From NCBI GenBank assembly GCA_024231955.1, contig JAAEPZ010000033.1:86240-150239 (forward strand): DNA of 64,000 nt, given 5' to 3'. Positions 1 to 64,000 of this stretch are shown one piece after another; position 1 is the first letter of the stretch, and each line of letters starts with the position of its first letter. The translations under genes were made by a program, and so were the position numbers. The notes beneath the pieces are model-generated. The model did not search any database. It saw only the letters and a list, made by a program, of their open reading frames with translations, and had not been told where the DNA came from. This stretch comes from a bacterium. GTDB lineage: Bacteria > Krumholzibacteriota > Krumholzibacteriia > JACNKJ01.

Positions 1-1181
1 AAACCCTGCGCATACCCGTAGGGCCAGATCTGAACCCGATTCGTGCCCCATGTGTAATAGGCGAAATCAACTTTAATCGGCTCACCGTAATCCAGGATGG
101 CCGGAGCGCCCGGAGAAAGGGCCACCTGGCTCACCGAATGCGCCCTGTACTGCACCTGATAGGGCACTTCGACACTCAGATGGGTCTCGGTCTGATCGTC
201 ATTCGCCATTATGAAATATGCATGAGTAATATCCTGATCCCCCAGATAGCAGAACCAGCGGCTGATCGACCCGGCTGGTGCAGGCAGCAAGGGACTCCCC
301 TGTTGATCCATATCCAAAAATACCGGGCTCCCATCCCTGGCACCGATCATCCAGGCACGCACACCTGCGGGGTTACTGGTTGTATAGTCAAAGCTGCACT
401 CGACATGCTCTTCGTAAGCCAACCCCTGCGGCGATTGCAGAGTGAAGCTGAAGTTGCTGAGGCCATGTTCCCCCCAGTGATAATTCACCGGCACGAAGAT
501 CTCCCAGAGCACTTCGGTTAAATCCAGACTCTTGAGATAGAAGCGAATCTCATCCACGGCAACGGGACCAGCGCCCATCGTGAAGTAATGCGAAGCCGTA
601 TCGTTGGGGGAGGTTATATGCTCACCCCCGCTGGCGGCGTAGCCTGAAACCAGGGACCCCTCGTAGTAGGGCCGCGCAAAAAGATAACCAGCCTCGTCGG
701 ATGTGATATCGTGCTGGATTTCAAGTTCGTCCCCATATTGTATCCAGGATGGAGAGCTGTGGCTGTAGGTAATGTTCGTGATCCCCTTGGCGCTGTAGTG
801 GTACCGCACCGGGATGAAGATCTCGAGCAGCAACTCGTTCCAGTCCGCCGTCCACATGGTGACCTGGATGTGGGTCACGGTCCAGTCACCGGCGGTGACG
901 AGACACCAGTTGTCGCCCGTGCCCTCCCCCTCACCGTACAGAATCGACCCGGAGTTGCCGAAATTCGGATTCGGTGTTCCGTTCGAGTAGGGCAATGACA
1001 TGATGCGGGCACCAGCAGGGTCATCCACCTTGTAACTGAAAGACACGTTCACTCTGTCGTTATGCGCCAGCCAGGCCTGGTGGCCGCGATCCAGAGTAAT
1101 GTCCCCCAGGTAGTTGGCGTTGGCGATTCCGGAGATGAGCAGAAGGATGAGTACCGTCAGAGAGAGAGACCCATATTTCAA
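1..1181 (-). CDS. secreted protein with ~105-110 aa tandem beta-rich repeats (3' end runs off window)
   Basis: Absent from the ORF track because it has no stop in the window. TTG start at 1181 with GAGG RBS. Translates MKYGSLSLTVLILLLISGIANA (signal peptide), then an open frame to base 1 with repeats ending EIFIPVRYHY / EIFVPVNYHW / SVEVPYQVQY. Confidence 0.8.
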   Translation of the reverse strand, partial: MKYGSLSLTVLILLLISGIANANYLGDITLDRGHQAWLAHNDRVNVSFSYKVDDPAGARIMSLPYSNGTPNPNFGNSGSILYGEGEGTGDNWCLVTAGDWTVTHIQVTMWTADWNELLLEIFIPVRYHYSAKGITNITYSHSSPSWIQYGDELEIQHDITSDEAGYLFARPYYEGSLVSGYAASGGEHITSPNDTASHYFTMGAGPVAVDEIRFYLKSLDLTEVLWEIFVPVNYHWGEHGLSNFSFTLQSPQGLAYEEHVECSFDYTTSNPAGVRAWMIGARDGSPVFLDMDQQGSPLLPAPAGSISRWFCYLGDQDITHAYFIMANDDQTETHLSVEVPYQVQYRAHSVSQVALSPGAPAILDYGEPIKVDFAYYTWGTNRVQIWPYGYAQG

Positions 1182-1477
1182 AATGACCTCGCTTCCTCCT
1201 TTCCGGCACGATGCAGAGTAAGCAGGCAAAACAGATCGGCGGCCGGATCGGACTTGTATTTGTATTCAATGCTTGCATCATGAGTATATCCCGGCAGGCA
1301 TGACTCACAACAGACCAAAATCGACAATATCTCCGGACACCCGGAAATACTGTGCGACGTGAAGAGAACGGCAACTCCTTAAAATGAAGACACTGAGGAG
1401 CGGGAGATGCTACGCTGCCGGTCAGCAGCTCCAAACGAATCGCGCGGTTCATCACTGCAATGACAAGGAAGTAGACC

Positions 1478-3133
1478 ATGACGGGGATAGTCTTCCTGCT
1501 GGATCTGGTCATCATCCTGGCGGCGGCCGTCATTGTAGTCGGGCTTTTGCGTTACCTGCACGTGCCCTCGATCGCGGGGTTCATCGTCGCCGGAGCGTTC
1601 ATCGGACCTTATGCACTGAGATTCATCAAGGATCTCCATCAGGTCGAAATGCTCGCCGAACTGGGTGTAGTGCTGCTCCTCTTTGGTATCGGACTCGAAC
1701 TCTCCCTGGACCGCGTGCGGCGGCTCTGGCGACCGATCGCAATGGGGGGATCCTTCCAGGTTGGCATCACCATTCTCTGTGTGCTGGGGCTCGCCGTTCT
1801 GTTCGGAACGGATATCCGATCGGGACTGTTGCTAGGTTTCATAATCGTCGTCTCCAGCACCGCCATCGTCTTGAGGGGTCTCTCGGCCCGGGGAGAACTC
1901 GAGACACCGCACGGTCGACTGGCGCTTGGCATCCTGATCTTCCAGGATCTGTGTGTCGTACCCATGGTTCTCATTATTCCTATCCTGGGTGATGCCGGCA
2001 GCACCGGCTCGAGCCTGCTGATGTCGTTGCTCAAGGCCGCAGCAGTGATCACGGGTGTAGTCGTGGCCTCGCGCCTGATCGTTCCGCGCTTTCTCGAAGA
2101 GATAGCACGCACGCGGAAGCGCGACCTTTTCGTCCTTTCCGTCTTTCTGATTTGTCTGGGGACCGCGTGGATAGTATCCAGCGTGGGCGTCTCACTCGCT
2201 CTGGGCGCATTTCTCGCTGGCCTTGTTGTTTCCGGCAGCCGGTATCGCGAGCAGGCGATCTCCGATCTCGTTCCGCTGCGCGATGTTCTCGCAAGCGTGT
2301 TCTTCGTCTCCATCGGCATGATGCTCGACCTGAGGAACGTTCTCGACAATCTGCTCCCTATTCTGGGACTGTTCGCCGCCATCATCATCGGCAAGTTCAT
2401 CATCATTTTCCTCTCCGCCTCCATCATGAGACTGCCGCTGCGGGTGGGCATCCTGACCGCTACCGCCCTGTCCCAGGTCGGGGAGTTCTCCTTCGTTCTG
2501 CTGTATGCGGCGAGCGGGACCGGTTTGCTGACGGAACCCTTTCAGGGCAATCTCACCGTGGCGATCATTCTCTCGATGCTGGCCACACCCTTCGGGCTCG
2601 CGCTGGGACCGCATCTGGCGGGCGGACTGGGGAAACTCAACCCCCTGACCCGCCTGCTTGAAGTGCGAATGACGGAGGAGATGCAGGAATCCGAGACGCT
2701 GCAGGATCACATCATTATAGCCGGGTACGGCCCGACCGGCCAGAACCTGGCGCACTCTCTCGCACGGATCGGGACCCGCTACATTATCGTTGATTTCAAC
2801 ACGGACAATGTTCGCCAGGCGACTCTGAATGATGAGCCGGCTTGCTTCGGGGACGTGACGAGCGCTGAAGTGCTCGAGCATCTCGGGGTGGCCGCTGCCC
2901 GCGAGTTCGTGATCGCCATCAATGATACCGATGCGACAATGCGGGCAACCAGGGCGGCCCGGCAAGCTGTACCGGATCTCTGCATCACCGTGCGGACATC
3001 CTATATCGGTGATGTTCAGCGCCTCAAGGATGCCGGCGCCACTCATGTCATCACGGCGGAAGAGGCGGCGACGGACGCGATGATCGGACAGGTGCTGCGC
3101 AACATCGGTGATAATTCAGAAGATCAGGTCTGA
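1478..3133 (+). CDS. CPA2-family cation:proton antiporter (Kef-like) with C-terminal TrkA-N/RCK domain
   Basis: Many TM helices, GVVLLLFGIGLELS, SST, LIFQDL and SQVGEFSFV motifs; C-terminal HIIIAGYGPTG RCK domain. Confidence 0.92.
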   Translation: MTGIVFLLDLVIILAAAVIVVGLLRYLHVPSIAGFIVAGAFIGPYALRFIKDLHQVEMLAELGVVLLLFGIGLELSLDRVRRLWRPIAMGGSFQVGITILCVLGLAVLFGTDIRSGLLLGFIIVVSSTAIVLRGLSARGELETPHGRLALGILIFQDLCVVPMVLIIPILGDAGSTGSSLLMSLLKAAAVITGVVVASRLIVPRFLEEIARTRKRDLFVLSVFLICLGTAWIVSSVGVSLALGAFLAGLVVSGSRYREQAISDLVPLRDVLASVFFVSIGMMLDLRNVLDNLLPILGLFAAIIIGKFIIIFLSASIMRLPLRVGILTATALSQVGEFSFVLLYAASGTGLLTEPFQGNLTVAIILSMLATPFGLALGPHLAGGLGKLNPLTRLLEVRMTEEMQESETLQDHIIIAGYGPTGQNLAHSLARIGTRYIIVDFNTDNVRQATLNDEPACFGDVTSAEVLEHLGVAAAREFVIAINDTDATMRATRAARQAVPDLCITVRTSYIGDVQRLKDAGATHVITAEEAATDAMIGQVLRNIGDNSEDQV

Positions 3134-3501
3134 CGGTATTGCCGTCGGACTTTCGGATAACCGGGAGTGTGATCCCTGCCCGGTGACGTCATACGCATTG
3201 ATGAGAACCGAACAGGCCTCGGGGGTGCTGAACTCCTCGCCGTCAATCGCGGTATGGGTTGATGCGCTGCAGCCCCGTTGGCCAGTCGCAGACAGTACCC
3301 GCCATCATGGGCGCCGGCCGGGTCATGAACTCTGCTCACTCCGACATCAATGTAGTACCGCCAGCCGTAGCCTCCGAAGGGGGCAACCTCCTCGAAACCG
3401 CCATTGGCGACATCGCCATTCATGCCGTAGCCGTTGTAGAGCATGATGTGTGCAGTCGGATTTGCGGCGCGCAGGTGACTGTCGCTTTCATTCAGTTCGA
3501 A
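3124..3501 (-). pseudogene. relic of a secreted carbohydrate-binding/Ig-domain protein gene
   Basis: Protein-like segment 'VANGGFEE...AHDGGYCLRL', in-frame stop just upstream, no signal peptide; a shifted frame continues 'AIDGEEFSTPEACSVLINAYDVTGR'. Confidence 0.35.
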
Positions 3502-3709
3502 GACCTACATCCTGCTGCGGCGTCTGTTGCCCGATTTCGTCTGGAAGAGGGTTATTCAGACCGCCTCCGCTAGAGGCGACGGCGCTGCCGTCATTCGCGG
3601 ATCGAACTGATAAGATTGAGTGCGGCATATTCCTCGTTAGATCCTCGCGTCATTATTGAATAGGTGAGGTCATCGATGAACGATGACGTTTTTTACATGG
3701 AGGAGTAAT

Positions 3710-4060
3710 ATGAAGAAACTAACCATCCTTATGCTGAGCCTGATGATTGTTCTCAGCGCCGGTTCCGCATTCGCCAGGTGCATCATCGCCGCGACCATCG
3801 ACGAGCTGGAATGCGTTAACGGCTGTTTCACCCTGGATTGGAGCGTGGTGGAGAATTGCGGAGGAGCCACGATCGAGGTTCAGAGGAGAGCAAGTGGAAC
3901 TACCGCCTGGGCCACGATCGCCACTGATATTACGGACGGATTCTATACCGATTGCCCCGGAAGCCTGGCGCCGCTCGATTATAAGATCATTCTCCACTGC
4001 AATGCGCCCTGCGATCAGAACAAGGAGTATGCGGTGTGGCTGAATGTGACATGTGACTAG
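3710..4060 (+). CDS. small secreted cysteine-rich protein (FN3-like beta sandwich)
   Basis: AGGAG RBS, MKKLTILMLSLMIVLSAGSAFA signal peptide, 8 Cys, 'LDWS...EVQRR...YTD...YKI' FN3-like pattern. Confidence 0.8.
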   Translation: MKKLTILMLSLMIVLSAGSAFARCIIAATIDELECVNGCFTLDWSVVENCGGATIEVQRRASGTTAWATIATDITDGFYTDCPGSLAPLDYKIILHCNAPCDQNKEYAVWLNVTCD

Positions 4061-4102
4061 ATGGGATCGGATGGGCGTCCGTTGCCTGCACGGCAAGGGG
4101 CA

Positions 4103-4130
4103 GAGCCGGGTCGCAGCTGCGACCCGGCTC
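4103..4130. repeat. perfect 28-bp palindrome
   Basis: GAGCCGGGTCGCAG followed directly by its reverse complement CTGCGACCCGGCTC, downstream of the small secreted gene. Confidence 0.85.
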
Positions 4131-4444
4131 GTTCTCAAGCAGCCGGCTCGATCAGGCGGCGCCAGCCCAAGCGCGAGTGCCCCGGCAGAGACACCAGGCA
4201 CAGTCAGATATTGGTGCCGTGAGGGCGACAAATCGGCTGCAATTCATATTTATCGGAATTAATCCCACAGATGCCCGGCCGTGAAAACCTGCCCCACCCG
4301 TCCCCCCGAATCATAACGATAAACCCATCAATATGGGTCGATCTTGCTTGCGCAAATGAGTGCGGTACAGCTTATTCGCAGGGCTTAATCCGACCCTTTA
4401 TTACAGGGCGGTGATTTCCACGTCATTTCAACCTAGGAGACGAA

Positions 4445-6673
<2,229 letters not shown>

Positions 6674-6704
6674 GTTGTCCCGCAACGGACTTCACGCTTC
6701 AAAT

Positions 6705-6739
6705 AACCCGGCTGAACCTCAGTGTTCAGCCGGGTTTTT
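6705..6739 (+). terminator. rho-independent terminator after icd
   Basis: AACCCGGCTGAAC-loop-GTTCAGCCGGGTT followed by a T run. Confidence 0.85.
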
Positions 6740-6889
6740 CATGGCGCTTGCATCTGAGAGACAACTCTCTACAGGTTCCGTCCGCCGGAATGTGGGACCC
6801 TGAAAAGGATCATATCCACCACGATCATCTCCCACGACAATGTCCGAAAACGTCCAGCACCTGCGGTCGATTATGGTATCCTGACGGAC

Positions 6890-8380
6890 ATGGAACTGGA
6901 TCATGACATTTGCTATCGCGCCATATGCGCCCGAGACGCCCGTTTCGACGGACGGTTCTTCACCGGCGTGACCAGCACCGGTATCTACTGCCGCCCCGTC
7001 TGTCCCGCACGAACGCCCGGGGCGATGAACTGCACCTTCTTCATTTGCGCCGCCGCCGCCGAGGAGGCGGGCTTCCGACCGTGTCGGCGCTGTCGTCCCG
7101 AAACGGCCCCGGGCACACCCGCCTGGCGCGGCACGTCGACCACGGTCTCGCGTGCTCTGCGTCTGATTGAGGAGGGCGCTTTAACCGATGCCTCTATCGA
7201 GGATATGTCAGCGCGGCTGGGTGTGGGTGGCCGACATCTGCGGCGGCTGTTCAACGAGCACCTCGGCGCTTCGCCTGCGGCAGTGGCGAATACGCGTCGT
7301 ATCCATTTCGCCAAACGGATGATCGAGGAGACATCCCTCTCCATGACCCACATTGCCCTGGCTGCCGGCTTCAACAATGTGCGTCGATTCAACGCGGCGG
7401 TGCGGCAGTCCTTCGATCGTACTCCGACCGAGATCCGCAAACTCGCCCCCTCCGGCCTCCAACATGCGAACGGAGGTACGATAACCCTCCGGCTCTCCTG
7501 CCGCGAACCGTTCGACTGGCATGGCCTGCTCGCCTGGCTCGCGCCCCGAGCTATTCCCGGCATCGAGCAGGTGAAGGGGATGACCTATCGCCGCACCGTT
7601 TCGCTGAACGACTTCACCGGTGTGATCGAACTGGAGCCCGCTACACGGCGCGGCCCTGCTCTTCTTTTGCGCACGCCGGTAGAGGCGTCACCGGTACTGC
7701 TGCAGATTGTCGACGGAGTGCGCGCTCTTTTCGATCTGGATGCCGATCCCGCGGCGATAGCGGAGCAGTTGAGCGAGGACCCCCTGCTCGCCCCCGCGGC
7801 CCGCAAACATCCCGGTATCCGTGTTCCCGGTTGCTGGGATCGATTCGAGCTGGCCGTCCGCGCGATATTGGGTCAGCAGGTTACTGTTGTCGGTGCAACC
7901 CGGTTGACCGGCAGGTTGGCGGAGAGATTCGGCCGCCCCTGTACATCGCCGAAGTCACTGGCTGGGCATCCCGATCGGCTTTTCCCCCGACCTGAGGATC
8001 TTATCCACGCCGACATCGCCGGCCTGGGCATGCCCTCGGCCCGTGCGGAGACCATCCGCAGGTTCGCCCGCGCCGTGTATGATGGTGAACCGATTCTGGA
8101 AACGGCGCCGGATCTCCCGACGGCAATCGCACGGTTGACGTCATTGCCGGGTATCGGCGACTGGACCGCCCAGTACATCGCCATGCGCGCCCTGCGTGAG
8201 CCGGACGCCTTTCCCGCCGGAGACCTGGGCTTACGCAAAGCGTTGGTCGGCAACGACGACAAACTGCCGACCGGCACCACTTTGAGAAAACGGTCCGAGA
8301 TCTGGCGCCCCTGGCGAGCATACGCGGCCATGCTGCTGTGGCGCAATCTGGCCGACAACACCGAAAAGGGTAGACGATGA
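6890..8380 (+). CDS. alkA: Ada Zn-binding/AraC-HTH + DNA-3-methyladenine glycosylase II fusion
   Basis: N-terminal TGIYCRPVC...FRPCRRC Ada motif, AraC HTH, AlkA_N, HhH-GPD ([15 protein letters not shown]...FPAGDLGL), WRPWRAYAA. Confidence 0.93.
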
Positions 8381-8886
8381 CATTGCAATCCGACTCCGCC
8401 GTGATCGACAGCCCCGTAGGCAAGCTGCTCCTGGTTGCTTGCGCGCGGGGGTTGACCCACCTGCTGTTCACCAGCCACAAGCGTCAAGAACCTCACCCGG
8501 AGGGTGACGGCACCTCGGCCGCGACAGGCATCATCACTGCAACGGAGCGGCAATTGCGGGAGTACTTCGCAGGTCGACGCCGCGAGTTCGATCTACCTCT
8601 GGCGCCCGGCGGAACGGAGTTTCAACTGGCGGTCTGGAAAAGGCTGTGCGAGATCCCGTTCGGACAAACGGTGAGCTACGGCAAGGTTGCCCACGATATC
8701 AACCGCCCCCAAGCGGTGCGGGCTGTCGGGGCGGCCAACGGCGCCAACCCCATCGCGATCATCGTGCCCTGCCACCGGGTGATCGGCGGCAACCGGCACC
8801 TCACGGGATTCGGCGGCGGCTTGCCCGCCAAACGATTGCTGCTGGAACTGGAGGGGGTGCAATTACGGAGGGACAAACTCGCCTGA
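8377..8886 (+). CDS. ogt: methylated-DNA--protein-cysteine methyltransferase
   Basis: GTEFQ..VW..L..IPFG.T.SYG, RAVGAANGANP, active-site PCHRV; overlaps the alkA stop (ATGA). Confidence 0.95.
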   Translation: MTLQSDSAVIDSPVGKLLLVACARGLTHLLFTSHKRQEPHPEGDGTSAATGIITATERQLREYFAGRRREFDLPLAPGGTEFQLAVWKRLCEIPFGQTVSYGKVAHDINRPQAVRAVGAANGANPIAIIVPCHRVIGGNRHLTGFGGGLPAKRLLLELEGVQLRRDKLA

Positions 8887-8988
8887 TCATCCGACGGCGG
8901 ATTGAATAAAGAGCACATCGCCCATAAGGACCGTCCTCGTCACCGACTCAGCGTTGAGAGCGGATCGTCACCCCAAGCAGTGGGCGAC

Positions 8989-9807
8989 TCAACGAGCCGT
9001 GGCCGCCATACTGCGGACGGTCGCGCGCCGGCTGGCCAGGTGATGCACGTGGAGGCCATCAATGGCCTGGTAGAGTTTGATCGCCGGAAATGGTCCGTGC
9101 AGCACACGGTACCCGGATCGTCGATACCAGAATTCCGTTCTCAGTTCCGCCATATCCTCGGGATCCTCCTGTTTGCTCCAACCGGCGAGAACGAGAACCG
9201 GTATCTTCGCTTTGGCGACGATGTTCTCGATATTGGCGTGGATGAGCTGTTGTCCGGGGGCGAAGAGCACAACGTCGACATCATCGACCCAGACGACCCC
9301 TTCGCTCTCGCAGTGACATCGGCAATCATACCAACAGTTGGTGAGTGTGGCCTCCATCTTCTCCGACCTGTCCCAGGTCTCCTCCGCATAGACGGCAAGG
9401 ATACTCTTCGGTTTGACCTCGGCACTGTACAGCTCGCGGAAAAGATCCGGATCGTCGGCAATCGCACTCTGGACCTGATCCCGTTTGGTTGCATAAGCCG
9501 CCTGCATCCCCTCGATGAGATCCCCGAAGACCCTGATCAGATCATCGCCGCGGCGCGTGGCCATGGAGTTGCAGCGATAGATCAGCGGCTTGAATATCTG
9601 GGGGTCGATCTCGGCAATCTGCGCCGTCGTACTCAGGAAAGCCGTCAGGGCCTTCAAGTGGGAGACGTACAACTGGCGCGCAACAGGCCCGACCTCGGTG
9701 CCGTCGACCGCGGTCAACCGCACGTACTCGTAAATAGTCGGTAAGAGCCTCAGGAAGAGAGGCGGCAACGATTTGAACGGAATCGGTTGCAGGTCCGATC
9801 TACCCAT
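8989..9807 (-). CDS. hypothetical protein, helical N-terminus + degenerate receiver-like C-terminus
   Basis: 272 aa, GGAGG RBS upstream; alternating beta/alpha pattern SILAVYAEE...DVVLFA...IPVLVLAG...LHGPF. Confidence 0.65.
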   Translation of the reverse strand: MGRSDLQPIPFKSLPPLFLRLLPTIYEYVRLTAVDGTEVGPVARQLYVSHLKALTAFLSTTAQIAEIDPQIFKPLIYRCNSMATRRGDDLIRVFGDLIEGMQAAYATKRDQVQSAIADDPDLFRELYSAEVKPKSILAVYAEETWDRSEKMEATLTNCWYDCRCHCESEGVVWVDDVDVVLFAPGQQLIHANIENIVAKAKIPVLVLAGWSKQEDPEDMAELRTEFWYRRSGYRVLHGPFPAIKLYQAIDGLHVHHLASRRATVRSMAATAR

Positions 9808-10002
9808 GATTCACCTCCCCGTCATGCAGTATCAAGAATTCCCAGGGAGGACGCACAAGGTGTCATGTCTGCAGTTTGATCAAGACCTTTCCTGGCATCA
9901 GGCGATGCTGCCGCGGATTTGGGCTCGAGAAGAAGCCTGTGGGTCGGAATGCCGTTGATTACAGTATACCTCAGTATTCAGATGCTGCTGCGATACAGGG
10001 AA

Positions 10003-10032
10003 ACGGCCGGTGCTTGTTCGAGCACCGGCCGT
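10003..10032 (-). terminator. probable terminator for the beta-barrel gene
   Basis: ACGGCCGGTGCT / AGCACCGGCCGT stem followed by TT on the minus strand. Confidence 0.6.
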
Positions 10033-10073
10033 CAGCCAAGAGCGGAATGATTTCGCATCGGTTTGAATCGTGC

Positions 10074-10760
10074 CTAGAAGGTCAGGATCACACCCAGTCC
10101 GAAGGTCGTCATATCGGTTGTACTCTGCGAGACGTTAAAGACAGGCGCATTGTCGACTATAGTAATATCACCCTCGGTGAGATATTCCGCCTCGGCACCT
10201 TGCATGCACGTCACCTTGAAATCGAGGAACACGCCGGGGGAATTCTCCGCGACATCACCCTCTTTGATCCGAACCAGAAGACCGCCGCCGCCGCTCCAGA
10301 AAGCCGCGAAGTCATCGTAATTGGTTTCGCGACCCACCTCGTCATCATCCCACCAGTCCTCATCCTGGAGTTTGGATTCGGTCCACAGATAGTTGATGCC
10401 GACTCGTGCCTCAACGTATGGTTGCACGATCCCCATCAACGGACGCCACTGGGTATAGAGGAAGAAGCCGGCCAGGTTGTTGTGCGTATTCAACTCGAAG
10501 TCCTCCACCAGGGGCAGTTCGTACTCGCGGGTTTCGCTGCCGTACATCATGGCGTTGATGCCGATGCCGACTGAGAGCGCAGACATGGGCCGCAGGCCGT
10601 AATTCAGTTCGAGGCCGATGCCGAGGTTGTCCACGGCATCGCCGAACTCGCCCGTGGGCGAGCCCACGATGATGCGACCGCCCCCCTCCTGATCGAGGGC
10701 CATGGCGTTGGTGGCGAAGATGAGCAATGCGAAGAGTGTCACGATCTTCAAGGTTTTCAT
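10074..10760 (-). CDS. outer-membrane beta-barrel protein
   Basis: Start at MKTLKIV (signal peptide), amphipathic strands, C-terminal GLGVILTF with terminal Phe. Confidence 0.85.
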   Translation of the reverse strand: MKTLKIVTLFALLIFATNAMALDQEGGGRIIVGSPTGEFGDAVDNLGIGLELNYGLRPMSALSVGIGINAMMYGSETREYELPLVEDFELNTHNNLAGFFLYTQWRPLMGIVQPYVEARVGINYLWTESKLQDEDWWDDDEVGRETNYDDFAAFWSGGGGLLVRIKEGDVAENSPGVFLDFKVTCMQGAEAEYLTEGDITIVDNAPVFNVSQSTTDMTTFGLGVILTF

Positions 10761-11110
10761 GTCGAATCTCCATTTACAGCAAGGGATGGCAGTGTTCCGT
10801 TTGTTGCGTGACGCACATTCAGGCCGCCATCGCATTCCGTCTTACCTCACCCACAGCGATAATCGCGCCAGCGGTCCCCAGACAGGCGCACGATATCGTT
10901 ACTCGTTGTCCTGCATTATGTTGAGAGGATGAACATGTGTGCAGAACGGACACGGAGCAGTGTGCCGTATCACCACACTGTGCCGGCCATCCACTTCCGG
11001 CGGCACAGCCTGTTGATCTCACGACCCGTCCAATGCTATACAACACTTCCGTCGCGACCGCCTCCCGGTTGCGTCCCCTCCCGCCGTTTTGCTCAACACC
11101 AAGGTGGTTC

Positions 11111-12958
11111 ATGAACCGCACACCGCTGGATATTTTGCGCACAGTCTACGGCTACGAATCTTTCCAGGGACGTCAGGGGGAGGTAATAGATCATCTCATC
11201 TCCGGTGGCGACGCTCTCCTGCTCGCGCCCACGGGCGGCGGGAAGTCATTGTGCTATCAGATCCCGGCGCTCTTGCGCGCTGGTCCCGGCATCGTCATCT
11301 CACCGCTTATTGCCCTCATGCAGGATCAGGTGGCGACGCTCATCCAACTTGGCGTGAAGGCGGCATATCTCAACTCGACACTCTCCTCCGGCGAACAGCG
11401 CAAGATCATGACACGGCTGTGCGGCGGCGAACTCGACCTGCTCTACCTGGCGCCCGAGCGGCTCATGCGCGAGGATACGCTGGAGCTTCTTACCGGTTTG
11501 AAACCGGCGATCATCGCCATCGACGAGGCCCATTGCGTCTCCCAGTGGGGCCATGATTTCCGACCGGAGTACCTGCAGTTGGGGATTCTGGCCGAACGCT
11601 TTCCCGCCGTCCCTCGCCTGGCCTGCACCGCGACAGCCGATGCCCGCACTCGCGCCGAGATCGTCGCCAACCTGCGGCTCACTGCCGGTCGCGTTTTCAC
11701 AACCGGTTTCGATCGTCCCAACATTCGCTACCTCGTCACCGACAAAAAGGGTGGTACGGATCAAGTGCTCCGCTTCATCCGGGATCATCATCCGGGGCAG
11801 GCGGGCATCGTGTACTGCCTGTCCCGCAAGCGGGTCGAAAAGGTGGCGGAGAAGCTCAGGGCCGCGGGGCACGTCGCTCTGCCCTACCACGCCGGTCTGG
11901 ACAAGGAGATCCGAACCGACCATCAACAACGATTCCTCAACGAGGATGCAGTCGTCATGGTGGCCACCATCGCCTTCGGCATGGGGATCGACAAACCGGA
12001 TGTCCGGTTCGTTGCTCACCTGGATATACCCTCCGGACTGGAGGCCTACTACCAGGAGACGGGTCGCGCCGGTCGGGACGGTCTGCCCGCCACCGCGCTA
12101 CTGACCTACGGCCTGCAGGATGTCGTGCTCCGTCGCCGCATGCTCGAAGCCTCCACGGCCGACGATCTGCACAAGCGTGCCGAGCGCCGACGTCTGGAGA
12201 CCATGTTGGCCTACTGCGAGCTCGTGACCTGCCGTCGCCAGACCCTGCTGGCCCACTTCGGCGACACGATGCCCGCGCCCTGCGGCAACTGCGATGTCTG
12301 TCTGGATCCGCCGACGACCCACGACGCCACCGTGCCCGCCCAGAAACTGCTCTCCTGCGTGGCCCGCACGGGTCAACGCTTCGGCGCGGTCTATATCATC
12401 GATATCCTTCTCGGTTCGGAGCAGGAGCGGATCCTCCGCCTCGGACACAATCGGTTGAGCACCTACGGCATCGGCACCGAACTGGACCGCAACGGCTGGC
12501 GCGCGGTTGTGCGGCAACTGCTGGCCCGGGGGATCCTCACCACCGACGCCGAAGGGATCGGATCGCTGAAATTGACCGCCGCTGCCGGTGGAGTTCTGTC
12601 GGGGGAGACGCCGCTCGAACTGCGCAAGAATCCGTTGCGGGCTCCCGGTGGCGGTCGGAAGCGCAACCGCAAGAGCACAGCGGCGGCTCTTGCGGTTGAG
12701 GACTGTGCGCAGGTTGAGCCCGGGGCGGCTGCCCGCTTCGAACGTCTCCGGGATCTGCGCCGTCGCCTGGCCGCCGAAGCCGGTGTCCCCCCCTATGTCG
12801 TTTTTCACGATCGGACGCTGACTGCAATGGCGGCATTGCAACCGCGGACCAAGGGGGCATTGCTCGAGATCAGCGGCGTCGGCGAAGCCAAACTCGAGCG
12901 TTGGGGCGCGGCGTTCCTCGATGCGCTGGCTGATGATCACCGGCAGGATCAGGTTTGA
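11111..12958 (+). CDS. recQ: ATP-dependent DNA helicase RecQ
   Basis: PTGGGKSLCYQ, DEAHCVSQWGHDFRPEY, QETGRAGRDG, Zn-binding CRRQ..CGNCDVC, RQC and HRDC domains. Confidence 0.97.
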   Translation: MNRTPLDILRTVYGYESFQGRQGEVIDHLISGGDALLLAPTGGGKSLCYQIPALLRAGPGIVISPLIALMQDQVATLIQLGVKAAYLNSTLSSGEQRKIMTRLCGGELDLLYLAPERLMREDTLELLTGLKPAIIAIDEAHCVSQWGHDFRPEYLQLGILAERFPAVPRLACTATADARTRAEIVANLRLTAGRVFTTGFDRPNIRYLVTDKKGGTDQVLRFIRDHHPGQAGIVYCLSRKRVEKVAEKLRAAGHVALPYHAGLDKEIRTDHQQRFLNEDAVVMVATIAFGMGIDKPDVRFVAHLDIPSGLEAYYQETGRAGRDGLPATALLTYGLQDVVLRRRMLEASTADDLHKRAERRRLETMLAYCELVTCRRQTLLAHFGDTMPAPCGNCDVCLDPPTTHDATVPAQKLLSCVARTGQRFGAVYIIDILLGSEQERILRLGHNRLSTYGIGTELDRNGWRAVVRQLLARGILTTDAEGIGSLKLTAAAGGVLSGETPLELRKNPLRAPGGGRKRNRKSTAAALAVEDCAQVEPGAAARFERLRDLRRRLAAEAGVPPYVVFHDRTLTAMAALQPRTKGALLEISGVGEAKLERWGAAFLDALADDHRQDQV

Positions 12959-12968
12959 GCCGACGAGG

Positions 12969-12998
12969 AAGCCCCCTCACGGAAACGTGAAGGGGCTT
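12969..12998. terminator. hairpin between convergent recQ and mdaB
   Basis: AAGCCCCCTCACG-GAAA-CGTGAAGGGGCTT near-perfect stem. Confidence 0.65.
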
Positions 12999-13050
12999 GT
13001 TGCTCTCGTAAAGGCGGACCATCATCGTGCCCAGACGTTTTTTAAACGTT

Positions 13051-13641
13051 CTACGTAATGAGGAATGCGTCGGCCAGATGCTTGCGCAATCGCTGCAGAT
13101 CGCCCTCCACATCGGCGCTCTTCAATACGTCGTAACAGGAGAATGTAGGCAGCGGCTCCATACCAAAGAACTGGAAGGCCTTGTGCAGCCACATGAAAAC
13201 TCCATCGACCCCCTTGCCCTCAAAGAACTGATCGGGATCGTCAAAGGCCTCCAGCGGGGCGTTCCAGGTAGTGGACAGCATGTACCTCTTGCCGTTCATC
13301 AAACCGCCCGAGCCGTATTTCTTGCTCAGGTCGGACCGGGTTCTGCCGTCATCACGGCACAGCACCTCGCCGATCCCTGACGTGTAGACCTCATCGATAT
13401 ACCTCTTGAAAAGATAGGGGACACTCATCCAGTAAACGGGGGTCTGAACAAAGACCGCGTCGGCCCACCTGTACTTCTCCAACTCCTCGGCGATATCGTA
13501 GCCGCTCTCCACGATTGTCGTCTTCACCTCATGCCCGGCAGCGGTCAACTGCTCCTGCGTCACGTCCACAATTGTCTGATTCAGTTTGCCTTCGGCAAAT
13601 CCCTCGTAACGTTGATGTCCATTGATAAGGAGTACCTTCAT
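13051..13641 (-). CDS. mdaB: NAD(P)H:quinone oxidoreductase, flavodoxin-2 (MdaB-like)
   Basis: MKVLLINGH, PVYWMSVP..FKRYIDEV, YGSGGL, TWNAPLEAF. Confidence 0.88.
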   Translation of the reverse strand: MKVLLINGHQRYEGFAEGKLNQTIVDVTQEQLTAAGHEVKTTIVESGYDIAEELEKYRWADAVFVQTPVYWMSVPYLFKRYIDEVYTSGIGEVLCRDDGRTRSDLSKKYGSGGLMNGKRYMLSTTWNAPLEAFDDPDQFFEGKGVDGVFMWLHKAFQFFGMEPLPTFSCYDVLKSADVEGDLQRLRKHLADAFLIT

Positions 13642-13869
13642 CAGCCAACCTCCATTTATTGATATCAATTTGCTCCGGTTCTCCCGAAGGCAACTGTTCT
13701 GATTTCCAAAGTAACACCACTGCGATTCGGGAAGGTAGACCGGAACTACAGCATTGTTGCACATTCCTGTCAAATGCTACAGTTATTGCTCCCGATGCGG
13801 CAGAATTCTTGTAGTATACTCCCGCCAGGTTGATACTGACCGAATTACCCCCCTTTGGAGCAGATCGAC

Positions 13870-14790
13870 ATGAGTGAGAACGAAACCAATTCTACAGGCA
13901 GTGCAGGCAGCGAACTGGCCAGGCTGGTGGGCGCGCTCGCCCTGGAGGATGGTCTGTTTGAGACGAACTGGCCCGGATTGATGGTATCCCGCATATCGAC
14001 ACCGCTGCCGAGGCAACCGGTGCCATACAAGCCAAGCCTCTGTATTGTGGTGCAGGGGCAGAAGCAGATCTTCCTCGGTGAGAGAGCTTACACCTATGAC
14101 CCGCACAGATATCTGGTTGTCCCTATGGCGCTGCCGCTGGAGATGGAGGTCGCCCGGGCAACCACCCAAAATCCGATTCTGGGACTCGGTCTGGAACTTG
14201 ACCTCACGACGCTCAGCGAACTGCTGCTCAATGTCGACGACACCACCCCGCTTCAGCCGGTGGCCAACCAGAACCGGCCGGCCCTCTACGTCTCCCGGGC
14301 AAGCTCTACGCTGCAGGACGCATTGATCCGTTTGCTCCGTCTTGTCGACGATCCCACGGACCTGCGGGTTCTGGGACCATCGATTGTGCGCGAGATCATG
14401 TACCGGGTGCTGCAGGGCGAACAGGGGAGACAGTTGCGGAACCTGGTGCTTCAGGACAGCAGCAGTCACAGGATCGCCGGCATCACCCGTTACCTGAACG
14501 AGAACTACAGTGAGCGATTGAGCATCGATGATATTGCCCGGGTCGCCGGCATGAGCACATCGGCCCTGCATCACAAGTTCCGGGAGGTGACCACCATGTC
14601 GCCTCTGCAATATCTCAAGAAGATCCGGCTGCACCACGCCCGCACGCTGATGGTCGCCCGCGGACTCAACGCCGGCGAGGCGGGTTTTCAGGTTGGATAC
14701 GCGAATCCCTCCCAGTTCAACCGCGAGTTCAAGAGGCTGTTCGGACTCCCGCCCGGCCAGCTGATGCAGACGATCTCCCCGCCGGAATGA
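13870..14790 (+). CDS. AraC-family regulator (AraC_N + HTH), divergent from mdaB
   Basis: PSLCIVVQGQK, REIMYRVL.G.QG, MSPLQYLKKIRL, VGYANPSQFNREFKRLFG. Confidence 0.92.
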   Translation: MSENETNSTGSAGSELARLVGALALEDGLFETNWPGLMVSRISTPLPRQPVPYKPSLCIVVQGQKQIFLGERAYTYDPHRYLVVPMALPLEMEVARATTQNPILGLGLELDLTTLSELLLNVDDTTPLQPVANQNRPALYVSRASSTLQDALIRLLRLVDDPTDLRVLGPSIVREIMYRVLQGEQGRQLRNLVLQDSSSHRIAGITRYLNENYSERLSIDDIARVAGMSTSALHHKFREVTTMSPLQYLKKIRLHHARTLMVARGLNAGEAGFQVGYANPSQFNREFKRLFGLPPGQLMQTISPPE

Positions 14791-14979
14791 TCTCCGTGAC
14801 CTCTCCGAGGATCCATCCGCGTCGAGGTCGGTGATGAGCGAATCACGTCGACAAAGTGCACATGCGGTAAGCGTGTGACATTCCGGGAAACAGCATCTCC
14901 CGGATCATCTCCCTTGCTCAAACGACCTGGATTCATGATAGTATGTGCTAAATTCATAACATCGGTTTTGGGGGTCATC

Positions 14980-17900
14980 GTGCCAACACTTCGTCATATC
15001 CTGACGCTCGCCATACTTTCATGTCTCTACTCGGCGACTGCGACCGCCGACCTCCTCTCACACTCGGTGACGGGGAACATCGTGGAGCTGAACGCCGATG
15101 ACGATCTGCGGCTCCGTCTCACCTTCCTGGCCGACGACCTGCTGCGGGTGGAGGCCGCCACCGGCGATACGTTCATCGACGAGGGGAGCGGCGCGGCGGA
15201 GATAGTCGTCGCGACCGACTTCGCCGGTGTCGACCCAAGCGTCATTGAAGAGGCCGATTGCCTGATCCTCTCGACAGCGGCCATGCAACTGATCGTCCGG
15301 CGTGCGCCCCTCCTGCTTGAGCTGCGGCGCACCTCCGACGACGAACTGCTCTGGCGGGAGCGCAAGCCCCTGAGCCTGACGGCGGAGAGTTGCACGCAAA
15401 CGCTCACGAGCGATCCCGACGAGCGGATCTTCGGCGGCGGTCAGCAGAACGGTCGCTTCGAGTTCAAGGGGAGCCTGATGGAGATCTCCTACTCGGGCGG
15501 CTGGGAGGAGGGGGACCGACCGAGCCCCGCCCCCTTCTACATGAGCGACGGAGGTTACGGCGTGCTGCGCAACACCTGGGCCGACGGCACCTACGACTTC
15601 CGGTCGGACCGTTATCTCACGACGACCCACATCGAACCACGCTTCGACGCCTACTACATGGTTGGCGCCTCGATCCGCGAGGTCCTCGACCTCTATACCC
15701 ACCTCACGGGTCGCGCCCGTCTGCTCCCCCGCTGGGCCCTCGGCTACGGTGACGCCGACTGCTACAACGACGGCGACAACGTCGACAAACCGGGCACCGT
15801 CCCTGAAGGGTGGAGCGACGGTCCCACAGGCACCACCCCCGATGTCGTCGAGTCGGTCGCAGCGAAGTACCGCGAACACGACATGCCCGGCAGCTGGATT
15901 CTACCCAACGACGGCTACGGCTGCGGTTACGTCGAGCTGCCGGAGACCGTCGCGCGCCTCAGGGAGCACGGTTTCCGCACGGGGCTGTGGACGGAGAACG
16001 GCGTCGAGAAGATCGCCTGGGAGATCGGAACCGCCGGCACCCGGGTGCAGAAACTCGACGTCGCCTGGACCGGCAAGGGCTACCAGTGGTGCATGGACGC
16101 CAACCTCGACGCCGCGCAGGGTTTCATCGACAACGCGGATGCGCGGCCGTTCATCTGGACGGTCATGGGCTGGGCCGGCATCCAGCGCTACGCCGTCACC
16201 TGGACCGGTGACCAGTCCGGCAGCTGGGACTACATCCGCTGGCATGTGCCCACGTTGATCGGCTCCGGCCTCTCGGGTCTCAACTACTCCACCGGCGATG
16301 TCGACGGCATCTTCGGCGGCTCTCCCGAGACGTTCACGCGCGACCTGCAGTGGAAGTGCTTCACGCCGGTGCTCATGGGGATGTCCGGCTGGTCGCAGAG
16401 CGCGCGCAAGCACCCCTGGGCATTCGACGAACCCTACCTGTCGATCAACCGCCGCTACCTCAAGCTGCGGCAACGACTCATGCCCTACCTCTACACGCTG
16501 GCCCGCGAAACCGAGACCAGCGGCGCGCCCATGGTGCGCGGCATGATGTGGGATCTCAAAGACCCTCACGCCTACGATCACCCCTATCAGTTCCTGCTGG
16601 GACGCGAGCTCCTGATCGCGCCGGTCTACCGCAGCCAGGAGGCGAGCAAGGGCTGGCGGGAGGATGTCTACCTGCCCGAAGGCGAGTGGATCGACTACTG
16701 GACAGGATTGAGATTGGAGTCGCCGTCCGGCGGGCGTGTAGTCGACGTGCCGGTCGACCTGGGCACGCTGCCGGTGTTCATGCGCGCGGGCGCGATCATC
16801 CCCCTCTACCCCGAGTCGAACTACGACGGCGAGGTGCCGGCCGATCCGCTGACGCTGGACATCTATCCGGCGGGCGAATCGGAGTTCGTTCTCTACGAGG
16901 ACGACGGCGATACGCGAGATTATCTGAGCGGCGCATTCAGCGAGCAGCGGTTCGCGGTCAAAGCCGCGAGCAGGAGGATCGACGTTGAGATCGCGCCGGC
17001 GACGGGTGAGTTCGCCGGGATGCTGGAGCAACGGAGCTTCGTCGTTCAACTGCACACCCGATCCGAACCGAAACGGATCACCCTGAACGGCAAGAAACTG
17101 TCTCCGCGGCAAACCGGCGGCCGCCAGGGTTGGATCTTCGACGAGGCGCGCGGCGGCGTGATCCACATCGACACCGGCGCAATTGACGTCCGCGCCCCCC
17201 ACAAGCTCACCGTGGAACTCGACAGGAACCGGAAGGCCGACGCCGTGCCCGAATACCCGAAGCTGCCCGGCGGGGACGGCACCATCGGCGCCGACGAGTT
17301 GATGGTTCTTGGTCATACGCCCGAGGAGCCGGGACACCCTCTGGAGAACGCCTTCGACGGCGATCCCGACACCTGGTTCCGCACGGTGCGCAACCAGTCG
17401 ATCGCCTACGGACCCCACGAGTTCACGGTGGCGCTGGGCGGTCGACGAATCGTCGAGGGATTCCGGATCAGCCCACGCAACGACAAGTGGTGGGAGTACG
17501 GCCAGGTGCGGAAATACGAAGTTTATATGGCCGACGTGCTGGGCGAATGGGGCGAACCGGTGATGGTCGACACACTCGCGCTGAGCCGGGAGATGCAGGA
17601 GGTGCGGCTCCCGCCCCGCGCCGGGCGCATGCTCCGCTTCCGGATCCTCAGCACCCACAACGACGAGAACGATCCCATGGTGCTCGCCGCGGCGGATGAA
17701 TCCAACGCGCAGGCCTACGATGCGCTCGCGCCGGTGCGGGTCTACCCCACCACCATCTCGGAGTTCAGTATTCTGGAGCGTCCCGCGGCGGAGGGCGCGC
17801 CGATCTCGGTGGCCCTGGCCGAGGCGGCGGGGCAGGGCGACAAGATCGTCACCTTGAACGGTATCGATTTTGACGGCGGCTTCAGTGTGCAGGGAGCTGA

Positions 17901-18969
17901 AAGCCTCGACTTTGCGCTGACCGGTGGCTGGCATCTATTCAGCGCCGAAGCCGGACCGGCTGCGGCGGTCGCGGATACGATCAACTTCCAGGTCTGGGGC
18001 GACGAACGTCTGCTCTGGGACAGCGGGCGTGTCGGCGGAACGACCGTCGTCAAACCGCGCCTCGATCTGCGTGGCGTCAGCTACTTGAGCCTGCGGACGG
18101 TCGCGTCGAATTCGGCCCTCACCGCGCATTGGGTCGAACTCACGCTCAAAGGCTACGAGGGGGACGACGTGCGCTTCCTCCCCGACGGCGGGAGGCTGGA
18201 GGTCTCACCAGAGCGACCGGTCTGCCGGGACGAGATGTTCGACTTCGAGTTGGTCGACATACCAGCCGGTACACTTCAGACCGGGGCACCACCGTGGGGA
18301 CATCCCCGGGATATTCATATCGAGAGTTTCTACATGGGCAAGTTCGAAGTGACCCAGAAGCTGTGGAAAGAGGTCATGGGCAAGTATCCGGTCCCCTTCG
18401 ACTTCGGCGACTACCCGCTGGACACCGCCAGGGAGTACGAGAACGTCATGCCTCGGATCAAGGAGCTCGCAACGCACACGGGTTTCATCGGCGACGACCT
18501 GCCGGTGGAGACGGTGAGCTGGGAGCACATTCAGCTTTTCCTCAAGGCGATCTCCGAGAGGACCGGGCAGGTCTACAGGCTGCCGACCAGCGCCGAATGG
18601 GAGTACGCCTACCGGGCGGGCACCGCCACGGCCTACCCCTTCGGCGACGATGCCGCGCGACTCGTGGAGTACGAGTGGTACGTGGAGAACTCCGATGGGC
18701 GCACCCACCCGGTGGGCTTGAAGAGACCCAACCCCTGGGGGCTGTACGACATGGGCGGCAACGTCGGCGAGTGGTGCTCCGATCTCAGCGACATGGCGCC
18801 CTACAGGCAGATGTACCCGGATCGGGAGTGGAGCATAGGATTGCGGCGCACCTACCGGGGCAGCCACTACCGGCACAGGGCGCGAGCGGCGACCGTCACC
18901 TACAGTCACAGCTACAAGCAGGTGTATCCGCACGAGAGCGTCGGTTTCCGTCTGGTGCGGGAGAGGTGA
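14980..18969 (+). CDS. secreted GH31 glycoside hydrolase (alpha-N-acetylgalactosaminidase-like subgroup) with F5/8 and NPCBM modules, fused to a C-terminal FGE-sulfatase-like domain
   Basis: Signal peptide; WILPNDGYGCGY, KLDVAW and WTGDQ GH31 motifs; 'AFDGDPDTW' F5/8; 'FQVWGDERLLWDSG' NPCBM; 'RLPTSAEWEYA', 'NPWGLYDMGGNVGEW', 'GFRLV' FGE. Start (GTG 14980) uncertain. Confidence 0.88.
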   Translation: MPTLRHILTLAILSCLYSATATADLLSHSVTGNIVELNADDDLRLRLTFLADDLLRVEAATGDTFIDEGSGAAEIVVATDFAGVDPSVIEEADCLILSTAAMQLIVRRAPLLLELRRTSDDELLWRERKPLSLTAESCTQTLTSDPDERIFGGGQQNGRFEFKGSLMEISYSGGWEEGDRPSPAPFYMSDGGYGVLRNTWADGTYDFRSDRYLTTTHIEPRFDAYYMVGASIREVLDLYTHLTGRARLLPRWALGYGDADCYNDGDNVDKPGTVPEGWSDGPTGTTPDVVESVAAKYREHDMPGSWILPNDGYGCGYVELPETVARLREHGFRTGLWTENGVEKIAWEIGTAGTRVQKLDVAWTGKGYQWCMDANLDAAQGFIDNADARPFIWTVMGWAGIQRYAVTWTGDQSGSWDYIRWHVPTLIGSGLSGLNYSTGDVDGIFGGSPETFTRDLQWKCFTPVLMGMSGWSQSARKHPWAFDEPYLSINRRYLKLRQRLMPYLYTLARETETSGAPMVRGMMWDLKDPHAYDHPYQFLLGRELLIAPVYRSQEASKGWREDVYLPEGEWIDYWTGLRLESPSGGRVVDVPVDLGTLPVFMRAGAIIPLYPESNYDGEVPADPLTLDIYPAGESEFVLYEDDGDTRDYLSGAFSEQRFAVKAASRRIDVEIAPATGEFAGMLEQRSFVVQLHTRSEPKRITLNGKKLSPRQTGGRQGWIFDEARGGVIHIDTGAIDVRAPHKLTVELDRNRKADAVPEYPKLPGGDGTIGADELMVLGHTPEEPGHPLENAFDGDPDTWFRTVRNQSIAYGPHEFTVALGGRRIVEGFRISPRNDKWWEYGQVRKYEVYMADVLGEWGEPVMVDTLALSREMQEVRLPPRAGRMLRFRILSTHNDENDPMVLAAADESNAQAYDALAPVRVYPTTISEFSILERPAAEGAPISVALAEAAGQGDKIVTLNGIDFDGGFSVQGAESLDFALTGGWHLFSAEAGPAAAVADTINFQVWGDERLLWDSGRVGGTTVVKPRLDLRGVSYLSLRTVASNSALTAHWVELTLKGYEGDDVRFLPDGGRLEVSPERPVCRDEMFDFELVDIPAGTLQTGAPPWGHPRDIHIESFYMGKFEVTQKLWKEVMGKYPVPFDFGDYPLDTAREYENVMPRIKELATHTGFIGDDLPVETVSWEHIQLFLKAISERTGQVYRLPTSAEWEYAYRAGTATAYPFGDDAARLVEYEWYVENSDGRTHPVGLKRPNPWGLYDMGGNVGEWCSDLSDMAPYRQMYPDREWSIGLRRTYRGSHYRHRARAATVTYSHSYKQVYPHESVGFRLVRER

Positions 18970-18974
18970 GAACG

Positions 18975-19025
18975 CGGTTCGCTTCGCAACGCTGAAACAC
19001 AAACGTAAAACCGTTCGACTCGCGG
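18975..19025 (+). repeat. 51-bp direct repeat, copy 1
   Basis: Aligns ungapped with 23881-23931 at 42/51 identities (hand count). Confidence 0.75.
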
Positions 19026-19119
19026 GTGAAGCGGGCTTTGAGACCGAATTGAGAATCCGTCTCAATTCGGTAGTGAGTTCAGGAGGCTGTTCGGACTGCC
19101 GCCCGCGCAGCTGGTTCAG
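19022..19119 (+). pseudogene. degenerate copy of an AraC 3' end containing a 12-bp hairpin
   Basis: Translates AGEAGFE../[23 protein letters not shown], matching the end of the 13870-14790 AraC; ACCGAATTGAGA/TCTCAATTCGGT inverted repeat. Confidence 0.7.
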
Positions 19120-22100
19120 GTCTTCATATATCTACCCGACAGCGCCTCACGCACTTTGACCGCCAGATCCTGTATGGAGAATGGCTTCTGGATAAAAAGA
19201 ACTCCTTCGTCGAGCACACCCTGGCAGGCGATGACGTCGGCCGTGTAACCGGACATGTAAAGGAGACTCAGGTCGGGTATAAGTGTGACCAGTTTCCGGG
19301 CAAGGTCTCTGCCGTTCATCTCGGGCATGACCACGTCGGTAATCAGCAGGTGAATCTCCCCTGCGTGTTCCTCCACCAGCAGAATGGCCTCAGCGGGAGT
19401 CGCCGCCCAAATCACGGTATAGCCCAGGCGATCAAGCATCATTCGAGTCAGATCCAGAATGGCCGGTTCATCCTCCACGAGCAGGACCGTTTCGGATCCC
19501 CCGACGACGGAAACGGAGTCATCATTCCCGGAAGACACGGAGGTCCCGGACATTTGGTGAACAGGCAGGTAGACGCTGAACGTCGACCCGAGATCCAACT
19601 CGCTGTAGACGTTGATGAAGCCTCCGTTCTGTTTGACGATGCCGTAGACGGTGGCAAGACCCAGACCGGTGCCCTCGCCCACCTCCTTACTGGTGAAGAA
19701 CGGCTCGAAGATATTGCCCCGGGTCTCTTTGTCCATGCCGCATCCGTCATCACTGACGGTCAGCATCACGTAATCACCCGGTTCGAACCCGGGATGGGTA
19801 GCGCAATGGATCTCATCGATGGCTGCATGCCCTGTTTCAATGATGACCTTGCCGATGTTGTGGCCTATGGCGTCACGGGCATTGACAAGCAGGTTAGCCA
19901 GTATTTGATCAACCTGCCCCGGATCGATGAATACGGATTCAAGATTCTCGCCCGGCCGCCAGATCAGGTCTATATCCTCGCCTATGAGCCGTTCGAGCAT
20001 CTGGAACATGGCCTTGATGGTATCATTCAGATCGAGTACCTGCGGCTCGATAGCCTGCTTGCGGGCATATGCCAGCAATTGGCGCGTCAGGTTCGAGGAG
20101 CGCTTCGAGGCCTTCAACACCTCTGTGAGGTTCATGGTGATGGGGCTGTCTTCCGGTAAATCCTCCAGAACTATTTCGGTATATCCCTGGATCACACTGA
20201 GCATGTTGTTGAAGTCATGCGCCACTCCGCCGGCCAGCCGACCGATCGACTCCATCTTCTGGACCTGGATCAGTTGCTCCTGCAGATTCGCGTGCTCCTC
20301 TTCCGCCTGTTTCCGTGCGGTTATATCCTGAGTGAAACCGATTGCATTGACTGCAATCCCATCGTCATCAAACTCCACGTCCGCCTTTTCCCGGACCCAG
20401 GTAACTTCGCCTTCAATGAGCAGGCGATGCTCTATGTCGTAAGGTTTCCCCGCGACACCCGCTTTCCATTCACGGTCGACGTAGTCTCTATCCTCGGGAT
20501 GGACCTTCCCGATGAACACCTCGTAATTCACCACGCTTCCCGGGGGAACCCCGAAGATCCGGCAGTTCTCATCCGTCCAGCGCAGGATGTTTCGCTTGAG
20601 ATCCAGCTCCCAGGTTCCGATCCGGCCGAGCTCCTGCGCCCTTTCAAGGAGATGCTGCTGCTGTTTGATCCTCTCCTCCGCCGCTCGGCGTTTGGTAATG
20701 TCGCGCTCTATGGAGACGAAGAGCTTCTGATCTGTCTCGGTTTTAAGGTGCTTCGAAGAGATTTCAACCGGGAAAACCGTCCCGTCCTTCCTCGCGTGAA
20801 CCGTGTCGAACAGAACCGTTTCGCCTGTCAGCAAACGGCGCATGAGGGCCTCAATATCCCCCATGCTCAGACTCTGGTCGAGATCACTGATGGATAAGTC
20901 GAGAAATTCCTCATGTTCATATCCGTGAACTTTGCAGGCCGCCTTGTTGGCGTCAATAATGACAAGACCCCTGTCCGCGGTATCCTCTAGGATGAGGATA
21001 TAATCGCCAGCCTGTTCGAAGAGCGATCTGTATCTCTCTCTGCTCCTCCGCAGATCCTTCTCGTTTTGCTTGCGTCGTGTCACCTCTCCGACGAGTTTTC
21101 TCAGATATGCGAATACGGCTCCGACTACAAGGCACGCCAGACACACCAGGATGGAAGTGAACCACCAGGTTCGCCACCAGGGCGGAGCGATGGATATTTC
21201 AACCGATGCCCCCACCTCATTCCAGACGCCGTCATTGTTTGAAGCCATGACCTTGAATGTATAGATACCGGGATTCAGATTCATATACGTGGCGGAGCGA
21301 TCGTTACTGTCCGTATATGTGAATTCCCCGTCGTAACCCTCCAGTTTGTAGGCATATCTGTTCTTCGGAGAATTCGTGTAGTTCAAAGCGACAAATTCGA
21401 TCCTGAACACAGACTGAGAATGGCTCAACGAGATGCGCCGGCACTGACTTATATGCTGGTCCAGGGGAGAATCCGGTCCCACCGGCACCGACTGGTTGAA
21501 GAGCAGGAAGTCGGTAAAAACCACTCTTGGAGGATGGGCGTTGGTGCTCAGTTCAGCGGGGTGAATGATCTGCAAACCGTCGGCCCCGCCGAAATACAGA
21601 TCGCCCGCCTCATTCTTGCACACCGAGTGCATGAAGAAGGCCCCCCCCTGCAACCCGTCCCCGCGATCAAAACTGCGAAATGTTTCATCCTGGGGATTGA
21701 ATCTTGACAGCCCCCTGTTCGTGCTGATCCAGAGCAGACCCTCGTCATCTTCCGCAATCGCCGCGATACGGTTTCCGACCAGTCCGTCCCTTTGGCCGAA
21801 GAGATCAAAACGTTGTGTAGTCTCATCAAACCGATTCAGGCCATTGCTGGTGCCGACCCACAAGCTGCCGCGACTATCCTGAAAAATCGCGTAGACCATA
21901 TTGTCGCTCAAACTGCCCTGATCATTTCGAGCGTGCACATAATTGGTGAACACTTCGGTATCCGGGTCGAACCGACTCAACCCGTTTTCGGTGCCTACCC
22001 AGACTGAACCGCGGGAATCTACACAGACGACCGTCGCCCAATTGGAGACGATCTTACTGGCGTCGTTGAAATCATATTGGTAGTGGGTAAATGTTTCCTC

Positions 22101-23699
22101 AAGGATATCGAACCTGTCCAGGCCGGACTGATAGACGGCGATCCACAGGACATCCCTGTCCCGATCCGCAACCAGATCATACACGGCATTGCCGGCAATG
22201 GTATTCGGATCACGTGAATCATGCTCATAACGGACGAATTCGCCTCGTACAGGATCGAGTCTGTTCAGCCCCGCCCCATGAGTTCCGATCCACAAAGCCC
22301 CGCGCTTATCCTGATCAATGGCCCAGATATCGTTGCCGCTGATGCTGGCGGAATCTTGATCGTCATGTCGGTAGTGTACATAGTCGCCGTGCGGATCGCT
22401 GGAGAAATGGAGCCCATCGCCGGTTCCGAGCCACAGCACGTCATCGGCATCCTGGTAGATGCTCCGCACTTTGGCGTCACTCATGTCATCGGGATTATTC
22501 GGATCTCTGTGGAAGTGTACGAACTGATTTTCAGCCGGGTCCCACTTGTCAACACCTCCATAGGTAGCCACCCAAAGAGTGCCCACCTCATCTTCGGTGA
22601 TGCTCATTACGATGTCATTGCTGAGGCTGTGCGGATCGTGGTTGTTATGGCGATAATGACGGAAGGATTTCGATGCGGGATCGAAACGATTCACCCCCCC
22701 GCCGAAAGTCCCGAGCCACAGAATGCCCTGATAATCCTCGTAAATGAAGGTCACCGTATCGGAGCTCAGGCTGCCGGGATCGGCGTCATCATGGCGATAG
22801 CATGAGAACGTCTCCGTATCCGGATCGAAGCTGTTGAGCCCCCCCTCCGACGCAATCCAGATGCTATTGCGGCTATCGATGAAGACACCCCAAAGGTTGT
22901 CGTTGCTGAGGCTGCCTGGATCGTCGGGATTGTGCCGATACCGGGTAAAATCGTTCGTGTTCGGATCCAGTTTGACCAGGCCGCCGCCATACGTCGAGAT
23001 CCAGAACAGCCCCAGATTGTCCTCTTGAATCCTCGAGACGGTATTGTGGCTCAAGCTGTTCGGATCCTGAGGATCGTGACGGAAATTGACACAGGATCCC
23101 GTTTCCGGATTGAGCCTGCTCAGGCCGTCATCGGTCGTAGCCCATACCATTCCCTTGCCGTCGACATAAATGGACCAGACGAAATCGCTGACAAGGCTCT
23201 CGGGATTGCTCTCCTCATGATAGTAATTGGTGAAGTTGCCGGTTTTGAGATCATAGCGACTGATACCGTCTCCCCATGTGGCAATCCACAGGTTGCCTAT
23301 CTGGTCTTCCAGGATCCAATGGGCAAAATTGCCGCACAGACTATTGGGGTTATCCGGCTCTCGATAGAAAGGGGTTATCTGCATCCCGTCATATTTGTTG
23401 AGACCGTTCTTCGTGCCGAACCACATGAAGCCCCGGGAGTCCTGAAATACATACAGCACCTCAAGATTCGACAATCCATCCCTGGTATCAATGTGGCTGA
23501 AACTGATGTCCTCAATATCCTGACCTCGGGCATCGAGCGGCAGCACGACGCTTGTCAGCACAAACATCAGCAAAGCTGCTATTGATTTACCTCGGATCCG
23601 CAAATCAACCCTCCATGCCAAGCGTGAGAACCAACTGCCGATCAAGCAGTCTTCTCTCGGATCTCGATTGATGGATCGTATAGTGGCGAGTAGTCTCAT
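19116..23699 (-). CDS. hybrid sensor histidine kinase: beta-propeller (Reg_prop) + Y_Y_Y + TM + 2 PAS + HisKA + HATPase + REC
   Basis: Repeated 'SL..N.V..I..D..G.LW.GT..GL' units, YAYKLEGYD...[26 protein letters not shown]-box, [15 protein letters not shown]. Start uncertain. Confidence 0.93.
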
Positions 23700-23880
23700 A
23701 GCTCGCCCTGCACCGAAGCATGATACACTCCATACCCACCATCATGGTAATCTTTTTGAGATATTTATCACAATCAACATAATCCCTCATCGTCCGCTCC
23801 CCGAATGGCAGTGTTTAAAAACGCTCCAGTTTTCGCAGCGGCCAACACCCGGGAGTCTGTTCAGAGAGAGGACGAAGAAA

Positions 23881-23931
23881 CGGTTCGCATCGCGACACCG
23901 AGACACAAACGTAGAGCCGTCCGACTCACGG
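23881..23931 (+). repeat. 51-bp direct repeat, copy 2
   Basis: Matches 18975-19025. Confidence 0.75.
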
Positions 23932-24184
23932 TCGAGCGGCTTTGTTAGCGGGTCTACGGCAGGTTTGACGCTCTCCGGCACGAATCTGGAAACAAGCGGC
24001 GGGAGCTGCGGAACGGAGCGATTTCACCAGAACCCGCAGCAAGGACGACATACGGTGATCAATGGAACCCGATGATGATCGGAAAAGGCGTCACCAGTAC
24101 CCGGGCTTTCAAGCCCTCACTATAAAAAGGTCCGGCACTCATGATCAAGCACACCGGGCGGTGATCGAGACGGCCGTTTCCGTA

Positions 24185-25582
24185 TCAGCGGAACCTCACT
24201 TTCAGTTCACCCCAGTCGGTCGGCTCGGTCGGCGTGATGTCGTTCTCGATTCGGGTCTGCAGAACGTCCGCAGTCTGGCCGGCTATGTTCTCCAGGTCCA
24301 GGTTGCTCCTGATATCCGAGACCAGGCGCGCCAGCTCCGGATTGCCCACCTCCTCCAATTCGGCCATAACCCCCAACAGCGCCTCCTGCATCTCGCCGGT
24401 GATGGTGAAGTCCGCGCCCGTGTTGTCGACCAGGGCCGCGAATGCGGGCAGCCACAACTCCCAGACCTCGGCGACGCGGTGGATCGTGGTGGGTTTCTGC
24501 AGGATCGCGGTCATGGTCGCCACCGATTGGTCCTCGTAGAGCTGTATGCAGTAATCGCCCGACGCTGTTCCCAGCAGGATCTCATCGCGATAGCGCCGCA
24601 GGGTTTCGAAATCGTTAGCGGGATCTATCGCGATCCTGGGTGCGGCCGGCGGCTCGGACGGGGGTGGAGGTTCCTCGTCCGGGCAAGTGAGTCCGCAATC
24701 GAGTGGCGCGAAGCAGTCGGTTGTCCCCAGTACGGCCAGGGCATAACTGATGTAGCATGACAAACACCGGGAGAGATCGGGAGTGACTACAATACTGCCT
24801 GCAGCGAAATCGACACTGGTGAGCACACGCCCACGTCCCTGATTCAGGATCTGCATTTCGAGGAGAGCGTAGGTCTCGCCTTCCGGTATGGAGGCGGTGA
24901 CGATTTCGAAAGTCTGTCTCGGGTTGTCGGTGAACGTCAGGGTGTAGAGCCCCGTTTCGGTATTGGTCATGATGTTGACGGGGCCACCGCCCTCCGGCAG
25001 CTCATCCACCACCACGTCGACGGCGAGGATCACATCGGGCTCCACCGCCACCACGATCCGTCCGAAGGGGTCAAGCGGGGCGCCGTCCTCCAACTCGAAG
25101 TGGGCGGTCAGGGATTCAGTATCGTTGTCGATGATCACTACCACCGACGAGGCGATGCTGCCGATCCTGTACCTCTGATCGCCATGCTGGATGTACAGGT
25201 TGATGGTCTCCATCTCCTCGATCTCCGTATCGCCGAAGATCTGGATATCGGCGTAGACGACAGCCGCCCCCCCCGGCTCGAAGGTCGCCGTGGACATGCC
25301 GCCCAGGAAATCCAGGCCCATGGTCGCGGTCCCCTCCTCGATGAAGATGTTGACGTTGAGCGTCTCGGCGGGCGGTTGGGAGATGACGAGCGGAACCGCC
25401 AGCGTCGTCGTGGCCTCGACGACGGACTGCAGGTGGGTGCCGAATCGGACCGAGGGGAGATCCTGCGCAACGACCTCATCCGGAACGGCAACGATCAGTG
25501 TGTTCAGAGCGACCGCCAGGATGAGGAGAATCGGGATGTTGCCGGCAATCCGCGGCAACAGGTTTTCAGTTACGTTCGGCAT
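24185..25582 (-). CDS. secreted Calx-beta domain protein with C-terminal WGxxKxxFR tail
   Basis: Signal-like hydrophobic stretch; 'GTATMGLDF...TFEPG...I.GD.E.EE.ETI.L...IIDND' Calx-beta; ends TPTEPTDWGELKVRFR. Confidence 0.8.
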   Translation of the reverse strand: MPNVTENLLPRIAGNIPILLILAVALNTLIVAVPDEVVAQDLPSVRFGTHLQSVVEATTTLAVPLVISQPPAETLNVNIFIEEGTATMGLDFLGGMSTATFEPGGAAVVYADIQIFGDTEIEEMETINLYIQHGDQRYRIGSIASSVVVIIDNDTESLTAHFELEDGAPLDPFGRIVVAVEPDVILAVDVVVDELPEGGGPVNIMTNTETGLYTLTFTDNPRQTFEIVTASIPEGETYALLEMQILNQGRGRVLTSVDFAAGSIVVTPDLSRCLSCYISYALAVLGTTDCFAPLDCGLTCPDEEPPPPSEPPAAPRIAIDPANDFETLRRYRDEILLGTASGDYCIQLYEDQSVATMTAILQKPTTIHRVAEVWELWLPAFAALVDNTGADFTITGEMQEALLGVMAELEEVGNPELARLVSDIRSNLDLENIAGQTADVLQTRIENDITPTEPTDWGELKVRFR

Positions 25583-25825
25583 GCCATCTCCCTGATTGTA
25601 TTCGTTGGTGGAACCGAATGCGATCTCATCGATCAGGAGAGGTGATGGGCTGAGATGCTGATTGGACATGTATCGACATTGAGGACACCAACCTGATCAG
25701 CGATCACTGATGACGGGCATTGATGAGTATTCAATGTCCATCCAATTATAATGAATATATTGATTCTAACCTCGCAAAACCCATTGTCAAACAGCCTGCC
25801 GCCTCCGACGGATTGGATCGGGAAA

Positions 25826-25854
25826 AAGCCGTTCGACTCTCTGGTCGAACGGCT
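25826..25854 (-). terminator. probable terminator
   Basis: AAGCCGTTCGAC / GTCGAACGGCTT stem with a T run on the minus strand. Confidence 0.6.
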
Positions 25855-25904
25855 TCAACTCTCAAACAGTGCTGCATCTCGCAATCCTCAATGAACGCCC
25901 CGGC

Positions 25905-26981
25905 TCAGTTCCGCAGAACCGTGAACGATTGCCAGCAGTCGTTATCGGAGGGCTTATACATCACATGCACATCCTGTATCTGGTCCTCCGCGACGACCGC
26001 GGCCAAAGTCGCGCCCTCGACCGCTTGCGAATACCCGCTCTCCCCGAACGGATTGATCGTCCGCACCTTGTAGTAGTAGGTCTTCGCATCGGACCTGACG
26101 GAGGTTGCGAAACTGTAGTCCTCGTCCTCTCCGTTGTCGCCTCTGCCGCCGGGATAGGGGTTTTCAGTCATCCAACCCAGGCAGGTTCCGTCGTAGCCCC
26201 CCCCGACATTCCCCTGCATCCGGTACGTATGAAGCACGCCCGAGTTGACCGGAACCGGTGTCGTGAGGGTATAGGTAATCCAGTCCATCCAGGGACCGCC
26301 GCTGACATCCTCAGAATACAGAACCGCGCCGCTCTCCCCCTCACCTTCGTAGATGGTGAACGCGAAGGTGGCGCCGATAGCTTCCCGAGCAAAGAACATG
26401 CGGATACTCTCCAGATAGTGCGCACCGATATCCGTGTCGGTGAACGTCAGATCGGCGCCTTCGTAAATCAGATCGGTGAAGTCTCCGTCGAGCAATACAT
26501 CCCGATACACCTGATAAACCGTGACCTCCGGAGACCCGACCCAACTGAGCGCCAGCGAGTTTCTGGTTTCATTGCCGACGACGAGATCCGTGGGCGTTTC
26601 CGGAGGGGAGCCCACCGTGAGCAGGGTGCTGCCGTCGATGTCGCCCAAAGAGGCCGTGATAGTCGAGGTACCCGTGTCGAGAGCTGTCGCCAGGCCGATG
26701 CTGCCCTCGGTATTGTCGATGGTCCCGGCAAGCGTGTTCGAGGATACCCAGGTCGCCTGCGTCGTCAGATCCTGCGCGCTGTCGTCACTGTAGTGACCGG
26801 TCGCGGCGAACTGCCTTGTCGTCCCCGCCGCCACAAACGGATTGGCGGGAGTTACCTCTATCGTCTCCAGTACGACGGTGTTATCGTCGTCGGAATCCGT
26901 CGGGTTGCATGCCGCCAGCGACATCCCGATCAAGATCAGACCGACCGTCGCCAACCAGCGGCCATAATTGTTCATCCTCAC
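25905..26981 (-). CDS. lipoprotein with Big_2 Ig domain and an FN3 domain interrupted by an inserted domain
   Basis: Lipobox LAAC; 'IEVTP....AAGTTRQFAATGHYSD...ATWVSSN' Big_2; FN3 strands split by a ~110 aa insert. Confidence 0.82.
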   Translation of the reverse strand: MRMNNYGRWLATVGLILIGMSLAACNPTDSDDDNTVVLETIEVTPANPFVAAGTTRQFAATGHYSDDSAQDLTTQATWVSSNTLAGTIDNTEGSIGLATALDTGTSTITASLGDIDGSTLLTVGSPPETPTDLVVGNETRNSLALSWVGSPEVTVYQVYRDVLLDGDFTDLIYEGADLTFTDTDIGAHYLESIRMFFAREAIGATFAFTIYEGEGESGAVLYSEDVSGGPWMDWITYTLTTPVPVNSGVLHTYRMQGNVGGGYDGTCLGWMTENPYPGGRGDNGEDEDYSFATSVRSDAKTYYYKVRTINPFGESGYSQAVEGATLAAVVAEDQIQDVHVMYKPSDNDCWQSFTVLRN

Positions 26982-27251
26982 GATTATCCCCTTCAGGTTG
27001 TTGGAAGCAAGACTGTTGCGGTCAGGATATTGATCCCGAGCGGGAACGTCAATCCGAATGGGAACCTGCGGACAGGATGTGTCCGGATGGAGAAACGGCG
27101 GGCGGAAGCCGGTGGCACCCCTCCCCCGGTTCGGTGAGGACAGAGATGTCGATATCAGTTCCCACAGATGGATCGGGAAAGTGTATAATGGCGGGAGGTA
27201 TCGCCCGGATTCGGGCTGTTCAAGCCCTCAATCAGCAAAGGTCCAGCACCC

Positions 27252-28091
27252 ATGATCAAGCATCTTTTGCACCTGCTCATCGTCATTGCCCTGATCCCCA
27301 CGTTATCACTCGCCGCCGACGTGGAGTACAGCACCACCGGCGTCATGGATACCCCCGCCACCCTGGGGGGAGATCGCGACGGCTGGGGCACCGATTTCGT
27401 CACCCGCTGGGACAACACGACGGGGCACGATGTGGTCATCGACGAGTTCGGCTGGCCCTGCGGCGGCTGGTGGGCGCAGTTCTGGATGGTCTGGATCCGC
27501 GACACCCTGCCGGAGAACCCCTGGACGCTGGAGCACTACGGAACGTTCGTCGCGGCCAGCGAGGACGACACCGAATGGCCCCCCAGCCTCTACACCTACA
27601 TCGACATGAGCGAGGAGCAGATCGTCATCCCGGCAGGCGCCAGCATGTACTTCGGTTACGGCAACCCCGGCATGGGCGGGCAGATCGGCTTCAACGGCGT
27701 CGAGACCTGGTCCTGGCTCAACGATGCCTGGGACATGGACGGGGGCTTCGGCCGCACGGCGGTGATGCAGTTCAAGGGGACGTTCGCGACGACCTCGGTC
27801 GATGAAACACCTGCGCCGATCACAGCGCTGAGCAACTATCCCAACCCGTTCAACCCCGCCACCACCATCGCCTTCTCGCTGCCCCGGGACATGACCGTGG
27901 ACCTCGCCGTGTACTCCTTGCGGGGACGTCTCGTGCGGCGCTTACTGCAAGGCGCCGTGAGCGCGGGCACACGGCAGGCGACCTGGAACGGGACCGATGG
28001 GCAGGGCCACGCAATGCCGTCGGGAATCTACATGGTCAGGTTGATGACGGAGGATGGCGTCGACGTCCGCAAGATCGTGCTGGCGAAGTAA
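27252..28091 (+). CDS. secreted protein with C-terminal FlgD-Ig/T9SS-like domain
   Basis: Signal peptide; NYPNPFNPATTIAFSL...VYSLRGRLVRRL...WNGTD..G..MPSGIY...KIVLAK. Confidence 0.88.
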   Translation: MIKHLLHLLIVIALIPTLSLAADVEYSTTGVMDTPATLGGDRDGWGTDFVTRWDNTTGHDVVIDEFGWPCGGWWAQFWMVWIRDTLPENPWTLEHYGTFVAASEDDTEWPPSLYTYIDMSEEQIVIPAGASMYFGYGNPGMGGQIGFNGVETWSWLNDAWDMDGGFGRTAVMQFKGTFATTSVDETPAPITALSNYPNPFNPATTIAFSLPRDMTVDLAVYSLRGRLVRRLLQGAVSAGTRQATWNGTDGQGHAMPSGIYMVRLMTEDGVDVRKIVLAK

Positions 28092-28197
28092 TGTGACTTT
28101 GTTCTCGAGGCGGTGCTCCTCAAAGAGGCTCTACCCGCATTCCGCCGGCAAGACGCCCTCATAGCGACACCGTCGAGGACTAACGCCAGGTAAAGTG

Positions 28198-28227
28198 AAA
28201 CCCCGCGGCCGATAGGCCGCGGGGTTT
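28198..28227. terminator. bidirectional terminator
   Basis: AAACCCCGCGGCC-GATA-GGCCGCGGGGTTT between convergent genes. Confidence 0.85.
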
Positions 28228-28265
28228 AATCGTATACCCATCCGGGGCGACGAACGCCTCTCCCC

Positions 28266-31200
28266 CTACTTCAACAACGTCATCCTCTGCGTGGCGGAGA
28301 ACTCTCCCGCCTCCAGGCGGCAAAGGTAGACGCCCGAGGCCACGCGATTGCCCGCGTCACCCCGCCCGTGCCAGTCGACCTCGTGAGCTCCCCCCGGCAG
28401 AACCTCGCCGCCGCGCAGCGTGCGGATGAGGCGGCCGGACAGGTCAAAGATCCGCAGATCCACAACGGCCGACTCCGGCAGGTCGAAGCGGATCGTCGTC
28501 TTCGGGTTGAAGGGGTTGGGCACGTTGGCGTGCAGCACGAACGCCGCCGGCAGGGCCGGCGGCACGGCCGTCGGGCTCTGCAGGACGGCGGCGTCGCTCT
28601 CGTTGCCTGAGAAATCCGTGGCCGTGAGGTGGAAGTAGGCATGGTGATGGGCCGCCACATCCATCTCCAGAGTGGTGGTGTGGCCGATCAGGATCGACGC
28701 CTCTCCCAGGTCCGCCCAATCGGAACCGTAGACGCTGAAGTAGCTGAAGTCAGTGGCCAGGCAGACCTCCCAGCCCAGCATGTCCTCGGTGGCAAAGACG
28801 AATCCGGACGGCATCGGGGGCGCCAGGTTGTCCACCGAATAGCCGCTGTCGGGCGGACAGTCGGCGAACACGAAGGGATCGGACGTGGCGGTCCTGATCA
28901 TGTACGCCGACCAGCACATGCTGTCCTCGGCCGTGGAGTCGCAGAACGTCGGCGTCACATATTGATAGACCTCGTCGCCGAAGGTGGGCACCCAGGCGAG
29001 GAAGTCCCAGCCCTCCATGCGGAAATACTCCTCCCCTTTATGAGCGGCCGGGGCTACGTGGCTCCCGGCTTCCCGGGTTCCATCGTCTACGCGTCCGTCC
29101 TGCCGCCGGAAGATCGCGTAGCCCGTGACCGCGATGTCGGTGCCGGGCTCGTCGAATGCCGATCGATGCCAGGTCAGGCGCAGGTTGCCGCCCTGGTCGG
29201 CGGGCACGTCCTCGATCGAGATGAAGTCCGCGAAGGTGCTGTAGGCCAGTTCCGTCGCGAAGGGCGAGCCGGCGAAGGCGGCGTCCAACGCCTGGACGCT
29301 GAAGTACCAGGTCCCGAAACCGGGATCAGGGAGCCACCAGCCGAATGGGTCGTTGACAGTCCCGAGGGCCGGCACCGTGGGCGTGCCGTCGGCCAGGGCG
29401 TGGGGTCGCATGATCTCCGCGCCGCCCGGCGTGCTGCCCACGCGCAGGCTGTAGTTCAGGCCGGGAGAGGGCGTCTCGCCGTCGCCGGCGGCGCTCCACT
29501 GGAGGCGGAGGCGGTCGCCGTCCACGTCCGCCGCGAGGCCGACGGGCGCCGCGGGCGGCGTGTTGGCGACGAGGCTGTTGTTGCGGAGGAGGGAGAACAG
29601 GCCATTCCCATCTACGTCATCGCCGATGATCAGGCAATCCAGGTCGCCGTCGCCGTCGTAGTCGCCCCAGTCCCCTTCACCCGTCCAACCGCCACCCAGA
29701 TCGGCTTGGATGTCGACGAAGACACCTGAATCGTTGCGGTAGACCCTGGAGACGTAGCTAGGTGGCGTCCAGTCACCCACGACCAGGATGTCCAGATCGC
29801 CGTCGTTGTCGTAGTCGCTCCAGTCCGCTTCGTAGCCACCTCTCAGTCCCGCGGAGACGTCGCTGAAGATCCCCGCATCGTTCTCGTAAATCGTGCTGCT
29901 GGAATCCTGTGTCAGCAAGATGTCGAGATCTCCATCGTTGTCGTAGTCTCCCCAGGCTCCGGAATTGGCGTGCGCCAACCCCGAGGCGGCGATGCTGAAG
30001 CTACCAGCTACGTTCTGATAGATCAGGCTTGGGCCCGCCAGGAGGATGTCCAGGTCGCCGTCGTTGTCGTAGTCGCCCCAGACCCCTACGTTGCCGGATT
30101 GCAGGCCCGCGGAGATGTCGCTGAAGACGCCGTCATCGTTCTCGTAGATAGAGCTGCCGATACTTGGACGCGCTTCGAGGATGTCCAGATCGCCGTCGTT
30201 GTCGTAGTCCCCCCAGGCTTGGGATGATGTAGCATGAACCGGCAGCCCGGCCTCGATGTCCGTGAAGACGCCGGCATCATTGCGGTAGATTCGCGTGATA
30301 AAGCCGAAGTCCGAACTGTAGCCATGCAACAGGATGTCCAGGTCGCCATCGTTGTCGTAGTCCCCCCAGGCCACGGAACTATTGTTAACCCCGATCAAGT
30401 CGGCCTCGATGTCGACGAAGGTGCCATCGTCGTTGCGGTAGATTCGAGTGACTCGAAAGATTGGCGGTACCGCAAAGCCGGTCAGGAGAACGTCCAGGTC
30501 GCCATCGTTGTCGTAGTCCCCCCAGGCCGCGGAGCACTGTTTGACACCTAGCATGGGGGTCGGAATCTCCGTGAACGCCGCCCGGCCGACCAGGAACTGG
30601 CCGAAGCCGGACAGGCCGGCAAAGGTCGCGGCATCGCCGCCGGCGTCGGCGGCCACAGCCGGGCCGAGATGGCTCCAGTAGCCCGTCGAGTTGGCCGGTC
30701 GCTCGTAGAGGCGGAGGCGCGAGGGCTCCACCTCCTCCTCCGCTCCGATGTCCTCGCTCAGCGTGAACTCCAGGTCGACCGTGAAGCTGCCCGAACCGTA
30801 CTTTTCGACTACCCAGTGCTGGCCGTCGAGGGGCTCGTGAATCTGAGCGAGATTCGGCGCCAGGTCGATGCGCGTGGCCACGACCGTGTCCACGCCGGTC
30901 TTCGTCGTGAAGTCCATGCTCAGGGACGCGGGGGAAAAGTCGAACACGCCCGTCGCGTCGACGATCCACGTCGCGCTTTCGCCCGCGCCCACCACCGCCG
31001 TGGAGGGGTACCACTCGTCGCCCTGCATGTTCGTCAGGACGCCGTCGTGGCCGCCGACGACATCGGCCGCGACCAGGCCGCCGCCCTCGTTGAACTGCCA
31101 GTAGGAGATCAGCCCCGTCTCGCCGCCCGTCAGCGTCAGGTGCATGTTTTCCCGAATCTCCTGCGCGGAGCGTTCCACGTTCCAGAGCCGCACTTCCTCG

Positions 31201-31760
31201 ATATGGCCAAGGAAGGGCCTTTCCTGCGTGTGAAGGTGGTTGCCGATGCAGAGCGGCCAATCCAGGTCGAGGGGCTCCAAGGCCATCTCCGAATCCATGA
31301 GATGCCCGTCGATGTAGAGCCGAGTCTCGCCGCTGGCCGTCGAGTAGCTGCCGGCCACGTGATGCCAGGAATTGTCGCGAAGGTCCGTGCCCGTGGCCCC
31401 CAAAAAGATAGGGGATGAGTCTGGCACGACGGTGAATCTAAGACGCCCATTCGTTCCGATATGGAAGGATATCTGGGAGGGAGGGGTCTCGAAGTATCTC
31501 GCGAGAATCATTCCGACAAACGTTTCGTCGGGCACCCCGGATCCCACCCAGACCCAGGCCTCGATCGTCATGGCGTCGCTGATGCCCGTGCTGCCGCTTT
31601 CGCCGCAGACGACGCGCTGTCCGGCGATGCCGTCGAACAGCAGGTTGTGTCCCGGAAAGCCGTCCTGGGCGAGGGTGGTTTCGGACGCCAGCAGAAAGAG
31701 CGCCAGCAGAAAAAGCGTACTCAATATGGAAGTCCTGTTCGAACATCGCTTGCGATTCAT
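28266..31760 (-). CDS. secreted LamG + FG-GAP/VCBS repeat + FN3 + FlgD-Ig protein
   Basis: Signal peptide; LamG (TIEAWV, WHHVA, IEEVRLWN); ~7 'WGDYDNDGDLDIL' repeats; NVPNPFNP C-terminal domain. Confidence 0.9.
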   Translation of the reverse strand: MNRKRCSNRTSILSTLFLLALFLLASETTLAQDGFPGHNLLFDGIAGQRVVCGESGSTGISDAMTIEAWVWVGSGVPDETFVGMILARYFETPPSQISFHIGTNGRLRFTVVPDSSPIFLGATGTDLRDNSWHHVAGSYSTASGETRLYIDGHLMDSEMALEPLDLDWPLCIGNHLHTQERPFLGHIEEVRLWNVERSAQEIRENMHLTLTGGETGLISYWQFNEGGGLVAADVVGGHDGVLTNMQGDEWYPSTAVVGAGESATWIVDATGVFDFSPASLSMDFTTKTGVDTVVATRIDLAPNLAQIHEPLDGQHWVVEKYGSGSFTVDLEFTLSEDIGAEEEVEPSRLRLYERPANSTGYWSHLGPAVAADAGGDAATFAGLSGFGQFLVGRAAFTEIPTPMLGVKQCSAAWGDYDNDGDLDVLLTGFAVPPIFRVTRIYRNDDGTFVDIEADLIGVNNSSVAWGDYDNDGDLDILLHGYSSDFGFITRIYRNDAGVFTDIEAGLPVHATSSQAWGDYDNDGDLDILEARPSIGSSIYENDDGVFSDISAGLQSGNVGVWGDYDNDGDLDILLAGPSLIYQNVAGSFSIAASGLAHANSGAWGDYDNDGDLDILLTQDSSSTIYENDAGIFSDVSAGLRGGYEADWSDYDNDGDLDILVVGDWTPPSYVSRVYRNDSGVFVDIQADLGGGWTGEGDWGDYDGDGDLDCLIIGDDVDGNGLFSLLRNNSLVANTPPAAPVGLAADVDGDRLRLQWSAAGDGETPSPGLNYSLRVGSTPGGAEIMRPHALADGTPTVPALGTVNDPFGWWLPDPGFGTWYFSVQALDAAFAGSPFATELAYSTFADFISIEDVPADQGGNLRLTWHRSAFDEPGTDIAVTGYAIFRRQDGRVDDGTREAGSHVAPAAHKGEEYFRMEGWDFLAWVPTFGDEVYQYVTPTFCDSTAEDSMCWSAYMIRTATSDPFVFADCPPDSGYSVDNLAPPMPSGFVFATEDMLGWEVCLATDFSYFSVYGSDWADLGEASILIGHTTTLEMDVAAHHHAYFHLTATDFSGNESDAAVLQSPTAVPPALPAAFVLHANVPNPFNPKTTIRFDLPESAVVDLRIFDLSGRLIRTLRGGEVLPGGAHEVDWHGRGDAGNRVASGVYLCRLEAGEFSATQRMTLLK

Positions 31761-31855
31761 CTCGGGGTCCTTTCGCTTGGGTCGAAGGCTCGTAGCTGTC
31801 GTTCCCTGTTCTCAACTTCAATAACGTCTTCTTCTCGACTGCGTCGTCGAACGGC

Positions 31856-32446
31856 TCACTTGAGAAGCGTCATCCTCTGCGTGGCCGTGAAGTCCCCCGC
31901 CTCCAGGCGGCAGAGGTAGATGCCCGAGGCCACGTTCCAGAGCCGCACCTCCTCGATATGGCCGATGAAGGATGCATTCCCGGGTGACGAGATGTTGCCG
32001 ATGTTCATGGGCCATTCGGGCTCGAGCGTCCCCGTGGACGAACCGCCGGCTTCGAGACGCCCGTCGATGTAGAGGTGGACCTCGCCCGAGAGGGCGGACC
32101 GCGTGACCGCCACGTGGTGCCATTGGTCGTCGCGCAGGTCGACGTCCTCGACGTAGATGTCATCCGCGACACCGACATCGTTGTAGTGGAGACGTCCGTG
32201 GGAGAGGATCATGAAGTAGAAGAGGTCGGCATTGGGCCCGCTGCCGAAAAAGACACCCGCGCTCGTGAGGTCGGGAATGCCGGAGGACACCCAGACCCAG
32301 GCCTCGATGGTCATCGTGCCGTCGATCCCCGCGCCGCCCGAAGCGCCGCAGACGACACGCTCGCCCACGCTCCCGTCGAACACCAGGTTGTGGCCCGGAA
32401 AGCCGTCCTGAGCGGAAACGAACCCAGGTAGAATAGGAATAATCAT
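31856..32446 (-). pseudogene. internally deleted paralog of 28266-31760 (LamG joined to the last ~24 aa)
   Basis: Shares QDGFPGHNL.FDG N-terminus and ASG.YLCRLEAG.F.ATQRMTLLK C-terminus; junction at CGTGG microhomology; in-frame stop in the presumed signal-peptide region. Confidence 0.75.
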
Positions 32447-32636
32447 TAAGATCGTTGCCCAGAATTAGTATCTGAAACCCTTGCCGTTCGTTCGCTGCTT
32501 ACAAGAATTTCGACACCTCCTCCTCACCCGCTTGTGGAGTTGGCTTCGTGCGCGCAAACAGTTTATTGGAATGGTGGCTGTGTTTCAATCAGAAAACGAC
32601 ATGACGGGCAAGTCCGGAACAGGTTGAACCGTCGAA

Positions 32637-33467
<831 letters not shown>

Positions 33468-33679
33468 GGCCGGACTCTAGGACAAGTCGCCGCCGGCGTC
33501 CAGTGCATCTACGCCTGTGTCCTCGAATATGGGGCATACCACATCAATCGCCCGTCTTGCGGCTTACCCCGCAAGGCGGATGAGACGGCAGAAGACATAG
33601 TCCCATTCCGCTTTGTTGACGACATCGATCATGGTAGTCTGTTTTCGTGACGAGTGGACTCTATCCCGGGAGCAGGAAC

Positions 33680-34156
33680 ATGATAAAACGAATCCTGGTC
33701 GCGTATGCCTTGTCGGCGCTTCTCCTTGTCGCGTCCTGTGGAAAGAGCGCGGGACCCGGCGGACAGGCCGCTGACGGAACACCCGTGCCGTTCCAGAACA
33801 TCCTCAGCCAGTGCAGCTTCACGGTGAACGATCCGGCGACCTCCGTATACATGGACAGCACGACGTGGGGCCAGCTGTGGAGTCAGTATTGCGGCGCATA
33901 TGAGGTCCCGGCGGTTGACTTCGACAGCGAAATGGTCCTCGCCGTGTTTTATGGCGGGGGGAGTTACAGCGGATGTCAGAGCTGGGTGGAGGTCATCGTT
34001 TCCATAACGGCGACAGATGACCAGATCGTGGTCAACATAGGTCCGCTGGACGAGGATCAACTGGGCGCATGCGATGGTATGGCCTTCCCCATCCAGCTCG
34101 TCCGGATCGACAGGTCAGACCTACCCGTGGTCTTCACCGGTAACTTGCCTGAGTGA
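33680..34156 (+). CDS. lipoprotein with PrcB C-terminal-like domain
   Basis: Lipobox VASC; 'W.QLW....VPAVDFDSEMVLAVFYG...P.QLVRIDR'. Confidence 0.75.
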   Translation: MIKRILVAYALSALLLVASCGKSAGPGGQAADGTPVPFQNILSQCSFTVNDPATSVYMDSTTWGQLWSQYCGAYEVPAVDFDSEMVLAVFYGGGSYSGCQSWVEVIVSITATDDQIVVNIGPLDEDQLGACDGMAFPIQLVRIDRSDLPVVFTGNLPE

Positions 34157-34194
34157 CCTGATCCCGTCTTTGCCGGCTCCAAGATACGAAGAGA

Positions 34195-34353
34195 CCTCGA
34201 AGGCTCTCGCTCTCGGGGTTCCCCGTTAGGCCAAAGGCCGCCGGAATCCGGCGACCTTTTCTCTACTCGGCAGGCTCGCCAGACGTAACCGTCATTGTAA
34301 CCTTCACAGGGTTTGCACAATTTAGAACTGTCCAGCTATTTGGGAGGAGGTCA
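34195..34353 (-). repeat. att-like repeat copy 1 (tRNA-3' core + double hairpin) joined to an IS3-type terminus
   Basis: GCTCTCGCTCTCGGGGTT..AAAGGCCGCCGGAATCCGGCGACCT..GGCTC shared with 37218-37370 and 45796-45876; ends AACTGTCCAGCTAT..GGGAGGAGGTCA. Confidence 0.8.
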
Positions 34354-34481
34354 CATATGAGGTTATCCCCTAGAGGTGATAATAAGAAATGGATTGCTCA
34401 ACACCTCCGGCACCATGCAATCGTCCCCTGGCTCTAATCATCTGCCATCTCCATCGAACGCCCCCTCGTTTAAGGGTAAAC

Positions 34482-34516
34482 AAAAACCCCGCCACCTCTC
34501 GGCAGCGGGGCATTTT
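34482..34516 (-). terminator. terminator after the RRM gene
   Basis: CCCCGCTGCCGAGAGGTGGCGGGG followed by TTTTT on the minus strand. Confidence 0.7.
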
Positions 34517-34544
34517 CAGTCAACCCATGGGCTGACTGACTAAC

Positions 34545-34862
34545 CTACCAGCGGCCACCGCCGCCACCGCCGCCACCACCGCCGTAACCGCCACCGCCAC
34601 GGCCACCGCCGCCGCCACGAGGCTTGTCCTGGGCCTCGTTCACACGAAGAGCACGTCCGTCCATCTCCTTGCCGTCCAGGTTCTGGATCATGGTGGCAAG
34701 ATCGTTGTCATCGACTTCGATAAAACCGAAGCCACGGGGACGGCCCGTCTCGCGGTCCATGATCAGCGCAACGGAGTTAACCGTGCCATGCTGACCGAAC
34801 AGCTCTTTGATATCGTCTTCGGTCGCACTGAAGGGCAGGTTGCCCACGTAGATTTTCTTCAA
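34545..34862 (-). CDS. RRM RNA-binding protein with glycine-rich tail
   Basis: KIYVGNLPF (RNP2), RGFGFIE (RNP1), GRALRVNEA, poly-Gly tail; TTG start with AGGAG RBS. Confidence 0.95.
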   Translation of the reverse strand: MKKIYVGNLPFSATEDDIKELFGQHGTVNSVALIMDRETGRPRGFGFIEVDDNDLATMIQNLDGKEMDGRALRVNEAQDKPRGGGGGRGGGGYGGGGGGGGGGRW

Positions 34863-35190
34863 GGTCTTTTCTCCTAATGTCGGCGTTCCGACTAAACCAA
34901 GCGCTCAGGATCACCGGCTTCTTCCGGCTAAACCCCCTGCGCTATAAATTGGCCCGGCAATCTCTTTGATAGCCGAACCCCATCTCCCGAGAGTCGGGAG
35001 AATCTTGTGGCCCTCGGATTCATAAGCGAACCTGCGGGCAAAATCTATGTTTACACGGTCGTGGTTGTTTACAGCTAACGACCGACGTAAACGTTTTCTG
35101 AAATTCTGAGAGGATCTCGGCAGTGTACCAACTGGCACCTACTTCCGCCTACTCTGGCCTTCCAGGCGTTATCCGTGCCTTTGGGGCTGC

Positions 35191-35392
35191 TGTATGTTGC
35201 CAGACCAAGCCGGAATTTCCTACCCCAAACCTGATAGACACATTCTCCTCTGATTGCTGAAGGCCGGATCAGATCCTCATCCTTCAACTCATGTCCCTGA
35301 TTATACACCACCTTCGTCTCAGTGTCTGCACTTTCAACAACTGCCTCGCCGTCTGGATCTCATGGTGGCGACCATGGTAGACATCCGCCGGC
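35191..35392 (-). mobile_element. IS 3'-end remnant (transposase C-terminus + terminal TGT), copy A
   Basis: Translates PADVYHGRHHEIQTARQLLKVQTLRRR..., typical of IS3/IS481-like rve transposase tails; homologous to 39974-40176. Confidence 0.65.
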
Positions 35393-35443
35393 GGACCTTG
35401 CTGGCAGAATACAATAAGTTCATCTAAACAGAAACGAGAGAGA

Positions 35444-36955
35444 TTACTTTAAGAGTGTGAGTTTATGCTGTTTAACGGCTCCCCCCGCTTCAATGCGGCA
35501 AAGATAGATCCCGCTAGGCAGCTCGTTGCCAAAACTGTCGGCTCCATCCCAAGCCGCATCCCAAGACCCTGCCGAATAGTGCTCGTTTGATATCATACGT
35601 ACTAGCTGACCAGCAACGTCATAGATACCTAGTCTGATATTGCATGGATCTGACAGGGAAAATCGAATCGCAGTATTAGGATTGAACGGATTAGGGAAAC
35701 TGGAAAGAGTGACTCGGACGGCTGGCACCGGAACCGAGGCTATCCCAGTTTGAGGATCCCAGTCCCAGCGAGCAATATTCCTGGATGGTTTGCCACCTGC
35801 ATATTCAAACCACCCGCCAACATATAGGTTGTTTTGGAATGTAATCAAGTCATAGACTCTGTTCCCCACGATACCAGTACCCAAAGGTAGCCACTCTCCA
35901 TTATCCAGACGAGCTATATTATTAAAGGGAACGCCATAATAACCCGTTATTTGGCCCGCTACATACATCTCTCCGCCAAACTTCTCAAACGCATATGCCC
36001 TTCCATCAACACCATCTCCTGATCGCAACCAAGAATGGCCATCCCATGTTGCGACATGACTTAATTCCTCTCCAAGCAATGTTCCGGTAAATGTTCCTCC
36101 GACAAACAGAAGATCTGTGTCAACTCCTAAACCCCATACGTCATCATTGAGCCCGCTACCCAGAGCATGCCAAGATACTCCATTCCACCGAGCAATATGT
36201 TCAACCATGATGTATTCCTCACGAGTTCCGGCTACATTATATGCCACCCTGAAAGTACCACCAGCTATCAAGTCGCCTTGATACTCTTCGAGGCAGAATA
36301 CCATTCCATTCAAGCCATACTCGCCCAATGCAGACCAAGAAGAATCATCCCATTTTGCAATATACCAACGGGGTTGATTATCAATTGCCTGAAACGTGCC
36401 ACCGGCGATTAAATCATCGCCGTATGTAAGCAGGCACCGGATTGAATTGCTGAAACTCCCCATACTGTGCCAAATCGCCCCATCCCACCGCGCTATTGTT
36501 GATATAGGGTTACCATCGATTTGCTCGAAATCGCCAGCGACAATCAGATCTCCATTATACACTGCCAGCGCTCGCACCCTGGCCATATGTCCAGTACAAC
36601 CAGTTCCAAAAGTACTCCAATTAGAACCATCCCAGATGGCAATGTTGTTGGCATCCAAGGAACCCGCCTTTGTGAAAGTCCCTCCGACAATCAGTTTACC
36701 ATCGTAAATCACACTACAACTAACGCGGAAACTCGAATGACCACTAATCCCCTCTCTTCCAAACCCATCCCACCAATACTCGTCTTCCGAGCTAGGGTGA
36801 TCACTAACTCTACTTTGAGCATGCAACAGCATAGAAGGGGTAGCAGAGCACAGATTACTCCCTAAAACTATGGCCATAAGAATCCCAATTACGATACCAG
36901 GGACTTTGGCACAATGCTTCTCCCTTAGAGAGACACTACTCATCATTCCTCCCAT
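35444..36955 (-). CDS. secreted beta-propeller repeat protein with FlgD-Ig/T9SS-like C-terminus
   Basis: Repeats 'Y.G.LI.GG.F.......IA.WDG..W..LG.G'; SFPNPFNP...HKLTLLK; visibly lower GC. Confidence 0.87.
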   Translation of the reverse strand: MGGMMSSVSLREKHCAKVPGIVIGILMAIVLGSNLCSATPSMLLHAQSRVSDHPSSEDEYWWDGFGREGISGHSSFRVSCSVIYDGKLIVGGTFTKAGSLDANNIAIWDGSNWSTFGTGCTGHMARVRALAVYNGDLIVAGDFEQIDGNPISTIARWDGAIWHSMGSFSNSIRCLLTYGDDLIAGGTFQAIDNQPRWYIAKWDDSSWSALGEYGLNGMVFCLEEYQGDLIAGGTFRVAYNVAGTREEYIMVEHIARWNGVSWHALGSGLNDDVWGLGVDTDLLFVGGTFTGTLLGEELSHVATWDGHSWLRSGDGVDGRAYAFEKFGGEMYVAGQITGYYGVPFNNIARLDNGEWLPLGTGIVGNRVYDLITFQNNLYVGGWFEYAGGKPSRNIARWDWDPQTGIASVPVPAVRVTLSSFPNPFNPNTAIRFSLSDPCNIRLGIYDVAGQLVRMISNEHYSAGSWDAAWDGADSFGNELPSGIYLCRIEAGGAVKQHKLTLLK

Positions 36956-37049
36956 GCTGTTGCATGTATAAATTTCTACCTCAAATACACAAGTCTCTGA
37001 GTAAGTATAGCATCACCAGCACTCTCAACTCAATTAAAATATATGCCAG

Positions 37050-37220
37050 TGACCTTCTCCCTTCAGCCGACCAAATCCTGAGTTAGTCTTTCAATCTTGT
37101 TTTGCTTCTCCGCAAACTCCTCAGTGGTCATCAGCCCCAGCGATCTATGCGGTCTGAACGTGTTGTACTTCTTCCGCCAATCCTCAATCTTCTGACGAGC
37201 GTCGGCCAGATTCGCAAAAA
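37050..37220 (-). mobile_element. IS3-family (IS407-like) 3'-end remnant with right inverted repeat
   Basis: FANLADARQKIEDWRKKYNTFRPHRSLGLMT transposase C-terminus, followed by ...GAAGGGAGAAGGTCA. Confidence 0.8.
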
Positions 37221-37370
37221 CCCCAAGAGCTCTCGCTCCCGGGGTTCGACGTTAACAGAAAGGCCGCCGGAATCCGGCGACCTTTATCAGGCTCCCCAAA
37301 CGTAACTCTCCTCGTAACCTTCACAGGGTTTGCACATTTTAGAACTGTCCAGCTATCAGGGAGGAGGTCA
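37218..37370 (-). repeat. att-like repeat copy 2 joined to an IS3-type terminus
   Basis: Same double hairpin and GGCTCC core as the tRNA-adjacent copy; same downstream arm as copy 1. Confidence 0.8.
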
Positions 37371-37508
37371 GTTGGTGCAAATGATCTGCCATGTGAGCAG
37401 ATTTGTCTGAACAGTATGTTTAGGCTTTGAGGGGGGAATAGGTCAGAAAGCGGTTCTTTCCAATGGAGGAGATGATATTCTGAATGCGGCCGAATATCGA
37501 CGACTGAG

Positions 37509-39956
37509 CTATCGAAGCAGTACAAGTTTACAAGTAGACTCAATACTGCCTATCGTCAGGCGAGCGAAGTAAACGCCTGATCCAACGGGTTCCTCTTTAT
37601 GATCATTCCCATCCCAATTCAGTTGGTATTTGCCTTTTGGATAATTCGCATTAGTCAGGGTTCTGATCTTTCTGCCCGAGACATCATAGACAGTGATATT
37701 GACACGATCCACCTCCGGAACATTGAAGCTGATCGTTGTAGTCGGATTGAATGGATTGGGGTAATTCCACAGCAAGCTGCCGGAGAGCAAAGTTGAAGGA
37801 TTATCAATCACACCTGTTACACCTTCAGTTCTGTTGATGAGAATCGATACACTACCGTAACCTTGGTTCGTCAAGGCCAGATCCATATGCCCATCATTAT
37901 CGAAATCACCTGTAGCAACAGATGTTGGGCGATTACCGGAGAAGTAGCATACGGTTGAGTCGAAAGTACCGTCTCCTAATCCCTTGAGAATAGCAACATC
38001 GTCAGTATATCTATTTGCTGCCGCGAGGTCCGTATGACCGTCACAATCGAAATCTTCAGCGACTACCGACTCGGGTTCATATCCAGCAAAGTAGTATTCG
38101 GCGGGACTGAATGAACCGTTCCCTGACCCAATGAGAATCGCGACACAGTAATCAATTACCAACGCTAGGTCCGTATGCCCGTCCCCATTGAAATCCCCTT
38201 TTGTGATCCAGACAGTATCTGAAACAGGGTAGCCGACCGCTGTGTCGAATGTGCCATCGCCAATTCCCAGGAGAATCGAGACACCGTACTCTTTCGCAAT
38301 AGCCAGATCCGTGTGCCCATCCTCGTTGAAATCTCCTGTTACAAGATTTGAAGGTGAGCCAGCGCCGATGCTATATGTCAGAGCCTCTCCGAACGTACCG
38401 TCCCCTGCGCCAGGTATGATCGATACTCCGTTTCTGTTCGTCACCGCCACATCGGTATGTCCATCCTCGTTGAAATCTCCAAGAGTCAGGGAATGGGATT
38501 CCTGCCCCAGCCAATAATCAACAGCGGTGTTGAATGAGCCGTCCCCAGCCCCAATGAGAATCGAGAAATCATGAGATAGACCATTTGCGGTAGCCAGATC
38601 ACAATGCCCGTCTTCATTGAAGTCTCCCGAGGAAACAATGAGGGGACGGGCTCCGACAGGGCAGGTTACTGTAGTATTGAATATGCCTTCCCCAGAACCC
38701 ATAATTATCGAGACATCATCGGAATTGTAATTGGCCACGGCAAGGTCTAGATTCCCGTCATTGTCAAAATCCTCCGTGATGACTGACCATGGATAACTGC
38801 CGGCGCTATAATAGGCAGGGCCGCAGATCGTACCCTCACTCACACCCGGGAAAATGAGGACACTTTCCTTGACCCAGTTTGCTACGGCTATTTCCTTATG
38901 CCCGTCACGGTCAAAATCCTCGGCGATGATCGAGGTAGGTGTAGACGAAACAGGATAACTCACATCAATACTGAATGTGCCATCCCCCGCTCCACAGTGA
39001 AGTGAGATGGAGGTGGAGGAGTAAATGGCTACAGCCAAATCATTGTGTCCGTCGTTATTCAAATCTTCCACTGTGATCGCGATGGGTTCGTTTCCTGTCA
39101 CGAGGGGCGAGGAGATACTGAAGCTGCCACTACCTGATCCCAATAGTATTGATATGTAGTCTGCATCTGAATTGGTGATCACCAAATCTATATGATCATC
39201 TTCATTGAAGTCCCCTGTGGCGAGTGAAGATGGTCCATCTTGCCCACCATAGCTCACCGATGCGTTAAATGAGCCATCTCCATTTCCCGAGTAAATCGAC
39301 ACACTACCGGATGCGTAGTTGGCAACCGCCAGATCAGTATTGCCATCCTCGTTAAAATCCATCCCAACAACTGAGCGGGGTTCATCACCTGTTGTGACAT
39401 TAGCAGCGACGATAAATGTGCCGTTCCCTGCACCCAACAGAATAGAGATATTATCTGATCCAGCATTCGCAACCGCCAGATCAGTATGTCCGTCATTGTT
39501 GACATCTCCAGCAGCAATTGAGTATGGGCTGTTACCTACAGGGATCGCTCGTGACCGGACAGTACTGGTAAATGTGCCATCACCAGCACCACATAGAATC
39601 GAAATATTGTTGGATGCCGAGTTGGCCACAGCCAGATCTATATGTCCGTCCTCATTGAAATCTCCTGTGAGAAGATATCGCGGTTCATTGCCGACAAAGA
39701 AGTAATTGGCAGTGCCAAAAGTACCGTCTCCTAGGTTTAGAAGAAGAGCAACATTGTTGGAGAGTACGTTTGCCGTCACCAGATCTAGATGACCGTCTTC
39801 ATTGAAGTCTTCCGATGCTATGGAATAGGGTGTGACAAGCTGCAAAGACCAATTATCAACACGGTAGGCTTGCGCCGTGTTGAAAAGCGGACCCGCAGCC
39901 TGCGAACTGGAAAAGGACGTAATAACGATAGCCAGACACCATAGTATTTTTTTCAC
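37509..39956 (-). CDS. secreted FG-GAP/VCBS repeat protein with FlgD-Ig/T9SS-like C-terminus
   Basis: GTG start (VKKILW) with AAGGAG RBS; about 14 'GDFNEDGHTDLAVAN...SIL.G.GDG.F' repeats; NYPNPFNP...KLVLLR; lower GC. Confidence 0.9.
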   Translation of the reverse strand: MKKILWCLAIVITSFSSSQAAGPLFNTAQAYRVDNWSLQLVTPYSIASEDFNEDGHLDLVTANVLSNNVALLLNLGDGTFGTANYFFVGNEPRYLLTGDFNEDGHIDLAVANSASNNISILCGAGDGTFTSTVRSRAIPVGNSPYSIAAGDVNNDGHTDLAVANAGSDNISILLGAGNGTFIVAANVTTGDEPRSVVGMDFNEDGNTDLAVANYASGSVSIYSGNGDGSFNASVSYGGQDGPSSLATGDFNEDDHIDLVITNSDADYISILLGSGSGSFSISSPLVTGNEPIAITVEDLNNDGHNDLAVAIYSSTSISLHCGAGDGTFSIDVSYPVSSTPTSIIAEDFDRDGHKEIAVANWVKESVLIFPGVSEGTICGPAYYSAGSYPWSVITEDFDNDGNLDLAVANYNSDDVSIIMGSGEGIFNTTVTCPVGARPLIVSSGDFNEDGHCDLATANGLSHDFSILIGAGDGSFNTAVDYWLGQESHSLTLGDFNEDGHTDVAVTNRNGVSIIPGAGDGTFGEALTYSIGAGSPSNLVTGDFNEDGHTDLAIAKEYGVSILLGIGDGTFDTAVGYPVSDTVWITKGDFNGDGHTDLALVIDYCVAILIGSGNGSFSPAEYYFAGYEPESVVAEDFDCDGHTDLAAANRYTDDVAILKGLGDGTFDSTVCYFSGNRPTSVATGDFDNDGHMDLALTNQGYGSVSILINRTEGVTGVIDNPSTLLSGSLLWNYPNPFNPTTTISFNVPEVDRVNITVYDVSGRKIRTLTNANYPKGKYQLNWDGNDHKEEPVGSGVYFARLTIGSIESTCKLVLLR

Positions 39957-39973
39957 GGCAGTCTCCTTGCTGG

Positions 39974-40176
39974 TGCATGTTGCCAGACCAAACCGGTTAT
40001 TCATACTCCAAAACTAATAGACACATTCCTCTCTGATTGCTAAAGGTCGGATCAACTTCTCACCCTTCAGCTCATATCCCTTATTATACTTCCTTCTTCG
40101 TCTCAGCGTCTATACTTTAAACAACTGTCTCGCCGGCTGGATCTCATGGTGGCGACCATGGTAGACATCCGCCAGC
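39974..40176 (-). mobile_element. IS 3'-end remnant, copy B
   Basis: Homologous to 35191-35392 and truncated at the same internal point. Confidence 0.65.
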
Positions 40177-40269
40177 CTGACTTTCTTCAGTGATTCATGA
40201 GAGGTGGTCCCCGGATTTCGGACAGTGTGTTAAGGTGGCTCCGCATCTCTGAACGGAGGAAAAGGAGCA

Positions 40270-40551
40270 ATGGCAAACCGACGTAAATTCTCAGCTGAGT
40301 TCAAGGCCAGGGTTGCCCTGGAGGCATTGGTGGGAGATAAAACGCTGGCCGAATTGGCCACCAAACACAATGTCCACCCGAACATGATCGCCCAGTGGAA
40401 ACGGCAGGCCAAGGAGAATATGCCAAGTCTGTTCTCCAGGAAAGCAGACCGCAGCCAGGTTGTCGGTGAGGCTGAGATCAAGGATCTGCACGCCAAGATC
40501 GGCCAGTTGACCGTGGAGCGTGATTTTTTAAAGAAAGCCTTCGGACGTTGA
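40270..40551 (+). CDS. IS3 transposase OrfA (HTH)
   Basis: RRKFSAEFKARVALEAL...LATKHNVHPN.I.QWK...KIGQLTVERDFL. Confidence 0.92.
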   Translation: MANRRKFSAEFKARVALEALVGDKTLAELATKHNVHPNMIAQWKRQAKENMPSLFSRKADRSQVVGEAEIKDLHAKIGQLTVERDFLKKAFGR

Positions 40552-41393
40552 GCCACGGACGGAGGGCAACGATGATCGAACCGCATCATCGGAGGCTCAG
40601 CATCGGCAGCCAATGCGAGTTGGTTAGCATCGCCCGCTCGTCGTACTACTACACGGGCAAAGGCGAGAGTCCGCTCAATCTAAAGCTGATGAGGCTTGTC
40701 GACGAGCAGTTCCTCCAGACACCCTTTTATGGATCACGCCAGATGAGAAAGTATCTTCGCAGGCAGGGCTATTTTGTCGGACGCCATCGTGTCCGGCGCC
40801 TGATGCGGAAGATGGGGTTGGAGGCGATCTTCCAGAGACCTAAGACCTCGGAGCCTCATCCAGAGCATCGCATCTACCCATACCTGTTGCGGAACATGGA
40901 GATCGACCAACCGAATCAGGTCTGGTGTGCCGACATCACGTACATCCCAATGCATAGGGGTTTTCTGTATCTGGTGGCGATCATGGACTGGGCGACACGG
41001 ACGGTCCTGGCCTGGCGGCTGTCCAACACGATGGACAGTTCTTTCTGTGTTGAAGCACTTGAAGAAGCATTGTTGAAGTATGGTACGCCGAAGATCTTCA
41101 ACACGGATCAGGGCAGCCAGTTTACGAGCCAGGAGTTTACGCAGGTGCTGAAGGACGCTGATGTACGGATCTCAATGGACGGTCGCGGCCGCTGGATGGA
41201 CAATGTCTTTATTGAGCGTCTGTGGCGGTCCCTCAAGTACGAATGCATTTACCTGCACGATTTCGAGGATGGCCTGCGAGCCAAGGCAGGTATCGATGTT
41301 TGGATGAAGTTCTACAACGAGGAGCGTCCTCACTCGCTGTTCGCTGATGACAGGACACCGATGGAGGAGTACAATCGATTGAAGGCGGCATGA
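40548..41393 (+). CDS. IS3 transposase OrfB (DDE/rve)
   Basis: [45 protein letters not shown]. Confidence 0.93.
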
Positions 41394-41397
41394 TAAA

Positions 41398-42255
41398 TCA
41401 TATGGAGTCCACCTTAACTAAGCCGCTGAGCTGTCCAAGAAAGTGGGACCACCTCTCTCCGACATGGATCTCATCCTTGTAGGTGATTTGACCTATGTAG
41501 AGGACATTGGTGAGTAGGCTATGCAGGCTGTGTTTGTTGAATGGGTTGCCACCCGCGATCTTGCCCTTCTTTGTCGTCCACCGCTTGTTGGTCCATCCTC
41601 GTTCATCTAGAACTTGGAGCGTTCGCATGAGCGATTCTTGATCGAAGTAGATTTCGTATATGGACCGAACTCGCGTGGCTTCGTCTTCGTTGACGATCAG
41701 GCGACCGCCCTTGGGATCTACATCGAATCCAAGGATCGGTCTGCCACCTGCCCATTTACCTTTACGTCGTGTAGCGGCGATCTTATCGCGCGTCCGTTCC
41801 GAGATGATCTCACGCTCGAACTGCGAGAAGGATAGAAGGATATTCAGTGTTAGACGACCCATGGAACTGGTCGTATTGAACTGCTGTGTGACCGAAACAA
41901 AAGAAGCCCCGTGTTTTTCCAAAATCTCCATGATCCTGGTGAAATCGAGAAGACTCCGCGACATGCGGTCGACCTTGTAGACCATTACGCAGTCAATCCG
42001 TCCAGCTTCTACATCTGCCATGAGTCGTTTGAACGCCGGGCGCTCCATGTTGCCACCGGTGTATCCACCATCATCGTACCGATCCGGAAGGCAAATCCAG
42101 CCCTCACTTTTCTGGCTGGCGATGAAAGCCTCCCCAGCTTCACGTTGGGCATCAAGGCTATTGAACTCCTGCTCAAGACCCTCCTCAGTGCTCTTGCGGG
42201 TGTAGATGGCACAGCGGATCTCCGGAACCTCAGCCCTCTTTCCTGCCATAGGCAT
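41398..42255 (-). pseudogene. large serine recombinase, C-terminally truncated by the IS3
   Basis: CAIYTRKST (catalytic Ser), YDDGG.TGG..ERPA, VYKVDRMSRS, FSQFEREIISER; recombinase domain cut at 41458, last residues read from IS sequence. Confidence 0.88.
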
Positions 42256-42739
42256 GTCCTTTCTTGCCAAGCTTGAAGAAGTGGTAACCGTTCCAGTGGG
42301 TGCCTGTGACCTTCTTGGCAACAGCACTCAACGTCCGGTATACTTCCCCCGCATACTCAAACCCTCTTGGCAGGACCCGCACCTCGATCATCTCACCTTT
42401 GTACTGCCGGGTGATGATTGCACCTGACATGGGAAGACGATTATCCTGGGAAAGCTGGATGGTCGAAACCGAGGTCAGGTCAGTTGGAGAAACTGCTATT
42501 TCCCTTGGCGCTGTGAGACGGATGTCGGAATCAACTGCGAGATCCTTCGCCCTCTGCCGCGCGCGATCGGACAAACCTCCTTCCCGGTTTGCCTGCAATC
42601 GCCAGATGATTCGGCGAATCAGGAACTGCTTGTGTCGGGACGTCGTGCTCTCACCAAACGCTTCAGTATACTTCTGTCGAAGATCCGGAATCGTCATCTT
42701 CTGAAGTGCTGTGATTTCCTTGCCGATGTTGAGCGTCAT
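42230..42739 (-). CDS. DUF2924-family protein
   Basis: L..M....LR..Y...FG...RI.WRLQ...GGLS, G..ITR.YKG....V.V...GF.Y.G..Y..LSAVA...TG..WNG..FF.L; overlaps the recombinase start. Confidence 0.85.
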   Translation of the reverse strand: MTLNIGKEITALQKMTIPDLRQKYTEAFGESTTSRHKQFLIRRIIWRLQANREGGLSDRARQRAKDLAVDSDIRLTAPREIAVSPTDLTSVSTIQLSQDNRLPMSGAIITRQYKGEMIEVRVLPRGFEYAGEVYRTLSAVAKKVTGTHWNGYHFFKLGKKGHAYGRKEG

Positions 42740-42774
42740 ACTTCACTCCTCTCGTGAACTTCGGTGCGTTAACC

Positions 42775-42984
42775 CTAAGTCACATGAGGGCAGGAAGTTG
42801 GGAGCACATCAAGGGCTTTCTGGAGCGGTTCAGACGTATGCCCATCGGGTTCTGAAACGGCCGATTCTGGCGACAAATGACGGGGCCAGTGAAGGCGGAG
42901 GATCCCTCTCGCGAGGATAGCCGCAATCTCGTCACTGCATTGGCTAGGGAGCAGGTTGGGGGTGTTTTCTGACGAATGCCGCAT
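42775..42984 (-). CDS. small hypothetical protein upstream of DUF2924
   Basis: 'EIAAILARGILRL' helix resembling small ORFs that precede DUF2924/recombinase pairs. Confidence 0.55.
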   Translation of the reverse strand: MRHSSENTPNLLPSQCSDEIAAILARGILRLHWPRHLSPESAVSEPDGHTSEPLQKALDVLPTSCPHVT

Positions 42985-43170
42985 CGTGAACCTCCCGCTG
43001 GGTGTACCCACAACGGCCTCCGCCCAACAGTCGGCTCATTGTCTGGCTAGACTAGAATCTATGTTTATGTTTATCTACTCGGTATGGTTACGATACGTCG
43101 ATAATAGGGAGATGACCTAGCTATCTAGCCCTGATAGATGGAGAGGAATCCCACAAAGATTAGGAGGTGG

Positions 43171-45474
43171 ATGGTGAAAGCGTTTTATGCCTACCCATCG
43201 TCTGTAGCAGATGTCACACAGGTGATAAACGCTACCAAACGGATTCTCTCTGACACTCACCGCGACTTGGATCTTCACCTGTGGGAAGAAAACGATATAT
43301 CAGGCAGGCCGTTGACAGATCCAATCTTTAAAGGCATTGAAAGCGCTGACATCCTCATCGCGGATGTTACGGCTATTAATTTCAATGTGACATTTGAAAT
43401 CGGTTACGCCATCGGTCTCGGGAAAAGGGTCTACCTCACTTGTGACAGCAATATATCCCGAGATTCTACACTGGCGAACAAGATCGGCATCTTCGATACG
43501 CTTGGGTACGAAACATATACCGATGAGATAACTCTATCGGAGTTGATTAGGGCATACCGATCAGATGGGGGCATCCCCATTCGCTCAATCGTCAGTCCCA
43601 GTTCCCCTGTATACGTTCTGCAAACACCTCAATCAAACTCCGCGATGATCGCGATTACCGCACGTATCAAGAAAGCTCGGCTGGGGTACAAGGGCTATAT
43701 ACCAACAGATGACGCCCGACTTTCAGCAGTAAAGGCAATCGATGATGTTTCCTCCTGCCACGGTGCTGTCATTCCTCTACTTTCAACGGAGTTCCGCGAT
43801 GCAGCGGTTCATAACATCCGAGCAGCTTTTATCGCAGGACTAGCGATTGCGATGGGAAAAGTTACTCTAGTCCTTCAGCCCAAAGATGGTCCCGCGCCAC
43901 TCGACGTACGCGACCTAGTTAGGACATTTAGCAGTCCAGACGACATAGCTGGTTTCATCGCTACGCTTGCTCTGGACATCACGGAGCGCTTTCAAACAGA
44001 CAATCCCCTGCCCACCACACAGGGCAATTTTCTGGCAGAGTTAGCAATAGGGGACTCGGTGGCCGAGAATGAGTTCCAGACTCTTGGTGGGTACTATCTA
44101 CGGACAGATCAGTATAAGCGGGCATCCCGTGGGGAAGTGAACATAGTAGTAGGTCGCAAGGGTACCGGGAAGACTGCACTCTTCTCACAGCTTCGTAACG
44201 AGAAAAGATCGAGAGTGCATAACATCGTCGTCGACTTGAAGCCTGAGGGATATCAGCTGATTCGATTGAAGGAGGACGTTCTCGATTACCTAGCTGATGG
44301 AGCCAAGACCCACCTCATCACAGCGCTTTTCGAGTACCTATTTTACTTGGAGATTTGCTACAAGGTGCTCGAGAAAGATCGTGAGAGGCACATGCGTGAC
44401 GAGCACCTCTACGAACCTTACCGCCGCTTACGGGAAGTCTACGATTCGGGTTCAGCCGCTGAAGGCGACTTCTCTGAGCGGCTGCTCGGCTTGTCCCAAC
44501 AGCTGATTGCTGCTTTTAAAACTCGCTTCGGCACTACTATGGATCAAAGGCTGACGGCTTCAGAAGTCACGGAGCTGATCCACAAACGCAATATCCGAGA
44601 CATCCGCGATAGCTTATCGGCTTACTTAGAGTTCAAGGACAGCATTTGGGTGCTGTTCGACAATCTCGACAAGGGCTGGTCTACGCATGGTCTGACCGAT
44701 GGTGACATACTGATTCTTCGATGTCTTATAGATGCTGCACGCAAGATCCAACGGGAACTGCAGCGAGACGGACACGACTTCCATAGCGTTGTATTTGTGC
44801 GAAATGACGTGTATCAACTTCTGGTGGAGGCATCAGCTGACTACGGCAAGGAAAGTCGAGCCGTACTAGATTGGACTGACGCTGATCTGCTGCGAGAGTT
44901 GCTTCGGCGTCGCCTCATTAGCAACCAACCGATCGACGACACTCCGTTTGATCGTATTTGGTCTCAGATCTGCGTTAGCCACTATCATGGTGAAGAAACA
45001 TCCCAGTATCTGATCGATCGGTCGCTAATGCGTCCTCGCAATCTAATAAAGCTCCTTGCCCATTGCCGCGGATTCGCAGTTGGTCTAGAGCGCACGCGAA
45101 TTGAGAAAATAGATCTAGAGAAAGGCCTACGAGCGTACTCAATCGATCTGATCACAGAAGCAGATCAAGAACTGACGGACATCCTCGGTACTGAAACAGA
45201 TCTCATTTACTACTTCATAGGAGAGGGGCAGGAGTTTGAAAGAGAAAGGTTAGAGAGCATCCTCATCGGTGCGGAAGTTCCCGCTGAGAAGATCGACGAC
45301 GTCATTTTCTTCATGCTCTACTATGGATTCCTTGGCGTAAAGGCTGACGATAGGGATCCAAAGTATATTTATGAGCTTGAGTACGATATGAAACTCCTGA
45401 GTACCATCGCTGCGAAGGCAGATAGATTGACATACATCCTCAATCCAGCCTTCCATCCGGGTCTCAACCTGTAG
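43171..45474 (+). CDS. tandem NDT/TIR-like Rossmann domains fused to a P-loop ATPase (Sll1717/FunZ-like); candidate defence protein
   Basis: AGGAGG RBS; ADILIADVT..NFNVTFEIGYAIGLGK; second unit HNIRAAFIAGLAIAMGK; GDSVAENE, Walker A GRKGTGKT, Walker B WVLFDNLD, RPRNLI; lower GC. Confidence 0.85.
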   Translation: MVKAFYAYPSSVADVTQVINATKRILSDTHRDLDLHLWEENDISGRPLTDPIFKGIESADILIADVTAINFNVTFEIGYAIGLGKRVYLTCDSNISRDSTLANKIGIFDTLGYETYTDEITLSELIRAYRSDGGIPIRSIVSPSSPVYVLQTPQSNSAMIAITARIKKARLGYKGYIPTDDARLSAVKAIDDVSSCHGAVIPLLSTEFRDAAVHNIRAAFIAGLAIAMGKVTLVLQPKDGPAPLDVRDLVRTFSSPDDIAGFIATLALDITERFQTDNPLPTTQGNFLAELAIGDSVAENEFQTLGGYYLRTDQYKRASRGEVNIVVGRKGTGKTALFSQLRNEKRSRVHNIVVDLKPEGYQLIRLKEDVLDYLADGAKTHLITALFEYLFYLEICYKVLEKDRERHMRDEHLYEPYRRLREVYDSGSAAEGDFSERLLGLSQQLIAAFKTRFGTTMDQRLTASEVTELIHKRNIRDIRDSLSAYLEFKDSIWVLFDNLDKGWSTHGLTDGDILILRCLIDAARKIQRELQRDGHDFHSVVFVRNDVYQLLVEASADYGKESRAVLDWTDADLLRELLRRRLISNQPIDDTPFDRIWSQICVSHYHGEETSQYLIDRSLMRPRNLIKLLAHCRGFAVGLERTRIEKIDLEKGLRAYSIDLITEADQELTDILGTETDLIYYFIGEGQEFERERLESILIGAEVPAEKIDDVIFFMLYYGFLGVKADDRDPKYIYELEYDMKLLSTIAAKADRLTYILNPAFHPGLNL

Positions 45475-45795
45475 TTTAAATGGGGGTTAAATCCAAGGAG
45501 TGGTAAATCTCTCTGTCTACTGACAAATGTACGCCCCCCACACCCCAATGTCCCACTGCTCGAGGTAGCCATGGGGTCATAGGGTTAACGCCCTAGCTTG
45601 ATATGCGACCGGGTCAAGGTTGTTAACCCAGAGAGCTCCGTTGACCAGAGACTTGGAGAGTTTCTACTAGGTTCTCTGTACCGCGATCGTGACCATCACA
45701 ATCCCGATCGATCCCCAACCACTCTCCGTCGGATCAGAGACCTCCGATCCTCGGGTCTGACCCGCTCAAGGGTCTTGGCTGGTGGCGGAATACTA

Positions 45796-45876
45796 AGAAA
45801 CCCCGAGGGCTCTCGCTCTCGGGGTTCTCCGTTAACGGAAAGGCCGCCGGAATCCGGCGACCTCTGATAGGCTCCT
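45796..45876 (-). repeat. att-like repeat copy 3 (tRNA 3' end + two terminator-like hairpins)
   Basis: Directly abuts the tRNA-Asn 3' end; hairpins GGTCGCCGGATTCCGGCGGCC and CCCCGAGAGCGAGAGCCCTCGGGG. Confidence 0.85.
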
Positions 45877-45944
45877 CAGGTAGGACTTGAACCTACAACC
45901 CTGCGGTTAACAGCCGCATGCTCTGCCAATTGAGCTACTGAGGA
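45872..45944 (-). tRNA. tRNA-Asn (GTT)
   Basis: TCCTCAGTAGCTCAATTGGCAGAGCATGCGGCT-GTT-AACCGCAGGGTTGTAGGTTCAAGTCCTACCTGAGGAG; cloverleaf with T-loop GTTCAA; followed by CCT, not CCA. Confidence 0.97.
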
Positions 45945-45959
45945 ACGTTGCGCCGGGAC

Positions 45960-45988
45960 AGAATAATTACATCACCGCCCATTGTCAA
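45960..45988 (-). promoter_or_regulatory. sigma70-type promoter of tRNA-Asn
   Basis: TTGACA-17 bp-TATTCT on the minus strand just upstream of the tRNA. Confidence 0.7.
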
Positions 45989-46248
45989 GATCCTCACACC
46001 GCTTTACCACCATCCGTCAACCTCTTCAACAGCAACCACTTGCAGCCGCCATGCGTCGGTCAAACACAGGTTGTGCCGATTCCGCCTCCTCCGCAGCTCG
46101 CTGCTCAGCGTCAGAACCAGTGACGCCTTATCCGGATTCGACAAGGGGGAGCTCCGGCGCGGTTGCGAACGCTCTCCCGCTAACCTCTGCACGACGCCAT
46201 CCCGGTTGGCCTGCGGACGGATCCGGATATCCCCCAACATGACGTTCG

Positions 46249-46277
46249 TTGACTTGCCGCGGACCTCTCGCTACAGT
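46249..46277 (+). promoter_or_regulatory. candidate sigma70 promoter for cysteine desulfurase
   Basis: TTGACT-17 bp-TACAGT. Confidence 0.5.
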
Positions 46278-46309
46278 CTCCGCAATTCACACCGACCCGG
46301 GAGAGAGTC

Positions 46310-47440
46310 ATGCAGCCCGTCTATCTCGACTACAACGCCTCCACACCCGCCGATCCCCGTGTCGTCGACGCCATGCTCCCCTATCTGGCCGAACACTTCG
46401 GCAACCCCTCCAGCAGTCATCCCTTCGGCAAGATCACACGCGACGCCGTGGAGCTGGCTCGCACCCAGGTGGCGACCATGCTCGGCTGTACTGCCGACGA
46501 GATCGTGTTCACCAGCGGTGGTACGGAGTCCAACAACCACGCCATCCGCGGGGTGGCGCATGAACGTCGCGGGCGGGGGCGTCACATCATCAGCTCCTCG
46601 GTCGAGCATCCCGCTGTCACGCAGGTGTGCGAATATCTCGCCGGGCAGGGGTGGGAGATCGATTACCTGCCCGTGGACGAGACCTGCCTCATTAATCCGA
46701 GTGATCTCAAGGCGCGCATCCGCTCCGACACGGTGCTGGTGACGATCATGCACGCCAACAACGAGGTCGGCACGATCCAGCCGATCGCCGAACTGGCGCG
46801 CATCGCCCACGAGCATGGCGCGCTGTTCCACACCGATTGCGCGCAGTCTGTCGGCAAGATCCCCGTCCGGGTGGAGGACCTCGGGGTCGATCTGCTCAGT
46901 CTGGCCGGACACAAGATCTACGCGCACAAGGGTGTCGGCGCGCTCTACGTGCGCCGGGGAACACCCGTCGCGAAACTGCTGCACGGTGCGGGCCACGAGG
47001 ACAATCGCCGTGCGGGCACGGAGAATGTGCTGGAGATCGTCGGGTTGGGCAAAGCCTGCGAACTCATAGGCGATGAGATCGACGTCGAGATCAACCGCCT
47101 GCGTCAGCTGCGCGATCTTCTCGAAAAGACTTTGCGCAAGAGCTATCCCGAACTCGCCCTCAACGGACATCGCGAACTGCGATTGCCCAATACGTTGAGC
47201 GCAAGTTTTCCGGGCGTCAATTCGAGCGCGCTGCTGGCCCGACTCGACAGTGTCGCGCTCTCCGCGGGCGCAGCCTGTCATGAGGCCGGCGTCGACGTGT
47301 CGGCGGTGTTGCAGGCGATGCACACTCCGCTCGATGTCGCGATGGGAACGTTGCGCATGTCGGTCGGTCGTTTCAGCACCCGCGATGAAGTGCTTTTCGC
47401 GGCGCAGGAGATTCTGGCGAGCGTAAAAACATTGCCATAA
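46310..47440 (+). CDS. cysteine desulfurase (NifS/IscS group I)
   Basis: YLDYNASTP, FGNPSS, FTSGGTESNN, HANNEVG, AGHKIY (PLP Lys), SAGAACH. Confidence 0.93.
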   Translation: MQPVYLDYNASTPADPRVVDAMLPYLAEHFGNPSSSHPFGKITRDAVELARTQVATMLGCTADEIVFTSGGTESNNHAIRGVAHERRGRGRHIISSSVEHPAVTQVCEYLAGQGWEIDYLPVDETCLINPSDLKARIRSDTVLVTIMHANNEVGTIQPIAELARIAHEHGALFHTDCAQSVGKIPVRVEDLGVDLLSLAGHKIYAHKGVGALYVRRGTPVAKLLHGAGHEDNRRAGTENVLEIVGLGKACELIGDEIDVEINRLRQLRDLLEKTLRKSYPELALNGHRELRLPNTLSASFPGVNSSALLARLDSVALSAGAACHEAGVDVSAVLQAMHTPLDVAMGTLRMSVGRFSTRDEVLFAAQEILASVKTLP

Positions 47441-47550
47441 CGGATCGTTTTCGCAGAGGCCACTTGCATGGATCGACAAAGTCAGTAAAATGCAGACACC
47501 CCGTCACGAATAACCCCCGAAACTACGCCAAGCTCCGAAAGGATGGACCC

Positions 47551-49356
47551 ATGCCCAAGAGCGCCGGCAAGGCAAAAATCAACGTCAATAAAGTCTACTG
47601 GAATCTGTCCGAACTCTACACAGGTCAGGACGATCCCAAGCTGGAGAAGGATTTCAAATCGATGGAGCGCGCGTGCAAGACGTTCGCCAAGAACTATCGC
47701 GGTCGTGTAGGCAAGCTCGACGCCAAGGAGATGCGCAAGGCGCTTAAGGCGATGGAGAAGATCGACACGATCTCCTACTCGGTCGTCATCTACGCCATGC
47801 TGGAGTTCGCGACCAAGAGCACCGATCCCAACTGGGGCGCGTTCCGCCAGAAGGTGATGGAGCGCAACTCGCGCGCCTTCGAGAACCTGAGTTTCTTCCA
47901 GGTCGAGTGGGCCAAGCTGTCCGCAGCCAAGGCCAAGGCGCTGACCACGGACAAGACTCTGATCCGCTTCAAGCATTTCCTGGAGCACAGCCGCCTCTAC
48001 AAGAAGCACACGCTCAGCGAAAAAGAGGAGATCCTCGCCACCAAGCTGGGGCAGATCGGCGGCGGCGCCTGGTCGCGTTACTACACGACCGTGCTCTCCG
48101 ATGTCGAATACGTGTTCCGGGGCAAGAAGATCACCGCCTCCGAACTCGTGGCCAAACTGCAGCACGCCGATCGGGATGTGCGGCGCGACGCCAGCGAGAC
48201 CCGCACCGCCGGTCTCTCGGCCCAGGCCAAACCGTTGACCTTCGCGTTCAACATGATCCTGGCCGGCTGCAAGACCGAGGATGAGATCCGCTCCTACGAC
48301 ACCTGGGTGCAGTCGCGCAATCTCTCCAACGAGATTCCCGACAAGGTCGTCGATTCGCTCGTCAAGGCCTGCCTGGAGCGGGGCGATATTCTCCGTCGCT
48401 ACATGAAGCTCAAGAAGAAGCTCATGGGTGTGAAGCAGATGATGTCCTACGACGTCTCCGCGCCTCTGCCCGGTGCGCGCGAGAAGAAGTCGGACTACGC
48501 CACGGCGCGCAAGGATGTCGTCGAGTTGTTCGAGGAGACCACCCCCGCGTTCGGCAAGATCGCCCGCGACATGTTCGAGCAGGATCACATCGACGCGCCG
48601 CCCTACAAGGGCAAACGCTCGGGCGCATTCTGCATGTCCAACATGTCGGGTCTCCCCTATGTCATGCTCAACTGGACCGGCAAGACCCGCGACGTCGCCA
48701 CCATGGCCCACGAACTGGGGCACGCCGTTCACGCCGAGCTCAGTCGCGACAAGGGTCCCCTGGGCCAGACCGACAGCCTGGTCATGGCCGAGGTCGCCTC
48801 GGTGTTCATGGAGACGCTGCTCTACAACAAGCTGCTCAAGCAGACCAAGAGCCCGCGCGCTCGTCTCGACATGCTCAAGAACATCATCGAGGACGGCTTC
48901 TCCACCACGCTGCGTCAGATGCAGTTCAACCGCTTCGAGAACTCGGTGCACAATCACCGTCGCGAAAAGGGCGAGCTGACCAGAGAGCAGTTCTGCGAAT
49001 ACTTCCAGGAGGCGGAGAAGGCCTACTTCGGCAACACCGTGAAGCCGCACAAGGGCACCGACGTGTTCTGGATGTATGTGCAGCACTTCATGGCGGTGCC
49101 GGGTTACGTCTACGCCTACTGCGCGAGCTATCTCGTCGTGCTGTCGCTGTACAAGCGCTACCTCGATGAGGGCGAGAGCTTCCTGGTCGGCTATGAGGCG
49201 ATGCTGGCGGCAGGCGGCAACAAGACGCCGGAGGAGCTGCTCTCCGCGCTGGGTGTCGACTGGAGTCAGGAGAGTTTCTGGCACAGCGGTCTCGATGTCC
49301 TCGACGGTTTCGTCGAGCAGTTCAAAACCGCCGCGAAAGAGCTGAAGCTGCTCTAG
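47551..49356 (+). CDS. pepF: oligoendopeptidase F (M3B)
   Basis: WNLSELY, GKRSGAFC, HELGHAVH zinc motif, AEVASVF.E, YVYAY. Confidence 0.9.
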   Translation: MPKSAGKAKINVNKVYWNLSELYTGQDDPKLEKDFKSMERACKTFAKNYRGRVGKLDAKEMRKALKAMEKIDTISYSVVIYAMLEFATKSTDPNWGAFRQKVMERNSRAFENLSFFQVEWAKLSAAKAKALTTDKTLIRFKHFLEHSRLYKKHTLSEKEEILATKLGQIGGGAWSRYYTTVLSDVEYVFRGKKITASELVAKLQHADRDVRRDASETRTAGLSAQAKPLTFAFNMILAGCKTEDEIRSYDTWVQSRNLSNEIPDKVVDSLVKACLERGDILRRYMKLKKKLMGVKQMMSYDVSAPLPGAREKKSDYATARKDVVELFEETTPAFGKIARDMFEQDHIDAPPYKGKRSGAFCMSNMSGLPYVMLNWTGKTRDVATMAHELGHAVHAELSRDKGPLGQTDSLVMAEVASVFMETLLYNKLLKQTKSPRARLDMLKNIIEDGFSTTLRQMQFNRFENSVHNHRREKGELTREQFCEYFQEAEKAYFGNTVKPHKGTDVFWMYVQHFMAVPGYVYAYCASYLVVLSLYKRYLDEGESFLVGYEAMLAAGGNKTPEELLSALGVDWSQESFWHSGLDVLDGFVEQFKTAAKELKLL

Positions 49357-49377
49357 GTCTTATGTATCGAAAACAGA

Positions 49378-49410
49378 GCCCGGATCCGCGCAGGCGGGTC
49401 CGGGTTTTTT
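49378..49410 (+). terminator. terminator after pepF
   Basis: GCCCGGATCCGC-GCAG-GCGGGTCCGGGT followed by a T run. Confidence 0.8.
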
Positions 49411-49802
49411 CTTTGGATCCGATCGGGGGCGGGCAGGCGAACAGAAGGATCAAGACTGTGAAGATGAACGCATGACATCCTCCCAGGTTGAGTGAGGGGA
49501 TCTCCATATCCGATTATTGATCTAAGATGAAAGTTACGAGTGGTCCCGATCCCCATCCGCTCCAGGTTTTGACTTGATCGCAGCTGAGCAATTCGTCCCC
49601 GCGGAAAATGAACGTTTCGAGACGGCGGCGACACACTCCGAACTCTCCCCACCGCACCAACCGATTTCGGAAAGGTTCGGTTGGCTTGGCCTCCGCCTCG
49701 TAATCTGCTATCCTCATTCGGACAGCAAACCCCATTCGATGTCGGCGACCGCCGATCGACTGCCCCGGCAAGGCCCGGGAAGAGTTTCTAGGATACAGGA
49801 GC

Positions 49803-50858
49803 ATGAAGATGAGTGGAGCCGGAGCCTGGGAGAAATTTCCGAAAGTCGACCTCCACCGCCACCTGGAGGGATCGATTCGCCTTGAAACGCTCAGGGAGAT
49901 CGCCAGAAGCTACGATCTGGACTACCCTATCGACGATCTGCCCCGTTTCCGCACTATGGTCCAGATGACTCCCGACCAGCGCAGTGCCGAGGCCTTACTG
50001 GCCAAGTTCGCCGTCCTCCGTCACTTCTTCCGCTCGGAAGAGATCATCACCAGGATAACCCGCGAAGCGGTTCTGGACGCGGCCGCGGATGAGGTTCGCT
50101 ATCTTGAACTGCGCTTCAACCCGGTGGCCCTGTCCGCGCATAACGAGTTCACCCCGGCTCAGGCTTGTCGCTGCGTCCAAAACGCAAGCGCCCTGGCCGC
50201 CGTTGACTGCGGAATCGATGTGCGCCTCATCATTTCCATCAACCGCTCCGAGCCGGAGCGTGCGCATGAGCTCCTGGATATCGCCTGCGATGGCGTAAAG
50301 GAGGGCATCACCGGTCTTGATCTTTCCGGAGATGAGGTCAACGCTGCCGCCGAACCCTTTATAGATCTCTTCGATCGGGCCCGATCGGCCGGTCTCGACA
50401 TCTCCGTCCACGCCGGCGAATGGACGGGGCCGGAGAATATCCGTTTCGCCATAGAGGAGCTGAACGCCACACGCATCGGCCACGGCATCGGCATCCTCGA
50501 CGATCCGGATTTGATCTCATTGGCCAGAGAGAGGGGAACGCTCTTCGAATTCTGCATCACCAGCAATTACCTCACGGCGGCGATCGCGGTCAAAAAGGAG
50601 CACCCGGTCCTTGAATTGACTCGCAAGCATGGACTCAGCACCACTCTCAACACCGACGACCCCTCCATCTTCGACGTCACCCTCAGCGATGAATTCGAGT
50701 TCGCGCATGATCACCTGGGACTGACCATCGAGGAGCTGCGGGCCATGAACCTCCGGGCCGCGCGACACGCCTTCCTCGACGACGGGACCCGAAACAAACT
50801 CATCACGCATCTTCAGCAGAAGTATGCGGAAAATGACAATCTACCTGCCAAAATGTGA
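49803..50858 (+). CDS. add: adenosine deaminase
   Basis: PKVDLHRHLEGS, YLELRF, GLDLSGDE, HAGE, RIGHG, NTDDP. Confidence 0.93.
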   Translation: MKMSGAGAWEKFPKVDLHRHLEGSIRLETLREIARSYDLDYPIDDLPRFRTMVQMTPDQRSAEALLAKFAVLRHFFRSEEIITRITREAVLDAAADEVRYLELRFNPVALSAHNEFTPAQACRCVQNASALAAVDCGIDVRLIISINRSEPERAHELLDIACDGVKEGITGLDLSGDEVNAAAEPFIDLFDRARSAGLDISVHAGEWTGPENIRFAIEELNATRIGHGIGILDDPDLISLARERGTLFEFCITSNYLTAAIAVKKEHPVLELTRKHGLSTTLNTDDPSIFDVTLSDEFEFAHDHLGLTIEELRAMNLRAARHAFLDDGTRNKLITHLQQKYAENDNLPAKM

Positions 50859-50993
50859 TTTAGGCTGCGATTTTTTACAATTTCATGACCGAATGTTATA
50901 GAATCGCACTAAGCACGGATGGGCTTGAGCCTGATCCGAAAAGAACACACCATCCGACGGTTTCCCGATAACCGTCATGAGGCAGAGTGGTTC

Positions 50994-52292
50994 ATGTCCG
51001 TCAGGCCCGAGCAAGCTCATGATCACAGTTCCACTGCGATGTGGATTCTGAAGATCGCTCAAGATCTGGCCCGCCCGTTCCCACTCAACAGAATGCTCGA
51101 AGAGGTAGTGAGAGTCGCCTGCGCCGCGCTTCGGGCCGACCGCACCACCATCTGGCTCCACGATGACGAAACCTCGGAGTTCTACACGGAGGTAGCGATC
51201 GGGATCGATCCGATCAGAATCCCCTCGGATCGGGGTTTGGTCGGCGCTTGCGGCAGCTCGAGAGAGGTGATCAACGTACCCGACTGCCAATCCGACCCAC
51301 GCTTCAACCCGACCGTGGATCGGGAAACCGGCTACCGCTCCCGCTGCCTGCTTTCCGTGCCCCTCATCGGCTACGACGACTCATTGATCGGCGTTATGCA
51401 AGTACTGAATCGCCACGAGGGTCATTTCGACGACGCCGACATCGAAACCGCCACGGCGCTTTCCGCTCACTGCGCAGTCGCTCTGCAGCGTGCGCAGATG
51501 CTCGAAGAGCTGCTGGTCAAGAGACGGCTCGAACACGAGTTGGCGGCCGCTCGTCAGATTCAACGCGGAACACTGCCCCAGGAGATGCCCAAAATCGAGG
51601 GCTACGAGATCTTCGGTTGGAACAAACCCGCGGAAGAGACCGGCGGCGACACCTACGACATCCATCAAAAGGACGAACACCTGTTCTCCCTGCTGCTCGC
51701 CGACGCCACCGGGCACGGCATCGGACCGGCCATCAGCGTAACTCAGGTACGCTCCATGCTGCGAATGTGCGACCTGATGGGTTGCCCGCTCGAGGAGGCT
51801 TTCGAGGGGGTCAACCGGCAACTCGTGGCCGACCTGCCCTCCGATCGCTTCGTTACGGTTTTTCTGGGTCAACTGGATACGCACCTGCACAGAGTCCGCT
51901 ACCTGTCGGGCGGTCAGGGCCCAGTGCTGCATTATCGAGCCGATACGGACAAGGTGGAGTTCCTCGATTCCACAACAATGCCGCTTGGGATCCTCAAGGA
52001 CCTTCCGGGTTCGGGACCTCGCAACATCGACCTGCAGCCCGGTGACATCGTCGCCCTGATCACGGACGGTCTCGTCGAAGCGGCGCGGGAAGACGGAGAG
52101 CAGTTCGGCGACGAGCGTACGGCGGCATGCCTGCGGGAGTATGGACATCACCCGATGTCCGAGCTCGCCCGAATTCTTCACGAACAGGTTCTGGAGTTCA
52201 ATCATCACGCCCGGCAGGACGACGACATCACGGTCCTGCTCGTCAAGCGGCAGCCGGGTTATGCGACCAAGGCTGACGGCATCGGCACTTGA
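50994..52292 (+). CDS. GAF + PP2C/SpoIIE (RsbU-like) phosphatase
   Basis: GAF 'PD..SDPRFN..VD..TGY....L..P...GVMQVLNR...F'; GGDTYD, DATGHG, TDGLVEA, DDIT. Confidence 0.92.
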   Translation: MSVRPEQAHDHSSTAMWILKIAQDLARPFPLNRMLEEVVRVACAALRADRTTIWLHDDETSEFYTEVAIGIDPIRIPSDRGLVGACGSSREVINVPDCQSDPRFNPTVDRETGYRSRCLLSVPLIGYDDSLIGVMQVLNRHEGHFDDADIETATALSAHCAVALQRAQMLEELLVKRRLEHELAAARQIQRGTLPQEMPKIEGYEIFGWNKPAEETGGDTYDIHQKDEHLFSLLLADATGHGIGPAISVTQVRSMLRMCDLMGCPLEEAFEGVNRQLVADLPSDRFVTVFLGQLDTHLHRVRYLSGGQGPVLHYRADTDKVEFLDSTTMPLGILKDLPGSGPRNIDLQPGDIVALITDGLVEAAREDGEQFGDERTAACLREYGHHPMSELARILHEQVLEFNHHARQDDDITVLLVKRQPGYATKADGIGT

Positions 52293-52311
52293 GGACAAGA
52301 AGGAGATTGAT

Positions 52312-53436
52312 ATGGACGGCAAACGACGACACAGGTTCCTGTTCGGACTCGGCGCGCTTATTCCGCTGCTGATGATCGCACTGCTTCCGCAGACCGACGC
52401 ATCGGCTGATTCCTGCAGCGACGGAGACCCTTATATCAAATTGACTCTGTCCGATCTGGGGCTCAGCACCCTCGATATATTCTACCTGTCCGACTTCCGG
52501 GCCGATACGGGCAGTCCGTCCCGGCCGCTCTTCCAATTCTCCGTGTCGAACGACGGCGCGAGCGACCGGAGTCTGGTCCTGACTCTGCAGCTGGATGCCG
52601 AGACCGGCCCCCTCTTCTCCGCCAGCACATACCCATTCGACGTTGGTGCGGGGCAGACGATCTCCGGCACCAATCAGGACCTCAGCACCGTCGGCTCGAT
52701 GTTCGAACTGGGGGTCATGGATCTGACCGACGGGAGACAGGAATCCCTCATTCTCCGTCTGGGCTACCTCCCCGAGGGCGAATACCATCTGCGGCTCTCC
52801 CTGGACGATGCGACCACCGCAACGGAGATCAGCGAGTGTTTTCTCCAATTTACCGTGATCAACCCGCGAACGGTCGAACTCATTCTCCCTGGAGCCGAAT
52901 TTGAAGACATGCTGCCCGTCGAGAATTCCCCCTTCCCGCTGTTCCAGTGGCAAAGCGACGCGGGTCTATTCGATATCCGCCTCTGCCCCGTCATGCCCGG
53001 CGACGGCAGCGGTGAGGAGGTCATGGGCAACGAACCCGTTCACGAAAATCTCGGTTTTTACACGGAGTTCACGGGTACTCACACCTGGTTGTATCCCCCT
53101 GGCGCCGAGTCCCTGGCAGAGGGCCAAAGCTATTGCTGGCAGGTGGAGGCGATCGTCCCCAGTTCCAGCGGAGATACGCGCTTCATCAGCGAGATCTTCT
53201 GTTTCGAGATGTCGAGCACGACGGGCGCACCCGACTACGATGCGATTCTGGATCTCCTGATGGAATTGCTCCCGCCGGGAGCTCTGGCCGAGGTATTGCC
53301 GCAACTCGCGGGACTCAACTCCACCGGAACGATCACCTTGAATCACGAGACCATCAGCTCCGCGGAAATGGCGACTCTATTGAGATCGCTCCTGTCCGCG
53401 GGCTGGGAGGTCGGCAGCCTGGAGGTCACGGAATAA
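52312..53436 (+). CDS. secreted hypothetical protein with Ig/FN3-like domains
   Basis: AAGGAG RBS, signal peptide; 'LPEGEY', 'PLFQWQS', 'YP..A.SL.EG.SY.WQVEA'. Confidence 0.78.
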   Translation: MDGKRRHRFLFGLGALIPLLMIALLPQTDASADSCSDGDPYIKLTLSDLGLSTLDIFYLSDFRADTGSPSRPLFQFSVSNDGASDRSLVLTLQLDAETGPLFSASTYPFDVGAGQTISGTNQDLSTVGSMFELGVMDLTDGRQESLILRLGYLPEGEYHLRLSLDDATTATEISECFLQFTVINPRTVELILPGAEFEDMLPVENSPFPLFQWQSDAGLFDIRLCPVMPGDGSGEEVMGNEPVHENLGFYTEFTGTHTWLYPPGAESLAEGQSYCWQVEAIVPSSSGDTRFISEIFCFEMSSTTGAPDYDAILDLLMELLPPGALAEVLPQLAGLNSTGTITLNHETISSAEMATLLRSLLSAGWEVGSLEVTE

Positions 53437-54179
53437 TGAAAATCAATTCGAAGACGACAACCAGGCGGAGATCCATCGTTCGCGGAGTACACATCATTCT
53501 CGCACTCCTTTTCCTGATGTCACCTTGTCGTGCCGAGGATACGGCAAGCCTGGCGGCGGTGATCAAGATCAGCGGCGAAGTCCAATGGCTGGAGAGGGAC
53601 AAGGAGGACTGGATGCCGGCCGAGGCCGGTCTCGTCCTGAACTCGGGCGATAAGCTGCGCACCGCCGTGGGGGCCAATGTGGCGGTCATGTTCCTCGATG
53701 ATCGCAGTCTCCTCAAGCTGGCGGAGAAAACCGAAGTAACCTTCAACGCCACGCGCGAGGGCGGAACCGTCTCCAAGCGGATTCTGATGAGCGCCGGCCA
53801 ATTGTGGGCCAAGGTCACCAAGGCCGAAAGTCCTCACTTCCAGGTCGAAACACCGACCTCGGTGGCGGCAGTCAAGGGCTCCGAGTTCTACGACATCGAG
53901 GATATTGTCGGGGGCAATACACTGCACGCCATCACAGGTCGCTACGACTACGGCAACGAATTCGGCTCCGTCGAACTCACGGCGGGACAGACCGGAACCT
54001 CCGACGGCAAATCCCCGCCCGGCAAACGGTCCACACGACCGGATGAGCTGCCCGGATTCGGCGGAGGCCTCCAGGCCTACGGCGGACAGGATCAGACGAT
54101 CCGCGTCGAGTTCATCGATGAAGAGGGCCGTGAGCGGATCCTCATCATCCCTCTGATCCGACCCGGCAACCAGGACTAG
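53436..54179 (+). CDS. FecR-domain protein
   Basis: TAATG overlap with the upstream gene; 'L.SGDKLRT....V.V.F.D.S...L...T.V', 'FQVETPTSVAAVKGSEF'. Confidence 0.88.
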   Translation: MKINSKTTTRRRSIVRGVHIILALLFLMSPCRAEDTASLAAVIKISGEVQWLERDKEDWMPAEAGLVLNSGDKLRTAVGANVAVMFLDDRSLLKLAEKTEVTFNATREGGTVSKRILMSAGQLWAKVTKAESPHFQVETPTSVAAVKGSEFYDIEDIVGGNTLHAITGRYDYGNEFGSVELTAGQTGTSDGKSPPGKRSTRPDELPGFGGGLQAYGGQDQTIRVEFIDEEGRERILIIPLIRPGNQD

Positions 54180-54192
54180 AAAGGACTGCCCG

Positions 54193-56646
54193 ATGCATCG
54201 ATCCAAGACGATGACTTTGATGTGCCGCTCGCTTTATCTGTTTCTATTGCTCATGTCCTGGTCTCTGATCGCGGGCGCGGCCGAAACGCCATGCGAGGAT
54301 GTCGTGTTCAGTCATCTGGCGCCCAGTGAAGCGCCCGCGGGCCTGGATCTGACGATCTCCGGCCTCATCTCCGGTCTGAACGACGGTGATGCGATCCGGA
54401 TTCTCTACCGTCGGCTGGATGCCGGCGAGTTCATTACGTTGGAGACCTGGCTTACGGGCGGCTTGTTCGATGCCGCCATCCCGGCGGCGGTCATCGCGCC
54501 GCCCGGACTCGAGTACTACATCGAGGTCGGCGATGAGACCGGCGATATCTGCGCCTATCCTGAGGGCGCGCCGATCGATCGGGTGTTCGAAGTTCAGGTG
54601 GACAGCGCCGAAGGCGAGCAGGCGGGGTCGGGAGGATCGCCGCCGGCCATAACGCAGATCGCACCCGATGTCGGTCTGCCGCTTGCGGCGGCGGACCTGG
54701 TCGTCGTCATCGGATTCAGCGATCCCGACGGAGATCTCGCGCCCGAGGGGATCATCTTGAAAGCGGGTGGGCGGGACGTCACGCATGAAGCGACCATCAG
54801 AGCCGATGTCCTCACCTGGATTCCGGACGCCGCTCCCACGGACGGCCTGCTCGATCTGACCTGCGAAGCGCGTGACGACGCAGGCAACGCGACGCGACTG
54901 AGGACGACGATTCATCTGAACCGAAACGCCGCGGCGGTAATCACTCCACAACCGGAAGCCGACCGCTCTCGAGGTCCCAAGGGTCGCATCAGCCTGAATT
55001 CCCTCTTCACGGAGCTGGAGGGGGACGGAGCGGTGAACCGGCAGGAGCCGGTGCGGGTGATCGATGGGCGGCTTGACGCCCGGGGACAGCTCGGGTTCGT
55101 CAAGTATAGGGCGAAAGCCTTCATGACCTCCGACGACCGTTCCGAAGTGCAGCCCCGCAATCGCTTCCAACTCAAATTGACCGCCGGCCCCCTGTCGGCG
55201 AATCTCGGTGATGTGAATCCCCGCTTCAACCCTCTTCTGATCTGGGGACAGCGAGTTCGCGGCGGAGAGTTGGCCCTTAATCTGCAACGCTTTCAGACGC
55301 AGTTGGTCTACGGCGCCATGACCCGCGCTGTGGAGGGGGCGGGACACGATTCGCTGGACATCAGCGCCCCCGACGGAATCAGGACGATCATCGACCAGGC
55401 CGGAACCTATCGACGTGATCTCATGGGTCTCCGTCTCGGTTTCGGCTCCGGCCGCGTCATGGGCTTCGGGCTTGAACTTCTCAAGATCAAGGACAAGATC
55501 GAGTCGATCGAATACGGTCTGCTCCCGAAGGACAATGTCGTTCTGGGCACCGATCTGAAGCTCCGCCTCTTCTCCCGCCGTCTTCAGATCAACACCGCGG
55601 CGGCACTGAGTATCCTGACCAACGACATTACCGGCGGCGCTCTCACGAAGGCCGAGGCGGATTCCACCTTCGGTATCGACCTGCCCTTCGATCCGGAAAA
55701 CTTCGAGAACCTGTTGGTCATCAATTCAAGTACGGCCCCGATCGAAATGAGCGGCCTGCCGAATCTGGCGGTGCAGAGCACGATCAAAGCGTTTCTCTCC
55801 GTCAATCGTCTGGAGTTGCGGTTCCGGCGCATCGGCGCGTCATACTACTGCCTGGCTACAAATACGCTGCCGCGTGATCAGCTGGGCATCCGCTTCCGCG
55901 ACGACATCTCTCTCCCGGGCAAGGGGATCCGTCTCTCCGCCGAGTTCGAGACCTATCATGACAATCTGGAAGGGGACCAGGATCACACGCTGACGACCCG
56001 CATCTACGCCGGCGATATCGCCTACCGCCCCCGCGGGACGGGCGCTCTTTCATTTCTACACACACGTCTGCGTCTTCATGAGCAGTCGAATGGCGAGCGT
56101 GATGAGGACGAGGGGGTTCGCAACAGAACCCTGCAGCTCTCGCTCAATGGCAGTCTACGCTTGGCGTTGGGCCCGCATTCACAGCACCTGAATGCGAGCA
56201 CGCACCTCAGCCGGCGGCTGGACGACATCTCCGACACGGGGGAGTCCAGCGGTCTGAACATGTTCCTGCAGTCCCGCACGGGCATTTCCGGTATGCCGTT
56301 GACCATCGGCCTGATGGCGGGCAGAACCGCCAACAGCTACCCCGGGCTGATCGGGCCGGACGGCGAGGAGGGTCTGGACGCGAACTTCATGACGCTGCAG
56401 GCCAGCGCGAACTATCTCTCGTCAAAGCACCCAATCCGTTTCATCTGGCGTCAGGTAAACGGTGAGGGCACTCTGTCCGGCGCAGGTTCGAGTCGATCCA
56501 CTTTCAGGCTCGAAGGCGAATACCATCTCGAGGGAGGTGTCGCCCTCACCGGTCGACTCGGCATGGCGCAATTCGACGATGAATCGGACGCCGATCTCGA
56601 TTATGACGAAGCCTTCCTCAGCCTTGGCCTGGAGCAGCGCTTCTGA
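54193..56646 (+). CDS. outer-membrane protein: N-terminal Ig-like domains + C-terminal beta-barrel
   Basis: Signal peptide; 'IPA.......LEYYIE' Ig module; 'LGDVNPRF....RVRG' and alternating strands; terminal LGLEQRF. Confidence 0.78.
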   Translation: MHRSKTMTLMCRSLYLFLLLMSWSLIAGAAETPCEDVVFSHLAPSEAPAGLDLTISGLISGLNDGDAIRILYRRLDAGEFITLETWLTGGLFDAAIPAAVIAPPGLEYYIEVGDETGDICAYPEGAPIDRVFEVQVDSAEGEQAGSGGSPPAITQIAPDVGLPLAAADLVVVIGFSDPDGDLAPEGIILKAGGRDVTHEATIRADVLTWIPDAAPTDGLLDLTCEARDDAGNATRLRTTIHLNRNAAAVITPQPEADRSRGPKGRISLNSLFTELEGDGAVNRQEPVRVIDGRLDARGQLGFVKYRAKAFMTSDDRSEVQPRNRFQLKLTAGPLSANLGDVNPRFNPLLIWGQRVRGGELALNLQRFQTQLVYGAMTRAVEGAGHDSLDISAPDGIRTIIDQAGTYRRDLMGLRLGFGSGRVMGFGLELLKIKDKIESIEYGLLPKDNVVLGTDLKLRLFSRRLQINTAAALSILTNDITGGALTKAEADSTFGIDLPFDPENFENLLVINSSTAPIEMSGLPNLAVQSTIKAFLSVNRLELRFRRIGASYYCLATNTLPRDQLGIRFRDDISLPGKGIRLSAEFETYHDNLEGDQDHTLTTRIYAGDIAYRPRGTGALSFLHTRLRLHEQSNGERDEDEGVRNRTLQLSLNGSLRLALGPHSQHLNASTHLSRRLDDISDTGESSGLNMFLQSRTGISGMPLTIGLMAGRTANSYPGLIGPDGEEGLDANFMTLQASANYLSSKHPIRFIWRQVNGEGTLSGAGSSRSTFRLEGEYHLEGGVALTGRLGMAQFDDESDADLDYDEAFLSLGLEQRF

Positions 56647-56647
56647 C

Positions 56648-58771
56648 ATGAGCCCAAGGCAACTGGCAGCCAAGACGAAGATGCAGTATCGATATCTGCA
56701 CTGGTCTCACCTGGGGATCGCCCTCCTGGCGGTGGTGCTCTTCTTCCTGGCGTCCCACAGCGCTCTGTTGCGCAACGCCGAGTTCAACACCCTCGACGCC
56801 AGACTCAAACTGAGAGGGCCCCTGCCGACACCCGGACATACGGTGATCGTCGGGATAGATCAGCAATCCTACGACGATCTGGGACAGGTCTTCCCCTGGC
56901 CGCGACGCTACTACGCCAAACTTCTCACGAACCTGACCCGGGCGGGCGCGCGCGTGGTGGTTTTCGATCTGATCTTCGATGCGCCGGGTGCCGATCCCGA
57001 AGGCGACCGCGCATTCGCGGAGGCCATCACAGCACACGGCCGGGTGGTTCTTGGCGTGAAACAGGAGACCCTGCAGGGAGAGATCCTCGGCAAGCGGCTG
57101 AGTTATCCCGTGTCACCCCTGCGGGAGGCGGCCGCCGGCCTGGGATTGGTGGATCGCCTTGAGGACGGCGACGGCTTCACGCGCCGCTATCGTCTCGCGG
57201 TTCCCACCGACGACGGGATCACCTATTCTCTGGGTCTGGAGGCTCTGCGTCTCTATCATGCAGCTTCCGGCGAGATTGATATTGTCGATGAGGGGCGAAC
57301 CGTGAGGATCGGACCCGACAGAATCCCCCGTCTCGACGCCACGAGCTTCGCCATCGACTATCTCGGCGGACCGGGGACGATCTCCACCTACTCCTTCTCC
57401 TCGGTCATTGATGACGCCACTTTCCAACTTCCGGCGGGGATGGATATCGATGCTTTCGAGTTTCAGAAGGGTCAATTCGCGGACAAGATCGTCATCGTCG
57501 GCGCTACCATGCCCGAGCTGCAGGACTTCATTCGCTCCCCCTTCTTCGAGTCCGCATCCGGCCAGTTGCGCCTGACGCCCGGCGCGGAAATGCACGCGAG
57601 CGCCATCGAGACGGTGCTCGCCAACAATCACTACCGACGACCGTCCCCCTGGCAGCGCCTGCCGCTGATCCTCCTGCCGGTTCTGCTGGTGCTCATCGCC
57701 ACCATTCGGTTCAAACCGCTCGTGTCGCTGTCGCTGGCCGTGGTGCTCGTCGCGGGCTTCATCGCCCTGGCCTTCTGGCTGTTCATCGCTAATCGTTTCG
57801 TTCTGGAGATCGTGGCCACCGCGGGCGCAATGATCTTCTGCCATGGCGGCAGCACGACCTACTTCTTCGTGAAGGAGCGTCAGGAGCGTCGACGCATCAG
57901 GGGGATGTTCGCCATGTACGTGCCCGACAAAGTGATCAAGGTGCTCTACGAGAATCCTCAACTGATGAACCTGGGCGGCGAGGAGCGGGAGCTCACGATC
58001 CTCTTCTCGGATCTGGCCGGTTTCACCCCTTTCTCCGAGGGATTGTCACCTACCGAACTCGTCACCCTGCTCAACGAATATCTGAGCGAGATGACCGACA
58101 TCGTGCTCGCTCACGATGGTATCATCGACAAGTACGAAGGCGATCTGATCATGGCGGAATTCGGAGCTCCGCTGCACGATCCCGATCATGCCCTGAAGGC
58201 CTGTCAAGCAGCCCTCCAGATGCAGGAGCGGCTGGCCGAGTTGCGCACCCTCTGGCGGGAGCAGGGACGCGAGCCTCTCTTCGCGCGCATCGGAGTCAAC
58301 ACGGGTAGTGTCGTTCTGGGCAACATGGGCAGCCGCACCGTGCACGATTACACGGTGCTCGGCGACGCCGTGAATCTCGCCTCGCGGCTGGAGGGTGCGA
58401 ATAAAATCTACAGGACATCGATCATGATCTCCGAATCCACGCAGGCTCAGACCGGAGACTCTCTGCCGGCGAGGGAACTGGATCGCATTCGCGTGAAGGG
58501 GAAGGCGCGACCGGTCACGGTTTTCGAATTGCGGCCCGCGGTGACGTCCGACGAGCGAAACGCCGAGGACACGCTGCTTGCCGAATATGACGCGGGTTTA
58601 AAGGAGTACAGGGCGGGACGTTGGCAAGAGGCCGAGGCTCGCTTCCGTGCGGCGCTCGCCTGCAACCCCGAGGATGGTCCCTCCCGGGAATTCCTGGCCA
58701 GGGTTCAACGCTTCGCCGCAACGCCCCCTGACGGAGACTGGAACGCCGTCTTCAACCTGCGGGGGGAATAG
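56648..58771 (+). CDS. CHASE2-domain class III adenylate cyclase with C-terminal TPR
   Basis: IVGID..S....FPWPR..YA, D.DG..RR, PG.E.HA CHASE2; 3 TM; LFSDLAGFT, DKYEGD, YTVLGDAVNLASRLEG, VKGK. Confidence 0.95.
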   Translation: MSPRQLAAKTKMQYRYLHWSHLGIALLAVVLFFLASHSALLRNAEFNTLDARLKLRGPLPTPGHTVIVGIDQQSYDDLGQVFPWPRRYYAKLLTNLTRAGARVVVFDLIFDAPGADPEGDRAFAEAITAHGRVVLGVKQETLQGEILGKRLSYPVSPLREAAAGLGLVDRLEDGDGFTRRYRLAVPTDDGITYSLGLEALRLYHAASGEIDIVDEGRTVRIGPDRIPRLDATSFAIDYLGGPGTISTYSFSSVIDDATFQLPAGMDIDAFEFQKGQFADKIVIVGATMPELQDFIRSPFFESASGQLRLTPGAEMHASAIETVLANNHYRRPSPWQRLPLILLPVLLVLIATIRFKPLVSLSLAVVLVAGFIALAFWLFIANRFVLEIVATAGAMIFCHGGSTTYFFVKERQERRRIRGMFAMYVPDKVIKVLYENPQLMNLGGEERELTILFSDLAGFTPFSEGLSPTELVTLLNEYLSEMTDIVLAHDGIIDKYEGDLIMAEFGAPLHDPDHALKACQAALQMQERLAELRTLWREQGREPLFARIGVNTGSVVLGNMGSRTVHDYTVLGDAVNLASRLEGANKIYRTSIMISESTQAQTGDSLPARELDRIRVKGKARPVTVFELRPAVTSDERNAEDTLLAEYDAGLKEYRAGRWQEAEARFRAALACNPEDGPSREFLARVQRFAATPPDGDWNAVFNLRGE

Positions 58772-58785
58772 CCGCAGGGGACGGT

Positions 58786-60069
58786 CTACTCCTCGAAGAT
58801 CGGCAACCGCACGATGAACGTGCTGCCCACGTTCTCGACACTCTCCAGCGCCAGCTGCCCGTCAAAACGTTCGACGATATTCTTGATGCTGGCCAGGCCC
58901 ACGCCGCTCCCCGGGATGCCGTGCTTCGAGGCGTTCGTCGCGCGGAAGAACTCCTTGAAAAGATGCGGTATGTCCTTCTCGGGGATACCGATCCCCGAAT
59001 CCCGGACTTCAAGCTCGGCCCAACCCTCGAGACACTTCAGACTCACCATGACCTCGCCCTCCCGGGTGTACTTGACCGCGTTGGAGATCAGGTTCGAGAG
59101 GACCAGGTTGCAGCCTTTGACGTCGATGCGGATATTCAGAGGTTCCGCGGGCAGGTCGAGAGAGAGGCGCACCCCCTTCTGGTCGGCCTGCGGTCGGTAC
59201 TGCTCGCAGACCTCACCGGTGAGCGCAGCCAGATCCAGCGCGACGATCTCGCTCATGGCCTCCCCGGACTTCACCTTCGCCAGCACCAGGATCTCCGAGA
59301 TGAGCTCCAGCATCTCGTCCATCCGCGCAGCGACACGGTCATGAAGATGGGTGACGGTCTCGGGCAGATCCTTTTGATCCTGGAGCAACTCCGTCATCAT
59401 TTTCGTTGCGGCGGCGGGTGATTTCAGTTCGTGGACCAGTACGCGCATGAACTGCGCTTTCTCCTGGTCGAGACGCTTCAAAGATGCCAGATCGTCATAG
59501 AGGCGTGCGTGATAGATCGCATAGCCCACAAGCCTCGCCACACTGGTCAGCTGCAGGAGATCCGCATCCCGGAAGGGCTCACCCTTGCTGTTGATCACCT
59601 GCACGACCCCCACCACATCGCCCTTGAACATTGCGGGCGCGCACAACACATCCCTCGTATGGAAACCGTTGATCTCGTCCCAGGAGCGATCGAACTCAAG
59701 CTCGGGCGAGATGCCGCTAAGATCGCTGTAGGCGTCCGGAACCACGAATGCCCGACCTGACAGCGCACAATAACCGGCCAGCGAACTCGGGCGGATCGGC
59801 ACTTTGATGGTCCGCTCGACGTTGCCGATCACCGCGATCGAATTCAACCTCTCGGTCGCGGAATCCAGCAGGTAGACGGTGGTCCGCTCCGCGTTCATGT
59901 CCGAGCAGACGATGCCGGCCACTTCGCGGAGCACGACGGGGATGTCCACATCCCCGATCATGCGATCGTACGTCTCGAAAAGTGCCTCGTGTGCGGCGAT
60001 ACCGCTTTTAGCGACCTGCAATGTGGCGGCTACGGCGGCCCTCGATCCCATCGGCCTGTCTGGCTTCAT
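58786..60069 (-). CDS. cytoplasmic GAF histidine kinase
   Basis: GAF 'VPDAY....FD.S.D...GF.TR..LCAP...VQVIN'; HELKSP, NLISNAVKY, DSGIGI, GSGVGL. Confidence 0.92.
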   Translation of the reverse strand: MKPDRPMGSRAAVAATLQVAKSGIAAHEALFETYDRMIGDVDIPVVLREVAGIVCSDMNAERTTVYLLDSATERLNSIAVIGNVERTIKVPIRPSSLAGYCALSGRAFVVPDAYSDLSGISPELEFDRSWDEINGFHTRDVLCAPAMFKGDVVGVVQVINSKGEPFRDADLLQLTSVARLVGYAIYHARLYDDLASLKRLDQEKAQFMRVLVHELKSPAAATKMMTELLQDQKDLPETVTHLHDRVAARMDEMLELISEILVLAKVKSGEAMSEIVALDLAALTGEVCEQYRPQADQKGVRLSLDLPAEPLNIRIDVKGCNLVLSNLISNAVKYTREGEVMVSLKCLEGWAELEVRDSGIGIPEKDIPHLFKEFFRATNASKHGIPGSGVGLASIKNIVERFDGQLALESVENVGSTFIVRLPIFEE

Positions 60070-60208
60070 TGGAATTCCGTTTCGACGGTATTGTTGAGCT
60101 CGTTATAGCTCCGATGTCCGTGATTTTTCGATTATACCGCAATTACAGAATTAAAAACAGTCGATTCTGAATGATGCCGGCGTGGAGTTGCTCGATCTCG
60201 GCTACGGC

Positions 60209-60245
60209 TTCGCCCACGAAGATGCTCCGCTTCTTCGTGGGCGAA
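60209..60245. repeat. 14-bp inverted repeat (REP/terminator-like)
   Basis: TTCGCCCACGAAGA ... TCTTCGTGGGCGAA. Confidence 0.65.
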
Positions 60246-60332
60246 CCGCGCCAGGAAGCGACAGTGTCGACACCTCCCGGCTGACAGCTTCGACTGCAAG
60301 GTTATCGAGCGGGAGGTGTTGGCGATATCCGT

Positions 60333-62072
60333 TTAGCGGGATTTGATGCCGATGCAGGTTTCGGAGCCATCGGTTGCAACTGTTTCAAAGCCGATGTTTG
60401 GTTCCGGAATATCAAGCACATCATAATAAGCACTACCCCAGGCCACCACCGATCCATCTGATCTGAATCCTAAGCTGAAATAATTACCGGCAACAACAGC
60501 CGTGAAGTCATTGTTGGGCGATGGTACATCGCATTGACCATATCTATTATTTCCCCAGGCGACAATGGACCCGTCGGACTTCAACGCCAGGCAATGCGCT
60601 CTACCTGCACTGATCGCAATGATGTTGGTGTTGGAGGCTGGGACTCCAATCGCTCCTCCCCATGAAACGACAGTGCCGTTCGATTTGAGAGCGATGCAAT
60701 AATAATCACTTATACCAACCTGAACATACCCGGTATTCGGCTCCGGGATAGCAAAATAGGCATAGCTGGGGTCACCCCAGGCGACGATTGCTCCATCGGC
60801 TTTCAAGGCAAGGTTGAATCCGCGATGGGCTGCGATCGCTACGTACCCGGTATTGGGCTCAGGGATATCGCACTGTCCGTAGGCGTTATCCCCCCAGGCG
60901 ACAATCGATCCATCTGTTTTCAATCCCAGATTGTGATCATATCCATGAGCAATCCCGACGAAATCCATATTGGGCTCCGGGATATTGTATAGATCCACGG
61001 AACCAGCACCTCTCCCCCAGGCTGAGAGCGACCCGTCCGCATGGAGAGCAAGATGATTATAATCCCTATCTACAGCAACAGCCGTGAATTCCATATTCGA
61101 CTGCTGTATGAAGCACTGGCTGGAACCATTATAACCCCAGGCCACAACCGTTCCGTCTCTCTTCAGGCCAACATTGCAATACCCCCCTGCGGATATCGAC
61201 AGGAAACCCGTGTTTGGCTGAGGAACATCGCACTGGCCTTCATCGTTGCCGCCCCAGGCAACAACGGAACCATCCGACTTCAAGCCCAGGCTATGATATC
61301 TACCGGCGGCGACAGCAACGAAATCTCCGTTGGGTACGGGGACGGCCCATTGACCGTATGCGTTATTGCCCCAGACGGTTATCGCACCATTTGACCTCAA
61401 ACCCAGACAATGCCCCCATCCCGCGGCGATTGCGGTGAATCCGGAATTGGGTTCAGGGACATCATATAGGCCATTATCACGCCCCCAAACGATTACCGAA
61501 CCATCCTCTTTGAGACCAAAGCCGTTGTACTCACCTGCGGCAATCGCAGTAAACCCGGTGTTCGGCGCGGGAACATCGCATTTACAATATGAGTTTTCCC
61601 CCCAGGCGACAATCCTACCATCGATTTTCAAACCAAGGCTGAAATCATAACCTGCAGCAGCCGCAATGAAATCGGCGTTGGGCATGGAGACATCACATTG
61701 GCTGTCACGGTTATCCCCCCAGGCCATAATTGTCCGGTCTTCAGTCAAAGCCAGATTGTGATATCCTCCCGCAGCCAGCGCCACGATGCCGGCACTCACA
61801 TCCGGTACCTGACACTGATTGTAGCCGTTATACCCCCAGGCGACAGCCGATCCGTCCGACTTCAAACCCAGACAGTGGCCACTCCCCGCGGACACCGCAA
61901 TGAGATCCCGATAGGCGCTCGGCTCCAGAATCACCTGGCGGCCCCAACCGACAAGGTAATTGCCCGATTGTCCGCCGCCGCTGCCGGGATCGGTAGGCGA
62001 TGAACAGCCCGTGGGCAGAAGTATGAGCATGAGACAGGCAATAATCACTGTCGGCGCAAGATATCCAGGCAA
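60333..62072 (-). CDS. RCC1/BLIP-II-like repeat lipoprotein
   Basis: Lipobox-like LPTGC; ~13 repeats of 'AWG.N.YGQCDVP.PN.GF.AIAAG..H.LGLK.DG'. Confidence 0.88.
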   Translation of the reverse strand: MPGYLAPTVIIACLMLILLPTGCSSPTDPGSGGGQSGNYLVGWGRQVILEPSAYRDLIAVSAGSGHCLGLKSDGSAVAWGYNGYNQCQVPDVSAGIVALAAGGYHNLALTEDRTIMAWGDNRDSQCDVSMPNADFIAAAAGYDFSLGLKIDGRIVAWGENSYCKCDVPAPNTGFTAIAAGEYNGFGLKEDGSVIVWGRDNGLYDVPEPNSGFTAIAAGWGHCLGLRSNGAITVWGNNAYGQWAVPVPNGDFVAVAAGRYHSLGLKSDGSVVAWGGNDEGQCDVPQPNTGFLSISAGGYCNVGLKRDGTVVAWGYNGSSQCFIQQSNMEFTAVAVDRDYNHLALHADGSLSAWGRGAGSVDLYNIPEPNMDFVGIAHGYDHNLGLKTDGSIVAWGDNAYGQCDIPEPNTGYVAIAAHRGFNLALKADGAIVAWGDPSYAYFAIPEPNTGYVQVGISDYYCIALKSNGTVVSWGGAIGVPASNTNIIAISAGRAHCLALKSDGSIVAWGNNRYGQCDVPSPNNDFTAVVAGNYFSLGFRSDGSVVAWGSAYYDVLDIPEPNIGFETVATDGSETCIGIKSR

Positions 62073-62323
62073 CTTCGTCTCCCCTTTTCCTGATTCAATA
62101 AATCCTATCCTACCTGATATATACTATCGACACACCCCATATCAACGTATTCGGTTGGGAAATGGCGGAACCAGTATTCGGCATGCCTACAGCAACCGGT
62201 ACTGGCGGTCCACCTGGCGAATGCTCACTTGCGACAATTCCGGGTTGGGTCTATGCTCTCGGCACTGCTCTCCGACGCGTCGCATCCAGGGCGCGCACCC
62301 TCCCGTAACCGACCGGAGCCGAC

Positions 62324-63097
62324 ATGAAGGATCAATCCACCGAAAGTCACCTGGCGCTGTTTATCGACTTCGACAACGTTGCCATCAGCAAGGCCACACG
62401 CGGCAAAAAGAAGAAGTTCAACATCGGACCGGTGCTTGATCGGCTGCTGGAGAAGGGTAAGATCGTCAGCAAGAAAGCCTACGCCGATTGGTCGCGCTAC
62501 AAGGAGGACAAGGATGAGCTGCACAGCGCGGGCATCGAGTTGATCGAGATCCCCCGGCCGCAGATTTCGGGCAAGAACAGTGCGGATATCCGGCTGGTGG
62601 TCGACGCCATGGAGCTGAGTTACGCCAAGGAGCACATCGACACCTACGTGATCATCTCGGGCGACAGCGACATCACGCCTCTGGTCAACAAGCTGCGCGA
62701 GAACCGGCGCTTCGTGATCGGGATGTCGCTCAAGGAGGCGGCGAGTCGGTTGCTGATCGATGCCTGCGACGAGTTCATCTTCGTCGAGGATCTGGTCACC
62801 GAGCAGGCCCCGCCGCTGGCGATGGCGAAGATCCCCAAGGGGAAGCAGAAGGTGTTCAACCTGCTTCTCGCCACGGTCAAGGCGCTGCTCCGCGAGGGGC
62901 GCGGCACGCTGTACTCGTCGCTGGTCAAGGACACCATGAAGCGCAAGCAGCCCACCTTCAACGAGCAGGGGTTCGGCTACTCCACCTTCGGGGATCTGCT
63001 TGAGGATGCCGTGAAGCACAATCTGATCGAACTCACCCGCGACCAGTCCGCCGGCGGCACGTTTGTCGTGAAGGGGTTGGGCTCGAAGGGTAAATAG
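62324..63097 (+). CDS. NYN (LabA/DUF88) domain protein with C-terminal OST-HTH/LOTUS
   Basis: ALFIDFDN, AYADW, GKNSADIRLVVDAM, SGDSD, CDEFIF; 'PTFNEQGFGYSTFGDLLE'. Confidence 0.92.
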   Translation: MKDQSTESHLALFIDFDNVAISKATRGKKKKFNIGPVLDRLLEKGKIVSKKAYADWSRYKEDKDELHSAGIELIEIPRPQISGKNSADIRLVVDAMELSYAKEHIDTYVIISGDSDITPLVNKLRENRRFVIGMSLKEAASRLLIDACDEFIFVEDLVTEQAPPLAMAKIPKGKQKVFNLLLATVKALLREGRGTLYSSLVKDTMKRKQPTFNEQGFGYSTFGDLLEDAVKHNLIELTRDQSAGGTFVVKGLGSKGK

Positions 63098-63173
63098 CGG
63101 ATCGGATGATCGTCGAGGAGATCACTACCCCGCTATCGCCGCCGGACCGGGTATCGCAGTCGAAGTGCGAGGC

Positions 63174-63791
63174 CTACCTGCAATCTGCCGCGAGCTTTCG
63201 ACCCAGTTTGACCGCACGGGCGAAATAGCGCTCGACGCCCGTGTGCCATACATCACCGGCATACAGCTCCCCGACCGTCTTGGCGTTCAGCGAATCCTTG
63301 ATGACGCCCTTGATCTGCGGCGTTGCCCAGTTGCACATCCTCTTGAACCGTCCGGGAATCATCCCCGATACGGCCAGGACAACAGCTTTTCTCCTCTTGT
63401 CCGACCGGGGAGCGGGGCAACCCTTCACGATCAGATAGCTCTTCTCGGGTTTCGCAAAAGTCCAGCATATCCGCTCGAGAAAAGACATCATCAGTGCCGT
63501 CGCAAATCCCATGTGGACCGGAGTGCCCACGATCAGAGCATCCGCCCACAGTATGTCCTGACCGATACCGTCCATGTCATCACGAATCACACAGCGGGCG
63601 ATGGGACCGTCGGTATCGCTTTTCCAGCAGGTCAGACAATCCCGGCAGTGACCAATTTCGTGATCAGCGAGATACAGTTTTTTGATCGACACATCGGGGG
63701 ACTTCAGCAGCACACCCTCAATAGTCTTGTCCACCAGCGTATCGGTGGCCTTGCCCTTGCGCGGGCTGCCGACGATTGCTAGAAGATTCAT
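63174..63791 (-). CDS. flavodoxin-family FMN reductase / iron-sulfur flavoprotein-like
   Basis: IVGSPRKG, CRDCLTC...C.I.DD, GTPVH. Confidence 0.85.
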   Translation of the reverse strand: MNLLAIVGSPRKGKATDTLVDKTIEGVLLKSPDVSIKKLYLADHEIGHCRDCLTCWKSDTDGPIARCVIRDDMDGIGQDILWADALIVGTPVHMGFATALMMSFLERICWTFAKPEKSYLIVKGCPAPRSDKRRKAVVLAVSGMIPGRFKRMCNWATPQIKGVIKDSLNAKTVGELYAGDVWHTGVERYFARAVKLGRKLAADCR

Positions 63792-63870
63792 TACGCCCTC
63801 CTGCTCTGGATTAACTCTGCGGCTGCCGACGCACCGGGCTGGCGCCACCAACATCCGCTTCCGGCGCCGT

Positions 63871-64000
63871 CTATAAAGCCATCTCCATCTCCAACTCGCC
63901 GTCGGAGTTCGTCTTGCCGTTCTCCCTGAAGCCCACCTTCAGATAGAGCTTCCTGGCCGGCATGTTGTCCGGGACGATGGCCAGCTCGATTCGGGTTGCC
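63871..64000 (-). CDS. GNAT acetyltransferase (C-terminal part; start outside window)
   Basis: ...RIELAIVPDNMPARKLYLKVGF... motif B, stop at 63871. Confidence 0.75.
   Translation of the reverse strand, partial: ATRIELAIVPDNMPARKLYLKVGFRENGKTNSDGELEMEMAL

Follow-up and report, generated by a model that had tools for sequence, protein, structure and literature searches.

A gene of lower GC content stands by itself in a 64-kb stretch of a bacterial contig (64,000 nucleotides, hereafter the window, meaning the whole stretch of DNA that was analysed). Its product joins an enzyme-like N-terminus to a P-loop ATPase. The question raised by this locus is whether the single gene is an anti-phage system and whether such a system is already known. 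A preliminary description had proposed a solitary, undescribed system with two nucleoside 2-deoxyribosyltransferase (NDT)-like units, an ATPase and a probable winged-helix tail. The features of the locus are collected in Table 1.

The gene and its surroundings

The gene is enclosed by an open reading frame of 778 amino acids (43138-45474, + strand, from the ORF listing with translation). The 767 amino acids counted from the assigned ATG agree with the 766-770 amino acids of most homologs. GTG 43174 could be an alternative start. All of the motifs quoted in the preliminary description were found in the translation, namely ADILIADVT..NFNVTFEIGYAIGLGK, NIRAAFIAGLAIAMGK, GDSVAENE, GRKGTGKT, LFDNLD, and RPRN. 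The lower GC content was also confirmed. It is 0.497 in the gene against 0.584 in the window and about 0.60 in the flanks (0.598 in 46000-64000 and 0.602 in 1-34000). The GC3 value is 0.54, against 0.73-0.86 in the four genes beyond the tRNA gene on its right side. The composition of the gene is foreign to the host. A scan of 42700-46000 for sigma-70-like promoters gave 2 sites in total against 3.2 expected and no + strand site before the gene; the promoter type of the host possibly lies outside the model.

Table 1. Coordinates of the gene, its parts and the neighbouring features (positions in the window)
Feature	Position	Strand	Basis or detail
IS3-family insertion sequence	40199..41457	+	27-nt inverted ends; orfA 40270-40548, orfB 40548-41393
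Serine recombinase gene, 309 aa, 3' part missing	41398-42327	-	Resolvase and part of Recombinase domain
DUF2924 gene	42230-42739	-	Pfam; left of the ATPase gene
RBS-like hexamer AGGAGG	43162..43167	+	Precedes ATG 43171; read from the sequence
Whole gene	43171..45474	+	767 codons plus stop; start assigned at ATG 43171
Domain 1 (residues 1-135), NDT/DNPH1-like flavodoxin fold, probable N-glycosidase effector	43171..43575	+	Profile and fold matches
Candidate catalytic nucleophile Glu76 (Glu87 in ORF numbering), in NFNVTFEIG	codon 43396..43398	+	Aligned with the Rcl/DNPH1 Glu
Domain 2 (residues 140-280), TIR/NDT-like fold, apparently lacking the Glu	43588..44010	+	Fold matches, conservation, hhalign
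Low-confidence linker (residues 281-321)	44011..44133; invariant GDxVAENE 44050-44073	+	pLDDT <50 over residues 279-321
AAA+ ATPase, Sll1717 family (residues 293-685)	44047..45225	+	NF047389, fold matches, invariant motifs
ATPase motifs	Walker A GRKGTGKT 44152-44175; Walker B LFDNLD 44653-44670; RPRN 45031-45042	+	Translation
Winged-helix-like tail (residues 686-767)	45226..45471	+	Cdc6/Orc1 alignments reaching 766-767; secondary structure
tRNA-Asn (GTT)	45870..45944	-	tRNA/Rfam search

The gene had been placed between an att-like tRNA site and a serine-recombinase module. Both neighbours are there, the tRNA-Asn gene on the right and the truncated serine recombinase gene, adjoined by an IS3-family element, on the left. 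The term att-like could not be retained. The tRNA-Asn is the sole Rfam match over 33500-46300, and its 22-nt 3' end has no second copy in the 64-kb window with up to 3 mismatches allowed. The only repeat touching it (45772-45880) is a double-hairpin terminator module that recurs at 34166 and at 37192, each time 3' of an unrelated gene. An att site at the tRNA-Asn is thus not supported.

Two N-terminal domains joined to an AAA+ ATPase

Domain 1 was compared with known profiles and folds. Its match to Pfam PF05014 has 27.2 bits, which is under the gathering threshold of 28.8. The threshold is reached by three of the 50 scanned representatives (P0188 with 29.6, P0215 with 28.8, and P0218 with 28.8), and a precomputed domain table assigns PF05014 to the window's own protein (P0002). 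The family profile of domain 1 matches Rcl/DNPH1 with an E-value of 1.2e-3. In the VIA-align searches, domain 1 was aligned with DNPH1 9s0o_B over 115 residues (Z 10.0, rmsd 2.1) and with NDT 7o62 (Z 8.8). DNPH1 matched domain 1 over its whole chain at Z 9-10, and the wider group of DNPH1, NDT, and MilB-type enzymes lies at Z 9-10 with rmsd 2.1-2.9 over 110-122 residues. The fold Z-scores of the two domains, 8-10.8, are modestly over the 7-8 that the tool rates common.

In the profile alignment with Rcl/DNPH1, Glu76 stands opposite the Glu of GVGYELG, the DNPH1 nucleophile. The number of this DNPH1 residue, E104, was fixed by the human D80A mutant named in a PDB title, at alignment index 63. 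Glu76 is kept in 124 of the 128 tandem-bearing sequences. Among the four forms without the Glu, three have an extra caspase, PNP, or SIR2 domain. The loss of Glu76 is accompanied by that of W38, H214, and the D-x-R-D motif; on the FastTree tree, the loss of the Glu with the gain of another effector amounts to one or two events only. The general-acid Asp of DNPH1 (D80) has no conserved counterpart among the relatives of the window protein. Therefore, the sequence does not reveal the substrate.

The folds nearest to domain 2 are TIR-STING 9lmq (Z 10.5-10.8, 134 residues), the RPS4 TIR (10.4), MilB (10.2), and DNPH1 (10.1), followed by TIR-1 (9.8) and the RPP1 TIR (9.5). Since MilB and DNPH1 score equally with the TIR domains, TIR and NDT are indistinguishable for domain 2. 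No TIR family match was found in Pfam at E<=0.01, and the PADLOC 'TIR effector' model gave only 13.6 bits, in domain 1. Domain 2 has conserved residues of its own, R183, H214-N215-x-R217, and D245-x-R247-D248. The position that probably corresponds to Glu76 holds Ile or Val; in the window protein, Ile221 was placed opposite Glu76 by hhalign in a weak alignment (E 0.004, probability 8%). This alignment was too weak to establish an internal duplication of the two domains from sequence, and that proposal was dropped. The earlier reading of a first NDT-like unit with an intact Glu and a second unit of a similar fold group without it agrees with these results.

The structure model of the tandem has a pLDDT of 86.6 and a pTM of 0.86. 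In this model, the two N-terminal domains, both of the NDT/DNPH1/TIR group, lie in tandem and pack together as a single unit. A Foldseek search had been suggested for both halves of the protein. It was informative for the ATPase part. For the 290-residue tandem, the hits were all generic proteins with two Rossmann domains (EngA, PleD, and GT-B glycosyltransferases) at a TM of about 0.25, and the folds of the tandem were taken from the VIA-align searches for this reason. The NDT- and TIR-named clusters of the ESM Atlas scored 0.81-0.88, under the 0.9 level, and serve as leads only.

The ATPase that makes up the C-terminal half is of the ORC/Cdc6-like AAA+ type. Its Walker A and Walker B motifs are intact, and RPRN and a winged-helix tail are present; an ATPase with a probable winged-helix tail had been predicted. 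The NCBIfam model NF047389 ('P-loop ATPase, Sll1717 family') matches with 301.9 bits against a cut-off of 75, over positions 1-454 of 454 and ORF residues 304-776. An alignment of 51 sequences gave invariant columns in the linker (G294, D295, A298, E299, N300, and E301), around the P-loop (G328, R329, K330, G331, G333, K334, and T335), and in Walker B (D497, N498, and D500). Foldseek of the ATPase part retrieved Cdc6/Orc1 (1fnn and 2qby). In VIA-align, residues 292-767 matched TnsC (Z 9.8), RdrA (Z 9.5), and Cdc6/Orc1 (Z 9.1). No NACHT or NB-ARC match was obtained in Pfam at E<=0.01; AAA_16 and AAA_22 appear below threshold. The tail was considered as a DNA sensor and set aside, with an acidic charge and no obvious DNA-binding surface. 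Its net charge is -6 in the window protein, with a median of -2 in the 51 homologs, and DNA sensing by the tail is not claimed on account of this charge.

Relatives, mobility and neighbouring genes

The combination of tandem and ATPase persists in homologs of 85% down to 33% identity, which come from many phyla and also from plasmids. Unrelated phyla contain homologs of 766-770 amino acids (55-85% identity). The number of relatives confirmed in species-representative genomes is at least 330, and clustering of the ATPase module at 50% identity gives 1,963 clusters. None of the 11 genomes of the same family carries the gene. Full-length copies were found in 14 plasmid records, solitary copies of the gene were seen on plasmids, and stand-alone ATPase homologs occur on about 100 enterobacterial plasmids. 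The DNA similarity to the nearest loci stops at the ORF borders, and several copies of the gene are broken. No homolog was found among 50,697 phage records. The gene stands alone and moves horizontally.

In some relatives, SIR2, PNP, caspase, CHAT, or metallophosphatase domains are added in front of the tandem. Some representatives are listed with domain 2 only or without the N-terminal domain. These short forms are scattered over the tree of relatives (FastTree) as close sisters of full-length forms; therefore, many of them may be truncated gene calls.

No conserved partner gene was present in 80 related loci, in line with the solitary gene of the preliminary description. The largest non-focal cluster appears in eight of the 80, at scattered positions. 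The recurrent neighbour clusters are generic (SDR, LysR, acyl-CoA dehydrogenase, tyrosine integrases, resolvases, and RadC). An enrichment of defence genes around the homologs had been suggested as a check, and it was observed with PADLOC (E<=1e-10) in 25 sampled loci. The matches are 21 of 150 proteins within three genes against six of 125 at 7-9 genes (Fisher p 0.014), and the positive loci are 14/25 against 5/25 (p 0.019). The defence neighbours include QatBCD, DISARM DrmB/DrmC with DUF4238, two Type IIG and one Type I restriction-modification systems, AbiLi, and pVip. Clear-cut defence neighbours are limited to eight of the 25 sampled loci. Many of the sampled loci have housekeeping flanks, such as the glycine cleavage system, EF-Tu, LepA, UvrA, and UvrB.

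Known systems and the probable function

None of the system models of PADLOC-DB v2.0.0 fits the window protein, and a match to a named system was likewise not expected by the preliminary description. The best hit is PDC-M28C with 24.1 bits, on residues 503-635 only. The claim of an undescribed system holds for the fusion itself. A search of the openly accessible literature gave no description of a fusion of an NDT tandem with an Sll1717 ATPase and no paper for 'Sll1717'. The claim does not extend to the ATPase, since NCBIfam already has a curated model of its family (NF047389) and one distant member is a validated anti-phage protein. This member is DS-41 ('AAA2'), a 502-aa stand-alone AAA+ ATPase of E. 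coli, placed among the validated systems in the DefensePredictor article, where Cdc6 2QBY_A is given as its best match (Science 2026, PMC13092281). The DS-41 model NF053860 matches residues 308-672 of the window protein (E 3.7e-8) with 32.8 bits against an equivalog cut-off of 370. Therefore, the window protein is a distant homolog of DS-41 and not an orthologue. In the sequence given in the supplement (PMC13092281), AENE before the P-loop, G-x-x-G-x-GK[ST], h-h-D-x-L-D, and PR-x-LIKL were recognised by eye in DS-41 as in the window protein. Both are single-gene and nearest to the Cdc6 type, but DS-41 lacks N-terminal enzyme domains.

The overall layout resembles that of TIR-NLR, Avs, and bNACHT proteins and of DS-8 (metallophosphatase-NACHT), with an N-terminal enzyme effector, a central P-loop switch, and a C-terminal part. 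The interchangeable or added effectors of these systems are also paralleled by the SIR2, PNP, caspase, CHAT, and metallophosphatase domains in the relatives. The function of DS-8 requires residues of both the effector and the NACHT domain (PMC13092281). A co-linear alignment of RPP1 (TIR-NB-ARC) covers domain 2 and the ATPase with Z 9.1, but its rmsd is 19.5. The window protein differs from all of these single-gene systems in its ORC/Cdc6-like AAA+ switch, which is not a NACHT or NB-ARC STAND module. It further differs from them in the lack of a repeat-type sensor (TPR, LRR, or WD40) and in an effector part made of an NDT/DNPH1-like domain and a presumably dead TIR-like domain. RdrA of RADAR is similar to residues 292-767 as a ring-forming defence AAA+ ATPase over 302 aligned residues, but the rmsd of 7.5 and 12% identity indicate a shared fold class only, and RdrA has a separate deaminase partner, RdrB.

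Domain 1 shares its fold and the motif h-h-h-A-[DE]-h-T ... G-h-x-[YF]-E-h-G with DNPH1/Rcl, nucleoside 2-deoxyribosyltransferases, and the CMP N-glycosidases MilB and BcmB. Those enzymes are homodimeric, metabolic, and about 150 amino acids long, whereas the window protein has a presumably live and a presumably dead copy fused before an ATPase. The anti-phage effector of retron-Eco1 (Ec86) is an NDT-group N-glycosidase which hydrolyses NAD(P)+ and is active in a higher-order assembly (PMC12673091). Domain 1 is probably of the same class; the retron effector was absent among the best 50 structure matches listed for the tandem domains. In contrast to the window protein, it is controlled by reverse transcriptase-msDNA with a phage methylase as trigger and has no fused ATPase. 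Swarozyc, a DUF4062 TIR-like NADase, is also a single-gene defence with a catalytic Glu, and depletes NAD+ after activation in a supramolecular assembly (bioRxiv 10.64898/2026.05.01.722283). The window protein resembles it as a single gene with a TIR/NDT-superfamily domain and a catalytic-type Glu. However, Swarozyc belongs to another family and has a non-ATPase auxiliary domain and a phage portal as trigger. No DUF4062 match was found in the window protein at E<=0.01 (Pfam). Fusions of DRHyd or TIR domains to other NTPases are mentioned by Kaur et al. 2020 (PMC7159879).

The best explanation, with a probability of roughly 60%, is that the gene encodes a self-contained, mobile conflict protein, most likely of the anti-phage abortive-infection type, composed of an effector and a switch. 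In the resting state, the enzyme would be held silent by the ATPase. The ATPase, or the C-terminal part of it, would detect a cue of infection, and ATP-dependent assembly would follow, by which the N-terminal modules may be brought into an active arrangement. Glu76 would then attack an abundant nucleotide and cleave it at its N-glycosidic bond. The candidate substrates are NAD(P)+, which the retron-Eco1 N-glycosidase hydrolyses, and (deoxy)nucleotides of the kind used by DNPH1 and MilB. Phage replication would be halted and the cell sacrificed. Domain 2 may be a dead paralogue which completes or regulates the site, and the tandem could be an intramolecular stand-in for the NDT/DNPH1 homodimer. 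Of this scheme, we infer the oligomerisation of the ATPase as the activator, the substrate, and the protection. A more specific form of the idea is quite improbable. It holds that W38, E76, H214, and D245-x-R247-D248 form a composite pocket across the two domains, a copy of the homodimer in which one site is live and the other dead, and that this pocket on assembly of the ATPase would hydrolyse deoxynucleotides and not NAD+. Phage-modified substrates, such as the hydroxymethyl-pyrimidine nucleotides on which DNPH1 and MilB act, would possibly be included. If true, it would be an effector chemistry new to phage defence.

If the gene is protective, it would represent a widespread one-gene defence family. 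It would also be the second NDT-group N-glycosidase immune effector besides retron-Eco1, under an ORC/Cdc6-like AAA+ switch. The fused enzyme would provide a measurable readout of ATPase activation and could help to explain Sll1717-family ATPases such as DS-41. The live/dead tandem could be a compact model for the silencing and switching on of dimer-dependent NDT/TIR enzymes.

Related folds such as SLOG are ligand sensors in known systems. The NDT/TIR-like tandem might be the sensor of a nucleotide or of a derived signal (e.g. a phage-modified nucleotide or an NAD-derived product), and the AAA+/winged-helix part might block the phage; this would still be defence, with the roles inverted. The stand-alone ATPase homologs of enterobacterial plasmids and the representatives with domain 2 alone or without the N-terminal domain point in this direction, and DS-41 is listed as protective without an N-terminal enzyme (PMC13092281). 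However, the short forms may often be truncated gene calls, and the Glu is kept in nearly all tandem-bearing sequences and lost mainly where a caspase, PNP, or SIR2 domain has been added. An inverted arrangement is regarded as unlikely. It is highly improbable that the product of domain 1 is a second messenger derived from a nucleotide, as with Thoeris-type TIR proteins, and acts on an effector encoded elsewhere in the genome. Signalling molecules can be made by TIR and NDT-group domains, and TIR and DRHyd domains are discussed as second-messenger generators in PMC7159879, but the 80 loci have no conserved partner gene, and the gene moves alone, with DNA similarity ending at the ORF borders and solitary copies on plasmids.

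A function outside immunity is rather unlikely. The product would then be a regulated accessory enzyme for nucleotide salvage or stress, or the gene would serve mobile elements as a selfish or addiction trait. By their PDB entry names, the DNPH1 and NDT enzymes belong to metabolism, 11 of the 25 sampled loci have no PADLOC match within three genes, housekeeping neighbours are found in many, and phage-encoded copies were absent from the phage records searched. On the other side, the distribution is patchy, the composition is foreign to the host, and the SIR2, PNP, and caspase domains appended in relatives are typical of conflict systems. Defence genes are also commoner adjoining the gene than 7-9 genes off, and the ATPase is related to DS-41.

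Domains and conserved residues of the focal protein

All of the motifs quoted in the preliminary description were found in the translation of the focal gene. The ATG start at 43171 lies directly 3' of an AGGAGG hexamer (43162-43167) and gives a product of 767 residues, which is the length of most homologs (766-770 aa). The residues are numbered from this start; GTG 43174 is an equally possible alternative. The GC content of the gene is 0.497 against 0.598 (46000-64000) and 0.602 (1-34000), in agreement with the lower GC described before. Its GC3 is 0.54 and that of the four genes beyond tRNA-Asn is 0.73-0.86.

The N-terminal half is composed of two domains of the NDT/DNPH1/TIR group. The Pfam model Nuc_deoxyrib_tr (PF05014) scored 27.2 bits on the protein, slightly under the cut-off of 28.8. 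A profile of N-terminal halves (alignment A3, 48 diverse sequences) matched only Rcl/DNPH1 entries among the PDB sequences, with a best E of 1.2e-3, and Glu76 was aligned opposite the Glu of their GVGYELG motif. The structure model of residues 1-290 showed a pLDDT of 86.6 and a pTM of 0.86. In whole-chain superposition, domain 1 (residues 1-131) fitted DNPH1 9s0o_B with Z 10.0 and rmsd 2.1 over 115 residues. Domain 1 also superposed on more than 20 further DNPH1 entries (Z 8.5-9.4), on 2'-deoxyribosyltransferase 7o62 (Z 8.8) and on MilB, and domain 2 (residues 143-279) on the TIR of TIR-STING (Z 10.5-10.8), plant and animal TIR domains (Z 9.5-10.4), MilB (Z 10.2) and DNPH1 (Z 10.1); all of these values exceed, though not by much, the Z of 7-8 named by the tool as usual background. 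The domain identities are supported by sequence and fold jointly, and by neither alone. The profile-profile comparison between the two domains was weak (E 0.004, probability 8%); its alignment pairs both G-x-G-K helices and places Ile221 opposite Glu76. An active plus inactive NDT pair, as first proposed, is a fair description of the tandem, except that the second unit is equally near to TIR and NDT.

The residues W38, G45, D65, N70, N72, E76, D109, R183, R217, G223 and R247 are invariant in 48 sequences with identity down to 28%. A larger set combined the query with 80 cluster representatives and 47 loci; of these 128 tandem-bearing sequences, 124 keep Glu76. In the four homologs without it, P0168, P0153, P0140 and P0139, W38 and H214 are missing too, as is the D245-x-R247-D248 motif of domain 2. 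The co-occurrence of Glu76 with D-x-R-D gave a Fisher p of 0.0016. An N-terminal domain has been added in P0168 (caspase), P0153 (PNP) and P0140 (SIR2). A FastTree phylogeny built on the ATPase module groups P0139, P0153 and P0168 in a single clade, with P0140 nearby but not resolved. Therefore, the co-loss represents one or two events, not four. Glu76 is retained despite an added domain in P0146 (CHAT) and P0152 (metallophosphatase). Glu76 seems to be the mark of a working enzyme, and residues from both domains may form one functional unit. The tandem would have an additional structural role, which persists once another effector takes over.

The C-terminal half matched NF047389 ('P-loop ATPase, Sll1717 family') over the entire model with 301.9 bits (cut-off 75), and phrog_13260, of unknown function, with E 1.3e-34. 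An AlphaFold2 model of the full-length protein from a 51-sequence alignment had a mean pLDDT of 79. The Foldseek neighbours of this half are archaeal Cdc6/Orc1 (1fnn, 2qby), ORC subunits, the archaeal ATPase paby2304, the plant NLR RPP1 and BrxC. VIA-align with residues 292-767 gave Z 9.8 for TnsC, 9.5 for the RADAR ATPase RdrA, and 9.1 and 8.9 for Cdc6/Orc1. The Cdc6 alignments cover the winged-helix tail because they extend to residues 766-767. The ATPase with a probable winged-helix tail of the preliminary description is thus borne out by family membership and structural match. No variation was seen across 51 homologs in Walker A (G328-T335), Walker B (D497, D500), R621-P622-R623 or the GDxVAENE motif ahead of the P-loop. 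The net charge of the tail is -6 (median -2 in the 51 homologs), and no DNA binding is claimed for the tail because it is acidic.

Distribution and neighbourhoods of the homologs

Of 8,000 candidates scored in a word-indexed protein search, 1,635 reached E<=1e-3. The 120 matches listed are mostly 766-770 aa long with 54-85% identity, are annotated only as 'hypothetical' or 'Sll1717 family', and come from Syntrophales, Sinorhizobium, Brucella, Labrenzia, Rhizobium, Mesorhizobium, Caulobacter, Kiloniella and many metagenomes. In species-representative genomes, at least 330 of 599 pattern-matching stretches encode relatives. The best 80 loci belong to Alpha-, Beta-, Gamma- and Deltaproteobacteria, Gemmatimonadota, Acidobacteriota, Chloroflexi, Cyanobacteria, Planctomycetota, Myxococcota and Binatia. 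The complete architecture aligns end to end at identities as low as 33%. The gene was found in none of 11 same-family genomes, and six of 29 same-class genomes had weak matches only (22-56 bits), five partial on the ATPase half and one short on residues 61-124 of domain 1. Full-length copies are present in 14 plasmid records (Rhizobium, Mesorhizobium, Paraburkholderia, Ochrobactrum, Ensifer, Bacillus mycoides, Rhodococcus, Leptolyngbya); no homolog matched in the phage records searched. At the DNA level, L011 and L002 are the nearest loci (~75% similarity), and they resemble the window only within 43175-45474. The copies in L011 (10001-12191), L049 and L081, from Gemmatimonadales, Moraxellaceae and an Acidobacteriota MAG, span two or three reading frames and are probably pseudogenes or assembly errors. 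Separately, a stand-alone relative of the ATPase, with 22% identity to residues 294-767 and annotated as 'ATP-binding protein' or hypothetical, is encoded on about 100 mostly conjugative enterobacterial plasmids (records H17-H25).

Neighbouring open reading frames in the 80 loci were called crudely by length and GC3 and then clustered. No conserved neighbour was found among these loci, so the gene is solitary as had been claimed. A short-chain dehydrogenase makes up the biggest cluster, with members in 8 of the 80 loci and no fixed position. Other recurrent neighbours are tyrosine integrases, in 7 and 4 loci, and resolvases, in 4 loci as well as the window. For the defence scan, 25 loci were randomly drawn from the 49 with full flanks and three genes per side were taken. 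PADLOC matches (E<=1e-10) were obtained for 21/150 near proteins in 14/25 loci and for 6/125 proteins 7-9 positions off in 5/25 loci (Fisher p 0.014 for proteins, 0.019 for loci), the latter being an imperfect control because islands may extend 7-9 genes. Several near matches (UvrA, UvrB, relaxase, FtsJ) are not genuine defence genes. Clear defence neighbours are present in 8 of the 25 loci, namely QatBCD (L006), a Type I methylase (L022), PDC-S15 (L024), DrmB/DrmC with DUF4238 (L031), Type IIG enzymes (L033, L043), AbiLi (L054) and pVip with PDC-M21A (L063), and other loci have housekeeping genes in their flanks. The enrichment of defence genes beside homologs, suggested earlier as a check, is real and moderate.

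Two cases of a DUF4238 gene (PADLOC 'DUF4238-Pers') were observed, one directly beside the homolog in L031 (8554-9555) and one 3.4 kb from the homolog on Ochrobactrum plasmid pLM19O1 (L085, 12728-13681). Downstream of the homolog in L063, the radical-SAM gene matching pVip (13199-14691) has a deoxynucleoside-kinase-like gene next to it.

Proposed function and known relatives

The best-supported reading, with a probability of about 0.6, is a one-gene effector-switch protein. The ORC/Cdc6-like AAA+ module would sense infection and then assemble, and the assembly would turn on the N-terminal N-glycosidase. Its site would need Glu76 and probably also residues of the dead second domain, and the resulting depletion of nucleotide or NAD+ would lead to abortive infection. 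Domain identities, conserved residues, solitary mobility, the moderate defence association and the effectors added in relatives are computed features; activation by assembly, substrate, trigger and protection are what we infer. The roles of sensor and effector might be inverted, which is considered unlikely, and an accessory function outside immunity is a slightly more doubtful choice. That the protein acts as a signal generator seems very improbable.

None of the PADLOC models (2023) fits the effector-switch candidate. The NCBIfam model of DS-41 matched its ATPase with E 3.7e-8, far under the model cut-off. DS-41 ('AAA2') is a single 502-aa protein, labelled by its authors as an AAA+ ATPase with Cdc6 2QBY_A as best match, and is counted among the validated systems in their main text (PMC13092281). 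The sequence printed in the supplement has the same motif set as the focal ATPase. The retron-Eco1 N-glycosidase, described as hydrolysing NAD(P)+ in filaments (PMC12673091), and the Swarozyc effector, described as a DUF4062 TIR-like NADase (bioRxiv 10.64898/2026.05.01.722283), are precedents for NDT-group and TIR-like enzymes as effectors. Literature searches found no paper describing the fusion of the tandem with a Sll1717-family ATPase. An effector fused to an NTPase switch is a design of a known kind, and the ATPase family has been named before; the system is not new in category. What makes the gene interesting is its NDT-type effector, the pairing of a live with a dead domain and how broad the family is.

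The island in the window

Features around the focal gene, in window coordinates
Feature	Position	Strand	Description	Basis
Focal open reading frame	43138-45474	+		ORF call and translation
tRNA-Asn	396 nt downstream of focal gene	opposite to focal gene		tRNA/Rfam search
Serine recombinase gene	41398-42327		309 aa; Resolvase domain and part of Recombinase domain	Pfam
IS3-family element	40199-41457		27-nt inverted ends; HTH_Tnp_1 orfA, rve orfB	Pfam and repeats
Repeat family D6	34166-34353, 37192-37370, 45772-45880		GC-hairpin pair (~75 nt)	repeat search
Lower-GC block	34200-45870		GC 0.508	
RRM_1 gene	34545-34862	-		
FG-GAP gene	37509-40004	-		

A DUF2924 gene and the serine recombinase gene (Pfam) are located upstream of the focal gene. 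The recombinase reading frame ends abutting the IS3-family element, and the gene looks truncated. Whichever element delivered the focal gene is by now a remnant. The earlier reading of the tRNA as an att-like site is not supported. No second copy of the tRNA-Asn 3' end was found within the window with up to three mismatches allowed, and the sole repeat touching the tRNA is a D6 hairpin pair (tRNA on the minus strand). This repeat is a shared terminator module; the same pair also follows the RRM-protein gene (34166) and the FG-GAP/T9SS gene (37192). At these two sites it is preceded by an 83-nt stretch, 89% alike, and no Rfam family was found at the sites of the module.

The focal gene has one copy in its genome. 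The assembly (G000) has 1,117 contigs totalling 7.1 Mb, with 97% completeness and 4% contamination, the 11 same-family genomes being 2.2-3.7 Mb; the bin may contain more than one genome.

The left part of the lower-GC block, with T9SS cargo genes and duplicated regulatory regions, is not counted within the finding. Two low-GC genes (GC3 0.42-0.47) lie there at 35444-40004 in a 60% GC genome, and their products are beta-propeller/FG-GAP proteins with C-terminal FlgD_ig and Por_Secre_tail (type IX secretion). The upstream regions 35186-35392 and 39969-40176 are 83-91% alike and represent duplicated 5' regions, which precede the RRM_1 and FG-GAP genes.
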